A stretch of 64,000 nucleotides of DNA. It comes from an uncultured Acidobacteriota bacterium. GTDB lineage: Bacteria; Acidobacteriota; Thermoanaerobaculia; Multivoradales; UBA5704. The stretch is from contig CAVYRF010000002.1 of assembly GCA_963770895.1 (NCBI GenBank), forward strand, positions 5,600,001 through 5,664,000. The letters run 5' to 3'. A program made the translations under genes and the position numbers. Below, piece after piece: positions 1-64,000 of the stretch (its first letter is position 1; every line of letters starts with the position of its first letter). Under the pieces are notes generated by a model. It had not been told where the DNA came from. It was given only the letters and a program-made list of their open reading frames with translations, and did not search any database.

Positions 1-1
1 C

Positions 2-16018
<16,017 letters not shown>

Positions 16019-16022
<4 letters not shown>

Positions 16023-19000
16023 CCGTCGCGGCGCCGCGGCAGCGGGCGCCCGACCGCGACGACGACCTGCGGCCGGTCTGGGAGCTGGCGGAGCGGGTCG
16101 TCGGCGACTGGCAGCTGGAGCGGCCGGTGGTCAAGCTCCTGGAGCACAAGAAAAACGTCACCTTCAAGGTCGAGGAGACGGCCGGCGCGCGAAACCGCTA
16201 CGTCCTGCGCGTCTGCGACCCCGACGGCTACGGCGAGGCGGAGATCCGCTCCGAGCTGCGCTACCTGCTGGCCCTGCACCAGGCGACCGGCCTGGTGGTG
16301 CCCGAGCCGGTGCGCACGCGCGACGGAGCGCTGCTCGGGCGCGGCGAGCACGCCGGTCTGGCGCGGCCGCGCTGGTGCGCGCTCTTCCGCTGGGTGCCGG
16401 GGCGGATGGTCGAAGACACGCCGGCGCCGGCGCTGCTCGAACGGGTGGGGGAGATCTCGGCGCGGCTGCACGCCTTCTCCGGCGAATGGCTGCCGCCGGC
16501 CGATTTCCGCCGGCCGCGCTGGGACGCGGCGGGCCTTTTCGGCAGCGGCGATGCTGGCGGCGGCGCGGTGCTACCCGCCGGCCAGGGGGCGCCGCTGGTG
16601 GGCGATCGCGCGCGCGAGCTGGTGGAAGAGGGCGCCGCGGTGGTGCGGGCGGCGATGCGCGACCTGGGCGAAGGGCGGGACGTCTTCGGCCTGATCCATA
16701 AGGACCTGGAGCCCGACAACACGCTGGTCGACGGCGACCGCGTGCACGCCATCGACTTTGCCGACCTGGGCTGGGGGCACTTTCTGTACGACATCGCGGC
16801 GTCGCTTCTGCCGCTGCGCGAAAAGGCCGGCTTTGCCGCCATGCGCCAGGCGTTCCTGCGCGGCTACCGGCGCGTGCGCCCGCTCGCCGCCGAGCACGAA
16901 GCGCTTTTGGAAACCTTTCTGATCGCGCGCGGCATCTTTTCGCTGCGCCTGATGACCGGCCGGCTGTGGGACCTGCCGCAGATCCGCCTCTACGCCGAGA
17001 CGGCCGTGCCGCAGATCCTGGGCGGCATCCGCGTGTTCCTGGCGCGGCGCCGCGCCGAGGCGGCGGGGCGGCCGGCGACGGCGGCGGGCAGCACGCAGAC
17101 CACGGTGCAGTACCTTGCCGTGCTGCGCAGCCGCGGCGTCAAGCTGTGGGTCGAAGGCGACAGGCTGCGCTACAGCGCACCGCGTCAGGTGGCGACCGCC
17201 GAGCTGCTGGCCGAGCTCAAGGAACGCAAGCAGGAGCTGCTGGGCTTTCTGGCGCAAGGCCAGGCGGCCCGCCGCCTGGGGGCGCCGGTAGCGCTGGCGG
17301 CGGCGGGGCTGGAGCGCCCGCCGCTGTCGTTCGCCCAGCAGCGGCTCTGGTTCATCCACCAGCTGCTGCCGGCGAGCACGGAATACAACATCGCGCGCGC
17401 CGTGCGCCTGCGCGGCGCGGTGCGCGTCGGCGTGCTGGCGGCGAGCCTGCGGGAGATCGTGCGCCGCCACGCGGTGCTGCGCACCACCTTCGCCCTCCAC
17501 GATGGGCAGCCGGTGCAGGTGATCGCTGCCGCCGGGCGCGTGCCGCTGCCGCTGGTCGATCTGGGCGCCCTGCCGCTTGAGCGGCGCGAGCCCGCGGCGT
17601 GGGGGCTGGCGTTGGCCGACGCGGCGCGCCCCTTCGACCTGGCGCGCGGGCCGCTGCTGCGCGTCTGCCTGCTGCGCCTGTCGGCGACGGATTTCATCGC
17701 GCCCAGCACGATGCATCACGTGATCGGCGACGGCTGGTCGAGCGCCGTGCTGTTTCGCGAGCTGGGGGCGGTGTACGCGGCGGTGGCGCGCGGCGCGCCG
17801 TCGCCGCTGCCGGAGCTGCCGCTGCAGTACGCGGACTTCGCGGTGTGGCAGCGGCAGTGGCTGGCCGGCGACGTGCTTGCCGAACAGCTCGATTTCTGGC
17901 GGGGGCAGCTGGCAGGCGCGCCGCCGGTGCTCGCCCTGCCGGCGGACCGGCCGCACCCGCCGGTCGCCGCGGCCGCCGGCGCGCCCGGCGATCGCCGGGC
18001 GCTGCTCATCCCGCAGCCGCTGGCCGCGGCGCTCAAGACGTTCAGCCAGGCGCAGGGCGCGACGCTGTTCATGATCCTGCTGGCGGGATTCAAGACCCTG
18101 CTGTGCCGGATCTGCGGCCAGGACGACGTGGTGGTCGGCTCGCCGATCGCCAACCGCAATCGCACCGAGATCGAAGGGTTGATCGGTTTTTTTGCCAACA
18201 CCCTGGTGCTGCGCACCGTTTTTACAGGCGATCCCACCTTCCGTGAAGTGCTGGGCAGCGTGCGCCAGACGACGCTGGGTGCCTATGCCCACCAGGATCT
18301 GCCGTTCGAAAAGATCGTCGAAGAGCTGCGCCCCGAGCGCGACCTGACGCAGACGCCGCTGTTCCAGGTGATCTTCACCTTCCAGAACGTCCCGTATCCC
18401 GACATGGACGTGGCGGATTTCCACATGACGCTGATGCCGCCCACCGGCCGCGCCGCGATGTTCGATCTCACCTGCAACATGAAGGAGATGCCCGAGGGGG
18501 TGCGGACCTCCTTCATGTACCGGCAGGACCGTTTCGACGGCGCCACCGTCGAGCGCTTCGCCGGCTGGTATCTGCGGCTGCTCGAAACCGTCGCGGCCGA
18601 CCCCCACCAGCGCATCCGCGAGCTGCCCCTGCTGTCGGCGGCGGAGACCCACCAGCTGCTGCGGGAGTGGAACGACACCGCGGCCGAGCGCGGCGGGGCG
18701 GCAGATTGCTACGCGTGGATCGCGGCGCAGGCCGCCCGCACCCCCGACGCCGTGGCCGTGGCGGCGGAGCGCCGGCAGGTGACCTACGGCGAGCTGCTGG
18801 CGCAGGCCGAGCGCCTGGCGGCGCGCCTGCGCCGGCTGGGCGTCGGACCCGAGGTCCGGGTCGGCATCGTGGCCGAGCGCTCCGCCGCCATGGTGATCGG
18901 CATCGTCGGCGTCCTGGCGGCGGGAGGCGCCTACGTGCCGCTCGATCCCGATCAGCCGCGGCAGCGCCTGGCCTTCATGCTGGCCGACGCCGCGGCGCCG

Positions 19001-22000
19001 GTGCTGCTGATCGAGGAGCGGCTGCACGGCGTGCTGGCGCCGCCGGCGGGCATGGCGGTGGTAGAGCTGCAGGACGAAGGGGCGGACGCGCCGGCGGCCG
19101 GGTCCGCGCCGGCAGTTGGGGAGGCGGCGGCGGGGACGGCGGGGACGAAGGGGGCGGTCGACGCGGCGGGCGCCGCCTACGTGATCTATACCTCGGGCTC
19201 GACCGGCCGGCCGAAAGGGGCGGTCAATTCCGCCGGCGCCCTGGCCAACCGCATCCAATGGATGCAGGATCAGTACGGCCTCACCGCCGCCGACGCGGTG
19301 CTGCAGAAGACGCCGTTCGGCTTCGACGTCTCGGTGTGGGAATTCCTCTGGCCGCTCGCCACCGGCGCCCGCCTGGTGATGGCGCGGCCCGGCGGCCACC
19401 TGGACCCCGCCTACCTGCGCCGGCTGATCGTCGAGGAAGGGATCACCACCCTGCACTTCGTGCCGTCGATGCTGCAGGTCTTCCTGGCCCAGGACGGCCT
19501 CCTGGAGTGCCGCTCGCTGCGGCGGGTGATGGCGAGCGGCGAGGCCCTGCCCGCGGACCTGGCGTTGCGCTGCACCCGCTGGCTGCAACAGCTGGCAGCC
19601 GGCGAGCCCGCCGCGGCGCTGCACAACCTGTATGGCCCGACCGAGGCGGCGATCGACGTCACCAGCTGGCGGTGCGACGCCGACGCGGTGAGCGAGCCGG
19701 TGCCCATCGGCCGGCCGATCGCCAACCTGCGCCTGCGCGTGCTGGATCGCGAGCTGCGCCCGGTGGGCGTGGGCGTGGCGGGCGAGCTCTGCATCGGCGG
19801 CCAGGGCGTGGCGCGCGGCTATTGGGGCCGTCCCGAGCTGACGGCCGAGCGCTTCGTCCCCGATCCGCTGGCCGAAGACGCCCCCGGCGAGCGCCTGTAC
19901 CGCACCGGCGACCTCGCCCGCTGGCGCCACGGCGGCCAGGTCGAATACCTGGGGCGCATCGACTTCCAGGTCAAGGTGCGCGGCGTGCGCATCGAGCCGG
20001 GCGAGATCGAAGCCGCGCTCGCCGCGCACCCCGCCGTGCGGCAGGCGGCGGTGCTCGCCCGTCCGGCGGCAAGGGACGCGCCGCCGGGGCCGGCGTCTCC
20101 GGGGGCCGGTGAGGGGGCAGCCGCCGGTCCGCGGCTGGTTGCATACCTTGTGACCGGCGAGCCGGCGCCGGGTGCGGCGGAGCTGCGAGCGTTTCTGCGC
20201 CGCACGCTCCCCGAAGCCATGGTGCCGCAGGCGTTCGTCGCGCTGGCGGTCCTGCCGGTGGGGCCGAACGGCAAGCTGGACCGCAAGGCGCTGGCCGCGC
20301 TGCCGCTGGGTGAGGTGGACGGCGCGGTGGCGGCTCGAGGGCCGCGAAGCGCCGTGGAAGAGATTGTCGCCGATCTCTTCCGCGAGGTGCTGGGCCGCGA
20401 CCAGGTGGGCGTCGACGCCGGTTTCTTTGAAATGGGCGGCCACTCCCTCCTGGCGGTCCGCCTGGTGGCGCAGGTGCGCCGGGTCTTCGCCGTCGAGCTG
20501 CCGGTGCGAGCCGTGTTCGACGCGCCCACCGTCGCCACCCTGGCGGCGCGGATCGAGGCGGCGCTGCGCCAGGGCGCCCCGCCGTTGCCGCCGCTCGTGC
20601 CGCGCCGCCTGGCGGCGGCAGGCGCATCGCGGCCGCCGCAGCCTGCCGATACGTCGTGGCCATCGCAGCCCGCCGACTTGTCACTGCCGCGTCCGCCCAC
20701 CACGGCGCCGCTCTCGTTCGCCCAGGAGCGCCTGTGGTTCCTCGACCAGCTGGAGCCCGGCACCGCCCTGTACAACATGCCGGCGGCGCTGCGCCTGCGC
20801 GGCCCATGGCAGCCGGCGATTCTGCGTCGGGCGTTCGCGGAAGTGGTGCGCCGCCACGAGACCCTGCGCACCCGCTTCGTGCCTGGACCCCCTCCGGCGG
20901 CGGAGCTGATCGCGGGCGGCGTGATGCCGCTGCCGTGGATCGACCTGTCCGGCGTTCCGGCGGCATCCGCGACAGCCCGCGCCTGGCGCGAGCTGGAACG
21001 GCTGGCCGGTGAGGAGGCGCGGCAGCCGTTCGACCTGGCGCGCGGGCCGCGAGATCCGGCGAGTGCCGGCGGGCCACCGCGGCCGGCCGGCCTGTTGCGG
21101 GTACGGCTGGTGCGGCTGGCAGCCGACGACCAGGCGCTGCTTGTCACGGTGCATCACACTGTCGCGGACGGCCTGTCGCTGGGCGTGCTGGTGCGCGAAC
21201 TGGCTGCTCTGTACCAGGCCTTCGCGGCGGGGGCTCCGTCGCCGCTGCCCGAGCTGCCGATTCAGTACGGCGACTACGCGGCGTGGCAGCGGTCGTGGCT
21301 GGCCGGCGAAAGGCTGGAACGCGAGGTGGAGCAGTGGCGGGAGCGGCTGGCGGGAGCCCCGCCGCTGCTGGCGTTGCCGCTCGACCGGCAGCGGCCGGCG
21401 GTCGCCAGCCACAGGGGAGGGAGCGTGCCGGTGCGGCTGCGCCCTGCACTGCGCGCGGCGCTGGCGGCGCTGGCGAGCCGCCACGGCGCCACTGTTTTCA
21501 TGACCCTGCTTGCCGGCTTGCGCACGCTCCTGGCGCGGGCCGCCGGCGAGCGCGACGTCGTGGTCGGCACCGCCGTCGGCGGCCGCTCGCACGTCGAAAC
21601 CGAAGGCTTGATCGGCCTCTTCGTCAACACCCTGGTGTTGCGCACGGATTGCGGCGGCAACCCGGACGTCGCCGGCCTGTTGGCGCGGGAGCGGGAAACG
21701 ACCCTGTGGGCCTACGGCCATGCCGACCTGCCCTTCGAGAAGCTGGTCGAAGCCCTGGCGCCGCGGCGCAGCCTGGCCCATTCGCCGATCTTCCAGGTCA
21801 TGCTGGTCTTCCAACAAGACCCCTTGGGTGCCGGCGCCGTGGCCGTCGAGCCGCTGGGCGCAGGAACCCGGGCCGCCGGGTCGGTGGTCCCCGTTACCCG
21901 AGCCACAGGGTTCCCGACCGCCGAACCCGCGGCGGTTGCGTCGCTGACGGCCGAGGCCATGAGCGTTGGCGCGTCGCAGGGTGGCCTGGAGCACCTGGCG

Positions 22001-25000
22001 ATGCGGAGCGATTCCGCCAAGTTCGATCTCAGCCTGGCGCTGTCGCACGACCTGACGGGCACGCTGACGTTCGCGAGCGACCTGTTCGATCGCGCCACGG
22101 TGCTGCGGTGGAGCGAGAGCCTGGCGCTGCTGTTGGAAGGCATGGCGGCGGACCCCGGCGCCCCGGTGATGCAGCTGCCGGTCCTGGCCGCCGGGGAGCG
22201 CGCCCAGCTTATCCACCAGTGGAACGACACCGCCGTCGCCCTGCCGCCCTTGCTGTTGCACGACTTGGTCGCGGCCCAGGTGGCGCGCACCCCGGATGCG
22301 ATCGCCGCGGAGTTTGACGACCGCTGCATGAGCTACGCGGAGCTGGGCTTCCAGGCCGCCGGCCGAGCCCGGAGCCTGCGCGAGCTTGGAGTGGGCATCG
22401 ACACCCCGGTGGCGGTCGCCGCCGAGCGCGACCCTGACGTTGTGGTAGCCCTCTTGGCCGTGCTGACGGTTGGCGGCGTCTGCCTGCCCCTCGATCCAGC
22501 GCTGCCGGACCATCGCCTGCGCGAAATGACCACTGCCGCCGGCACCACTCTCCTCCTGGCGCAAGAGAGCCTTCGCGACCGATGCGAGCCTTTCTGTCCT
22601 CAGGTGCTTGCGCTCGACGGTCCGGTGAGAACGGAGAGAACCTCGGCCCGCGGCGACTGGGTTGCGAAGCCGGGTGGCGTCGATGGAGCGGCCCGCCAAA
22701 CGAACCGTGGAACCGCCGGCGTAGTGGCCGTGGACACGGGCCAGGTGGCCGCCGACGCAGGGGCTCGCGAAACGAGCCAGATGGCCGGCGATGCCGCGGC
22801 AAGCAAAACGGGTCAGGACGCCGCCGATGCAGCGGCTGGCAAAACGGCCCAGGTGGCCGCCGATGGGGCGACCGGCGAGACGGGCCAGGGCGCCGCTGAT
22901 ATGGGCGATACGGCGGCGCAGCGGACGCGCGTCACGGCCGACGGCGATGCGCTCGCTTACATCCTGTATACCTCGGGGTCGACCGGGCGGCCGAAGGGGG
23001 TGGGGCTTTCGCACCGCGCTTTGGTCAATCGGCTACTTTGGGCACAGGCGGAGTATCCGCTGCGCCCGGATGACCGGGTGCTGCAGATCGCCGGGTGCGG
23101 ATTTGACTTCGCGGTGTGGGAGACGTTTGCGCCGCTGATCGCCGGCGCCCGGCTGGTGTTGGCGCGGCCGGGCGGGCAGCAGGACCCCGCCTACCTGGTG
23201 GCGACCTTGCGCGAGCGCGGGATCACCATCGCCCACTTCATCCCGTCGATGCTGCAGCTGGTCCTGGACGAACCGGGGCTTTCCGCGTGCACTGGGTTGC
23301 GCCACCTGTTTTCGGGTGGCGAGGCGCTGCCGGCGGCGCTGCGGGACCGCACGCTGGCGGTGGTGCCTGGTGCCATCCTGTGGAACCAGTACGGCCCCAC
23401 CGAGGCGACGGTGGACGCCACCTTCCACCGCTGCGGCGGCGGTGGGCGAGTGGACGACCAGGGGGCGGGGCTGCCGGCGACCGCCGCGGCGGAATGCTGC
23501 GGCGTTGCATCGGACGCCTGGACGGTGCCGATCGGCGGGCCGGTTGCCAACACCCAGGTCCACCTGTTGGATGGCGGCCTGCGACCGGTGCCGATCGGCT
23601 GGCCGGGCGAGATCCATATCGGCGGCACGGCGTTGGCGCGAGGCTACCTGGGCCAGGCCGATTGGACCGCCGAGCGCTTTGTGCCCGATCCGTTTGCCGG
23701 CGAGCCCGGCGGCCGGCTCTATCGCAGCGGCGACCAGGCGCGGCGGCGCGCGGACGGCGCGATCGAATTTGTCGGCCGCGCCGATCGCCAGGTCAAGGTG
23801 CGCGGCTTCCGCGTGGAATTGGGCGAGGTGGAGGCAGCGCTGGCGGCGCTCGCCGGCGTGTGCGAGGCGGCGGTGGTGGCGCCGGGCGGCGAACGGCTGG
23901 TGGCGTGCGTGGTGGCGGAGGGGGCCACGGTGGGCGAACTGCGGCGGGCGCTGGCCCAACGGCTGCCGGCGGCGATGGTCCCGGCCGCTTTCGTGTTGCT
24001 GCCGTCGCTGCCCAGGACGCCCAACGGCAAGGTGGACCGCCGGGCGCTGGCGGCGCTGCTGGCCGATGCCCCGCCAACGCCGGGAGAGCCGGGGGCGCCG
24101 GCGGTGCCAGGGGACATCGCGCCGCGGTCGCCGGCGGAAGAGCTGCTGGCCGGTCTGTTCGGCCAGCTCCTGGGGCGCGCGGACGTCGGCGTCCAGGACG
24201 ACTTCTTCGAGCTGGGCGGCCACTCCCTGCTGGCGGTGCGCCTGGTGGCGCAGGTGCGCCACGTGTTCGGCGTGGAGCTGGGGGTGCGGTCGGTCTTCGA
24301 GGCGCCGACGGTCGCGGCGCTGGCCGTGCGCGTCGAGCAGGCGGCGCGGCTTGATCGTCCGGCACCGCCGCCGCTGGTCCGCGTGCCGCGCCCGGCGCCG
24401 CCGCCGCACGCCGGCGGGGCGCCGGCGCCCGCCGCCGCGACGGTCGTGCCGCTGTCGTTTGCGCAGGAGCGCCTCTGGTTTCTCGAGCAGCTGGAGCCCG
24501 GCACGGCGCAATACAACATCCCGGCGGCGCTGCGCCTGCGCGGCAGCGTGTCGCCGGCGGTCCTGGCGCGGGCCTTCACCGAGGTGGTGCGCCGGCACGA
24601 GGTGCTGCGGTCGCGCTTCGTGGCCACCGACCCGCCCGCGGCGGAGGTCGCCCCCGCCGCGGCGCTGCCGCTGCCGCTGATCGACCTGGGCGGGCTCGCC
24701 GCGGCGCCTTCCGCGGCCGGGCGCGAGCTGGCGCGGCTGGCGCGGGAAGAGGCGCGGCGGCCGTTCGACCTGGCGCGCGGCCCGCGAGCTGAGGCGAGTG
24801 CCGGCCGGCCACCGCGGCCGGCCGGCCGAGCTGAGGCGAGTGCCGGCGGGCCACCGCGGTCCGCCGGCCGAGCTGAGGCGAGTGCCGGCTGGCCACCGCG
24901 GCCGGAAGGCCTGCTGCGGGCGCGGCTGGTGCAGCTGGGGCCCGCCGACCGGGTGCTGCTGTGCACCTTGCACCACGCGGTGGCGGACGGCGCCTCGCTG

Positions 25001-28000
25001 GGTGTCCTGGTGCGCGAGGTGTCGGCGCTGTATGCCACGTTCGCCGCGGGGCTGCCGCCGGCGCTGGCCGAGCTGCCGGTCCAGTACGGCGACTACGCGG
25101 CGTGGCAGCGGTCGTGGCTGGCGGGGGAGCGGCTGGAGCGGGAGGTGGAGGGGTGGCGCGAGCGGCTCGCGGGGGCGCCGCCGGTCGTGGCGCTGCCGCT
25201 GGACCGCCAGCGGCCGGCGGTTGCGAGCCACCGCGGTGCGAGCCTGGCGGTGCGGCTGCGGCCCGAGCTGCGGCAGGCGCTGGCGGCGGCGGGGCGCCGC
25301 CACGGCGCGACCCTTTTCATGACGGTGCTGGCGGGCTTCCAGGCCTTGCTGGCGCGCTGCGGCGGCGAGCGCGACGTGGTTGTCGGGACGCCGGTCGCGG
25401 GGCGCTCGCACCTGGAGCTGGAGGGCCTCATCGGCCTGTTCGTCAATACGCTGGCGCTGCGCACCGACCTGACCGGCCAGCCCGGCGTGGGCCAGACGCT
25501 GGCGCGGGCGCGGGAGGCGGCGCTGTGGGCGTACGGACACGCCGAGCTGCCGTTCGAACGGCTGGTGGAGGCGCTGGCGCCGCAACGCAGCCTGGCGCAC
25601 GCGCCGCTGGTCCAGGCGATGCTGTCGCTGGAGGAGGAGCCGCCGGGCACGCTGCGGCTGGGGGACGTCCAGGCTACCGCCCTGCAGGTCCACTCGGCCA
25701 CGGCGAAGCTCGACCTGCTGCTGGCGCTGGGCGGCGACCTGACGGGCTCGATCGAATATGCCACCGACCTTTTCGACCGCGCCACCATCGAACGCTTCGT
25801 GCGCCACCTGGAGCGCCTGCTGGGCGGCGTCGCCGCGGATGCGCCCGGCCCCCTGGCGGAGCTGCCGCTGCTGGAGGAGGCCGAGCAGGCGCAGCTGCTG
25901 CGGGAGTGGAACGACACCGCGGCGCCGGCCGGCGAAGGCTGCCTGCATGAGATGTTCGCCGCGCAGGCGGCGCGCACTCCCGCGGCCGTTGCGGTGGCGG
26001 TGGCGGGCGGCGAGCGGCTGACCTATGCCGGGCTGGCGGCGCGGGTCGCGGCCCTGGCGGAGGTGCTGCGCGGCCACGGCGTCGGCCCCGAGGTGCGGGT
26101 GGGGGTCCTGCTGCCGCGCGACGCCGACCTGCTGGTGACCCTGCTGGCCGTGCTGCAGGCGGGGGGCGCCTACGTGGGGCTCGACCCGGCCTATCCGCGC
26201 CCGCGGCTGGCCTGGATGGTCCAGGACTCGGCGGCGGCGCTGGTGGTGACGCGCGGCGGCCTGGCCGCGTTGGTCGCAGGGAGCGGCGCTCCGGTGGTGC
26301 GGCTCGAAGCGCTGGCGGCGCTCGCAGGAGGCACAGGGAGCGCAGGGGTGGCGGCGCCGGCAGCGGCTGGAGCGGACGCCGCGGCGGTCGCCGGCGCGCC
26401 GCGCGCCGCCGTGCCGCAGAACCTGGCGTACCTGATCTATACCTCGGGCTCGACCGGCCGCCCCAAGGCGGTGGGGATCGAGCATCGCAGCGCGGTGGCG
26501 CTGGTGGCCTGGGCGCAGCGCACCTACGCCGCCGCGGAGCTGGCGAGCGTGGCTGCGACGACGTCGGTGTGCTTCGACCTGTCGGTGTTCGAGCTGTTCG
26601 TGCCGCTCGCGACCGGCGGCCGGGTGGTGCTGCTGGCCGACGCCCTGGCGTTGGCCGGGCTGCCGGCCGACGACGCGGTGACGGGGGTGACGCTGCTCAA
26701 CACCGTGCCTTCGGCGGTGGCGGCGCTGGTGCAGGCCGGGTCGCTGCCGCCGTCGGTGCGCACCGTCAACCTGGCGGGCGAGGCACTGTCGGGGAGCCTG
26801 GCGGATCGGCTGTACGGCGCGGCAGCGGTGGCGCGGGTGGTGAATCTTTACGGTCCGTCCGAGGACACCACGTATTCGACCTGCAAGGAGGTGGCGCGGC
26901 AGCGGCCGGGCGAGCCGACGATCGGCCGCCCGCTGGACAACCGGCACGCCCGCGTGCTGGATGCGGCGGGCCTGGCGGTGGCGCCGGGGATCGCCGGCGA
27001 GCTGTGCCTGGGCGGCCGCGGCCTGGCCCGCGGCTACCTGGGGCGCCCCGACCTGACGGCGGACCGCTTCGTCCCCGACGCCTGGGGCGGCGAGCCGGGG
27101 GCGCGCCTCTATCGCACCGGCGACCTGGCCCGCCACCGGCCGGACGGCGAGCTGGAATTCCTCGGCCGCCGCGATCACCAGGTGAAGGTGCGCGGCTTCC
27201 GCATCGAGCTGGGCGAGGTCGAGGCCGCCCTGGCCGCGCTGCCCGGCGTGCGCGAGGCGGCGGTGGTGGCGGCGCCGGAGAGCGATCGGCTGGTCGCCTA
27301 CGTGGTCACCGACCACACCGCCGGCGCGACGCCCACGGCGGCGGCCGCTGCCGGCGACCTGCGCCGGGCGCTGGCCGCCCGGTTGCCCGCGGCGCTGGTC
27401 CCGGCAGCCATCGCGTTTTCCGCGGCGCTGCCGCGCACGCCCAACGGCAAGGTCGACCGCAAAGCGCTGGCCGCCGCGGCGCCCGGTGCCGCAGCCGGCG
27501 GCGGCGGCCTGCCGCTGGCGCCGGCCGCGCCGCGCGACGAGCTGGAGCTGGCTCTGCACGGCGTCTGGGAAGAGGTGCTGGGCGCGCGCGGCGCGATCGG
27601 CATTCGCGACCACTTCTTCGACCTGGGCGGTCATTCGCTGCTGGCGGTGCGCCTGGTGGCGCGCGTGCGCCAGCGCCTGGGCGCCCAGATCAGCCTGGCC
27701 AGCCTGTTTGTCGACGGCACCGTCGAGCGCCAGGCGGCGCTGCTGCGGCAGGGCGGCGGCATGCCGGCGGGCGCCGCGGCGGCTGGGGCGCCGGCGCGCT
27801 CGCTGGTCCAGGTGCGGGCCGGCGGCGGGACGCCCCCCTTCGTCTGCGTCCACCCGGTCGGCGGGAGCGTGCTGTGCTACTTCGAGCTGGCGCGGCGGCT
27901 GGACGCGGCGACCCCATCCGGCCGCCCGTTCTGGGGCTTGCAGGCGCCGCCGGCGCCGCCCGCGTTGCAGCCGGCAGCGATATCGGTGGAGGAGATGGCG

Positions 28001-28714
28001 GACCGCTACCTGGCCGAGCTGCGCGCCGCGCAGCCGGACGGCCCCTACCTGCTCGGCGGCTGGTCGATGGGGGCGCTGGTCGCCTTCGAGATGGCGCGCC
28101 GCCTGCGCCAGGCCGGCCGGCCGGTGGCGGCGCTGGTGCTGCTCGACCCGCCGCCGGCGGCTCGCCCAAGCGGCGCGGCGGCGCCGGCGGAGCTGGAGCC
28201 GGCGCAGGCATCCATCGCGCTGCTTGCCAGCTTTGCGCGCGACCTGGCGGCGCTCGGCGGCCTGGAGGCGCCGGGTGTTGCGGCGGACCTGGAGCGGCCG
28301 GAGCAGCTCGCAGAGACGCTGCGCGCGGCGACCGATGCGGACGATGCCGTCCGGCGCCTGTGCGCCTGGGCGCGGCGCACCGGCGCCCTGCCCTCCTACG
28401 TCGGCGACGGCCTGGTGCGCGAGCTGTCGCAGGTGTTCCTGGCCAACCTGGCCGCCGCCCGCGCATACAGGCCCGCGGTCTACGACGGCGCCTGCGACCT
28501 GCTGCTCGCCGCCGGCACCGCCGATGCCAGCAGTGCCGGCAGTGCCAGCGGTGGCACCGGCGCCGCCGCCGATCTCTCGCGCGGCTGGGCGCGCTACGCC
28601 ACCGGCGGCGTGCGCATCACGGCGGTGCCGGGCGGTCACTACGGCCTGCTGCGCCAGCCGGATGCCGCCTGCTGGGCGGCGGCCCTGGCCCAGGCGCTTT
28701 CCACCAGCCTATGA
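16019..28714 (+). CDS. NRPS with N-terminal phosphotransferase: kinase-(TubC_N docking)-C-A(Ser)-T-C-A(X)-T-C-A(Ala)-T-TE
   Basis: GTG start overlaps the upstream stop (GTGA). Kinase motifs VLRV, LIHKDLEPDN, IDFAD. Docking GVKLWVEGDRLRYSAP. C motifs HHVIGDG, HHTVADG, HHAVADG; three GGHSL carriers; TE GWSMG. Manual codes DVWHMSLIDK, DFWHFGQVDK, DLFNNALTYK. Confidence 0.95.
20627..20707 (+). repeat. Degenerate 27-bp x3 in-frame tandem repeat in a T-C linker
   Basis: Encodes SRPPQPADT/SWPSQPADL/SLPRPPTTA; units start at 20627, 20654 and 20681. Confidence 0.6.
22736..22915 (+). repeat. Degenerate 36-bp x5 in-frame tandem repeat inside an A domain
   Basis: Units at 22736, 22772, 22808, 22844 and 22880 encode TGQVAADAGARE / TSQMAGDAAASK / TGQDAADAAAGK / TAQVAADGATGE / TGQGAADMGDTA. 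Confidence 0.75.
24785..24910 (+). repeat. Near-perfect 42-bp x3 in-frame tandem repeat inside a C domain
   Basis: The unit cgagctgaggcgagtgccggcNggccaccgcgg... occurs at 24785, 24827 and 24869, encoding RAEASAGxPPRxxG three times. Confidence 0.9.
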
Positions 28715-30450
28715 AGGCCATCGGCACTCTGCTCGGCTTCCTCTACCGGCAGGCGCGCGGCCTGGCCAGCCTGGCGATCGCGGCCGGCCTGGTGAGCGGC
28801 GCCGCCGGCGCGGCGCAGCTCGCCATCCTCAACGCCGCGATCGACCAGGACGACGCGCACCGCCGGCTGGCGCTGTTCGCCGGCTTCGCGGCGCTGCTGC
28901 TGGTCGCTCCCGCCTCCCGGCTGGTCTGCCAATACCTGATGGTGAAGCTCGGCCAGGACGTGGTGTACGACCTGCGGCTGCGCCTGGCCGGCCTCATCGT
29001 GTCGGCGCCGCTGGCGCACCTGGAGCGGCTCGGCCCGAGCAAGCTGCTGGCGGCGCTCACCGACGACACCAGCGCCATCACCGAGGCGCTCATCGTGGTG
29101 CCGGAGGTGGCCAGCAACGGCGCCCTCTTCCTGGCCGGGCTGGTCTACCTGGGCTGGCTGTCGCCGCTGCTGCTGACGGCCTTCCTGACACTCTTCGTGC
29201 CGGTCCTGGTGCTCTACCGGTTCCCCGTCGCCAGCGCGTTCGAGCGCTACCGGCTGGCGCGGGAAGAGCAGGACGTCCTGTACGGCGCCTTCACCGGCGT
29301 CACTGCCGGCGCCAAGGAGCTGAAGCTGAACGCCGAGCGGCGCGCCGCCTTCTTCGGCCGGCTGGCGGCCACTGCCGGCGGCCTGCGCCGCCTGTTCGTG
29401 CGCGCCAACGTCACGCTCGCCGCGGCCGTCGCGGGCGCCTGGACGTTCTTCATGGCCGCGGTCGGATTGATCCTGTTCGGCGCGCCGCTGGTGCGCCCGG
29501 TGCCGCGGCAGACCCTGGTGGGGTACGCGCTGGTGCTGCTGTTCCTGCGCGGGCCGCTGCAGCTGGTGGTGGGGTCGTTTACGGCTCTCGGCCGCGGCGG
29601 CGTCGGGCTGCGCAAGCTCGAACGCCTGGGCTTCGAGATGCGGCAGTCCGCCGAGGCGGCCGAGCCCGCGGCGCCGGCCGCCGCCGGCCGTGCCGTCGCG
29701 GCTGCCGGTGCTGCCGGAGCCGCCGCCGGGTGGCGCCGGCTGGACCTGGAAGGCGTGACGTTCAGCTTCCATCGCGAGGACGGCGAAGCGGACTTCCTGC
29801 TGGGACCGGTCGACCTGACGCTGCGGCCGGGCGAGCTGGTCTTCCTGATCGGCGCCAACGGCAGCGGCAAGACCAGCTTCGCCAAGCTCCTGGCCGGCCT
29901 GTACGAGCCTGCCACCGGCGAGATCCGCTGGGACGGCGAGCGCGTCGACCGCGCCGGCCTGGACCGCTACCGGCAGAACTTTTCCGCCGTGTTCCACGAT
30001 TTCTATCTCTTCGCCGAGCTGCCCGGCGCGGCGCGGCCGGACCTGGCCGAGGTGTCGCGGCGCTACCTGCGCGACCTGCACCTGACGGGCAAGGTCGAGA
30101 TCGCCGACGGCCGGCTGTCGACGACCGACCTGTCGCAGGGGCAGCGCAAGCGCCTCGCCCTGCTCGCCGCGTACCTGGAGGACCGGCCGATCTACCTGTT
30201 CGACGAGTGGGCGGCGGACCAGGACCCCTACTTCAAGGAGGTGTTCTATCGCCGCATCGTGCCGCGGCTGCGGGAGGCCGGCAAGACGGTCGTGGTGATC
30301 AGCCACGACGACCGCTATTTCGACGTCGCCGACCGCATCGTCCGCTTCGACGAAGGGCGTGTCTCCTTCGGCGGTCCGGCGACACCTGCAAAGATAGGGA
30401 GCTCAATCGACGCTTCATCAACTACAATGCACGAACGAGAGTGCGTATGA
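28711..30450 (+). CDS. Cyclic peptide export ABC transporter (PvdE/SyrD/YojI family)
   Basis: ATGA overlap with the NRPS stop. N-terminal TM helices, Walker A GANGSGKT, signature LSQGQRKR, family hallmark DEWAADQDP. Confidence 0.93.
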   Translation: MKAIGTLLGFLYRQARGLASLAIAAGLVSGAAGAAQLAILNAAIDQDDAHRRLALFAGFAALLLVAPASRLVCQYLMVKLGQDVVYDLRLRLAGLIVSAPLAHLERLGPSKLLAALTDDTSAITEALIVVPEVASNGALFLAGLVYLGWLSPLLLTAFLTLFVPVLVLYRFPVASAFERYRLAREEQDVLYGAFTGVTAGAKELKLNAERRAAFFGRLAATAGGLRRLFVRANVTLAAAVAGAWTFFMAAVGLILFGAPLVRPVPRQTLVGYALVLLFLRGPLQLVVGSFTALGRGGVGLRKLERLGFEMRQSAEAAEPAAPAAAGRAVAAAGAAGAAAGWRRLDLEGVTFSFHREDGEADFLLGPVDLTLRPGELVFLIGANGSGKTSFAKLLAGLYEPATGEIRWDGERVDRAGLDRYRQNFSAVFHDFYLFAELPGAARPDLAEVSRRYLRDLHLTGKVEIADGRLSTTDLSQGQRKRLALLAAYLEDRPIYLFDEWAADQDPYFKEVFYRRIVPRLREAGKTVVVISHDDRYFDVADRIVRFDEGRVSFGGPATPAKIGSSIDASSTTMHERECV

Positions 30451-31733
30451 ATGCTTCAGGCCGCATGCAAATGGCGCTGTTCCGAGCCCGCGACGTCTGG
30501 CGGCAGGCGGTCGGCGCCGTCGTCGAACGGCAGGACCGGCGGGAGTTCGCGGCGTTCCACCGCGGCCTGGTGCGGCGCCAGGACATTCTCTACATGTTCT
30601 TCACCAGCGACCTGCTGCACTGGCTGGACCGGGCGCTCGCCTGCGTGCCGCCGGCGGTCAACCTGGTGCTGATCGGCTCGGACCTGTCGGCGGATGAACT
30701 GGCGTGGATCCGTTCGCGCTACCGCCGGCCGTTCCACCACATCCGCTCGCGGGTGGACGACAACACCGTGCTGGACCTCGCCTTCCGGGCGGCGGCGGGC
30801 AACTTCGGCTGGCTGCACGTCGACTGCTTCGTGCTCAACCCGCGGCTCTTCCAGGAGATGGCCGACCTGCCCGACGACGTGGTAGCCAACTGCATCTGGT
30901 CGCACCCGGCGGCGCCGAGCGCAACCGGTGCGCACGATGGCCCCGGTGCGTCGAGCGCGGACGGCGCCCAGGCCCTGCACTCGGCCTTCGTCTTCATCAA
31001 CTACGGCGTGATCCGGGCGCTGCGCCGGCGCGGCCTGCTGCCGTCGCCGTGCAGCCACCACTACCAGGGCGCCGCGACGGGGCGCACGGTCACCCGCCGC
31101 AAGCTCTACAGCCGGGTGCCGCGGCGGCGCCACGTCGCCCAGCTGGCGCGGGTGCTGCCGCCCGGCGCCGACGGGCTGCCGCAGTATCCGCAGCGGGGCA
31201 ACTATTTCCAGGTTCTTGTCGTATTTCAGCTGGTAGCGAACGCGCTCGGCTACCGCCTCCGCCAGGTGCGCGATCTGCGGCGCGACGGCACCGGCTCGGC
31301 GGCCAACTTCTCGAACGAGATCGTGCATGTCAACGGCGTCGCCACCTACAAGTCGTACCGCGACGATGCGACGACCATCGGCGGGCGTTTCTACCCGCTG
31401 TTGCTGCAGGCGGACTACGTGATGCTGGCGGCGCTGGGAGACGACGTGCCGCCGCGCTACCGCCAGCTGCGCGGTGAGCTGGAAACCGAGCTGACCCGCC
31501 TGCGCATCCCGGTGCGGGCGGCACGGCGCAACCTCGGCGCCTTTCTGGCTGAGCGCGGCATCGCCCCCGATCGCGCGGCACTCATCCTCGGCAAGCCCGA
31601 AGCATCCGAAGCGCCGGTAGCGCCCGCAACACCCCTGGCGCCCCTTGCAGTCACCGCGCCCGAAGCGAGCCCCGAAGCACACCGGGAACCTGCCCTGGCC
31701 GGCAGGACTTCCGTACAGGAGACACATCGATGA
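30447..31733 (+). CDS. Hypothetical protein, possibly glycosyltransferase GT-A-like
   Basis: ATGA overlaps at both ends and coding-like codon use. FGWLHVDCFV resembles the hhhDxD strand of GT-A folds. Function is inferred only. Confidence 0.6.
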   Translation: MNASGRMQMALFRARDVWRQAVGAVVERQDRREFAAFHRGLVRRQDILYMFFTSDLLHWLDRALACVPPAVNLVLIGSDLSADELAWIRSRYRRPFHHIRSRVDDNTVLDLAFRAAAGNFGWLHVDCFVLNPRLFQEMADLPDDVVANCIWSHPAAPSATGAHDGPGASSADGAQALHSAFVFINYGVIRALRRRGLLPSPCSHHYQGAATGRTVTRRKLYSRVPRRRHVAQLARVLPPGADGLPQYPQRGNYFQVLVVFQLVANALGYRLRQVRDLRRDGTGSAANFSNEIVHVNGVATYKSYRDDATTIGGRFYPLLLQADYVMLAALGDDVPPRYRQLRGELETELTRLRIPVRAARRNLGAFLAERGIAPDRAALILGKPEASEAPVAPATPLAPLAVTAPEASPEAHREPALAGRTSVQETHR

Positions 31734-34180
31734 GCCTCACCGCTTCGTTCCGCCAGGATCTGCGCTGGAGTCAGCACATGATGCGCCGCAACCTCGCTCT
31801 GACCGCGGCGGTCGTGCTCTCGCTCGGCATGACGATCGGCGCCAACACGGCTACTTTCAGCGTGCTCAATGCGTTCCTGCTGCGGCCGCTGTCGATCCAG
31901 GACGCCGACCGCGTGGTGCGCGTGCGTGAAAACCTGGCGGCGCCCGACAAGGCGCCGTCCCTGCGCAGCCTGACGGCGGCAAACTACGGCGCCTGGCGGG
32001 CTCACCAGCGGGTCTTCACCGATATCGCGGCGGCCACCGGCACCAGCCTGACGCTGACCGGCAGCGGCGAACCCGAGCGTTTCTCGGCCGCGCTGATCAG
32101 CGCCAACTTCTTCCCGCTGCTGGGCATCCAGCCGCTGCTCGGGCGCAACATCGCGGCCGAGGAAGACCGTCCCGGCCAGAACCAGGTGGTCATCCTCAGC
32201 TTCGACGTCTGGCAGCAGCGGTTCGGCGGCGACCCGGCCATCATCGGCCAGCTGATCCGGCTCAACGGCGAGCGCTACACGGTGATCGGCGTGATGAACC
32301 GCGGCTTTCACCACCCCTACGAAGCGGACATGTGGGTGCCGCTCGCCTATCACGAAGACCCCACCGCCGCCGCCGTCGACCAGGAGTACTACGCCCCGGC
32401 GCGGCTCAAGCCGGGAGTCACCCTGGAGCAGGCGCGCCAGCAGATGAACGACCTGGTCAAGCACCTGCGGGAGGACAACCCGCGGCCCAACGCGCCAAAG
32501 TCGGCGGACCTGAGCCCGATCCGCCACGAGCTGGTGGGCGACCTCGACAAGCTGCTCTACCTCATGGTCGCGGCGTCCGCCTTCGTCCTGCTCATCGCCT
32601 GCGTCAACGTCTCCAACCTCTTGCTGGCGCAGGGCCTCAAGCAGTCCGCGGAGGTCGCGGTGCGGGTCGCGCTGGGCGCCACGCGCGGCCGCCTGATCCG
32701 CCAGATCCTGACTTACAGCCTGCTGCTGGCGATGCTGGGCGCGGTGCTCGGCATCCTGCTCGCTTCGTGGTCGATGAAGCCGCTGGTCGCCCTCAGCCCG
32801 GCCTATGCGCTGGGCGAATTCGACATCGAGCCGCGGCTGGACCTGCCGACCCTGGGCTTCACCCTGATCGCCTCCCTGGTGGTCGGTTTCCTGTTCGGCA
32901 TGATGCCGGCCCTGCGCATGTCCCGCACCAGCATCAGCAGCACGCTGCAGGAAGGCGGCCGCGCCCGCACCCTGGGCAAGGCCGGGCGCCGCCTGCTCAG
33001 CGCCCTGGTGGTCGCCGAAGTGGCGCTGTCGCTGGTGCTGCTGGTCGGCGCCGGCCTGATCTTGCGCAGCTTCCAGCGCCTGCAGGCGGAAAACCGCGGC
33101 TTCGACATGCACAACGTGCTCAGCTTCACGGTGCCGCTGCCCGACTTCAAGTTCCCCAACCGCCTGCAAAAGGTGGCGTTCGTCAAGAAAGCCCTGGACC
33201 GCCTGCACGCCGTGCCGGGCGCCGAAGGGGTGGGCGGCAGCACCGCCCAGCCGCTGTACACCGGGACCTATGCCACCAGCTTCAACGTCGAAGGCAACCT
33301 GGTCACCACCGATCGCGGCTACCACATGGTGCACAACCGCATCGTCACCCCCGGCTATCTGGAATCGCTGCGCGTGCCGCTGCTTGCCGGCCGCTACCTC
33401 AACGATCACGACACCGCGGACTCGCCGTGGGTGGTGGTGGTCAGCAAGTCGCTGGCCGACCGCTACTGGCCCGGCCAGAGCGCGATCGGCAAGCGGGTCA
33501 AGCGCGGCCGCTTCGACTCGACCCGGCCCTGGCTGACGGTGGTGGGCGTCGTCGGCTCGATCAAGGAGACGCACGACGAGCTGATCGACACCGACGACGC
33601 CTGGTACTTGCCCTACAGCCAGCCGATCTTCGACGACATCCCGCGCATGACGTTCATGGTGCGCATGCCTTCCAACGCCGCGGCGGTGGCGCCGGCGGTG
33701 CGCGAAGCCATTCACCTGGCCGACAAGGACGAGCCGATCTACAGCATGATGACGATGGAGGAGCGCTTCGCGCAGCGCACCACGCCCGAGCGCTTCAGCA
33801 CGGTCATCTACACCAGCCTGGGTTGCCTCGGCCTGCTGCTGGCGGCGATCGGCATCTACGGCGTGCTCTCCTTCAGCGTCAACCAGCGGCTGCGGGAGAT
33901 CGGCATCCGCACGGCGATGGGCGCCCAGCCGCGACAGCTGCGCGCCCTGGTCATGACCTCCGCGATGCGCTTGACCGCGGCCGGCCTGGTGCTCGGGGTG
34001 ATCGGCGCGCTGGTGCTCACCAAGCTGCTGTCCAGCCAGCTCTACCAGGTCAGCCCGCACGACCCGGTGGCACTGGTGGTGGCGCTGATCTGCCTGGCGG
34101 TGATCGCCTTCCTGTCGGCCTACCTGCCGGCGCGGCGGGCTTCCAGGATCGACGCGGTCAAGGCCCTGCGCTTCGAATGA
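31730..34180 (+). CDS. ADOP-family (duplicated MacB/FtsX) ABC permease
   Basis: 816 aa. Motifs LGMTIGANTATFS, VLLIACVNVSNLLL, VRVALGA, EIGIRTAMGA, PARRASRID. Confidence 0.92.
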   Translation: MSLTASFRQDLRWSQHMMRRNLALTAAVVLSLGMTIGANTATFSVLNAFLLRPLSIQDADRVVRVRENLAAPDKAPSLRSLTAANYGAWRAHQRVFTDIAAATGTSLTLTGSGEPERFSAALISANFFPLLGIQPLLGRNIAAEEDRPGQNQVVILSFDVWQQRFGGDPAIIGQLIRLNGERYTVIGVMNRGFHHPYEADMWVPLAYHEDPTAAAVDQEYYAPARLKPGVTLEQARQQMNDLVKHLREDNPRPNAPKSADLSPIRHELVGDLDKLLYLMVAASAFVLLIACVNVSNLLLAQGLKQSAEVAVRVALGATRGRLIRQILTYSLLLAMLGAVLGILLASWSMKPLVALSPAYALGEFDIEPRLDLPTLGFTLIASLVVGFLFGMMPALRMSRTSISSTLQEGGRARTLGKAGRRLLSALVVAEVALSLVLLVGAGLILRSFQRLQAENRGFDMHNVLSFTVPLPDFKFPNRLQKVAFVKKALDRLHAVPGAEGVGGSTAQPLYTGTYATSFNVEGNLVTTDRGYHMVHNRIVTPGYLESLRVPLLAGRYLNDHDTADSPWVVVVSKSLADRYWPGQSAIGKRVKRGRFDSTRPWLTVVGVVGSIKETHDELIDTDDAWYLPYSQPIFDDIPRMTFMVRMPSNAAAVAPAVREAIHLADKDEPIYSMMTMEERFAQRTTPERFSTVIYTSLGCLGLLLAAIGIYGVLSFSVNQRLREIGIRTAMGAQPRQLRALVMTSAMRLTAAGLVLGVIGALVLTKLLSSQLYQVSPHDPVALVVALICLAVIAFLSAYLPARRASRIDAVKALRFE

Positions 34181-36759
34181 GCGTCGCGGCGCCTGCGGGC
34201 GGGCCGCCCGCCGCCGGGCGCCCACGGATCGCCCTGCGCCGGGCGGGGCTGGCCGCCGTCGGCGTCTTCTTCCTGCTGGCGGCCCTGGGAGTGGCCGTCG
34301 CATATGTGCGGCACAGGCTCATCGCCGACCTGCCGGCGGTTTCGGGGACGCTCTCCGTCGCCGGCCTGGCGGCGCCGGTCCAGATCGCGCGCGACGCCCT
34401 GGGCGTGCCCACCCTGCGCGGCGCCGACCGGCGGGACGTCGCCTTTGCCACCGGCTTCGTGCATGCGCAGGATCGCTTCTTCCAGATGGACCTGCTGCGG
34501 CGCCGCGCCGCCGGCGAGCTGGCCGAGCTGTTCGGCGCCCCGGCCCTGCGGCTCGACAAGGCGATGCGCATCCACCTGTTTCGCGAGCACGCCCAGCGGG
34601 TGCTGGCGGCGAGCCCGCCGGACGTGCGCGGGGTGCTCGACGCCTACACCGCCGGGGTGAACGCCGGCCTCGGCGCGCTCCAGGCGCCGCCTTTCGAATA
34701 CCTGGTCCTACGCGTCAACCCGCGCCCCTGGCGCGGCGAAGATTCGGTGCTGGTGCTGTTCACCATGTTCGCCCAGCTCGCCGACGTCAACGCCGCCAAC
34801 GAGTCGGCGCTGTCGCTGATGCGCGATCGGCTGCCGCCGGAGCTGTACCGCTTCCTGGTGCCAGAAGCGACGGAATGGGAAGCGCCGCTGGCCGGGACGC
34901 CGCCGCCTGCCGCGCCGCCGCCGGGGCCCCAGGCGTTCGACCTGCGGCGCGAGCCGCGCACGGCAGCGGGCGGCGCGCGTGGCGTGGGCGGTGCGAGCGC
35001 CGGCGTCGGTGCCGGCGGGTTGGCGGTGGCGGCAGGGCCGGCGGGGGAGGACGTCGCGGCCGCGGCCGCCGCCGCGGCTCCCATGGCGAGCAACAGCTGG
35101 GCGGTGGCAGGGCGGCTGACCGCCGACGGCGGCGCGTTGCTGGCCGACGAGCTGCACCTGGGGCTGGCGGTGCCCAACGCCTGGTACCGCGCGGTGCTGA
35201 CGTGGCCGGCAGAGGGCGGCGTGGCGGCCGGCGTGGCGCCCCACCGGATCGCGGGAGTCACCCTGCCGGGGACGCCGCTGATGGTCGCGGGGAGCAACGG
35301 CCTGGTGGCGTGGGGGGTGACCAACAGCGCGCTCGACACCAGCGACCTGGTGCTGCTCGACCTGGACCCCGCCCATCCCGATCGCTACCTCACGCCGCAG
35401 GGATCGCTGCCGTTCGAGCATCACAGCGAGCATCTGCAGGTCAAGGGCGGCGCCGGCAGCGCGCTGCCGGTCGACTGGACCATCTGGGGCCCGGTGCTGG
35501 ACCAGGACTGGCGCGGCCGCAAGCGGGCGGTGCGGGCGGTCGTGGACCAGCCGGATGGCGCCGACTTTTCCATCCTGCGGCTGGAAACCGCCGCCGACCT
35601 GGGCCAGGCGCTGGACGTCGCGGCGGCCAGCGGCGTGCCGGCGCTCAACTTTGTCGCCGCCGACCGCCAGGGGCACATCGGCTGGACCATCGCCGGACGG
35701 CTGCCGCGCCGCGCCGGTTTCGACGGCGAAACCGCCGGTCCGTGGGCGGACGGGGCGCGACGGTGGGAGGGGCTGTTGCCGCCCGCCGCGGTGCCGCGGG
35801 TGGTCGATCCTCCCGCGGGGCTCCTCTGGACCGCCAACAACCGGGTCCTGGCGGGGGAGGCAGGGGCGCCGCTGGGGCGCGGCGGCTACGTCCTGGGCGC
35901 GCGGGCGCGGCAGATCCGCGACGACCTGCAGGCCCTGGCGCATCCGACCGCCGACGACATGCGGCGCATTCAGCTGGACGACCGGGCGGTGTTCCTGGCG
36001 CGCTGGCACGACCTGCTGCTCACCGTGCTGACGCCGCGGGCGGTGGCTGCCGACTCGCGTCGAGGGGAGATGCGCCAGCTGGTCGAGCATTGGAGCGGGC
36101 GAGCCGACGTCGGCTCGGCGGGCTACCGCATGGTGCGCACCTTCCGCACCATGGTCGGCCGCGCCGTCTTCGCGCCGCTCACCGCCGCCTGCCTGGCGGT
36201 GAACCCCGACTTCCGCTACACCGAAAGCTTCAACCAGTACGAGGGGCCGCTGTGGCAGCTGGTGACGCGCCGCCCGCTCAACCTGCTGCAGCCCAAGTAT
36301 GCGAGCTGGGACGAGCAGCTCCTGGCGGCGGCGGATCAGGCCATCGAGCTGCTGGTCTCCAAGGGCCCGCGGCTCGCCGACCGCACCTGGGGCGAGCGCA
36401 ACACGCTGGCGATGGAGCATCCGATGAGCGAAGCGCTGCCGATCGTCGGCCGGCATCTGTCGATGCCGCCGCGGCCGCTGCCCGGCGACGACGAGATGCC
36501 ACGCGTGCAGGGTCCCTCCTTCGGCGCCACCGTGCGCATGGTGGTGTCGCCCGGTCACGAAGACCAGGCCATCCTGGAAATGCCCGGTGGCGAGAGCGGC
36601 AACCCCATTTCGCCGCACTACCACGACCTGCTGGACTCCTGGGCCGAGGGCGCTCCCGCGCCGCTGCTTCCCGGCAAGACGGTGACCGTTCTGAACCTGG
36701 TGCCGGCCGGCCCGGCGACGGCGGCCCCGGCGGCAGCACAGCCCACACCCCCGCGTTAG
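34177..36759 (+). CDS. Penicillin acylase / PvdQ-like Ntn hydrolase
   Basis: ATGA overlap. N-terminal TM/signal anchor, RDALGVP, GFVHAQDRFFQMDL, beta-chain nucleophile SNSWAV, WGVTN, TANNR, PGGESGNP.SPHY. Confidence 0.93.
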   Translation: MSVAAPAGGPPAAGRPRIALRRAGLAAVGVFFLLAALGVAVAYVRHRLIADLPAVSGTLSVAGLAAPVQIARDALGVPTLRGADRRDVAFATGFVHAQDRFFQMDLLRRRAAGELAELFGAPALRLDKAMRIHLFREHAQRVLAASPPDVRGVLDAYTAGVNAGLGALQAPPFEYLVLRVNPRPWRGEDSVLVLFTMFAQLADVNAANESALSLMRDRLPPELYRFLVPEATEWEAPLAGTPPPAAPPPGPQAFDLRREPRTAAGGARGVGGASAGVGAGGLAVAAGPAGEDVAAAAAAAAPMASNSWAVAGRLTADGGALLADELHLGLAVPNAWYRAVLTWPAEGGVAAGVAPHRIAGVTLPGTPLMVAGSNGLVAWGVTNSALDTSDLVLLDLDPAHPDRYLTPQGSLPFEHHSEHLQVKGGAGSALPVDWTIWGPVLDQDWRGRKRAVRAVVDQPDGADFSILRLETAADLGQALDVAAASGVPALNFVAADRQGHIGWTIAGRLPRRAGFDGETAGPWADGARRWEGLLPPAAVPRVVDPPAGLLWTANNRVLAGEAGAPLGRGGYVLGARARQIRDDLQALAHPTADDMRRIQLDDRAVFLARWHDLLLTVLTPRAVAADSRRGEMRQLVEHWSGRADVGSAGYRMVRTFRTMVGRAVFAPLTAACLAVNPDFRYTESFNQYEGPLWQLVTRRPLNLLQPKYASWDEQLLAAADQAIELLVSKGPRLADRTWGERNTLAMEHPMSEALPIVGRHLSMPPRPLPGDDEMPRVQGPSFGATVRMVVSPGHEDQAILEMPGGESGNPISPHYHDLLDSWAEGAPAPLLPGKTVTVLNLVPAGPATAAPAAAQPTPPR

Positions 36760-36816
36760 CGGCCGGGCCGGGTCGAGTCGCCGACCAACTCCGGCGCGCG
36801 GCTGGCCTGAAAAGCA

Positions 36817-36849
36817 CGACGCCCCGGCTGCATCCAGCGCGGGGCGTCG
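36817..36849. terminator. GC-rich hairpin between convergent genes (possible terminator)
   Basis: cgacgccccg (36817-36826) pairs with cggggcgtcg (36840-36849). There is no clear U tract. Confidence 0.4.
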
Positions 36850-36873
36850 AAGGCTACGGCGAAGGACGGCGGG

Positions 36874-37320
36874 TCAATGCGATTCCGCGATCCCGGCCTC
36901 GACCAGGTGAATCGCCTTGTCGAGGTGCTTCAGGGTGCGCCCCCGCAGCCCGCGGGCAAAGTCGTTGGACTCTTCCTGATCGATGTCGTGGTGCGCCGAA
37001 CGCAGCAGCTCCAGGCCGCGGTGCAGGCGGCCGGGGCGGTCCATCTTGGAATCGACAGGCGGGTGAAAGTCCAGATCCTTGCCGTCGTCGATCGATGCTG
37101 CCTTGATGTCGCGGATCGCGGCATTGATCTCAGCGACCGCGCCTGCTTCGTCCCAGCGCATTTGCGCGTCGCCGCCACGCCGCTCGATATGGCCGCGCGC
37201 CGCGCGCAGATCAGACAGCGCGTGCAGGTAGTGCGGGTGCGGCCCGGGCTGGTCAGCACGCGCTGCCAGGGGAACGATTGCCGCGAGCAGGACAACCAAA
37301 AGCCTTGCCAGGTTCTTCAT
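36874..37320 (-). CDS. Secreted His-rich helical hypothetical protein
   Basis: Signal peptide MKNLARLLVVLLAAIVPLAARA followed by HPHYLHALSDLRAAR; GGAG upstream. Confidence 0.75.
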   Translation of the reverse strand: MKNLARLLVVLLAAIVPLAARADQPGPHPHYLHALSDLRAARGHIERRGGDAQMRWDEAGAVAEINAAIRDIKAASIDDGKDLDFHPPVDSKMDRPGRLHRGLELLRSAHHDIDQEESNDFARGLRGRTLKHLDKAIHLVEAGIAESH

Positions 37321-37710
37321 CAGGGAAATCTCCTTTTGTCCAGGCAGAATCGTCGTCATCCGCGCGCACGCTGCGCCGACACATCGATCTCCGACAGAAA
37401 GCCGCCGTCGTCGAATCGCGCTCGTTCCAACCACGAAGAAAAAGGGGGGTACAGCTCCAGCGCTCCCAGTGTCCGTCGAATCCTTGCGGGAAGTCAAGGA
37501 CGGCCCGCGCCGGAGGCATCGGGCCTCCAGCGCTCGCAGCGGTGGCGGTGGGCGCCCAACGTGGTGCGGAGATTGCCGTCCGGGATCACCTGATGGCTTG
37601 GCCTTGCCGGCAGCAAGGTCTACACTTCCGGCGCCGACGGAGGCAAAGCATCAGTGTCCCGCCGCGCCGCGGATCGGAGCGGACCTCAACCGACGCACAC
37701 GATACAAGCC

Positions 37711-38022
37711 ATGTACACGGAACTGATCGGTTATGCCGCCGCGGCGGTGAGCACCTCCCTGATGCTGCCACAGGTGATCAAATTGGTGGTGACCCGGCGG
37801 GGTGCGGACCTGTCGATGTGGATGGTCGTGCTCTATCTGCTCAACTGCCTCCTGTGGTTGATCTATGGCCTGCTCACCCGTTCGCAGCCGCTGATCGTCG
37901 CCAACTCCCTGGCGCTGGTGGTAAGCATCCTCCAGCTGGCGCTCAAGCTCCGCTATGGACGGTCGCCGGAACCAGCCGCAGCGCTGCCCGCCGCCGCCGG
38001 CGGCAACGACGATCCAACCTGA
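37711..38022 (+). CDS. SemiSWEET / PQ-loop family transporter
   Basis: About 103 aa with three TM helices; motifs LPQVIK, DLS, LWLIYG, PLIVAN. Confidence 0.88.
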   Translation: MYTELIGYAAAAVSTSLMLPQVIKLVVTRRGADLSMWMVVLYLLNCLLWLIYGLLTRSQPLIVANSLALVVSILQLALKLRYGRSPEPAAALPAAAGGNDDPT

Positions 38023-38156
38023 TCGGACCGCCGCCGCGGCACAGCGGCCGCAGCGGCGCGGTACGACTGGTCAAGCATCGGCACGTGCCATCGCCAGGCC
38101 ATTGGCCGCGCCAACCCACCGTGCCCCTGCCAAGCGGAGCAAGGACCCGCCCTGTG

Positions 38157-38642
38157 TTACGAGGTCGGCACGCTGGTGCAATCGAAATAATGGATGACGT
38201 CGATGGTCATACCACCCATCGGCCCCGTCAGGATCGACGCCGTAGGGTATTGCGCCGGCGGCGAGCTGAAGGCGTTGACGATCAAATAAACGCAGCCGTT
38301 GGACTCTTCGGTGGAGGAGTGGAGCGGCGCCGTCACCGCCGCCGTGGGCGTCCAACCCGCCGGGACGCTCGAAGCGCTGGGATCGATGGTGTACTCGCAC
38401 GACGACGTGCTGGCCGCGACGGTGCACGAATACGTGCGCGTCGTGGCCCCGGTGCCGGACGAGTTTTCGAACACGACCTCCACCGCGCACACGCGGTCGC
38501 GAGGCGTATCGTTAAGCGCGCCGCTGCCGCTGGTCGAAACCGTGTATCCCAAGTTGCAGATGAACGGGTAGGTGGTGGCCCCCGCCGCCGCCGCGATGCC
38601 GATCGCCAGCAGGGCACAGACACAAAGTGACCTGGAAAGCAT
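38157..38642 (-). CDS. Secreted Cys/Ser/Thr-rich hypothetical protein
   Basis: Signal-like LCVCALLAIGIAAAAGA; beta-rich mature region with 6 Cys. Confidence 0.6.
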   Translation of the reverse strand: MLSRSLCVCALLAIGIAAAAGATTYPFICNLGYTVSTSGSGALNDTPRDRVCAVEVVFENSSGTGATTRTYSCTVAASTSSCEYTIDPSASSVPAGWTPTAAVTAPLHSSTEESNGCVYLIVNAFSSPPAQYPTASILTGPMGGMTIDVIHYFDCTSVPTS

Positions 38643-38825
38643 GGAGCACCTCAAAAGACGCCAGCCCGCTCCCGCGCCATGCAAAGAGCGCTGACGACCC
38701 CATCCATCAATATATAATTAGAGACGCATTTCAGGCAAGACGAACCGCTGGCTCTGGAGCTTCATTCAGGATCAGGATGGCTTCGAGCGCGGCAGCCGGC
38801 AACAGGCTCCCGCGGAGCCGCGCCG

Positions 38826-39206
38826 TTAGTGGGGCGTCCCGCCCCGCTCCAGGTGCTCCGAGCGCTCGCGGAGCTGCCGCATTGTGGCCTGCAACTCGCT
38901 GTACGGTTGTGCGTTGGCGCCCGCTCCGCCCGGCGAGAGGGCTGCCCTGCGCTCCCGGCGCAGGAGCACCGCCCGGCGGGCCTGCACGGCTGCCAGGATG
39001 GCGCAGAATCCCGCGGCCAGCCCAGCGGGCACCCAGGCATCGGGTTTCTCGAACCCCACCATCAGGAACACGACGCCGACCGTTGCGTCACGGATCGCCC
39101 AGGAGCCAGGGTACCGGGTGCGAGAGGTCAGCTTTCGCCAAAATGAGCGGCGCTGCTTCCCGTCGGAGGCCTGCTCGCGATCCTGCTGCTCCATGAGGGG
39201 CACCAT
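38826..39206 (-). CDS. Small membrane hypothetical protein
   Basis: Two hydrophobic segments in a 126-aa ORF; start uncertain. Confidence 0.45.
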   Translation of the reverse strand: MVPLMEQQDREQASDGKQRRSFWRKLTSRTRYPGSWAIRDATVGVVFLMVGFEKPDAWVPAGLAAGFCAILAAVQARRAVLLRRERRAALSPGGAGANAQPYSELQATMRQLRERSEHLERGGTPH

Positions 39207-39446
39207 CCAAGCTTAGCAGATCGCCGCTGGCCAGCCCTTGCCCCACAGGCTGCCCAAGTACTGAATCCTCCATGACCCCTCGGGCGCACCACGCCGCGGC
39301 TGTCAAGCCGCAGTACTGCCCGCACCACCCCGAGCGCGCCATCCAGTGCCCGACTGGAGCTCAACCTTGGTAGCGGCGAGTCGCGTCGGTGCGCAGCCGC
39401 AGCGCGCAGAACGGCGACTCGACTGGACGGGGGGGCGGTCGGACGC

Positions 39447-39475
39447 TTGACACCCCCCCGATGCGCACCTACGAT
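39447..39475 (+). promoter_or_regulatory. Sigma70-type promoter upstream of tRNA-Leu
   Basis: TTGACA (39447-39452), 17-bp spacer, TACGAT (39470-39475); 27 bp before the tRNA. Confidence 0.7.
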
Positions 39476-39502
39476 CTCATCCCTGGCTTGTCCTCCCTCG
39501 TA

Positions 39503-39588
39503 GCCGAAGTGGCGGAATGGCAGACGCAGAGGACTCAAAATCCTCCGCTCGCAAGGGCGTGCGGGTTCGACTCCCGCCTTCGGCACCA
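39503..39588 (+). tRNA. tRNA-Leu (anticodon CAA)
   Basis: Acceptor stem GCCGAAG/CTTCGGC followed by ACCA; D arm GGCGGAATGGCAGACGC; anticodon arm GAGGA-CTCAAAA-TCCTC; long variable arm; GGTTCGACTCC T loop. Confidence 0.97.
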
Positions 39589-39800
39589 TTTAGAATCAGT
39601 ACTTTACGTTTCTTCTTCCTGCTGTCCCGCTCTCCAGATGTCCTGATTTGCTGCAGATTTGATGCAGCATCCGGCCGAAATCGGCCTCAAGGCCCCCACA
39701 CACGGAGGGGCGGCACGTGCCGCCCCAAGTTCCAACCAGACGGCCCCGGCGAGAGTGACTGGCTCGCGCCGGAGCCTGACCCGACACGGGAGACTTCCCC

Positions 39801-40160
39801 ATGCCGAGCTTTGCAGATAGTACCCCTGCCTCTCCCTGGAACGAAGGCGACTCGTTCCGCGAGACCACGCTGGTCTACATCGACCCGGAGCACCGCGAAG
39901 CGCTCCGCCAGGTCGGCCACCTGATATACGACCTGGCCGTCGAGACGACCAGCTTTCCCGGTGACGAGTCGATCACTCGCGCCGAGCTGCGCGCCGCCTT
40001 AGCCGAGCTGCGCTATTTGGAGGGCTTTTTCGACATGATGCGCCGGTCGGCTAACCAATCGTCCCTTGCGCCCTCGGATGACCGCCTCGCCTACTTTGCC
40101 GGCAGGCTCGGCCGCAAGGTGGGCGCGCTAGCGGGATCGATCGAGGGGCGGCTGTCATGA
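39801..40160 (+). CDS. Hypothetical helical protein, coupled to the XRE gene
   Basis: 119-aa ORF with GGAG upstream and an ATGA overlap with the next gene. Confidence 0.7.
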   Translation: MPSFADSTPASPWNEGDSFRETTLVYIDPEHREALRQVGHLIYDLAVETTSFPGDESITRAELRAALAELRYLEGFFDMMRRSANQSSLAPSDDRLAYFAGRLGRKVGALAGSIEGRLS

Positions 40161-40663
40161 CCGCTCAGCCAGAGACATCGCGGCGGCGGAAGCGAGACCC
40201 TAAGGAGTCGAACCTTGTCGGAATGGCAATCTTGAGGCTCCGCAGGGAAGCGGGCATGACCTTGCGCCAGGTATCCGCAGAGTCAGGACGCAACATATCG
40301 GCCCTTTGCCGATATGAAAACGGTCATACGCTTCCGCATGCCACCACCCTCCGGAGTGTCGTCGCGGCAATGGGAGTGACCATGACGGATCTGTACCGCG
40401 CCCAACAGCCAGCGAGCGAATATGGAGGGACGGGGGAAGACGGCACTCTGCCACCAGACACCAGGAGACCGGCTCCGACCCTGCACAAAGCAGCTGTCCG
40501 GCTTGCGCAGGAGTGCGGCAAGGCAGTGGCCCATTGCTGCCTTGCCTTTCTGGAGCTACAGAGCGGCGCCCGGCGGGACGGAGATGCGCCTGTTGTCACC
40601 ACGCGCCACGCCAGTAAGGGGAACAGTGCGATGAGTCCTGACCTAATCGAAGAGGAAAGCTAG
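40157..40663 (+). CDS. XRE-family helix-turn-helix regulator
   Basis: AILRLRREAGMTLRQVSAESG...SALCRYENGHTLP is a Cro/C1 HTH pattern. Confidence 0.85.
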   Translation: MTAQPETSRRRKRDPKESNLVGMAILRLRREAGMTLRQVSAESGRNISALCRYENGHTLPHATTLRSVVAAMGVTMTDLYRAQQPASEYGGTGEDGTLPPDTRRPAPTLHKAAVRLAQECGKAVAHCCLAFLELQSGARRDGDAPVVTTRHASKGNSAMSPDLIEEES

Positions 40664-40693
40664 GGCGATTATGCCTCTGTTGACACCGAAGGA

Positions 40694-40918
40694 TTAAAGG
40701 CCAAGGCTCTTGAGGAGCCGCTTTCGGTGCCACTCCGGGTCGGGCGGCTCGGTCACTTTGACCACAAGCCGCTCGTGCTCGACGGTGACGAGGACGCGGC
40801 ACCCCGCCAGGAATCCGGCGTCCCCAAGCCAGTTGCCCATGAGGTGGAGCGTCGGGACCACCGCGCCCGCCGGGCGGTGGAAGTTCAACACGGTAAGCCG
40901 TCGCGGCTTGTAGGCCAT
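40694..40918 (-). CDS. symE: SymE-family type I toxin
   Basis: VPTLHLMGNWLGDAGFLAGCRVLVTVEHERLVV matches the SymE pattern PxLxLxGxWLxxAGFxxGxxVxVxV. Confidence 0.8.
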   Translation of the reverse strand: MAYKPRRLTVLNFHRPAGAVVPTLHLMGNWLGDAGFLAGCRVLVTVEHERLVVKVTEPPDPEWHRKRLLKSLGL

Positions 40919-41086
40919 CGCGTTCCCTCGCTGGTAGCCCTGCTGTGGGGGTTGGGACTACTCGTGGCGGCAAGTTGCCCGGCCGCCACGATCCCTGTCG
41001 GCATCCCTGCGGTCACGTTCCCCGTTGGCGGCGCCGCCCCCCCTCTTACTTCGTTGTTCCGGGACGATCCCGGCACCAACCACGCG

Positions 41087-41386
41087 TCAGTGCCACTCAC
41101 GCCCCTGTTTGTCCTTCCTCCAACTCCTTGCCAGCTCGCGGGCCGTGAGGCAGGCCGCGCCCTGGAGCGATTCGATGACGCGCCGCATCAAGTCCTCCGC
41201 AACGCACTCAATGCGACCCGAGATCTCCGTTGCCAGGTCGGGAGCGATGTCCCCGGCCAGCATGGCGTCCAGGTCGGCGGGGACGGGCAACCCGCGGTTG
41301 ATGGCCTCCAACCGCTCTTGCATCCTCAGCAGCTCGAAGACGACATCCCCGAGGGCGGCTTGCGCCCTGCCTACCTCGTCCGTCAT
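41087..41386 (-). CDS. Hypothetical protein
   Basis: 99-aa helical ORF; GGAGG about 10 nt upstream of the start. Confidence 0.65.
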   Translation of the reverse strand: MTDEVGRAQAALGDVVFELLRMQERLEAINRGLPVPADLDAMLAGDIAPDLATEISGRIECVAEDLMRRVIESLQGAACLTARELARSWRKDKQGREWH

Positions 41387-41474
41387 GGTGGCGGCGACCT
41401 CCTCCAGGGGCGGTACTATCGCAGAAGTCTGGAAGGCTGTAAAGCAGTCACGCAGGAAGTCCTACCCTACGGCT

Positions 41475-41666
41475 ATGGCAGCGAGAGACAGCGGGGAGAA
41501 GGCCCGGCAGGAGAAGGCGGGGATCACGGAGGGCGGCGTGAAGCTCACGATCTGGTTTCACGCGGACGAAGCAGAGGCGCTGCGCCTGAAGGCGTTCAAG
41601 GAGCGGCGATCGCAGTCAGCGATCGTGAGGGAGGCGCTGCGGCGGCGGCTGGGGATCGAGGATTAG
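41475..41666 (+). CDS. Ribbon-helix-helix (CopG-like) protein
   Basis: VKLTIWFHADEAEALRLKAFKERRSQSAIVREALRRRL: a beta strand followed by two helices. Confidence 0.75.
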   Translation: MAARDSGEKARQEKAGITEGGVKLTIWFHADEAEALRLKAFKERRSQSAIVREALRRRLGIED

Positions 41667-41691
41667 GGTTCTATCGGGAGGGCTTTCGAGA

Positions 41692-43080
41692 TTGGCAGAG
41701 GTTAAAATCCTCCGACGATTGCTCCACTACTTTGAGCAGTATGTCTTCGACAAAGCGTGGGATTGGCTTGTTCAACGCCCCATGCTCTCGGGCTTGGGAA
41801 CCGTGTTAGTTGGCCTCATTACCTATGTTGTAGGTAGTATTCGCGGCGCCGACCGTGGATGGCTAGGACTCGGTATTGGTATCTTTATAACTTTGGCATT
41901 GCTGTCAATCGCTGCGGGAATCGGAAATCTTCGGGCCAAGCGTGATGCTGCGCCGACGGGCAGACCCGTAACTCCGCAGCCAGAACCACCTTACGCGACA
42001 CCTGCTGCGCCGACTGAGATAGACAGTGGCGAGCAAGCTAGAATTGACCGAGATCGCCCGAGCATTGATCGCTTCCGGGAAGGACACAACAGAGTTGGCG
42101 GGGCAGTGATCTTCGCCTATCAAGAGGCGGTTCCTGGGTTGCTCCTCGGCCCGTCGGATGGCAACTTGGCATATACGTTGCTCTACAACAGCCTTTTTCG
42201 GGACCGTCTTGTGCCCTCATGCAAGAACGCCTGGGAAAGAATAGAAAGCGACATCGGCGAGCCCCCAGCCCCGCTGGCGACTTTGATTACAGACCTTCAT
42301 GATCTTCTTGGAGCTTATGCAGTGCTCGTGGGTCACATCGAACGAGGCGGCAGGGCCATTTTAGGGCTACGCGATTTTTACGAATCTGAATACTACGCAG
42401 AGCTTCGCAGAAGGCATCGGGAATGCCTTATGGAGCTTCAACGGGTGATCCAAACGTCGGGGTTTCGCGAGCTTTACAACAGCCTCGGACCGCTTGGCGA
42501 TCTGCTGTTGGTGGAGCCATCTCCCGTAGGCCCGCGAATCACCTTAAATGGGGGGGGCGCATTTAATGTAAAGCGAGTCACTTGGCACCCAACAAACGGA
42601 GCCATGTTTGACACAGACGTACTCAGCGTAAGACTCTGGAATGACCCTAGAAGCCGTGAGGATACTGCTGCCGCAACTGGCTTAACTGTCGAGTGCACGT
42701 GCCAGGGGCCTAATCTTGATCTGCCTTGGCTCCACACTCGGCTTGACTATCCCATTCAATCGATTCAAATGGCTCGGGGAGAGTTGCCGACGCTTATCTA
42801 CGATTTCGGAGTGGGCGAGTGGAAAATGTTCAACTTGATCATTAAGGAGCCAGAGTCAAGCGATTGCTGTTTGTATAACAATGACAGCTTCCAGCACCCG
42901 CGTGTTCAGAATCCGGCATGGAGAATCGGCCCAGGCGCGTACAAGGTTATCGTTCGGGTAACCGGAGTAAGAGTGAGAGAGCAGTTTGAGTGTGGTTTCC
43001 AAAACCCAGGTCAGGGTTGCCCACTTGTGGTGAAGTCTTTTAGGCAGTTTTCTCTGGAGGAAATCTTAGCGGCCACCTAA
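41692..43080 (+). CDS. Hypothetical membrane-anchored protein (transposon cargo)
   Basis: 462-aa ORF in lower-GC DNA with two N-terminal hydrophobic helices; GGAGG upstream of the TTG start. Confidence 0.7.
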   Translation: MAEVKILRRLLHYFEQYVFDKAWDWLVQRPMLSGLGTVLVGLITYVVGSIRGADRGWLGLGIGIFITLALLSIAAGIGNLRAKRDAAPTGRPVTPQPEPPYATPAAPTEIDSGEQARIDRDRPSIDRFREGHNRVGGAVIFAYQEAVPGLLLGPSDGNLAYTLLYNSLFRDRLVPSCKNAWERIESDIGEPPAPLATLITDLHDLLGAYAVLVGHIERGGRAILGLRDFYESEYYAELRRRHRECLMELQRVIQTSGFRELYNSLGPLGDLLLVEPSPVGPRITLNGGGAFNVKRVTWHPTNGAMFDTDVLSVRLWNDPRSREDTAAATGLTVECTCQGPNLDLPWLHTRLDYPIQSIQMARGELPTLIYDFGVGEWKMFNLIIKEPESSDCCLYNNDSFQHPRVQNPAWRIGPGAYKVIVRVTGVRVREQFECGFQNPGQGCPLVVKSFRQFSLEEILAAT

Positions 43081-43290
43081 ACCGGACGCGCAGGCAAGTG
43101 AAATGCGAATCATTGCCTTAAGGTTCTTCCGGCTCGCCTCGCTCTTTCGCCTCGCTCCCCTTTGAGGACGGCTTTACAGATAGCAATGCCTTCATCGCTT
43201 CATCAAAGCTCAGCGGATGCAGGCTCACCGGGCCGGCTCTTTTCTTCCTCTTACGAGGAGCAGCCGGCTTCTTCGGGGAACCGGCGCCCG

Positions 43291-44181
43291 TCACGATCCC
43301 GCCACAACCGCCGAGAAGATGTCATCGTTCTTCCGGTTGTTGTGCCGGAACGAGAACTCGTTGAGGTAGAGCGGCAGGTAGGTCTTGGAGACGTGGTGGA
43401 AGCTCCCCATGATGCCCCGCTTGATCAGCGACCAAAAGCTGTCGATCGTGCAGGTGTGGACCTCGCCGCGGACGTACTCGCCGGCCGAGTGGTTCACGAA
43501 GTCGTGAGGGCGCTTCCGGCCGAGCCGCTTGTAGGTCTGAAGCTCATCCGTCGCGACCAGGGAGACGCGATCGGAAACCGTCCGGTCTACGAAGCCCTCC
43601 AGGGTGGCGGCGTCGGTCGCCTCGATCATCTGGCAGACGACATTCCCCTTGCGCGAGATGGCGCCGATGACGCCCACCTTGCCGGCGGGGCCGCGCCCGC
43701 CCTGGCCCTTCTTGCTCCCGCCGCCAACGCCGCCGCCGTGCCGGTTCTTGGCCTTGCCGCCGACGTAGGTTTCATCGACCTCGACAACACCGATGAGCAG
43801 CTTGAAGTCGGGGTCTTGCATGGCGGCCCGGATGCGGTGGCACATGTACCAGGCGGTGCGGTACGCGCCCATGCCGATGTGCCGCTGCACCTGCAAGGCG
43901 CTCATCCCCTTCTTCGCCTGGCACATGATCAAGATCACCTGGAACCACTCGCGCAGCGGGCACTTGGTGTTCTCGAAGATGGTGCCGGTCAGCGGCGAGA
44001 ACCGGTAGCCGTTCGGCGCGCACTTCTTGCACTGCCACTTGAAGGGCTGCTTCAGGGCGTAGACGTGATCGTTGCCGCACCGGGGGCAGGTCACCCCGGC
44101 CGACCAGCGCATCTGGACGATGTAGGCGAGGCAGTCTTCCTGCGTTCTGAAGCGCTCTTGAATCTGCCGGATGGTGAACAT
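43291..44181 (-). CDS. IS1595-family (ISXO2-like) transposase
   Basis: Zn ribbon CPRC...CKKC, TGTIFE, AWYMCHRIR, VEVDETYVGG, TDE, VNHS, YLNEFSFRHN. Confidence 0.93.
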   Translation of the reverse strand: MFTIRQIQERFRTQEDCLAYIVQMRWSAGVTCPRCGNDHVYALKQPFKWQCKKCAPNGYRFSPLTGTIFENTKCPLREWFQVILIMCQAKKGMSALQVQRHIGMGAYRTAWYMCHRIRAAMQDPDFKLLIGVVEVDETYVGGKAKNRHGGGVGGGSKKGQGGRGPAGKVGVIGAISRKGNVVCQMIEATDAATLEGFVDRTVSDRVSLVATDELQTYKRLGRKRPHDFVNHSAGEYVRGEVHTCTIDSFWSLIKRGIMGSFHHVSKTYLPLYLNEFSFRHNNRKNDDIFSAVVAGS

Positions 44182-44385
44182 GAGCCAAGTGTACGCCGGC
44201 CCGGCTTCGGTGTCAACAGGTTCATTAAAATGTCTAGCGAGGCTAGGCTATGTTGGCCGCGCTTGGCGGCCTGGTAAGGACTGGCACGTATGCGCGTCTG
44301 TTGGCGGGCAGGCGGGACTCTACGCGGCAACCCGCCCCCACAGACAATGATATTATGATGGGCTTAAGGGAGCGGAGGGTACTGA

Positions 44386-44694
44386 GTGCCAGACGCGACG
44401 GGCCAGCAGAATGCCAGCGGTCAAGCCTTGCTTGTTGTAGAGATCTGGCGAGATGTGCGGCCGTATCTCCGAGCCGCAATTTCTGACCTACTCGTGGCTG
44501 TTATCCTCTGGGGTGGTCTTTGGATATTCAAGCGGGTGACCTCGCTGACCCCCCTCGACGGCTGGCTTGGGAAGTACCTTGAGGGTATCCACTCGATCGC
44601 CGCGCTTCTTGGCTTCTCTGTGTACTCAGGACTGTTCGCATGGGATATCATCGTAATTCGAATTGAAAAAACAAGCCGGGGAAAGAAGACATGA
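44386..44694 (+). CDS. Small two-TM hypothetical protein
   Basis: Two hydrophobic segments; GGAGG upstream; ATGA overlap with the next gene. Confidence 0.6.
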   Translation: MPDATGQQNASGQALLVVEIWRDVRPYLRAAISDLLVAVILWGGLWIFKRVTSLTPLDGWLGKYLEGIHSIAALLGFSVYSGLFAWDIIVIRIEKTSRGKKT

Positions 44695-45614
44695 CGCTGC
44701 ATCTTTTCTCAACTCGTACGGGCCGCGAGCTGGCCGAGAAGGGGCTTGTCGCGGGTTTCTTCTACGTTCTTGCTCTGCTCATTTCAACAGTACTAGTTCT
44801 GAATGGGCTCTCGGCGCCCATTGTGGGAGCAACCTGTGCGGGAGCTGTTGCTGTCGCTATTCCGCTCGCAATGTGGTGGAGATACCATCTAACGACAAGA
44901 AGAAAGCCATGTCCGTCGCCGAAGCAAGAAGCCATTCACCAAGCTAACAGTTCGGTTCACCAGGCGCACTCGGCTGGCCTCGGGATGGCTAGTAGCCAGC
45001 TTGTTGGCAACGAGGTGAGAGCCGTGGAGCCGGAACCTCTCAGTACAGATCAGCGTCTCGTTGTTGTTTTTGCAAGTATGGCTGACCGTAACTTCTCGCG
45101 TGTCCAACTTGACCGTGAGATTCGGTTGGTAGACCAGGCCATCGCTTCAGCTTCGCCTGCATATAGATGCGAGTTCCATCTCGAACGGCTAACGAAAGTA
45201 TCGCAGTTGGAAGCTCGCCTCTTGCAGACGAGACCTCATGTCCTTCACTTCTATGGTCACGGCCAAAGGGGGGAGGAAATGGTTAGGGCGCGCCGGCGGT
45301 TTTTTGCTTTTAACCCAGGGCTTCGCTGTGTAGTTCTTGTCCCTTCCCATTCTACCCTTGAAGTCGGCGCGATTGCTGAACAAGTTGACTGCATTATCAG
45401 GTTTTCGGCGGAAGCAAATGACCTAGAGGTGCGGAGCTTTAGTGCTGCGTTTTATCGGGACCTTGCATCAGGAGGCAGTGTGTGGGATGCATTCGAGCTG
45501 GCGCGAGCCAACATAAAGGGACGCGCAGGCAGAAACTTTCCTCGCCTTCTCGCTCCGCGATGCGATCCGGCTTCAATTGTCTTCGTCGCGCCGCCTCACA
45601 AGCATCGGCATTAG
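44691..45614 (+). CDS. Two-TM protein with C-terminal CHAT (caspase-like) domain, probably catalytically degenerate
   Basis: LDREIRLV, RPHVLHFYGHG and FSAAFYRDLASGGSVWDAF fit CHAT. The usual VVLNAC reads VVLVPS. Confidence 0.72.
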   Translation: MTLHLFSTRTGRELAEKGLVAGFFYVLALLISTVLVLNGLSAPIVGATCAGAVAVAIPLAMWWRYHLTTRRKPCPSPKQEAIHQANSSVHQAHSAGLGMASSQLVGNEVRAVEPEPLSTDQRLVVVFASMADRNFSRVQLDREIRLVDQAIASASPAYRCEFHLERLTKVSQLEARLLQTRPHVLHFYGHGQRGEEMVRARRRFFAFNPGLRCVVLVPSHSTLEVGAIAEQVDCIIRFSAEANDLEVRSFSAAFYRDLASGGSVWDAFELARANIKGRAGRNFPRLLAPRCDPASIVFVAPPHKHRH

Positions 45615-45721
45615 CTTGTCTGCAAAATTCGGGCCTCTGGCCGGTGAACTTTGAGTGAGATGGATGTGCATAGGGGTACGGGCGACTAGCGGTGTCAACA
45701 GAGGCATAATCGCCAAAGCTA

Positions 45722-46887
45722 GTGTAGTGCGCCCTAATTAGGAATCCTTATATGCGGTTCGTACGTATCGTCCTGTGGGAGGATTGGGACGATGCGGATC
45801 GCACCGTTGGTTCTGGTTTCGCCGGAGGAAAGGCGGCAGTTGGAGGCCTATGCCCGAGGCCGCAGCACGCCGACGCGTCTGGTGCAGCGCGCGAAGATCG
45901 TCTTGCTGGCCGCCGAGGGCAAGGAGAATCGGGAAATTGCCGAAAGTCTTGGCATCATGCGGCATACCGTCGGACGTTGGCGGAGCCGCTTTTGCCAGTT
46001 CGGCCTGAGCGGGATCGAGAAAGACGCGCATCGAAGTGGGCGCCTGCCGAGCCTGTCCCAGGGCTTGCTACGGAAGATCGTGCGCAAGACAACGCAAGAG
46101 ACGCCGCAGGACGGCACTCATTGGAGCACGCGGAGCATGGCCGAGGCGGTCGGGGTCAGCGCCTCGACGGTGCGCCGGGTCTGGCAGCGGCACGGCCTCA
46201 AGCCTCATCGGGTGCGGACCTTCAAGCTGAGCAACGATCGACGCTTTGTCGAGAAAATGGAAGATGTCATCGCGCTCTATCTCAACCCGCCAGAGCACGC
46301 CCTCGTCTTGTGTGCCGATGAGAAGAGCCAGATCCAGGCTCTTGATCGGACTCAACCCGGCCTGCCGATGAAGAAGGGCCGCTGCGGCACGATGACGCAC
46401 GACTACAAGCGCAATGGCACCACGACGTTATTCGCGGCCTTGAGTACGCTGGACGGTAAAGTCATCGGTAGCTGCATGCCGAGGCACCGCCACCAGGAGT
46501 GGTTGAAGTTCCTCAAACAAATCGATCGGGAGACACCCGCAGCCAAGCAAATCCACCTGATCGCCGACAACTATGGCACCCACAAGCACGCGGTCGTTCT
46601 ACGCTGGATCGCTCGGCATCCGCGATTTCACCTTCATTTCACTCCGACCAGTGCCTCCTGGCTCAACATGGTCGAACGCTTCTTCCGACACCTGACCGAG
46701 AAGCAAATTTCCCGTGGAGTGTTCCGCAGTGTCGACCAGCTCGAATCCGCGATTCTGGGGGCGATCGAGCGGCACAACTCTGATCCTAAACCCTACATCT
46801 GGACGGCTAAGGCTGCTGACATCCTCGAAAAGGTCAAGAGAGCACGTCTCAGACTGAATAAGGTCCCATCTGTGTGACGCACTACAC
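45722..46887 (+). mobile_element. IS630-family insertion sequence (~1166 bp)
   Basis: Ends ctagtgtagtgcg (45719-45731) and cgcactacactag (46878-46890) are inverted; flanking TA within CTAG is typical of IS630. Confidence 0.9.
45792..46877 (+). CDS. IS630-family transposase
   Basis: [55 protein letters not shown]. Confidence 0.96.
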
Positions 46888-47350
46888 TAGACATCGCCCC
46901 CTTCGATACGGTGATTGTGGCGGTCGGCAGAAGGACCGCCCGCCCGCCTCTCCTCTAATCCCTCAACTGCGCAGAAGCGCCCACAGCCGGCAATCTCACC
47001 TGGCGCCGTAATTCGAGCGGCAAGGTCGGTCAAATCGCCGCCCGAATCGCGCCCGGAGCTGATCTCTTCACAAGGGAGGCCCGACGACACCCCCTACCCC
47101 GCACGAACAGGTTTGCAGGCCAAGCGCATAGCGGAACGTCTGAGATGACGGCGCGGCGGAGCCGCCCATTCGAATCCAGCCATCAGACCTTGCGCATGCC
47201 TTGCTAATTCCTCATGCGCCCGGAGCCATGAACGCATGGGCTTGTAGCAAAGGAGAGCAGGGGATAGGCTGAGATCAGGAAAGAGGGGACTGCTTTTACA
47301 GTGACAGCTGGCTGCGGCGACATCATCATCATCCTGGCGGAAGGTAAACA

Positions 47351-48067
47351 ATGCTGAGGCGATTGCTCCCGATCGGGCTTGCGATGCTCGCGGTGTTCCA
47401 CGCGACCAGTTGGGCACACAGCAGTAACGGCCATGGGGGTAGCGGCCATGGTGGTAGCAGCAGCACCTCGCAACCCAGCAGTACCAAAAGTGCGGACGAT
47501 TCTGGAAGCAAGACCGTTTATGTCCATGGGTATGTTCGCAAGGATGGCACGTACGTACGTCCCTACTACCGCGCAGCGCCGTATGACGGCTTAGCCCTTA
47601 ACTCCTCCAGCCGCCACGGTGGCGATCTTGAAATCATCCCGCGCTCCGCGGAGCCGAGCATTGCTGGGTACGCTACTGCAAGGCTTTTGGACGGCACCAC
47701 AATTGCGATGCGCGGTCTTCCCTCAATCCGCGGTCGGATGTTCGCCTTCACTGATGACAACGGGCGCTATGTGTCGCTGCCGCTCCGGGAGGTCGCATGG
47801 ACAGATAGCGGCACCCGCCACGACTGTATTACCTGTGCGCGGGATGCCGATGGCCACATCGTGCATAGCAAGGCTGCGGAGACAGCCTTCGAGCGCCTGC
47901 ATCCCTGCCCTGTTGCTTCGGTGGGGAACTCCTGTCCAGGCTATGTGATCGACCACATCACGCCCCTGGCATGTGGAGGCGAGGACACCAACAATAATAT
48001 GCAGTGGCAAACGGTTGCCGAGGGCAAAGCAAAGGATGAATGGGAGAGGAAGGCTTGCGGCCGATAA
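47351..48067 (+). CDS. Secreted protein with C-terminal HNH endonuclease-like domain
   Basis: Signal peptide, G/S/H linker, VYVHGYVRKDGTYVRPYYR, then CPGYVIDHITPLACGGED...NMQWQT. Confidence 0.8.
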   Translation: MLRRLLPIGLAMLAVFHATSWAHSSNGHGGSGHGGSSSTSQPSSTKSADDSGSKTVYVHGYVRKDGTYVRPYYRAAPYDGLALNSSSRHGGDLEIIPRSAEPSIAGYATARLLDGTTIAMRGLPSIRGRMFAFTDDNGRYVSLPLREVAWTDSGTRHDCITCARDADGHIVHSKAAETAFERLHPCPVASVGNSCPGYVIDHITPLACGGEDTNNNMQWQTVAEGKAKDEWERKACGR

Positions 48068-48412
48068 CCTAGCTCAGCCAACGAGCGGACTAACCTTTTC
48101 GTCCGGGCGCGAGAGCGATTAGGTCCGGCGGCGAGCCGTCAGGAGATCCGCTAAGTACCAGTTGGACTCAACAGCTTCGTCGTAGGTTGCCGCATCCACC
48201 ACTTGCTGTCGCCATCAATAGATGCTGTGCGATAGCGCATCCAGCTTGCCACTGACCTCCTATTGCAATTTCGGCAAGCCTATCCTTGGACATGTGAAGA
48301 CGCTCTCGGCCGGCTACGGATTGCTTCGTCTCCGATGGTGGCCTTGAGGGGCAGCGCCACGCTGCTCCCCTCGAAATCCTTCAGGATTAAGCGCAGCCGA
48401 TGGAGATCAAGA

Positions 48413-49219
48413 ATGGAAATCGTACCTTGCTTCGATGCTCAACACCTGACATCAATCGCGAAGATCATGGGGGACACGAATGATGGTCTTACGGGTCAGG
48501 AAATAGAATACCTGCTGCGGGACTGTCGCATCTATGACCCCGACCCCGGTATGACCAAATGGAAGCGTCTCTTCAATGCCTTTGTGGCAACACAGAATGC
48601 AAAGAAGGTTGGTAACCATGTAGTGATGTTCATTAACAGGGCGATGAACCCTGTCCAATATGGCTCTCGCCCCGTGGTCTTTCGCGCTCGGCAGGACCGA
48701 CTAAACGTTGTGCTTGCGTTTAGCGGGATGCGCCTGGGCGATGAGGGCAAGGTCACGCGAAGCCAGAAGACCGGTACACTTGATCAAGCTCTGGAGCGTG
48801 CCGGCCGCTTACATCTGGCACTGACACAGCGAGAGGTTCATCGAGATGTCTTGGCTTATTGTCGCGCCGAGCTTCTTCAGGAGAACTACTTCCACGCGGT
48901 CCTGGAGGCGACCAAGAGCATCGCGGCCAAAATCCGGTCCCTTTCGGGCCTCGGCGGCGATGGCGGAGGGCTCGTTCAGGCTGCTTTTGGGCTTGGCCAA
49001 GGCAACCCCGTACTGGCGATAAACTCTCTAGCGAACGATACGGACAAAGGAGAACAACGAGGCTTCATCAACCTACTCGTAGGCTTGTTTGGGACCATTC
49101 GTAATCCCTTGGCGCACAACGCTAAAGTTGAGTGGGCAATGAGCGAACAAGATGCACTGGATATTTTAACCTTGGCTTCTCTTGTACACCGGAAGCTCGA
49201 TAGTGCCTACAGACCATGA
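48413..49219 (+). CDS. TIGR02391 (Ymh, HEPN-like) family protein with AbiJ-like N-terminus
   Basis: GLTGQEI...TKWKRL N-terminus; ENYFHAVLEATKS; EQRGF; RNPLAH (RxxxxH). Confidence 0.85.
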   Translation: MEIVPCFDAQHLTSIAKIMGDTNDGLTGQEIEYLLRDCRIYDPDPGMTKWKRLFNAFVATQNAKKVGNHVVMFINRAMNPVQYGSRPVVFRARQDRLNVVLAFSGMRLGDEGKVTRSQKTGTLDQALERAGRLHLALTQREVHRDVLAYCRAELLQENYFHAVLEATKSIAAKIRSLSGLGGDGGGLVQAAFGLGQGNPVLAINSLANDTDKGEQRGFINLLVGLFGTIRNPLAHNAKVEWAMSEQDALDILTLASLVHRKLDSAYRP

Positions 49220-49431
49220 GCGTCATTCTCCCTGGGCATGGATGTTCCGCGGCAACATGGCCGCTCACTATAATTCTCTCGATCGGCTCGGCGCTATCAC
49301 TGGATAACTCCGTACGGTTACGAAGCCCCCCCTCCGCGCAGCGCGGTTGCATCGGCTCTTCTGGTGCAGGTGGCCGGATACGCTCACTCATCATATTCGC
49401 TCCCTGATCGGCACCGCGACAGCGGCTATAC

Positions 49432-49459
49432 TTGACAAGCTGCGCCAACTGCTTATATT
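49432..49459 (+). promoter_or_regulatory. Putative sigma70 promoter for the xis-rep operon
   Basis: TTGACA (49432-49437), 16-bp spacer, TATATT (49454-49459). Confidence 0.5.
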
Positions 49460-49637
49460 AGAGCCCAGCACTGGCTTTTATTGTGGCTACCGACGGTGGT
49501 CAGGACCCCCTCCTCGGTAGCTGTTCAGCAGCACTCTTCAAGCCAGACCCAGGCAGCACGGCATTGTAATCGTGCGCCGACAACGGAGATCCACAGCTAT
49601 GTAATTGGCGGATCTCTTTTTGGACTGGAGAGCAATA

Positions 49638-49832
49638 ATGACAGCGCCAGAAAATCTAAGAACCGTGAAGCAGCTTGTGCAGGAATGTCCAGCTTTTTCT
49701 GAACAGGGACTCCGCTGGCTAATCTTCAACGCGAACAGGAACGGCTTTTCGGCTGTCATAGTGAGGGTGGGAAGACGCGTTCTACTTGACCGCGAAGAAT
49801 TCAGAAGATTTCTGGCAGCGAATTCACGATGA
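49638..49832 (+). CDS. Small winged-helix DNA-binding protein, excisionase-like
   Basis: 64 aa, LRTVKQLV...AFSEQGLRWLIFN...VRVGRRVLLDREEF; GGAG upstream; ATGA overlap with rep. Confidence 0.7.
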   Translation: MTAPENLRTVKQLVQECPAFSEQGLRWLIFNANRNGFSAVIVRVGRRVLLDREEFRRFLAANSR

Positions 49833-51049
49833 AAATTCCTGCCAGCAATCCAGTCACGTCTTTGCCGCCGATTCGTCGGATCGTGTTTGAGAATGTTCTT
49901 CCGGTGATCTTGTTCGGAGACGGTTCCCTTCATGAACCTCTTCCGCCGACGTTGATCAGCTACATCAGGTGGCAGGTGCGCCTCCTTCATCGTGCTCGGA
50001 GATACCAGCGCCCCCGCATGGATCGGGACTGCCCTTCCCGCCTGGAAATCGAGTTGTCGCTGACGCTGCCCAAGTGGTCAGTTCGGCGAAAGATTACGTG
50101 TGGCGGCAGGTTCTGCCCCTCTTGTTCGCCAGCGAGGGCACGACGGGCAGCCACAAGGGTGGCGGAGAGATACAGCAAGCATGCTGAGCAAGGCCGACTC
50201 GGGACCTCGCTGTTCGTGACTTTAAGGGGGTCGGAGTGCGCATGGGACGACGTACGGGAGAGCGTCGAAACTCTTCTCAGAAATGCTAGACGGCTGTTTC
50301 ATGTCAAGTCTTTTCCAGGTACGGGCCTTATAGCGAACGTCGATTTCACCCGCTTATCTGAAGACAGAATTCGTCCCCATCTCCACGTCATCGTTCATGT
50401 CCAGAAGAGCTACTACAACAGCAGACGATATTGGTCGAGTGATCGATGGGCTGAGGTTTGGGGGGGCATCAGCGGAGTGCGAGAGACGGGATCGATAAAG
50501 GTGCAGAGGCTGCCCGAGGTCGATGACGTTAGTCGTGCTGCGAGATATTCGCTGTCTCTCATCACGAATGACAATCCCGGAGACTGGACGGTTGAGGAGC
50601 CCATGCGCCTCCAGACGCTAATTCACGGCATAAAGCTTACTAGAACCTATGGCGACTTAAGGGCTCCTAAAGTAGGATCGCCAAAGAAGCAGTCGAACAA
50701 GAAGGTTAAGAGCAAATCCAGGTTCAAGGTGAGAGCCGATGGTACTGACGGAGTTGGTGAACAACGGAAGGACTTGGTCACGAGCAACAGGACCATCAGA
50801 CAAAACCTGGATAAAAACCAACGCGTAAAGCACTCTTCGGACGCAGCTTATGCCGGACTCCTCAAAGAACGATATGAATACAAATACGGGACAAGGACAG
50901 GGAAGAACAGAGCCTTTCGCGTGCGAGTAGGCCGTCTCCCCGTCTACCCAACTAACGAGAACATTGAACGCGCTTTGCAGGAATTCTCTGTGGCGTTAGC
51001 AGCCCGGAACAAGCAGTATCAACAACATCCGGATGAAAGCGGGACGTAG
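49829..51049 (+). CDS. Rolling-circle replication initiator (HUH endonuclease, Rep_1-like)
   Basis: CGGRFCPSC, motif I LFVTL, motif II RPHLHVIV, W...W segment, motif III candidate RAARYSL. Confidence 0.75.
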   Translation: MKIPASNPVTSLPPIRRIVFENVLPVILFGDGSLHEPLPPTLISYIRWQVRLLHRARRYQRPRMDRDCPSRLEIELSLTLPKWSVRRKITCGGRFCPSCSPARARRAATRVAERYSKHAEQGRLGTSLFVTLRGSECAWDDVRESVETLLRNARRLFHVKSFPGTGLIANVDFTRLSEDRIRPHLHVIVHVQKSYYNSRRYWSSDRWAEVWGGISGVRETGSIKVQRLPEVDDVSRAARYSLSLITNDNPGDWTVEEPMRLQTLIHGIKLTRTYGDLRAPKVGSPKKQSNKKVKSKSRFKVRADGTDGVGEQRKDLVTSNRTIRQNLDKNQRVKHSSDAAYAGLLKERYEYKYGTRTGKNRAFRVRVGRLPVYPTNENIERALQEFSVALAARNKQYQQHPDESGT

Positions 51050-51318
51050 CACCCTGCTGGCGCAGAGTACCCCCTCCCGGGGAGGGGCTGGTTGCTCCTA
51101 AGCTCATCGGGACCAACCGCGATTACCCCGGTGGCCCCGCCCCGGCTGTTTCGCTCGTACAACCCTCCCCATCGAAGCGCGTCCGCCGGCTCCGCCCAGC
51201 TACTCGCTCAGCGGTTGTTGCTGACGTTGCTGTTCTACTTCGAGCCAGCTCCACCGCCGATAGTTGAGCCGCACACCTTCAGCACTCCAGGGGCAGGCTG
51301 TCGGTGGCGACCGCAGGA

Positions 51319-52374
51319 TCAGACGAATAGCCGTTCGTTCATCCGCTCCACTACGGCGGAGACGTGCGCCTCGGACAAGTGCTGATACCGGCGCACCATT
51401 GCAAGTCCTTTGTGGCCGGCGATCGTCGCCAGCTCACTGAGTGTTGCACCGCACATCGCCATCTCGGACAGCGCTGCGTGCCGTAGGTCGTGGAATCGCA
51501 GGGCGGGCAGGCCGGCTGCGGTCCGAGCCGATTCCCAAGCCTTCCGTGGGAACGAGGACCGTCCGCGATCGTCGGCAAAGACAAGATCTGTTCCCAGCCG
51601 CCGGACCTGACGCCTCTCTCGAAGGAGGTCTAGCGCAAGGCTTGCAAGTGGGAGCGATCGGCGCTCTTTGTTCTTCGTCTGATTCAGTACAGCAATTTTC
51701 CGTGCCAAGTCGATATCGGCCCATCGAAGCCCGGTTAGTTCCGACTGTCGGGCCGCGGTGCTCAGCGCGAGCACGGTGAGTGCATACAACCGGTCGTCAC
51801 CCGACGCCTGGCAAGCTTCCAGGAGGCGCCTCCGCTGCTCGACGGTCAGCGAGACGATGCGGCCCTGCGGCTCCGCCGGCCGACGAACTCGCCTTACCGG
51901 GTTTTCTCCGAGGAGTTCACGCTCACGGACGGCGTAGGTGAAAAGGTGGCTCAAGGTCGCAAGGTAGCGAACTTGCGTGGCCGGCGCAGCTGGTCGGCCG
52001 GACGGTCCCTCGCCGGCTCTCAGACGGTCGCGGCACTCTGCGACCGCTGCGGCGGTAACCTCCGTGACTCGGTAGGCCCCAAGATGCTGAACCCACCACC
52101 TCAGGTGCGACCGCCGCTGGCGTGCGTCCACATCCACCCGTGACGACAGCACCGCGGCTTCGTAGTCCCGAACGAGATCCGCAACGGTGACCCGCCGGCG
52201 GGCTTCATCAGGACGAAGCCTACCGTCCCGGATCGCGGACTCGGCTCCATGGGACCACTGCACCGCGTCGGTTCGCCGGCGGAATGTCTTCGTAAAGCTC
52301 GGGCGACCGGGCAACCGAACGACAGCGGTGTAGGTCGTGCCCTTCTTCCCCCTATAGGTGCGAATCCAGGCCAC
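51319..52374 (-). CDS. int: Tyrosine recombinase / phage-type integrase
   Basis: N-terminal arm-binding-like domain; TAARQSEL, TKN, FHDLRH, AGHK...MVRRYQHL. Confidence 0.95.
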   Translation of the reverse strand: MAWIRTYRGKKGTTYTAVVRLPGRPSFTKTFRRRTDAVQWSHGAESAIRDGRLRPDEARRRVTVADLVRDYEAAVLSSRVDVDARQRRSHLRWWVQHLGAYRVTEVTAAAVAECRDRLRAGEGPSGRPAAPATQVRYLATLSHLFTYAVRERELLGENPVRRVRRPAEPQGRIVSLTVEQRRRLLEACQASGDDRLYALTVLALSTAARQSELTGLRWADIDLARKIAVLNQTKNKERRSLPLASLALDLLRERRQVRRLGTDLVFADDRGRSSFPRKAWESARTAAGLPALRFHDLRHAALSEMAMCGATLSELATIAGHKGLAMVRRYQHLSEAHVSAVVERMNERLFV

Positions 52375-52501
52375 TGCCCTTGCCCTCCCCGAGTTTTGAT
52401 GCAGTGTTGTTGCAGCGCATCACAACAGTGTACAGCATCTGACACCGCTTGCAATAAGCGTTTGCAGGGGATAGCATCAGGCCGTGGAGAGCAAGGTTAC
52501 A

Positions 52502-52558
52502 GACTCAAAATCCTCCGCTCGCAAGGGCGTGCGGGTTCGACTCCCGCCTTCGGCACCA
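52502..52558 (+). repeat. att site: 57-bp duplicate of the tRNA-Leu 3' part
   Basis: Identical to 39532-39588. Confidence 0.97.
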
Positions 52559-52639
52559 AAATACGCTCAGTAGAATCAAAAACTTGTCTCGAAGAGGCCG
52601 GCGACCCACCCGGATTGCCTTCATACCGGCTCCGGGCGG

Positions 52640-53407
52640 TCAGTGCGGCCTGCAAGGGGCGACGAAGTTGAGGGTCAGGGAATAGAAGACCTTGACCGGG
52701 TGACCGTCGAGCTGTGCCGGCTCGAAGGTCCAGGCGCGGACCGCGTCGAACACGGCGAGGGTCATCAGCGGATTCGACGATTTGACCAGCTCGACATCGG
52801 TGACGTGACCCTTGGCGTCGATGACCGAATCGAGGACCACGATACCGGGGATGCAGGCTTGCCGCAGGCCCTGGGGATAGACGGGCGGCGGCGCGGTCAG
52901 CTTGCGCGGCCTGGTCACCTGGGAAAGCTGGTACACGCTGGCAGCGCTCTTCGCCTGCGCCTCGGCGAAAGCGGCGCTTGGCCACGGTTTATGGACATCG
53001 CCGTGGCGCAGCTGCTGACCGGGGTCGCCGTAGACGGAGAGGTCCACCTTGGCCACCTGGAGATCGATCGACTCGGCCGCGCGCAGATGCCAGAGCGCGT
53101 CGTCGGTCAGACCCAGACCTTCCTCGGCGACGGCCTGCTCCAGGATCGCCATGCCGAGCAGTGGCAGGAATGCCGTGCGGTCCCAAACGCGGTTTTCGAT
53201 ATCCTGCTCGACTCTCCGGCTGATGCCGAGCGCGTCCTGCCACTTTCCCGCCCGCAGATCCTGATCAGCCGCGTGCAGGCTGTCGGTCCACCCCGATGCG
53301 GCAGTACTGTTGCTGGAGAAGGGAGCGCGCTGGGCGATAGCCGGCATGGCCGATGCGGCGATCGCCGTCACCACCACGCAAATTTTCAGAATGTGCATGC
53401 TCGCCAT
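52640..53407 (-). CDS. Secreted protein with C-terminal TonB domain
   Basis: Signal peptide; PVYP...GIVVLDSVIDAKGHV...AVRAWTFEPA.LDGHPV. Confidence 0.85.
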   Translation of the reverse strand: MASMHILKICVVVTAIAASAMPAIAQRAPFSSNSTAASGWTDSLHAADQDLRAGKWQDALGISRRVEQDIENRVWDRTAFLPLLGMAILEQAVAEEGLGLTDDALWHLRAAESIDLQVAKVDLSVYGDPGQQLRHGDVHKPWPSAAFAEAQAKSAASVYQLSQVTRPRKLTAPPPVYPQGLRQACIPGIVVLDSVIDAKGHVTDVELVKSSNPLMTLAVFDAVRAWTFEPAQLDGHPVKVFYSLTLNFVAPCRPH

Positions 53408-53621
53408 TCTATCGCGAGGCTGGCGGGCTCCGCCAATGCAGGCGCGCCGCCGGGCGCGGGCGGCAAGCCGAGCCACTTGACGGCCCTGATGCAGCCGCGA
53501 ACCCGTCAAACGTTGCTTCGCCGTGGTCCGGGGGCCGCCACTCCTCGAGCAGCGCTTCGATCCGCGACCGCACCCGCTCCAGCACAGGCCGCGGCCGGGC
53601 TGCGGCGAGGACGACCTTGGC

Positions 53622-54107
53622 TTATTCTTCGTAGATGCCAATAATAAGGAGCCATGCGCCAGATATTAGGAACGCGAATAAAACAATCGTTGCGATAGCA
53701 GCGATGTACAGCCCTGCGCCGTATCCGAGAACCAGGCAAATGGCGCCTACAACCTCGGCGAGGTGACAAATCGTGCCACCGGCGAGCCGCGGCACGTTCA
53801 ATCCAATGGAGCTCATGCCCGATCTGAGAGCTATCACGTAGCCCCTGATAAAGATGGTTAGTGCGATGACCCAGACGGCGAGCCACTCGAAACCGACCGC
53901 TCCAAGATGTTGATTTCCGATAAGCGCAAAACCGCATGTCATAAAAATTGCCGTGAAGCTTGTGAGCATGTTGATTGCTCTGTTTTTATGCGTATGGTTG
54001 CGGATAATGATGTCGGGCTTGATCGACATCGCGACAAAAATCAAACCTGCAAGCGTCGCCGCGCCGCCGCCTACCATGACAAAAAAGTTATTCCATTGAT
54101 CTGCCAT
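53622..54107 (-). CDS. Multi-pass membrane hypothetical protein
   Basis: WNNFF...GGAATLAGLIFVAMS; about five TM helices; GAGGA upstream; lower GC. Confidence 0.8.
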   Translation of the reverse strand: MADQWNNFFVMVGGGAATLAGLIFVAMSIKPDIIIRNHTHKNRAINMLTSFTAIFMTCGFALIGNQHLGAVGFEWLAVWVIALTIFIRGYVIALRSGMSSIGLNVPRLAGGTICHLAEVVGAICLVLGYGAGLYIAAIATIVLFAFLISGAWLLIIGIYEE

Positions 54108-54130
54108 GAAATATTGTCCTCAGTTCTGCT

Positions 54131-54212
54131 TCCCTTTGTCGGCGGTCGAGGTCACCCGTCCCAGACCTGCAAGCTCCTCGACCATGGCGATCGCAGAGTC
54201 GCGCTCGGCGCC
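54131..54212 (-). pseudogene. Possible IS5-family transposase fragment
   Basis: The minus frame reads AERDSAIAMVEELAGLGRVTSTADKG, resembling the AERxAAxxM...RxTLGADKGYD segment of IS5-type transposases. The match is short. Confidence 0.4.
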
Positions 54213-54293
54213 GGCCGCAGGCGCTTTCCGAACCACCGCCGCCAAGCGCGATGCGCCGTCATCGTTCAGGCCCCTGTCGCCGCCGCCCCAGCC

Positions 54294-54908
54294 TCAGGAT
54301 CGCGGCTTACGGAGCGGCCGGCCGCCGATCCCGAGCCGCCGCCATCCGGCATGCCCCAAGCGGCGCAGCGTTTCCTGATTCTTGGCGAAGATCGCGGCCG
54401 GGTCGGGAAAGGCGGCCACAGCGCGCTCGACGCTCGCCTGCCGCAGCAGCTGGAGGATGGGGTAGGGGGATCGGTTGGTGTAGTTCTCGATGTCCTCCGG
54501 GGCGGTACCCGCGAACTGGTAGGCGGGGTGGAAGCTCGCGATTTGCAACACGCTGCCGAGGCCAAGGTCGGCCAGCGCCGACTCGGCAACGGCCAGAAAA
54601 TCATTGTAGATGCCGAAATCGCCGAGCACCCGCGGATGGATCACCAGTGTCGTCTCGATCTCGCCGGGGTCGCAGTCGGCGAGGCGCAGCATCTCGTCGA
54701 GGACCTCGCCGAGGAGCGCGGCCGGCGTCGTTGCCTCGCTCACCGCGTAGCGGATGCGCCGCTGCAAATGGACCGGCCGTGCGAACGGGCAGAGGTCGAG
54801 GTCGATCACCGCCCGCTCCAGCCAGTCGCGCGTCGCCGCAATCACCGCCTCCGGCGCCACGACCGCACCGCCACCCTCCGCCGCACCCTGTCTGCGCCGC
54901 CCGGCCAT
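54294..54908 (-). CDS. DUF1415 family protein
   Basis: WLERAVIDLDLCPFA, ETTL, QIASFHPAYQF, NYTNRSPYP. Confidence 0.9.
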   Translation of the reverse strand: MAGRRRQGAAEGGGAVVAPEAVIAATRDWLERAVIDLDLCPFARPVHLQRRIRYAVSEATTPAALLGEVLDEMLRLADCDPGEIETTLVIHPRVLGDFGIYNDFLAVAESALADLGLGSVLQIASFHPAYQFAGTAPEDIENYTNRSPYPILQLLRQASVERAVAAFPDPAAIFAKNQETLRRLGHAGWRRLGIGGRPLRKPRS

Positions 54909-55223
54909 GGCCGCTAGTCAGACTAGACGGGCCAGCGAGGTACTTCGCGCAGACCGAGATGACAACTTGCGGTATCCCGAGCCACAGCGGTAGCAGCCTC
55001 AAGATGCCACTCGAAGGTCTGCCCTCGCAGCTCGTACTGAGCACCCATTGCGAGCGAGTGTATATACGTTGTACATGTGTGTCAAACGCCGTCCCGGTGG
55101 TAGCCTGGTGGCAACAGGGGCAAACACTCGAGCAGAGAAACGCTCAGCGAGCACAGAACTCTTCGGATCGACCTGGACAGTATGATCGGCGCCAGTCATC
55201 ATTTCTCAACGTAAAGGCTCAAG

Positions 55224-55643
55224 ATGAACGATCAAGAAACGAAGGAGCAGTCTTCTGGAGTGCGAGATCGAGAGATCCGCGCGGCACTGGATCAGCATTG
55301 GGCGGCGTCCGATGCCAACGATTTTGAAACGGAGCACCGCATCTATCACGAGGATGCGGTGCTGGAATACCCTCAGTCAGGCGAGCGAACTCGGGGTCGA
55401 CGCAACATACAGAATCAACGCTCCAGGCAGCCGAGCCAAAAGCGGTTTGCTGTCCGACGAATCATCGGCGGCGGTGATCTTTGGATCACCGAGCTCATCC
55501 TGACCTATGACGGCAAGCCCTCCTACACCGTGAGCATCATGGAGTTCAGGGACGACAAGGTCGCCCGCGAAACACAGTACTTTACGGATCCATTCACGGC
55601 GCCCGCCTGGCGCGCTCAATGGGTCGAACAGATGGATACATAA
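55224..55643 (+). CDS. SnoaL-like / NTF2-family protein
   Basis: YHEDAVLEYPQSGER.RGR...VSIMEFRDDKVARETQYF. Confidence 0.85.
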   Translation: MNDQETKEQSSGVRDREIRAALDQHWAASDANDFETEHRIYHEDAVLEYPQSGERTRGRRNIQNQRSRQPSQKRFAVRRIIGGGDLWITELILTYDGKPSYTVSIMEFRDDKVARETQYFTDPFTAPAWRAQWVEQMDT

Positions 55644-55673
55644 TCCCGACGACCTGGCTCTGGACCCTGGCGT

Positions 55674-55982
55674 TCAGGCGGCACTATGCAGCGGCCTTGC
55701 CCGCTCGATCCGTTCACGCTCACGCGGGCTGTGCATTGCCTTCCAAAGGTCGGTGCGCCGCTGGACATTCAGCCAGAATTCGGGGCTGTTGCCGAAGACC
55801 CGTGCGAGGATGAGTGCGGTTGCGGCGGTCACGGCTCGGCGCTCGTTGCACAGTTCGTTGACGTGCTTGCGTTGGACGCCCATTGCTTCTGCCAGGGCAA
55901 CTTGGGTGAGGCCCATTGGCGCCATGAATTCTTCGACCAGGATCTCTGCCACACTCGCCGGCTTGCGCCTCGTATTCAACAT
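55674..55982 (-). CDS. higA: HigA-family antitoxin
   Basis: EILVEEFMAPMGLTQ..LA...LARVFGNSPEFWLNVQ. Confidence 0.92.
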   Translation of the reverse strand: MLNTRRKPASVAEILVEEFMAPMGLTQVALAEAMGVQRKHVNELCNERRAVTAATALILARVFGNSPEFWLNVQRRTDLWKAMHSPRERERIERARPLHSAA

Positions 55983-55990
55983 GACTCACC

Positions 55991-56287
55991 TCACTCGTAG
56001 CTGTGATCGTCGAGATGGAGGCTGCTGGCCTCACCCTTGCCACCATCCCACTGGAAGATCAGCCGCCATTGTTTGTTCACGCGGATCGAATGGAAGCCAA
56101 CCAGATGGCCACCTAACTTCTCGAAGTGGTTGCTCGGCGGAGCTCGCAAGTCCTGATCCGTCATCGCATCGTCGATCATCTGAATCTTGCGGAAGAGGCG
56201 GCTCTCCAGATCGGACGGGATCTTCCTCGCTCGCACGTCGTCAACGAAGAATTCGCGCAACCAGTCGTCCCGAAAGCTCACGATCAT
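55991..56287 (-). CDS. higB: HigB (RelE/ParE family) toxin
   Basis: MIVSFRD...DLRAPPSNHFEKL.G...HSIRVNKQWRLIFQW; toxin-first gene order. Confidence 0.92.
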   Translation of the reverse strand: MIVSFRDDWLREFFVDDVRARKIPSDLESRLFRKIQMIDDAMTDQDLRAPPSNHFEKLGGHLVGFHSIRVNKQWRLIFQWDGGKGEASSLHLDDHSYE

Positions 56288-56554
56288 TCCGTTGCTCCAG
56301 GTAGGGTCAGTGTACCACCCAGCGGGACGAATTGGCAGCTCGGCGGCGAGCTGCTGCCGTTCCCAGCTCGCAGCCTACGAGCAGGGCGGGCCGCCCAAGC
56401 TCAGGCTGCACGCTGGGAACCTCAAAATTCGCCTGAGCCAAACCAGTGTGCGGTGATAGGAAACACCGCGAGATTCCGAAAGGTATGGGTAGGGCGGCAA
56501 TCAGGCCGCCGCGATACCCCCTCTCGCGAGGTGCGAGGGAGAGGAGCCAATCCT

Positions 56555-57841
56555 GTGCGGAATCTGGTCTTGCGGGCTGCTGCGATGGGCGTGCTTTGGG
56601 TGACACCGGCGTTCGCGCTCGGTGGGTTCGGGGTGACCAACGTGCCGATCGGACCGTTCGGGACCTGGGCGGGGACCGCCGGGGCTGTGCCGCTGGTCGG
56701 GGACTTCAGCGGCAGCGGCAAGTCGGGAATCGCTCTCGTCGGCGTCGGGAGCTGGCAATCGGTGCCAGTGGCGCTGTCGAACGGTGACGGCACCTGGAAC
56801 GTGGTCAATCAACCGTTCGGCGTCTTTCCAGGTCTGGCGGCGACGCCGGGCGTGCAGTTCGTCGTCGGCGACTTCAACGGCGATCACAAGGCGGATATCG
56901 CTCTCGTCGGCGGCGCGGGCTGGACCTCGATACCGATCGCGTTCTCGAACGGCGACGGTACGTTCTCGATGAGCAACCTCCCCAGTTCGTTCGCCCAGCT
57001 GGCCTCGACTCCAGGCGCCAGGGTGGTGGCAGGCGATTTCACCGGCGACGGCAAGACCGACCTCGCGATGATCGACACCCAGAACGCCGCGACGCTCCTA
57101 TCGGTAGCGATTTCGAACGGCGACGGGACGTTCAGGGTCGTACAGAGCGGCAGCCCCCTCGTGCCGCTCGCCCAGTCGGCCGCCATCGACATCCTGGTGG
57201 GGGACTGGAACGGTGACGGCAAGGCCGACCTGGCGCTCGTCGGCTACCAGACTTCCGGTATCCCGGTGGGGCTGTCGAACGGCGACGGCACCTTCACCTA
57301 TGTCAACCAGCAGATTCCGGTCTTCTCCGACTGGGCCGACGAACCGGGCGTCCAGGCGCACGTCGGCAGGTTCGACGGCGGTACCAGGGACGAAATCGCC
57401 CTCACCGGGTCGAGCACGAGCTTCGGGGGCGTCCCGGTGAACGCCGGGACGAGCTCGAGCTTCTGGGGCACCATCCCTTTGGCGGTGTCGAACGGCGACG
57501 GCACGTTCACCTTCGGCAATCAGTTCGTCCCCGACTTCCAATCCTGGACGTCCGTCCCTGGCACCCAGGTGGTGGCGGGCGACTTCAACGGCGACGGCAA
57601 GACCGACCTGGCCATCATCGGTCCCAGCACGTGGCAGACCCTGCCGGTGGCATTCTCGACCGGCGGCGGCAATTTCACCGTCGCCAGCACCATCATCGTC
57701 GATTTCGCCAGCTGGACGGCCGGCGCCACGGTGCTGACCGGCGACTTCAACGCCGACGGCAAGACCGACGTGGCCCTGACCGGCCCCTCGTCGTGGCAGT
57801 CAGTGCCCGTCGCGTTCTCGCTCTCCTCTGGGCTTCAATAA
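56555..57841 (+). CDS. Secreted FG-GAP/VCBS repeat (beta-propeller) protein
   Basis: GTG after GAGGAG; signal peptide; seven GDFNGDGKxD-type repeats with SNGDGTF. Confidence 0.9.
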   Translation: MRNLVLRAAAMGVLWVTPAFALGGFGVTNVPIGPFGTWAGTAGAVPLVGDFSGSGKSGIALVGVGSWQSVPVALSNGDGTWNVVNQPFGVFPGLAATPGVQFVVGDFNGDHKADIALVGGAGWTSIPIAFSNGDGTFSMSNLPSSFAQLASTPGARVVAGDFTGDGKTDLAMIDTQNAATLLSVAISNGDGTFRVVQSGSPLVPLAQSAAIDILVGDWNGDGKADLALVGYQTSGIPVGLSNGDGTFTYVNQQIPVFSDWADEPGVQAHVGRFDGGTRDEIALTGSSTSFGGVPVNAGTSSSFWGTIPLAVSNGDGTFTFGNQFVPDFQSWTSVPGTQVVAGDFNGDGKTDLAIIGPSTWQTLPVAFSTGGGNFTVASTIIVDFASWTAGATVLTGDFNADGKTDVALTGPSSWQSVPVAFSLSSGLQ

Positions 57842-57855
57842 CGCGCAAATCGCCG

Positions 57856-57901
57856 GAGGCGAGGTCGCCCGAGACGCCCCGCGTCTGGCCGACCTCGCCT
57901 C
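57856..57901. terminator. Long hairpin between convergent genes
   Basis: gaggcgaggtcg pairs with cgacctcgcctc; inner agacgc/gcgtct pair. Confidence 0.55.
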
Positions 57902-57954
57902 GGCTCGGCGAGTTGTGCCGTCAGTCACAAATGGCGCCTGAGCCACCTGCGACG

Positions 57955-58671
57955 TCAGGGCTGCTGCGGCGGCTGGCGCAGATCGCGCTGGAAGCGCGGA
58001 TCGATCTCGGGGGTGTCGAACTCGTCGCTCAAGCCGGTCACGGAGAGGAGCTGACCCGGCGCGAGGCCGCTCAGGTCGATGCCCGTCGAGGTGTTGACGA
58101 AGATGCGTATGGGGCCTGAGCCGTCGTCGAGCAGCACCTGGGTGCCGAAGGGCGGGTCGGGCGCCAGGGGCTGGGTGATCACTCCGACAACCCGGACCAG
58201 CAGGCCCTGGTTAGCGGTGCCGACGCTACCGGTGCGCAGCCAGAGGGGCCTCACCCTGTGCCCACGGCCGCGGACCTCCACGTCGGCGGTGGTCGCGGGC
58301 ACGAGGATCAGGAAGCCATTGCTGTCCGCGAGCTTACCGGTGACCAGGACCCGCTGGCGCAGGTTGAGGCCGAGGTTCGTCGCAACGCTCACGTAGATTC
58401 CGCCGGTGCCGTCCTGGATGGCGAAGCCCTGGTCGAGGCTGCCGCCGGAGGAGAGCAATCCCGAGGGGACTGTGACCGACCCTTCGACTGTGACCACGGT
58501 CCCCAGCGACAGTGCGCGGGCGGCGCCGATCTCCATCGGCAGCGGCTCGTGCGCCGCGCTCGGGGCAGCTGCTGGAGAGACTGCGGAGACCGCGGGGGCC
58601 GCGGCGAAGGCGACACAAACGGCGAGGCAGCCTGCGGCTCGCCTGGCGATGGCTGGCAGCATTGGGGTCAT
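57955..58671 (-). CDS. Secreted tandem OB-fold protein
   Basis: Signal peptide; VTVEGSVT...FAIQDGTGGIYV and LLDDGSGPIRIFV...LSVTGL. Confidence 0.75.
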   Translation of the reverse strand: MTPMLPAIARRAAGCLAVCVAFAAAPAVSAVSPAAAPSAAHEPLPMEIGAARALSLGTVVTVEGSVTVPSGLLSSGGSLDQGFAIQDGTGGIYVSVATNLGLNLRQRVLVTGKLADSNGFLILVPATTADVEVRGRGHRVRPLWLRTGSVGTANQGLLVRVVGVITQPLAPDPPFGTQVLLDDGSGPIRIFVNTSTGIDLSGLAPGQLLSVTGLSDEFDTPEIDPRFQRDLRQPPQQP

Positions 58672-58997
58672 GGGGGCTCCTTTCGCCTCGAGCTCTCTTT
58701 GCGAGAGCGGTTCCGCGGCGCGCTCGGGGAGCCGTGCGCGCTTCTGCACTTCGATAGAGAGGCAATCGTCATATTACTACGAGCCATAAGGTTTTGAAAT
58801 CCCGGGAAGCGAGTGCAGCCGGTTGAAGTGATGGTGTCGAAGACGCCCGCGAGCTCCAGATGGAGGTCATGGGAGGGGGAGCCGTTGTTGTACGGGCGGT
58901 CAAGTCGCAGGGACGCTGACTGACGGGTGTCACTCCCCCGAGAAGAACCATTGCATGAACTTCTCGGCGACGTCGGGCGTCAGCTCCTGGATGGCGC

Positions 58998-59393
58998 TCA
59001 GACCATTTTGATTTCGATCAGGCCAGCGAGAGGAACAAAGGCATCCTGGTCGCGGGAGTAGAGGACCAGGCCGTGGGCGAATGCCGTGGCGGCGATCCAT
59101 AGATCCATGACCCTGGATCTCGGCTGGTGCCCGGCGAGCTTGACGGTATGAGCAATGCGCGCGAAGGCGCGGGCCACCGACGCATCGATCAGAATGGGTT
59201 GGAAGCCCGCTTCCACTTGACCGAGGCGCAGCAGGCGGTGCTGCCTGGTTTGGTCATCCCTGGCGGCAAGCACTCCGTAGTGCAACTCGGCGAGGGTTGC
59301 CACTGAGATTGCGGCTTCGTCGGGTAGGCCTTCGAGCCGCAATTGGTCGGGGTGAGCGATGAGGACGGAGGTATCGAGAAGTCCCCGGTTCAC
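58998..59393 (-). CDS. vapC: VapC PIN-domain toxin
   Basis: LLDTSVLI, ISVATLAEL, DLWIAATA...LYSRD; GTGA overlap with the antitoxin stop. Confidence 0.92.
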   Translation of the reverse strand: MNRGLLDTSVLIAHPDQLRLEGLPDEAAISVATLAELHYGVLAARDDQTRQHRLLRLGQVEAGFQPILIDASVARAFARIAHTVKLAGHQPRSRVMDLWIAATAFAHGLVLYSRDQDAFVPLAGLIEIKMV

Positions 59394-59650
59394 TCGCGCT
59401 CCCACCGGGCGGCGGGATCTTCCAACGCACCGGATAGCTCAGACACGTCATCGAAGAAGCGGGGATCGCGCACTCCGGCGAGCAACATCGGCAGGTACGC
59501 TGTCTTGTTCACCCATTGCCGGCGTGGCAAGGGGCCAAGCTCGGCCACGGGTCTGCCGCCCACCGTGATCGTCAGCTGCTCACCTGCTTCGGCGCGCCGC
59601 AGCATTTCTCCGCTGTGGTTCCTGAGTTCACGATGAGGAATCGTTGCCAT
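59390..59650 (-). CDS. Phd/YefM-family antitoxin
   Basis: IPHRELRNHSGEMLRRAEAGE.LTIT..GRPVAEL. Confidence 0.92.
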   Translation of the reverse strand: MATIPHRELRNHSGEMLRRAEAGEQLTITVGGRPVAELGPLPRRQWVNKTAYLPMLLAGVRDPRFFDDVSELSGALEDPAARWERE

Positions 59651-59658
59651 GGGCCAAC

Positions 59659-59676
59659 CGTAGCACAAATGCTACG
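59659..59676. promoter_or_regulatory. Palindromic operator of the Phd-VapC operon
   Basis: CGTAGCA-caaa-TGCTACG lies 8 bp upstream of the antitoxin start. Confidence 0.7.
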
Positions 59677-59815
59677 CAGGTAGCGGGCACGCTTGGCGCG
59701 TAGTGGAGCAGCGAGATGAAGTACGGCCGTTTAGCCGGGTGCGACTCACCGTGGTCCGCCGCCCGTCGCGGCTCGGCTTTGCGGCCATGAGTAGGCGCGC
59801 GGGCGGGGCGGCCGC

Positions 59816-60004
59816 TCACTGCGGCGGCGGGCCTGCCTGACGGCTGCCGAATTTCTTTGCTGCCCCGGCGACGCCGAGGCCGAGCAGGACCACCACGCCG
59901 GCGCCGATCCAGTGGCTCGGCATATGCGCCAGGCTGGCAGCCCAGGCAAGGCCGGCTACGGCAATCACGAAACCAACAAGATAAATGACGCTCGTCGAGG
60001 ACAT
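59816..60004 (-). CDS. Small two-TM protein
   Basis: AGGAGG RBS; MSSTSVIYLVGFVIAVAGLAWAA...WIGAGVVVLLGLGV. Confidence 0.75.
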   Translation of the reverse strand: MSSTSVIYLVGFVIAVAGLAWAASLAHMPSHWIGAGVVVLLGLGVAGAAKKFGSRQAGPPPQ

Positions 60005-60280
60005 CGCCACCTCCTGCGACGCGAGCTTTGCATTCCGCACGCCAACTTGCGGGCTTTGCATCGCCTTCCACAGGCTTGCGGTTTCCCTGCTATTGCGCTA
60101 CTTAGGAACTGTGTGCGCCACTGTGGGAACCGAGGTGCGCTGGCTGGCGATCTCGACGATACCCACCTGCGGCACCCACTCTGCGGCTCAGTTCATCTGC
60201 ACCACCTGAGTCGAGAAGAGCCAAAGCTGGCCTGAGCCGCTGCTCTCCGCATCCCTGAGACACTAGACTGCCGCGGGGAG

Positions 60281-62734
<2,454 letters not shown>

Positions 62735-62932
62735 CGGGAGGTCGTCCGCCGATCCCGTCGGCGTCAGGGAGCCCCGGCGTCAGGGCGGGAAGGCGGAGTT
62801 GTCCAGGCCTCCGTTCCCGAATGGCAATTGGGCGGTGGTCGCGGAACCAGTGCTGTACGGCACCCTTCCATCGGAAGAAGGCTTCGTGCCACCGCGCATC
62901 CGGCGCGGACCGGCGCCGAAGCGAGGACTGCC

Positions 62933-63082
62933 ATGAAAAAGCGGGCCCTGAAGCTCAGCCTCAACAGCGAAACGGTGCGTGGCCTCAACACCCAGACCGA
63001 CCTGCGTCCCGTCGCCGGCGGCTCGCAGAACCACACGCTGTGCGGCCTCCAGACCGGCTGCGCGTACTCCTGCGAGTGCTAG
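62933..63082 (+). CDS. Putative RiPP precursor peptide (49 aa, double-glycine leader, Cys-rich core)
   Basis: GAGGA RBS; MKKRALKLSLNSETVRGLNTQTDLRPVAGG-SQNHTLCGLQTGCAYSCEC. Confidence 0.8.
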   Translation: MKKRALKLSLNSETVRGLNTQTDLRPVAGGSQNHTLCGLQTGCAYSCEC

Positions 63083-63274
63083 TTCGCACCTTCCCCTCGC
63101 ATTGATCGATCCGTCTGTCGCCGCATCCGCCGCACCCGCCCTGCTCGCCACACGCGGGCTGGACGGGTGCGGCAGCGGATGCTTCGCCGGGTGACCTGCC
63201 CGGCGGCGTCCGCGGCGCGGCCCTTGCGGGTAGAATCCCGGAAAACTGCGGGGTGGTCGGTCGCGGAGGGATAG

Positions 63275-64000
63275 GTGGGATTGGCGCTGTTCGAACGTCT
63301 CGGATTTGGCTGGCAGCTGTTCGATGCCCTGGCGGCGGTCGAGACGGCTTCGGTGATGACGGGCCGCATCGTGGCCGGCGTCGGCGGTCGGGAGGAGAGC
63401 TTTCTGGCCGCGGTCGAGAAGGAGATCTGGCAGGCCAGCCGGCCGCCCTATCGGGCTCTGCTCGAGATCGCCGGCTGGGATCCGGCTCGCATCCGGGGCG
63501 CGGTTGCCGAGCACGGCCTGGAGACGACGCTCGAACGAATGGCGCGCGATGGTGTGACCCTGGAGGCCGACGAGGTCAAGGGCCGCAAGCCGGTGGTGCG
63601 GCAGGGCCGAACGGTCGCCTTCCGGGATGCCGATCTTGCATCCCTTCATGGCCCGGCGGTCCCCCTGGTGACCAGCGGCACCAGCGGCTCGCGGGTCGTC
63701 TATCCGATCGATCTCGCCGGGTTCCGGCTGCAAGCGTCCTATCTGCCGGTGATGCTGGAGGCGCTCGGCGCCGACGGCCTGCCCCTGGTGCTCTACTACC
63801 CGGCGGCCTCGACTGCCGGCAATGCCCACCTGATCGCCTTCGCTCTGGCCGGCAGGCCTCCCGCGGCCTGGTTTTGCCATCTGCAGCAGTCCTCGGGCGC
63901 TCTTTCCCAGTGGCGACTGTGGTTCCGCGGCCTGGTGGCCGCGGCGCGCTTGCGGGGCGTCGTGCTGCCGTCGCCGCAGGTGGCAGACGTCGAGAGCCCG
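63275..64000 (+). CDS. Adenylate-forming (PaaK-like/ANL) protein, 3'-truncated
   Basis: GTG after GGAGG; frame open to the window end; VTSGTSG P-loop-like motif. Absent from the supplied ORF track because it has no stop in the window. Confidence 0.65.
   Translation, partial: MGLALFERLGFGWQLFDALAAVETASVMTGRIVAGVGGREESFLAAVEKEIWQASRPPYRALLEIAGWDPARIRGAVAEHGLETTLERMARDGVTLEADEVKGRKPVVRQGRTVAFRDADLASLHGPAVPLVTSGTSGSRVVYPIDLAGFRLQASYLPVMLEALGADGLPLVLYYPAASTAGNAHLIAFALAGRPPAAWFCHLQQSSGALSQWRLWFRGLVAAARLRGVVLPSPQVADVESP

Follow-up and report, generated by a model that had tools for sequence, protein, structure and literature searches.

An uncultured soil Acidobacterium encodes a kinase as a domain of an NRPS, ahead of the docking domain of that synthetase. 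Within the window, that is, the whole stretch of 64,000 nucleotides that was analysed, positions 16019-28714 of the forward strand form a single open frame of 4,231 amino acids, which comprises the kinase, the docking domain, three C-A-T modules and a thioesterase (TE). This kinase-NRPS fusion is real and not an artefact. The kinase-docking-C arrangement is conserved and apparently undescribed, and a search of the full-text literature found no kinase as part of an NRPS. Judged from its sequence and its gene cluster, the fused kinase probably phosphorylates the pathway's own product.

Architecture of the kinase-NRPS gene

The gene most likely starts with the GTG at 16019, in an overlap with the TGA stop (16020-16022) that ends an upstream NRPS gene with the domain order C-A-T-C-A-T (9105-16022, forward strand). 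The database gene call, P0002, has the same start and the same length, and translation found 15731-17800 to be open throughout. Residues 1-345 (16019-17053) form an APH-fold kinase domain, as assigned from Pfam, from PDB relatives and from the analysis of its clade; the APH profile PF01636 matches residues 46-288 with 88.5 bits against a cut-off of 23.2 (E 7.7e-25, 228 of 239 profile positions). An Ala/Gly/Pro-rich linker of poorly conserved sequence (17054-17083) leads to a beta-hairpin docking domain of the TubC_N type (residues 356-415, 17084-17263), where PF18563 matches residues 364-413 with 65.5 bits against a cut-off of 26 (E 4.6e-18). According to Pfam, the remainder of the protein comprises condensation, AMP-binding, PP-binding and thioesterase domains. 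They are arranged as a first condensation domain with an intact HHVIGDG motif (17321-18661), the A and T domains of module 1 (18722-20563), a C-A-T module 2 whose A domain contains roughly 100 inserted residues (20708-24343), and a C-A-T module 3 with the thioesterase (24449-28663), all on the forward strand.

An earlier note on this DNA had proposed a complete-looking phosphotransferase of about 345 residues, in frame with a TubC_N domain and a Ser module, and had suggested a scan with the two profiles above. The open frame and the Pfam matches bear out this order, the coordinates then given were correct to within about 10 bases, and the motifs YVLRV, PEPV, LIHKDLEPDN, IDFAD and YDIA are all found in the kinase domain. 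No stop codon or frameshift was detected between the kinase and the docking domain, either here or in 12 related loci. Contigs from four soil-metagenome runs match the region exactly at 16113-16285, 16624-17022, 16781-16993 and 17105-17314, and none of them spans 17022-17105.

In the available text of a review, beta-hairpin docking domains are described as N-terminal, just as the earlier note had stated. The present domain resembles those of TubC, Kj12, EpoB and Bamb_5915, which are of this N-terminal type, in its TubC_N match, in the C domain that comes next and in the acidic tail of the upstream protein. It differs in that it starts at residue 356, with 345 enzyme residues in front of it. 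The same internal position is found in 36 of 36 fused relatives, whose beta-2 motif lies at residues 353-405. On the upstream side, the last T domain of the preceding NRPS (15720-15911, forward strand) would offer the chain at the junction and has a GGHS site that is kept in 6 of 6 aligned tails, and the protein ends in the short linear motif ELQEGEL (15999-16019, forward strand), as had been noticed before. The same type of ending, with the consensus [DE][LY][EQ]xGE[LIF] and invariant G and E, closes all six upstream NRPS frames examined. From this tail alignment, we presume ELQEGEL to be the partner of the docking domain.

Recurrence and active site of the fused kinase

The arrangement recurs widely. 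Among the long matches to a 434-residue query, 17 of 19 have the kinase at their start and span 87% or more of the query, and 12 of 12 related loci, each from a separate record of a species-representative genome, match through residue 413 or beyond. All five proteins of about 1,500 residues that were tested read APH-TubC_N-C-A-T in Pfam. The homologue search proposed in the earlier note returned the kinase-docking-C order in 36 kinase-domain proteins. In a tree of 247 kinase domains these 36, together with a 37th tip, make up one clade; the additional tip is a truncated protein in which the start of the docking domain is still visible. Support for the clade is 1.0 in FastTree (247 kinase domains), and its SH-aLRT value is 99.5 in an IQ-TREE analysis that sampled 70 of the 210 other kinase domains. 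Identity within the clade averages 48%, with a minimum of 32%, and over 15 full proteins the kinase, at 47%, is conserved to much the same degree as the first C domain (53%) and the first A domain (43%). The tree suggests that a single ancient gene fusion placed the kinase before the docking domain.

Standalone relatives of the kinase occur in diverse settings. The closest ones share no operon, and their neighbours are Fic, GT2 and DapB genes or luciferase-like and MFS genes, while a Herpetosiphon relative is plasmid-borne and lies among transposases. Remoter standalone relatives adjoin a class-III aminotransferase gene, with a TauD-family gene at one locus and an acyl-CoA synthetase-like gene at the other.

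The catalytic loop HKDLEPDN (16697-16720, forward strand) contains the Brenner motif HxDxxxxN, with H227, D229 and N234 aligned to H200, D202 and N207 of AmiN, and the metal-binding IDFAD (16751-16765, forward strand) contains the DFG-type Asp, D246. None of these four residues is missing, either here or in any of the 36 fused relatives. The Arg/Glu pair of the N-lobe is also kept, E79 in 36 of 36 fused kinases and R64 in 35 of 36. The invariance of the catalytic residues at a mean identity of only 48% points to selection on catalysis, and residues 1-345 are apparently a catalytically competent small-molecule kinase.

Among characterised proteins, the amicoumacin resistance kinase AmiN is the closest relative, matched almost from end to end in a PDB profile search (E 2e-44; single-sequence E 1e-10). 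Homoserine kinase II is much more distant (profile E 2e-17), and the models of homoserine kinase type II, TIGR00938 and NF003558, give 52 and 57 bits against cut-offs of 256 and 271, the match being confined to residues 224-322 in the C-terminal third. The fused kinase and AmiN (PDB 6SUI/6SUM) have in common the APH fold and an origin in a PKS-NRPS cluster, but AmiN is a standalone protein, whereas the present kinase is a synthetase domain with an extra PLRE segment, an insertion that sets the fused clade apart from AmiN and the standalone relatives. As far as the published description goes, the AmiN-like subfamily conserves H204 and a metal site made of D219, D221 and D222. Here H204 is replaced by E231 and D221 by A248, whereas D219 and D222 are kept as D246 and D249. 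A248 is found in 30 of 36 fused kinases, and Asp occupies the same position in AmiN and in 174 of the 202 standalone tips, P0133 among them. The Glu and Ala at these two active-site positions set the fused clade apart from both AmiN and the standalone relatives, and its chemistry may therefore differ. The fused kinases are also more acidic, with a mean net charge of -5.5 versus -0.45 for the standalone ones, which fits a cationic substrate.

Kinases of known clusters offer a functional precedent. In the available accounts, AmiN is part of a kinase-phosphatase self-resistance cycle in a PKS-NRPS cluster and inactivates that cluster's own cationic product, amicoumacin, and self-resistance is also the role of the APH-related ComG (corramycin) and Cph/Vph (capreomycin, viomycin), which transfer a phosphate to a hydroxyl on a peptide antibiotic. 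These accounts and the PDB relatives agree with the earlier statement that APH-family kinases in clusters are standalone proteins, as AmiN and ComG indeed are. Like the fused kinase, ComG and Cph/Vph come from NRPS clusters, but they are standalone and only distantly related: neither was matched in the PDB profile search with the fused kinase. That search did match 3CSV (E 3e-6), named in the text at hand as the closest structural homologue of ComG. A kinase that is likewise built into a biosynthetic enzyme and phosphorylates the peptide of its pathway is described for the cyanobactin macrocyclase DolG/AphG. According to the part of the report available, however, it is a PF00069 protein kinase of a ribosomal-peptide pathway, not an NRPS, which lies between a protease and a DUF and targets Tyr/Thr.

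Cluster context and substrate clues

The genes around the fusion offer hints about its product. A PKS subunit, KS-AT-KR-ACP-KS-AT-(KR-like)-ACP by Pfam, domain map and KR motifs, occupies 2-9103 (forward strand), and its 5' part, with the start at L022:18562, lies outside the window. The KR-like region of its last module has no YxxxN motif, which may place the nearest polyketide hydroxyl one unit earlier. The cluster extends upstream of the window, where at a distance of 1.8-4.2 kb it encodes SbnA and SbnB, and hence synthesis of L-2,3-diaminopropionate (L-Dap); both proteins pass their NCBIfam cut-offs (TIGR03945, 421 bits versus 350; TIGR03944, 395 versus 327). The tuberactinomycins are also rich in Dap.

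Downstream on the forward strand, a cyclic-peptide-export ABC transporter (28711-30450; TIGR01194, 401 bits versus a cut-off of 286), whose start overlaps the NRPS stop, is followed by a conserved protein (30447-31733) that by synteny travels with this type of cluster. The latter has 84 relatives and no match in Pfam, NCBIfam or the PDB; a homologue of it led to unnamed clusters, with a weak glycosyltransferase-2 lead (13% of one cluster, rank 17). Next come a MacB-type ABC permease recognised by Pfam (31730-34180) and an Ntn acylase of the penicillin-amidase family (34183-36759; Pfam E 5e-150), which is PvdQ-like and matches the PvdQ NCBIfam model weakly, far under the cut-off. The PKS, the cyclic-peptide exporter, MacB and the PvdQ-like acylase are kept beside the fusion in the syntenic cluster of another genome, G403. 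Among the shorter fusion loci, MacB or the PvdQ-like acylase is found in 4 of 11, and a protein of the 30447-31733 type in 3 of 11. The window's gene cluster yielded no recognisable phosphatase. By analogy, the combination of Dap synthesis, PKS, exporter, MacB and PvdQ-like acylase resembles acyl-prodrug pathways. The amicoumacin cluster also uses an N-acyl prodrug step.

The codes of the A domains were taken from alignment-based read-outs. Both A domains of the upstream NRPS read DIWE[VI]TADD, which we take to be of the diamino-acid type. In the fused NRPS, module 1 reads DVWHMSLID, presumably a Ser-type code (Stachelhaus table), module 2 reads DFWHFGQVD, and module 3 reads DLFNNALTY, which we assume to be of the Ala type. 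The downstream Ser had been put forward in the earlier note as one possible target, a suggestion that is not supported as a general rule: of 24 fused relatives, only 7 have a Ser/Thr code in the first A domain after the kinase, the codes of the others being presumably Val-, Gln-, Leu-, Ala-, Orn- or Tyr-like, and it is thus unlikely that Ser is the target in general. Variation is also seen in the module before the junction, with the diamino-acid type at two loci, the His type at three adjacent and one non-adjacent, Thr at one and Gly at one. Over these pre-junction modules and the 24 post-kinase A domains, no universal hydroxyl-bearing unit beside the junction was found.

Possible roles of the fused kinase

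We infer the substrate, the timing and the protective role of the kinase from the observed architecture, conservation, catalytic residues and cluster content. Our preferred reading, to which we give an even chance, is that the cis-tethered kinase serves self-protection by adding a phosphate to a hydroxyl in the product's conserved N-terminal portion, on line or just after release. The acidic tail of the upstream NRPS would dock at the beta-hairpin domain, and this docking would bring the carrier-bound acyl-peptide close to the kinase, ahead of its hand-over to the first condensation domain. Using ATP, the kinase would phosphorylate its target hydroxyl in the polyketide and the two residues that follow, while the chain is on the assembly line or directly after its release. 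The phosphorylated polycationic compound would stay inactive inside the producer, and the phosphate would act alongside an N-acyl prodrug, the exporter and the periplasmic acylase. It is possible, and we propose it only tentatively, that this is the first dedicated NRPS kinase domain, an in-line tailoring domain at the docking interface that phosphorylates the carrier-tethered intermediate between subunits.

The preferred reading overlaps with another, from which it differs only in timing: a self-resistance kinase may have become fused neutrally and, like AmiN or ComG, act only on the free compound released into the cytoplasm, its position having no mechanistic meaning. Loss of a stop codon between neighbouring genes yields exactly such an order, so the position alone is no proof of on-line action. 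The kinship with AmiN suits this explanation too, as do a Herpetosiphon relative placed like a mobile resistance gene and the variable, non-cluster neighbours of the other closest standalone relatives. We nevertheless regard it as unlikely, as the fusion persists in a clade with identities down to 32% and with no clearly split member, and as that clade has its own fixed active-site changes as well as the PLRE insert.

These changes from the resistance kinases, fixed in the clade, could also speak for the activation of a leaving group. A carrier-bound hydroxyl would be phosphorylated and the phosphate then eliminated or displaced, with dehydration, ring closure or amine addition as the outcome, so that the product retains none. 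Such a mechanism is used by the sulfotransferase domain of the curacin PKS; the CurM sulfotransferase domain and the ACAD10/11 or LvaA kinases activate an acyl-thioester hydroxyl by sulfation or phosphorylation, with elimination next, and in ACAD10/11 an APH-fold kinase is fused to the next enzyme (ACAD11 was matched at E 5e-4 in the PDB profile search). In addition, the fused kinase stands at the hand-over from carrier to condensation domain in every member, the last PKS module has a degenerate KR and no dehydratase, and a phosphatase was not recognised in the cluster. However, those enzymes serve other pathways, and the present case gave no sign of elimination. A lyase or another partner enzyme was not identified, the junction has no conserved hydroxylated unit beside it, and the closest of the characterised kinases is a resistance enzyme. 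We consider such activation distinctly unlikely, and the cluster context agrees better with the prodrug reading than with elimination.

SbnA could draw the kinase into precursor supply, as a free L-serine kinase that provides O-phospho-L-serine for L-2,3-diaminopropionate, with the fusion serving co-expression only; SbnI has this serine kinase role in staphyloferrin B. SbnA and SbnB are indeed encoded in the same cluster and in the syntenic G403 cluster, SbnA orthologues with 57-64% identity occur in 4 of 5 other fusion genomes, and the APH fold includes homoserine kinase type II. None of three SerC NCBIfam models scores above its cut-off in this genome, though among 14 control genomes, too, no more than 4, 1 and 2 give a passing score. 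Such a role is very unlikely all the same. The homoserine-kinase models stay far under their cut-offs, with AmiN far closer, and next to SbnA/B the G403 cluster encodes a SerA-like 3-phosphoglycerate dehydrogenase of its own, an indication of the ordinary phosphoserine route. Another fusion genome, G404, which may be incomplete, has no close SbnA or SbnB (31% and 36%). The two closest standalone loci of about 17 kb have no SbnA-type gene among their Pfam-named neighbours, and tblastn with SbnA and SbnB found none at 18 standalone loci of at least 5 kb.

It is highly improbable that the domain is an inactive, kinase-like scaffold that merely strengthens or gates subunit docking. One of the three AmiN-like metal-site Asp residues is Ala in 30 of 36 members, as such a scaffold might show, but pseudokinases usually lose the catalytic base, the Asn and the DFG-type Asp, all of which are kept in 36 of 36, together with the N-lobe Arg/Glu pair. 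An assembly or gene-calling artefact that joined a separate kinase gene to the NRPS would suit the stretch left unbridged by public contigs, but the exact match of the pieces they cover and the same continuous frame in 12 loci and 36 database proteins make its probability negligible.

Phosphorylation is rare in natural-product biosynthesis. The known kinases of NRPS and PKS pathways (AmiN, ComG, Cph) are separate proteins in the accounts available, whereas at least 36 synthetases from uncultured Acidobacteriota have retained the kinase described here as a domain over a long span of evolution. Action on the tethered chain would make it a new type of assembly-line domain with a new geometry of the docking interface; such in-line action would be a new way to protect or activate a growing chain, and the kinase-docking-C unit would be a portable cassette for engineering. 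If it is a tethered resistance enzyme, self-protection would be wired straight into the synthetase. The finding would also point to uncharacterised, Dap-containing polycationic compounds that are lipopeptide-like and follow a two-step prodrug design.

Architecture and recurrence of the kinase-NRPS fusion

A single open frame spans 15731-28714 of the window, whose first 37 kb has a G+C content of about 75%. The kinase-NRPS most likely starts at the GTG at 16019, a codon that shares bases with the TGA stop of the gene before it, and its 4231-aa product (16019-28714, forward strand) is present in identical form in the public protein collection (P0002). The earlier note had read a kinase and a docking domain in one frame with the NRPS, and all the elements it named lie where it placed them: Pfam profiles match APH (PF01636) at residues 46-288 (E 7.7e-25) and TubC_N (PF18563) at residues 364-413 (E 4.6e-18), the frame is open throughout, and the upstream NRPS carries the ELQEGEL tail. 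Domain searches place condensation, adenylation, carrier and thioesterase domains C-terminal to TubC_N, and our local map gives the order kinase (1-345), linker, docking domain (356-415), C-A-T, C-A-T, C-A-T and TE. The three A-domain specificity codes read, in order, DVWHMSLID, DFWHFGQVD and DLFNNALTY, which we take from the Stachelhaus table to be of Ser type, of no assigned type and of Ala type, respectively. The second A domain (22271-24034, forward strand) carries ~100 extra residues inserted in the N-terminal half; its code is nearly repeated (DFWHFGQID) in the first module of the relative P0008.

The earlier note had also proposed a search for homologues with the same kinase-docking-C architecture, and these were found. 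The first 434 residues of the kinase-NRPS, used as query against long proteins, gave 19 matches; 17, the window's protein included, start with the kinase and span 87-100% of the query (43-71% identity), and the remaining two match by the docking domain only. Twelve loci in species-representative genomes match to residue 413 or further, their titles naming Thermoanaerobaculia or Acidobacteriota and, once, an uncultured bacterium. Searching 1.84 billion representatives exhaustively retrieved 4325 relatives at E <= 0.001, the top-scoring of which are N-terminal kinases of long proteins; five of five tested proteins of ~1500 aa are APH-TubC_N-C-A-T. The fused form occurs in 2 of 401 sampled genomes of the phylum (the window's genome and G176), and six have standalone relatives or docking-domain matches. 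When kinase domains were cut from all search matches, 36 of 247 had the docking domain C-terminal to them, and these group in a single 37-tip clade (FastTree support 1.0; IQ-TREE SH-aLRT 99.5 for the 37 tips plus 70 random of the 210 others) with a mean identity of 48% and a minimum of 32%. The 37th tip is a 371-aa protein that ends within the beginning of the docking domain.

A stop or frameshift between kinase and docking domain, named beforehand as a finding that would speak against the fusion, is seen in no member of the fused clade. Public contigs agree exactly with the window where they overlap it; none spans 17022-17105, so the case against an artefact is comparative, and on that evidence this explanation is refuted, its chance being practically negligible. 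Judged from these sequence comparisons, the fusion is genuine, old and repeatedly found, and the arrangement is retained under selection. On one short, low-coverage contig (L015:2128-2140), the frame shifts where the C domain begins, right behind the docking domain, leaving a 453-aa kinase-docking protein (P0021); the cause is either a frameshift from sequencing or a true split of the protein. Other fusions of the kinase family (P0152, P0184 and P0207) combine the kinase with a CAP domain, with or without LysM, or with a PhyH-type dioxygenase.

The kinase and its relatives

By profile and motifs, the kinase is placed in the APH family. All 36 fused kinases have H227, D229 and N234 (the Brenner motif) as well as D246 and E79, and 35 have R64; in the 15 full-length proteins, mean identity is 47% for the kinase, a level similar to that of the docking domain (50%), the first C domain (53%) and the first A domain (43%). 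The kinase looks active but distinct. Against solved structures, the family profile matches 6EF6, an uncharacterised 'aminoglycoside phosphotransferase' (1e-94), the amicoumacin resistance kinase AmiN over almost its whole length (2e-44) and homoserine kinase type II (2e-17), as well as YihE, YtaA, choline kinases and, faintly, ACAD11; scores fall far below the homoserine-kinase equivalog cut-offs.

Conserved residues of the AmiN subfamily, as listed in the AmiN paper, were mapped onto the fused clade by pairwise alignment. The clade shares with AmiN the Brenner motif and two of three metal-site Asp residues, but differs at two of the listed positions, having Glu (27 of 36) or Gln (7) in place of H204 and Ala (30 of 36) in place of D221. 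Standalone relatives have His at the former position in 104 of 202 cases and Asp at the latter in 174 of 202. A PLRE segment is inserted in the fused clade, whose mean net charge is -5.5 versus -0.45 for standalone relatives. By its sequence, the fused kinase is an AmiN relative outside the AmiN subfamily.

Standalone relatives at ~40% identity occur in shifting, non-cluster gene contexts. Two distant ones from other Acidobacteriota (L036:9911-13287 and L034:9914-12388; 32-34% identity) adjoin a class-III aminotransferase, the former with a TauD-family dioxygenase alongside; this pairing recalls pathways for amino alcohols that combine a kinase with a phospho-lyase.

Assembly line and gene neighbourhood

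The PKS upstream of the NRPSs begins outside the window (L022:18562, on the same contig) and reads KS-AT-KR-ACP-KS-AT-(KR-like)-ACP, with a YxxxN motif in the first KR. Its last module has ~740 aa between AT and ACP (6542-8767, forward strand), a region that has the appearance of a degenerate or divergent ketoreductase because the KR match is weak (E 0.0013) and a Rossmann-like GGLGEVG stretch is retained while YxxxN is absent. The upstream NRPS (~9105-16022; C-A-T-C-A-T) has DIWE[VI]TADD in both A domains, presumably a diamino-acid code, and ends in ...AAELQEGEL. In six of six loci with an NRPS frame directly before the kinase, that NRPS ends in [DE][LY][EQ]xGE[LIF], and such tails fit the short acidic motifs that a review describes as partners of beta-hairpin docking domains. 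Profile and partner motif identify the docking domain as a TubC_N member with predicted binding, although it sits behind a kinase rather than at the N-terminus; the intact kinase is joined to it by a flexible linker, and the matching tail is on the upstream carrier protein.

Immediately 5' of the PKS lie an OCD-family and a PALP-family gene (L022:15826-18165; 4.2-1.8 kb before the window begins) that score above the equivalog cut-offs of NCBIfam for SbnB and SbnA, the L-2,3-diaminopropionate (Dap) pair. Because this pair directly precedes the PKS, the cluster product very probably contains Dap. Downstream of the NRPS are a cyclic-peptide-export ABC transporter (TIGR01194, above cut-off), a MacB-type permease and a penicillin-amidase-family acylase with weak PvdQ likeness, a set that we take to resemble pathways exporting an N-acylated precursor for deacylation outside the cytoplasm. 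A 428-aa protein (30447-31733, forward strand), also downstream, had no match in Pfam, NCBIfam or PDB; it has 84 database relatives, several sharing contigs with kinase-NRPS genes, and is syntenic in genome G403 and loci L010, L012 and L013. Its invariant residues, including H58, H97, D104, D105, D126, C127, R213, R275 and H294, suggest an enzyme; a language-model look-alike search with a homologue yielded nothing beyond unnamed clusters and a weak lead to glycosyltransferase-2. Farther along, at 40000-58000, G+C drops from ~75% to 55-66%. Encoded there are a DDE_3 transposase (45792-46877), one Hypoth_Ymh protein (48263-49219) and the Rep_1 replication protein (49829-51049), and the stretch has the look of a mobile element that inserted next to the cluster.

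The syntenic cluster of G403 runs MacB, SbnA, SbnB, an NRPS module with four PKS modules, two NRPS modules, kinase-docking-C-A-T-C-A-T-TE, the 428-aa-type protein, MacB and acylase, with no ABC exporter match listed. Between SbnB and the synthetases (L038:4846-13696 region) it has ornithine-carbamoyltransferase-like, SerA-like 3-phosphoglycerate dehydrogenase, 3-hydroxybutyryl-CoA-dehydrogenase-like and HAD/MDP-1-like genes, a set that we take to resemble the way zwittermicin pathways supply ureidoalanine and hydroxymalonyl. According to the AmiN authors, AmiN-like kinases might also target zwittermicin and paenilamicin. The kinase-docking-C unit is also found in eleven shorter loci, in four of which (L010, L012, L013 and L037) it adjoins at least one of the exporter, 428-aa-type, MacB and acylase genes; in the first three, genes of these types, not an upstream NRPS, precede the kinase-NRPS.

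The A codes flanking the junction vary. Counting the first recovered A domain in 24 fused proteins (a missed first domain would shift its entry), post-junction codes are of Thr type in five, Val-like in four, DAW-xGHVx in three, DAWQCGLIE in two, Ser type in two and all different in the other eight. Before the junction are DIWEITADD (two loci), DSAL[VI]AEVW (three adjacent loci and one non-adjacent), Thr type (one) and Gly type (one); the second is described in PMC12283262 as a His signature tolerating beta-hydroxylation. Because of this variation, neither flanking residue, as predicted from its code, can be the general kinase target, and the downstream Ser, one of the options in the earlier note, is unlikely in that role. 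The polyketide part and the two-module upstream subunit are conserved, as are the genes for export and the acylase.

Possible roles of the tethered kinase

The known cluster kinases AmiN, ComG and Cph are standalone proteins, as the earlier note had held for kinases of this kind, whereas here the kinase is an NRPS domain. The sole embedded kinase found in print, in a cyanobactin macrocyclase, is a protein-kinase domain in a ribosomal pathway. Full-text literature searches, which left out most subscription journals and the supplements, found no NRPS-integrated kinase; this is no proof of absence. We rate the system as a known enzyme type at a new, conserved assembly-line position.

We give roughly an even chance to a tethered kinase that phosphorylates a hydroxyl in the molecule's conserved N-terminal portion, the phospho-form being inactive in the producer. 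Docking would place the carrier-bound acyl-peptide beside the kinase, which would transfer the ATP phosphate to that hydroxyl on the assembly line or straight after release; the phospho-form would keep the product inactive together with the acyl-prodrug, exporter and acylase steps. A neutral fusion, in which an ordinary resistance kinase acts on the free product only, is unlikely, and would differ from this reading solely in timing. It is also doubtful that the phosphate acts as a leaving group in an elimination or a ring closure, as no partner enzyme is seen. A free serine kinase supplying SbnA is improbable: AmiN matches better than homoserine kinase does, G403 carries a SerA gene, and one genome with the fusion lacks close SbnA/B. 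An inactive scaffold is very improbable given the invariant catalytic residues. Action on the tethered chain, if demonstrated, would make the kinase a new NRPS domain type.
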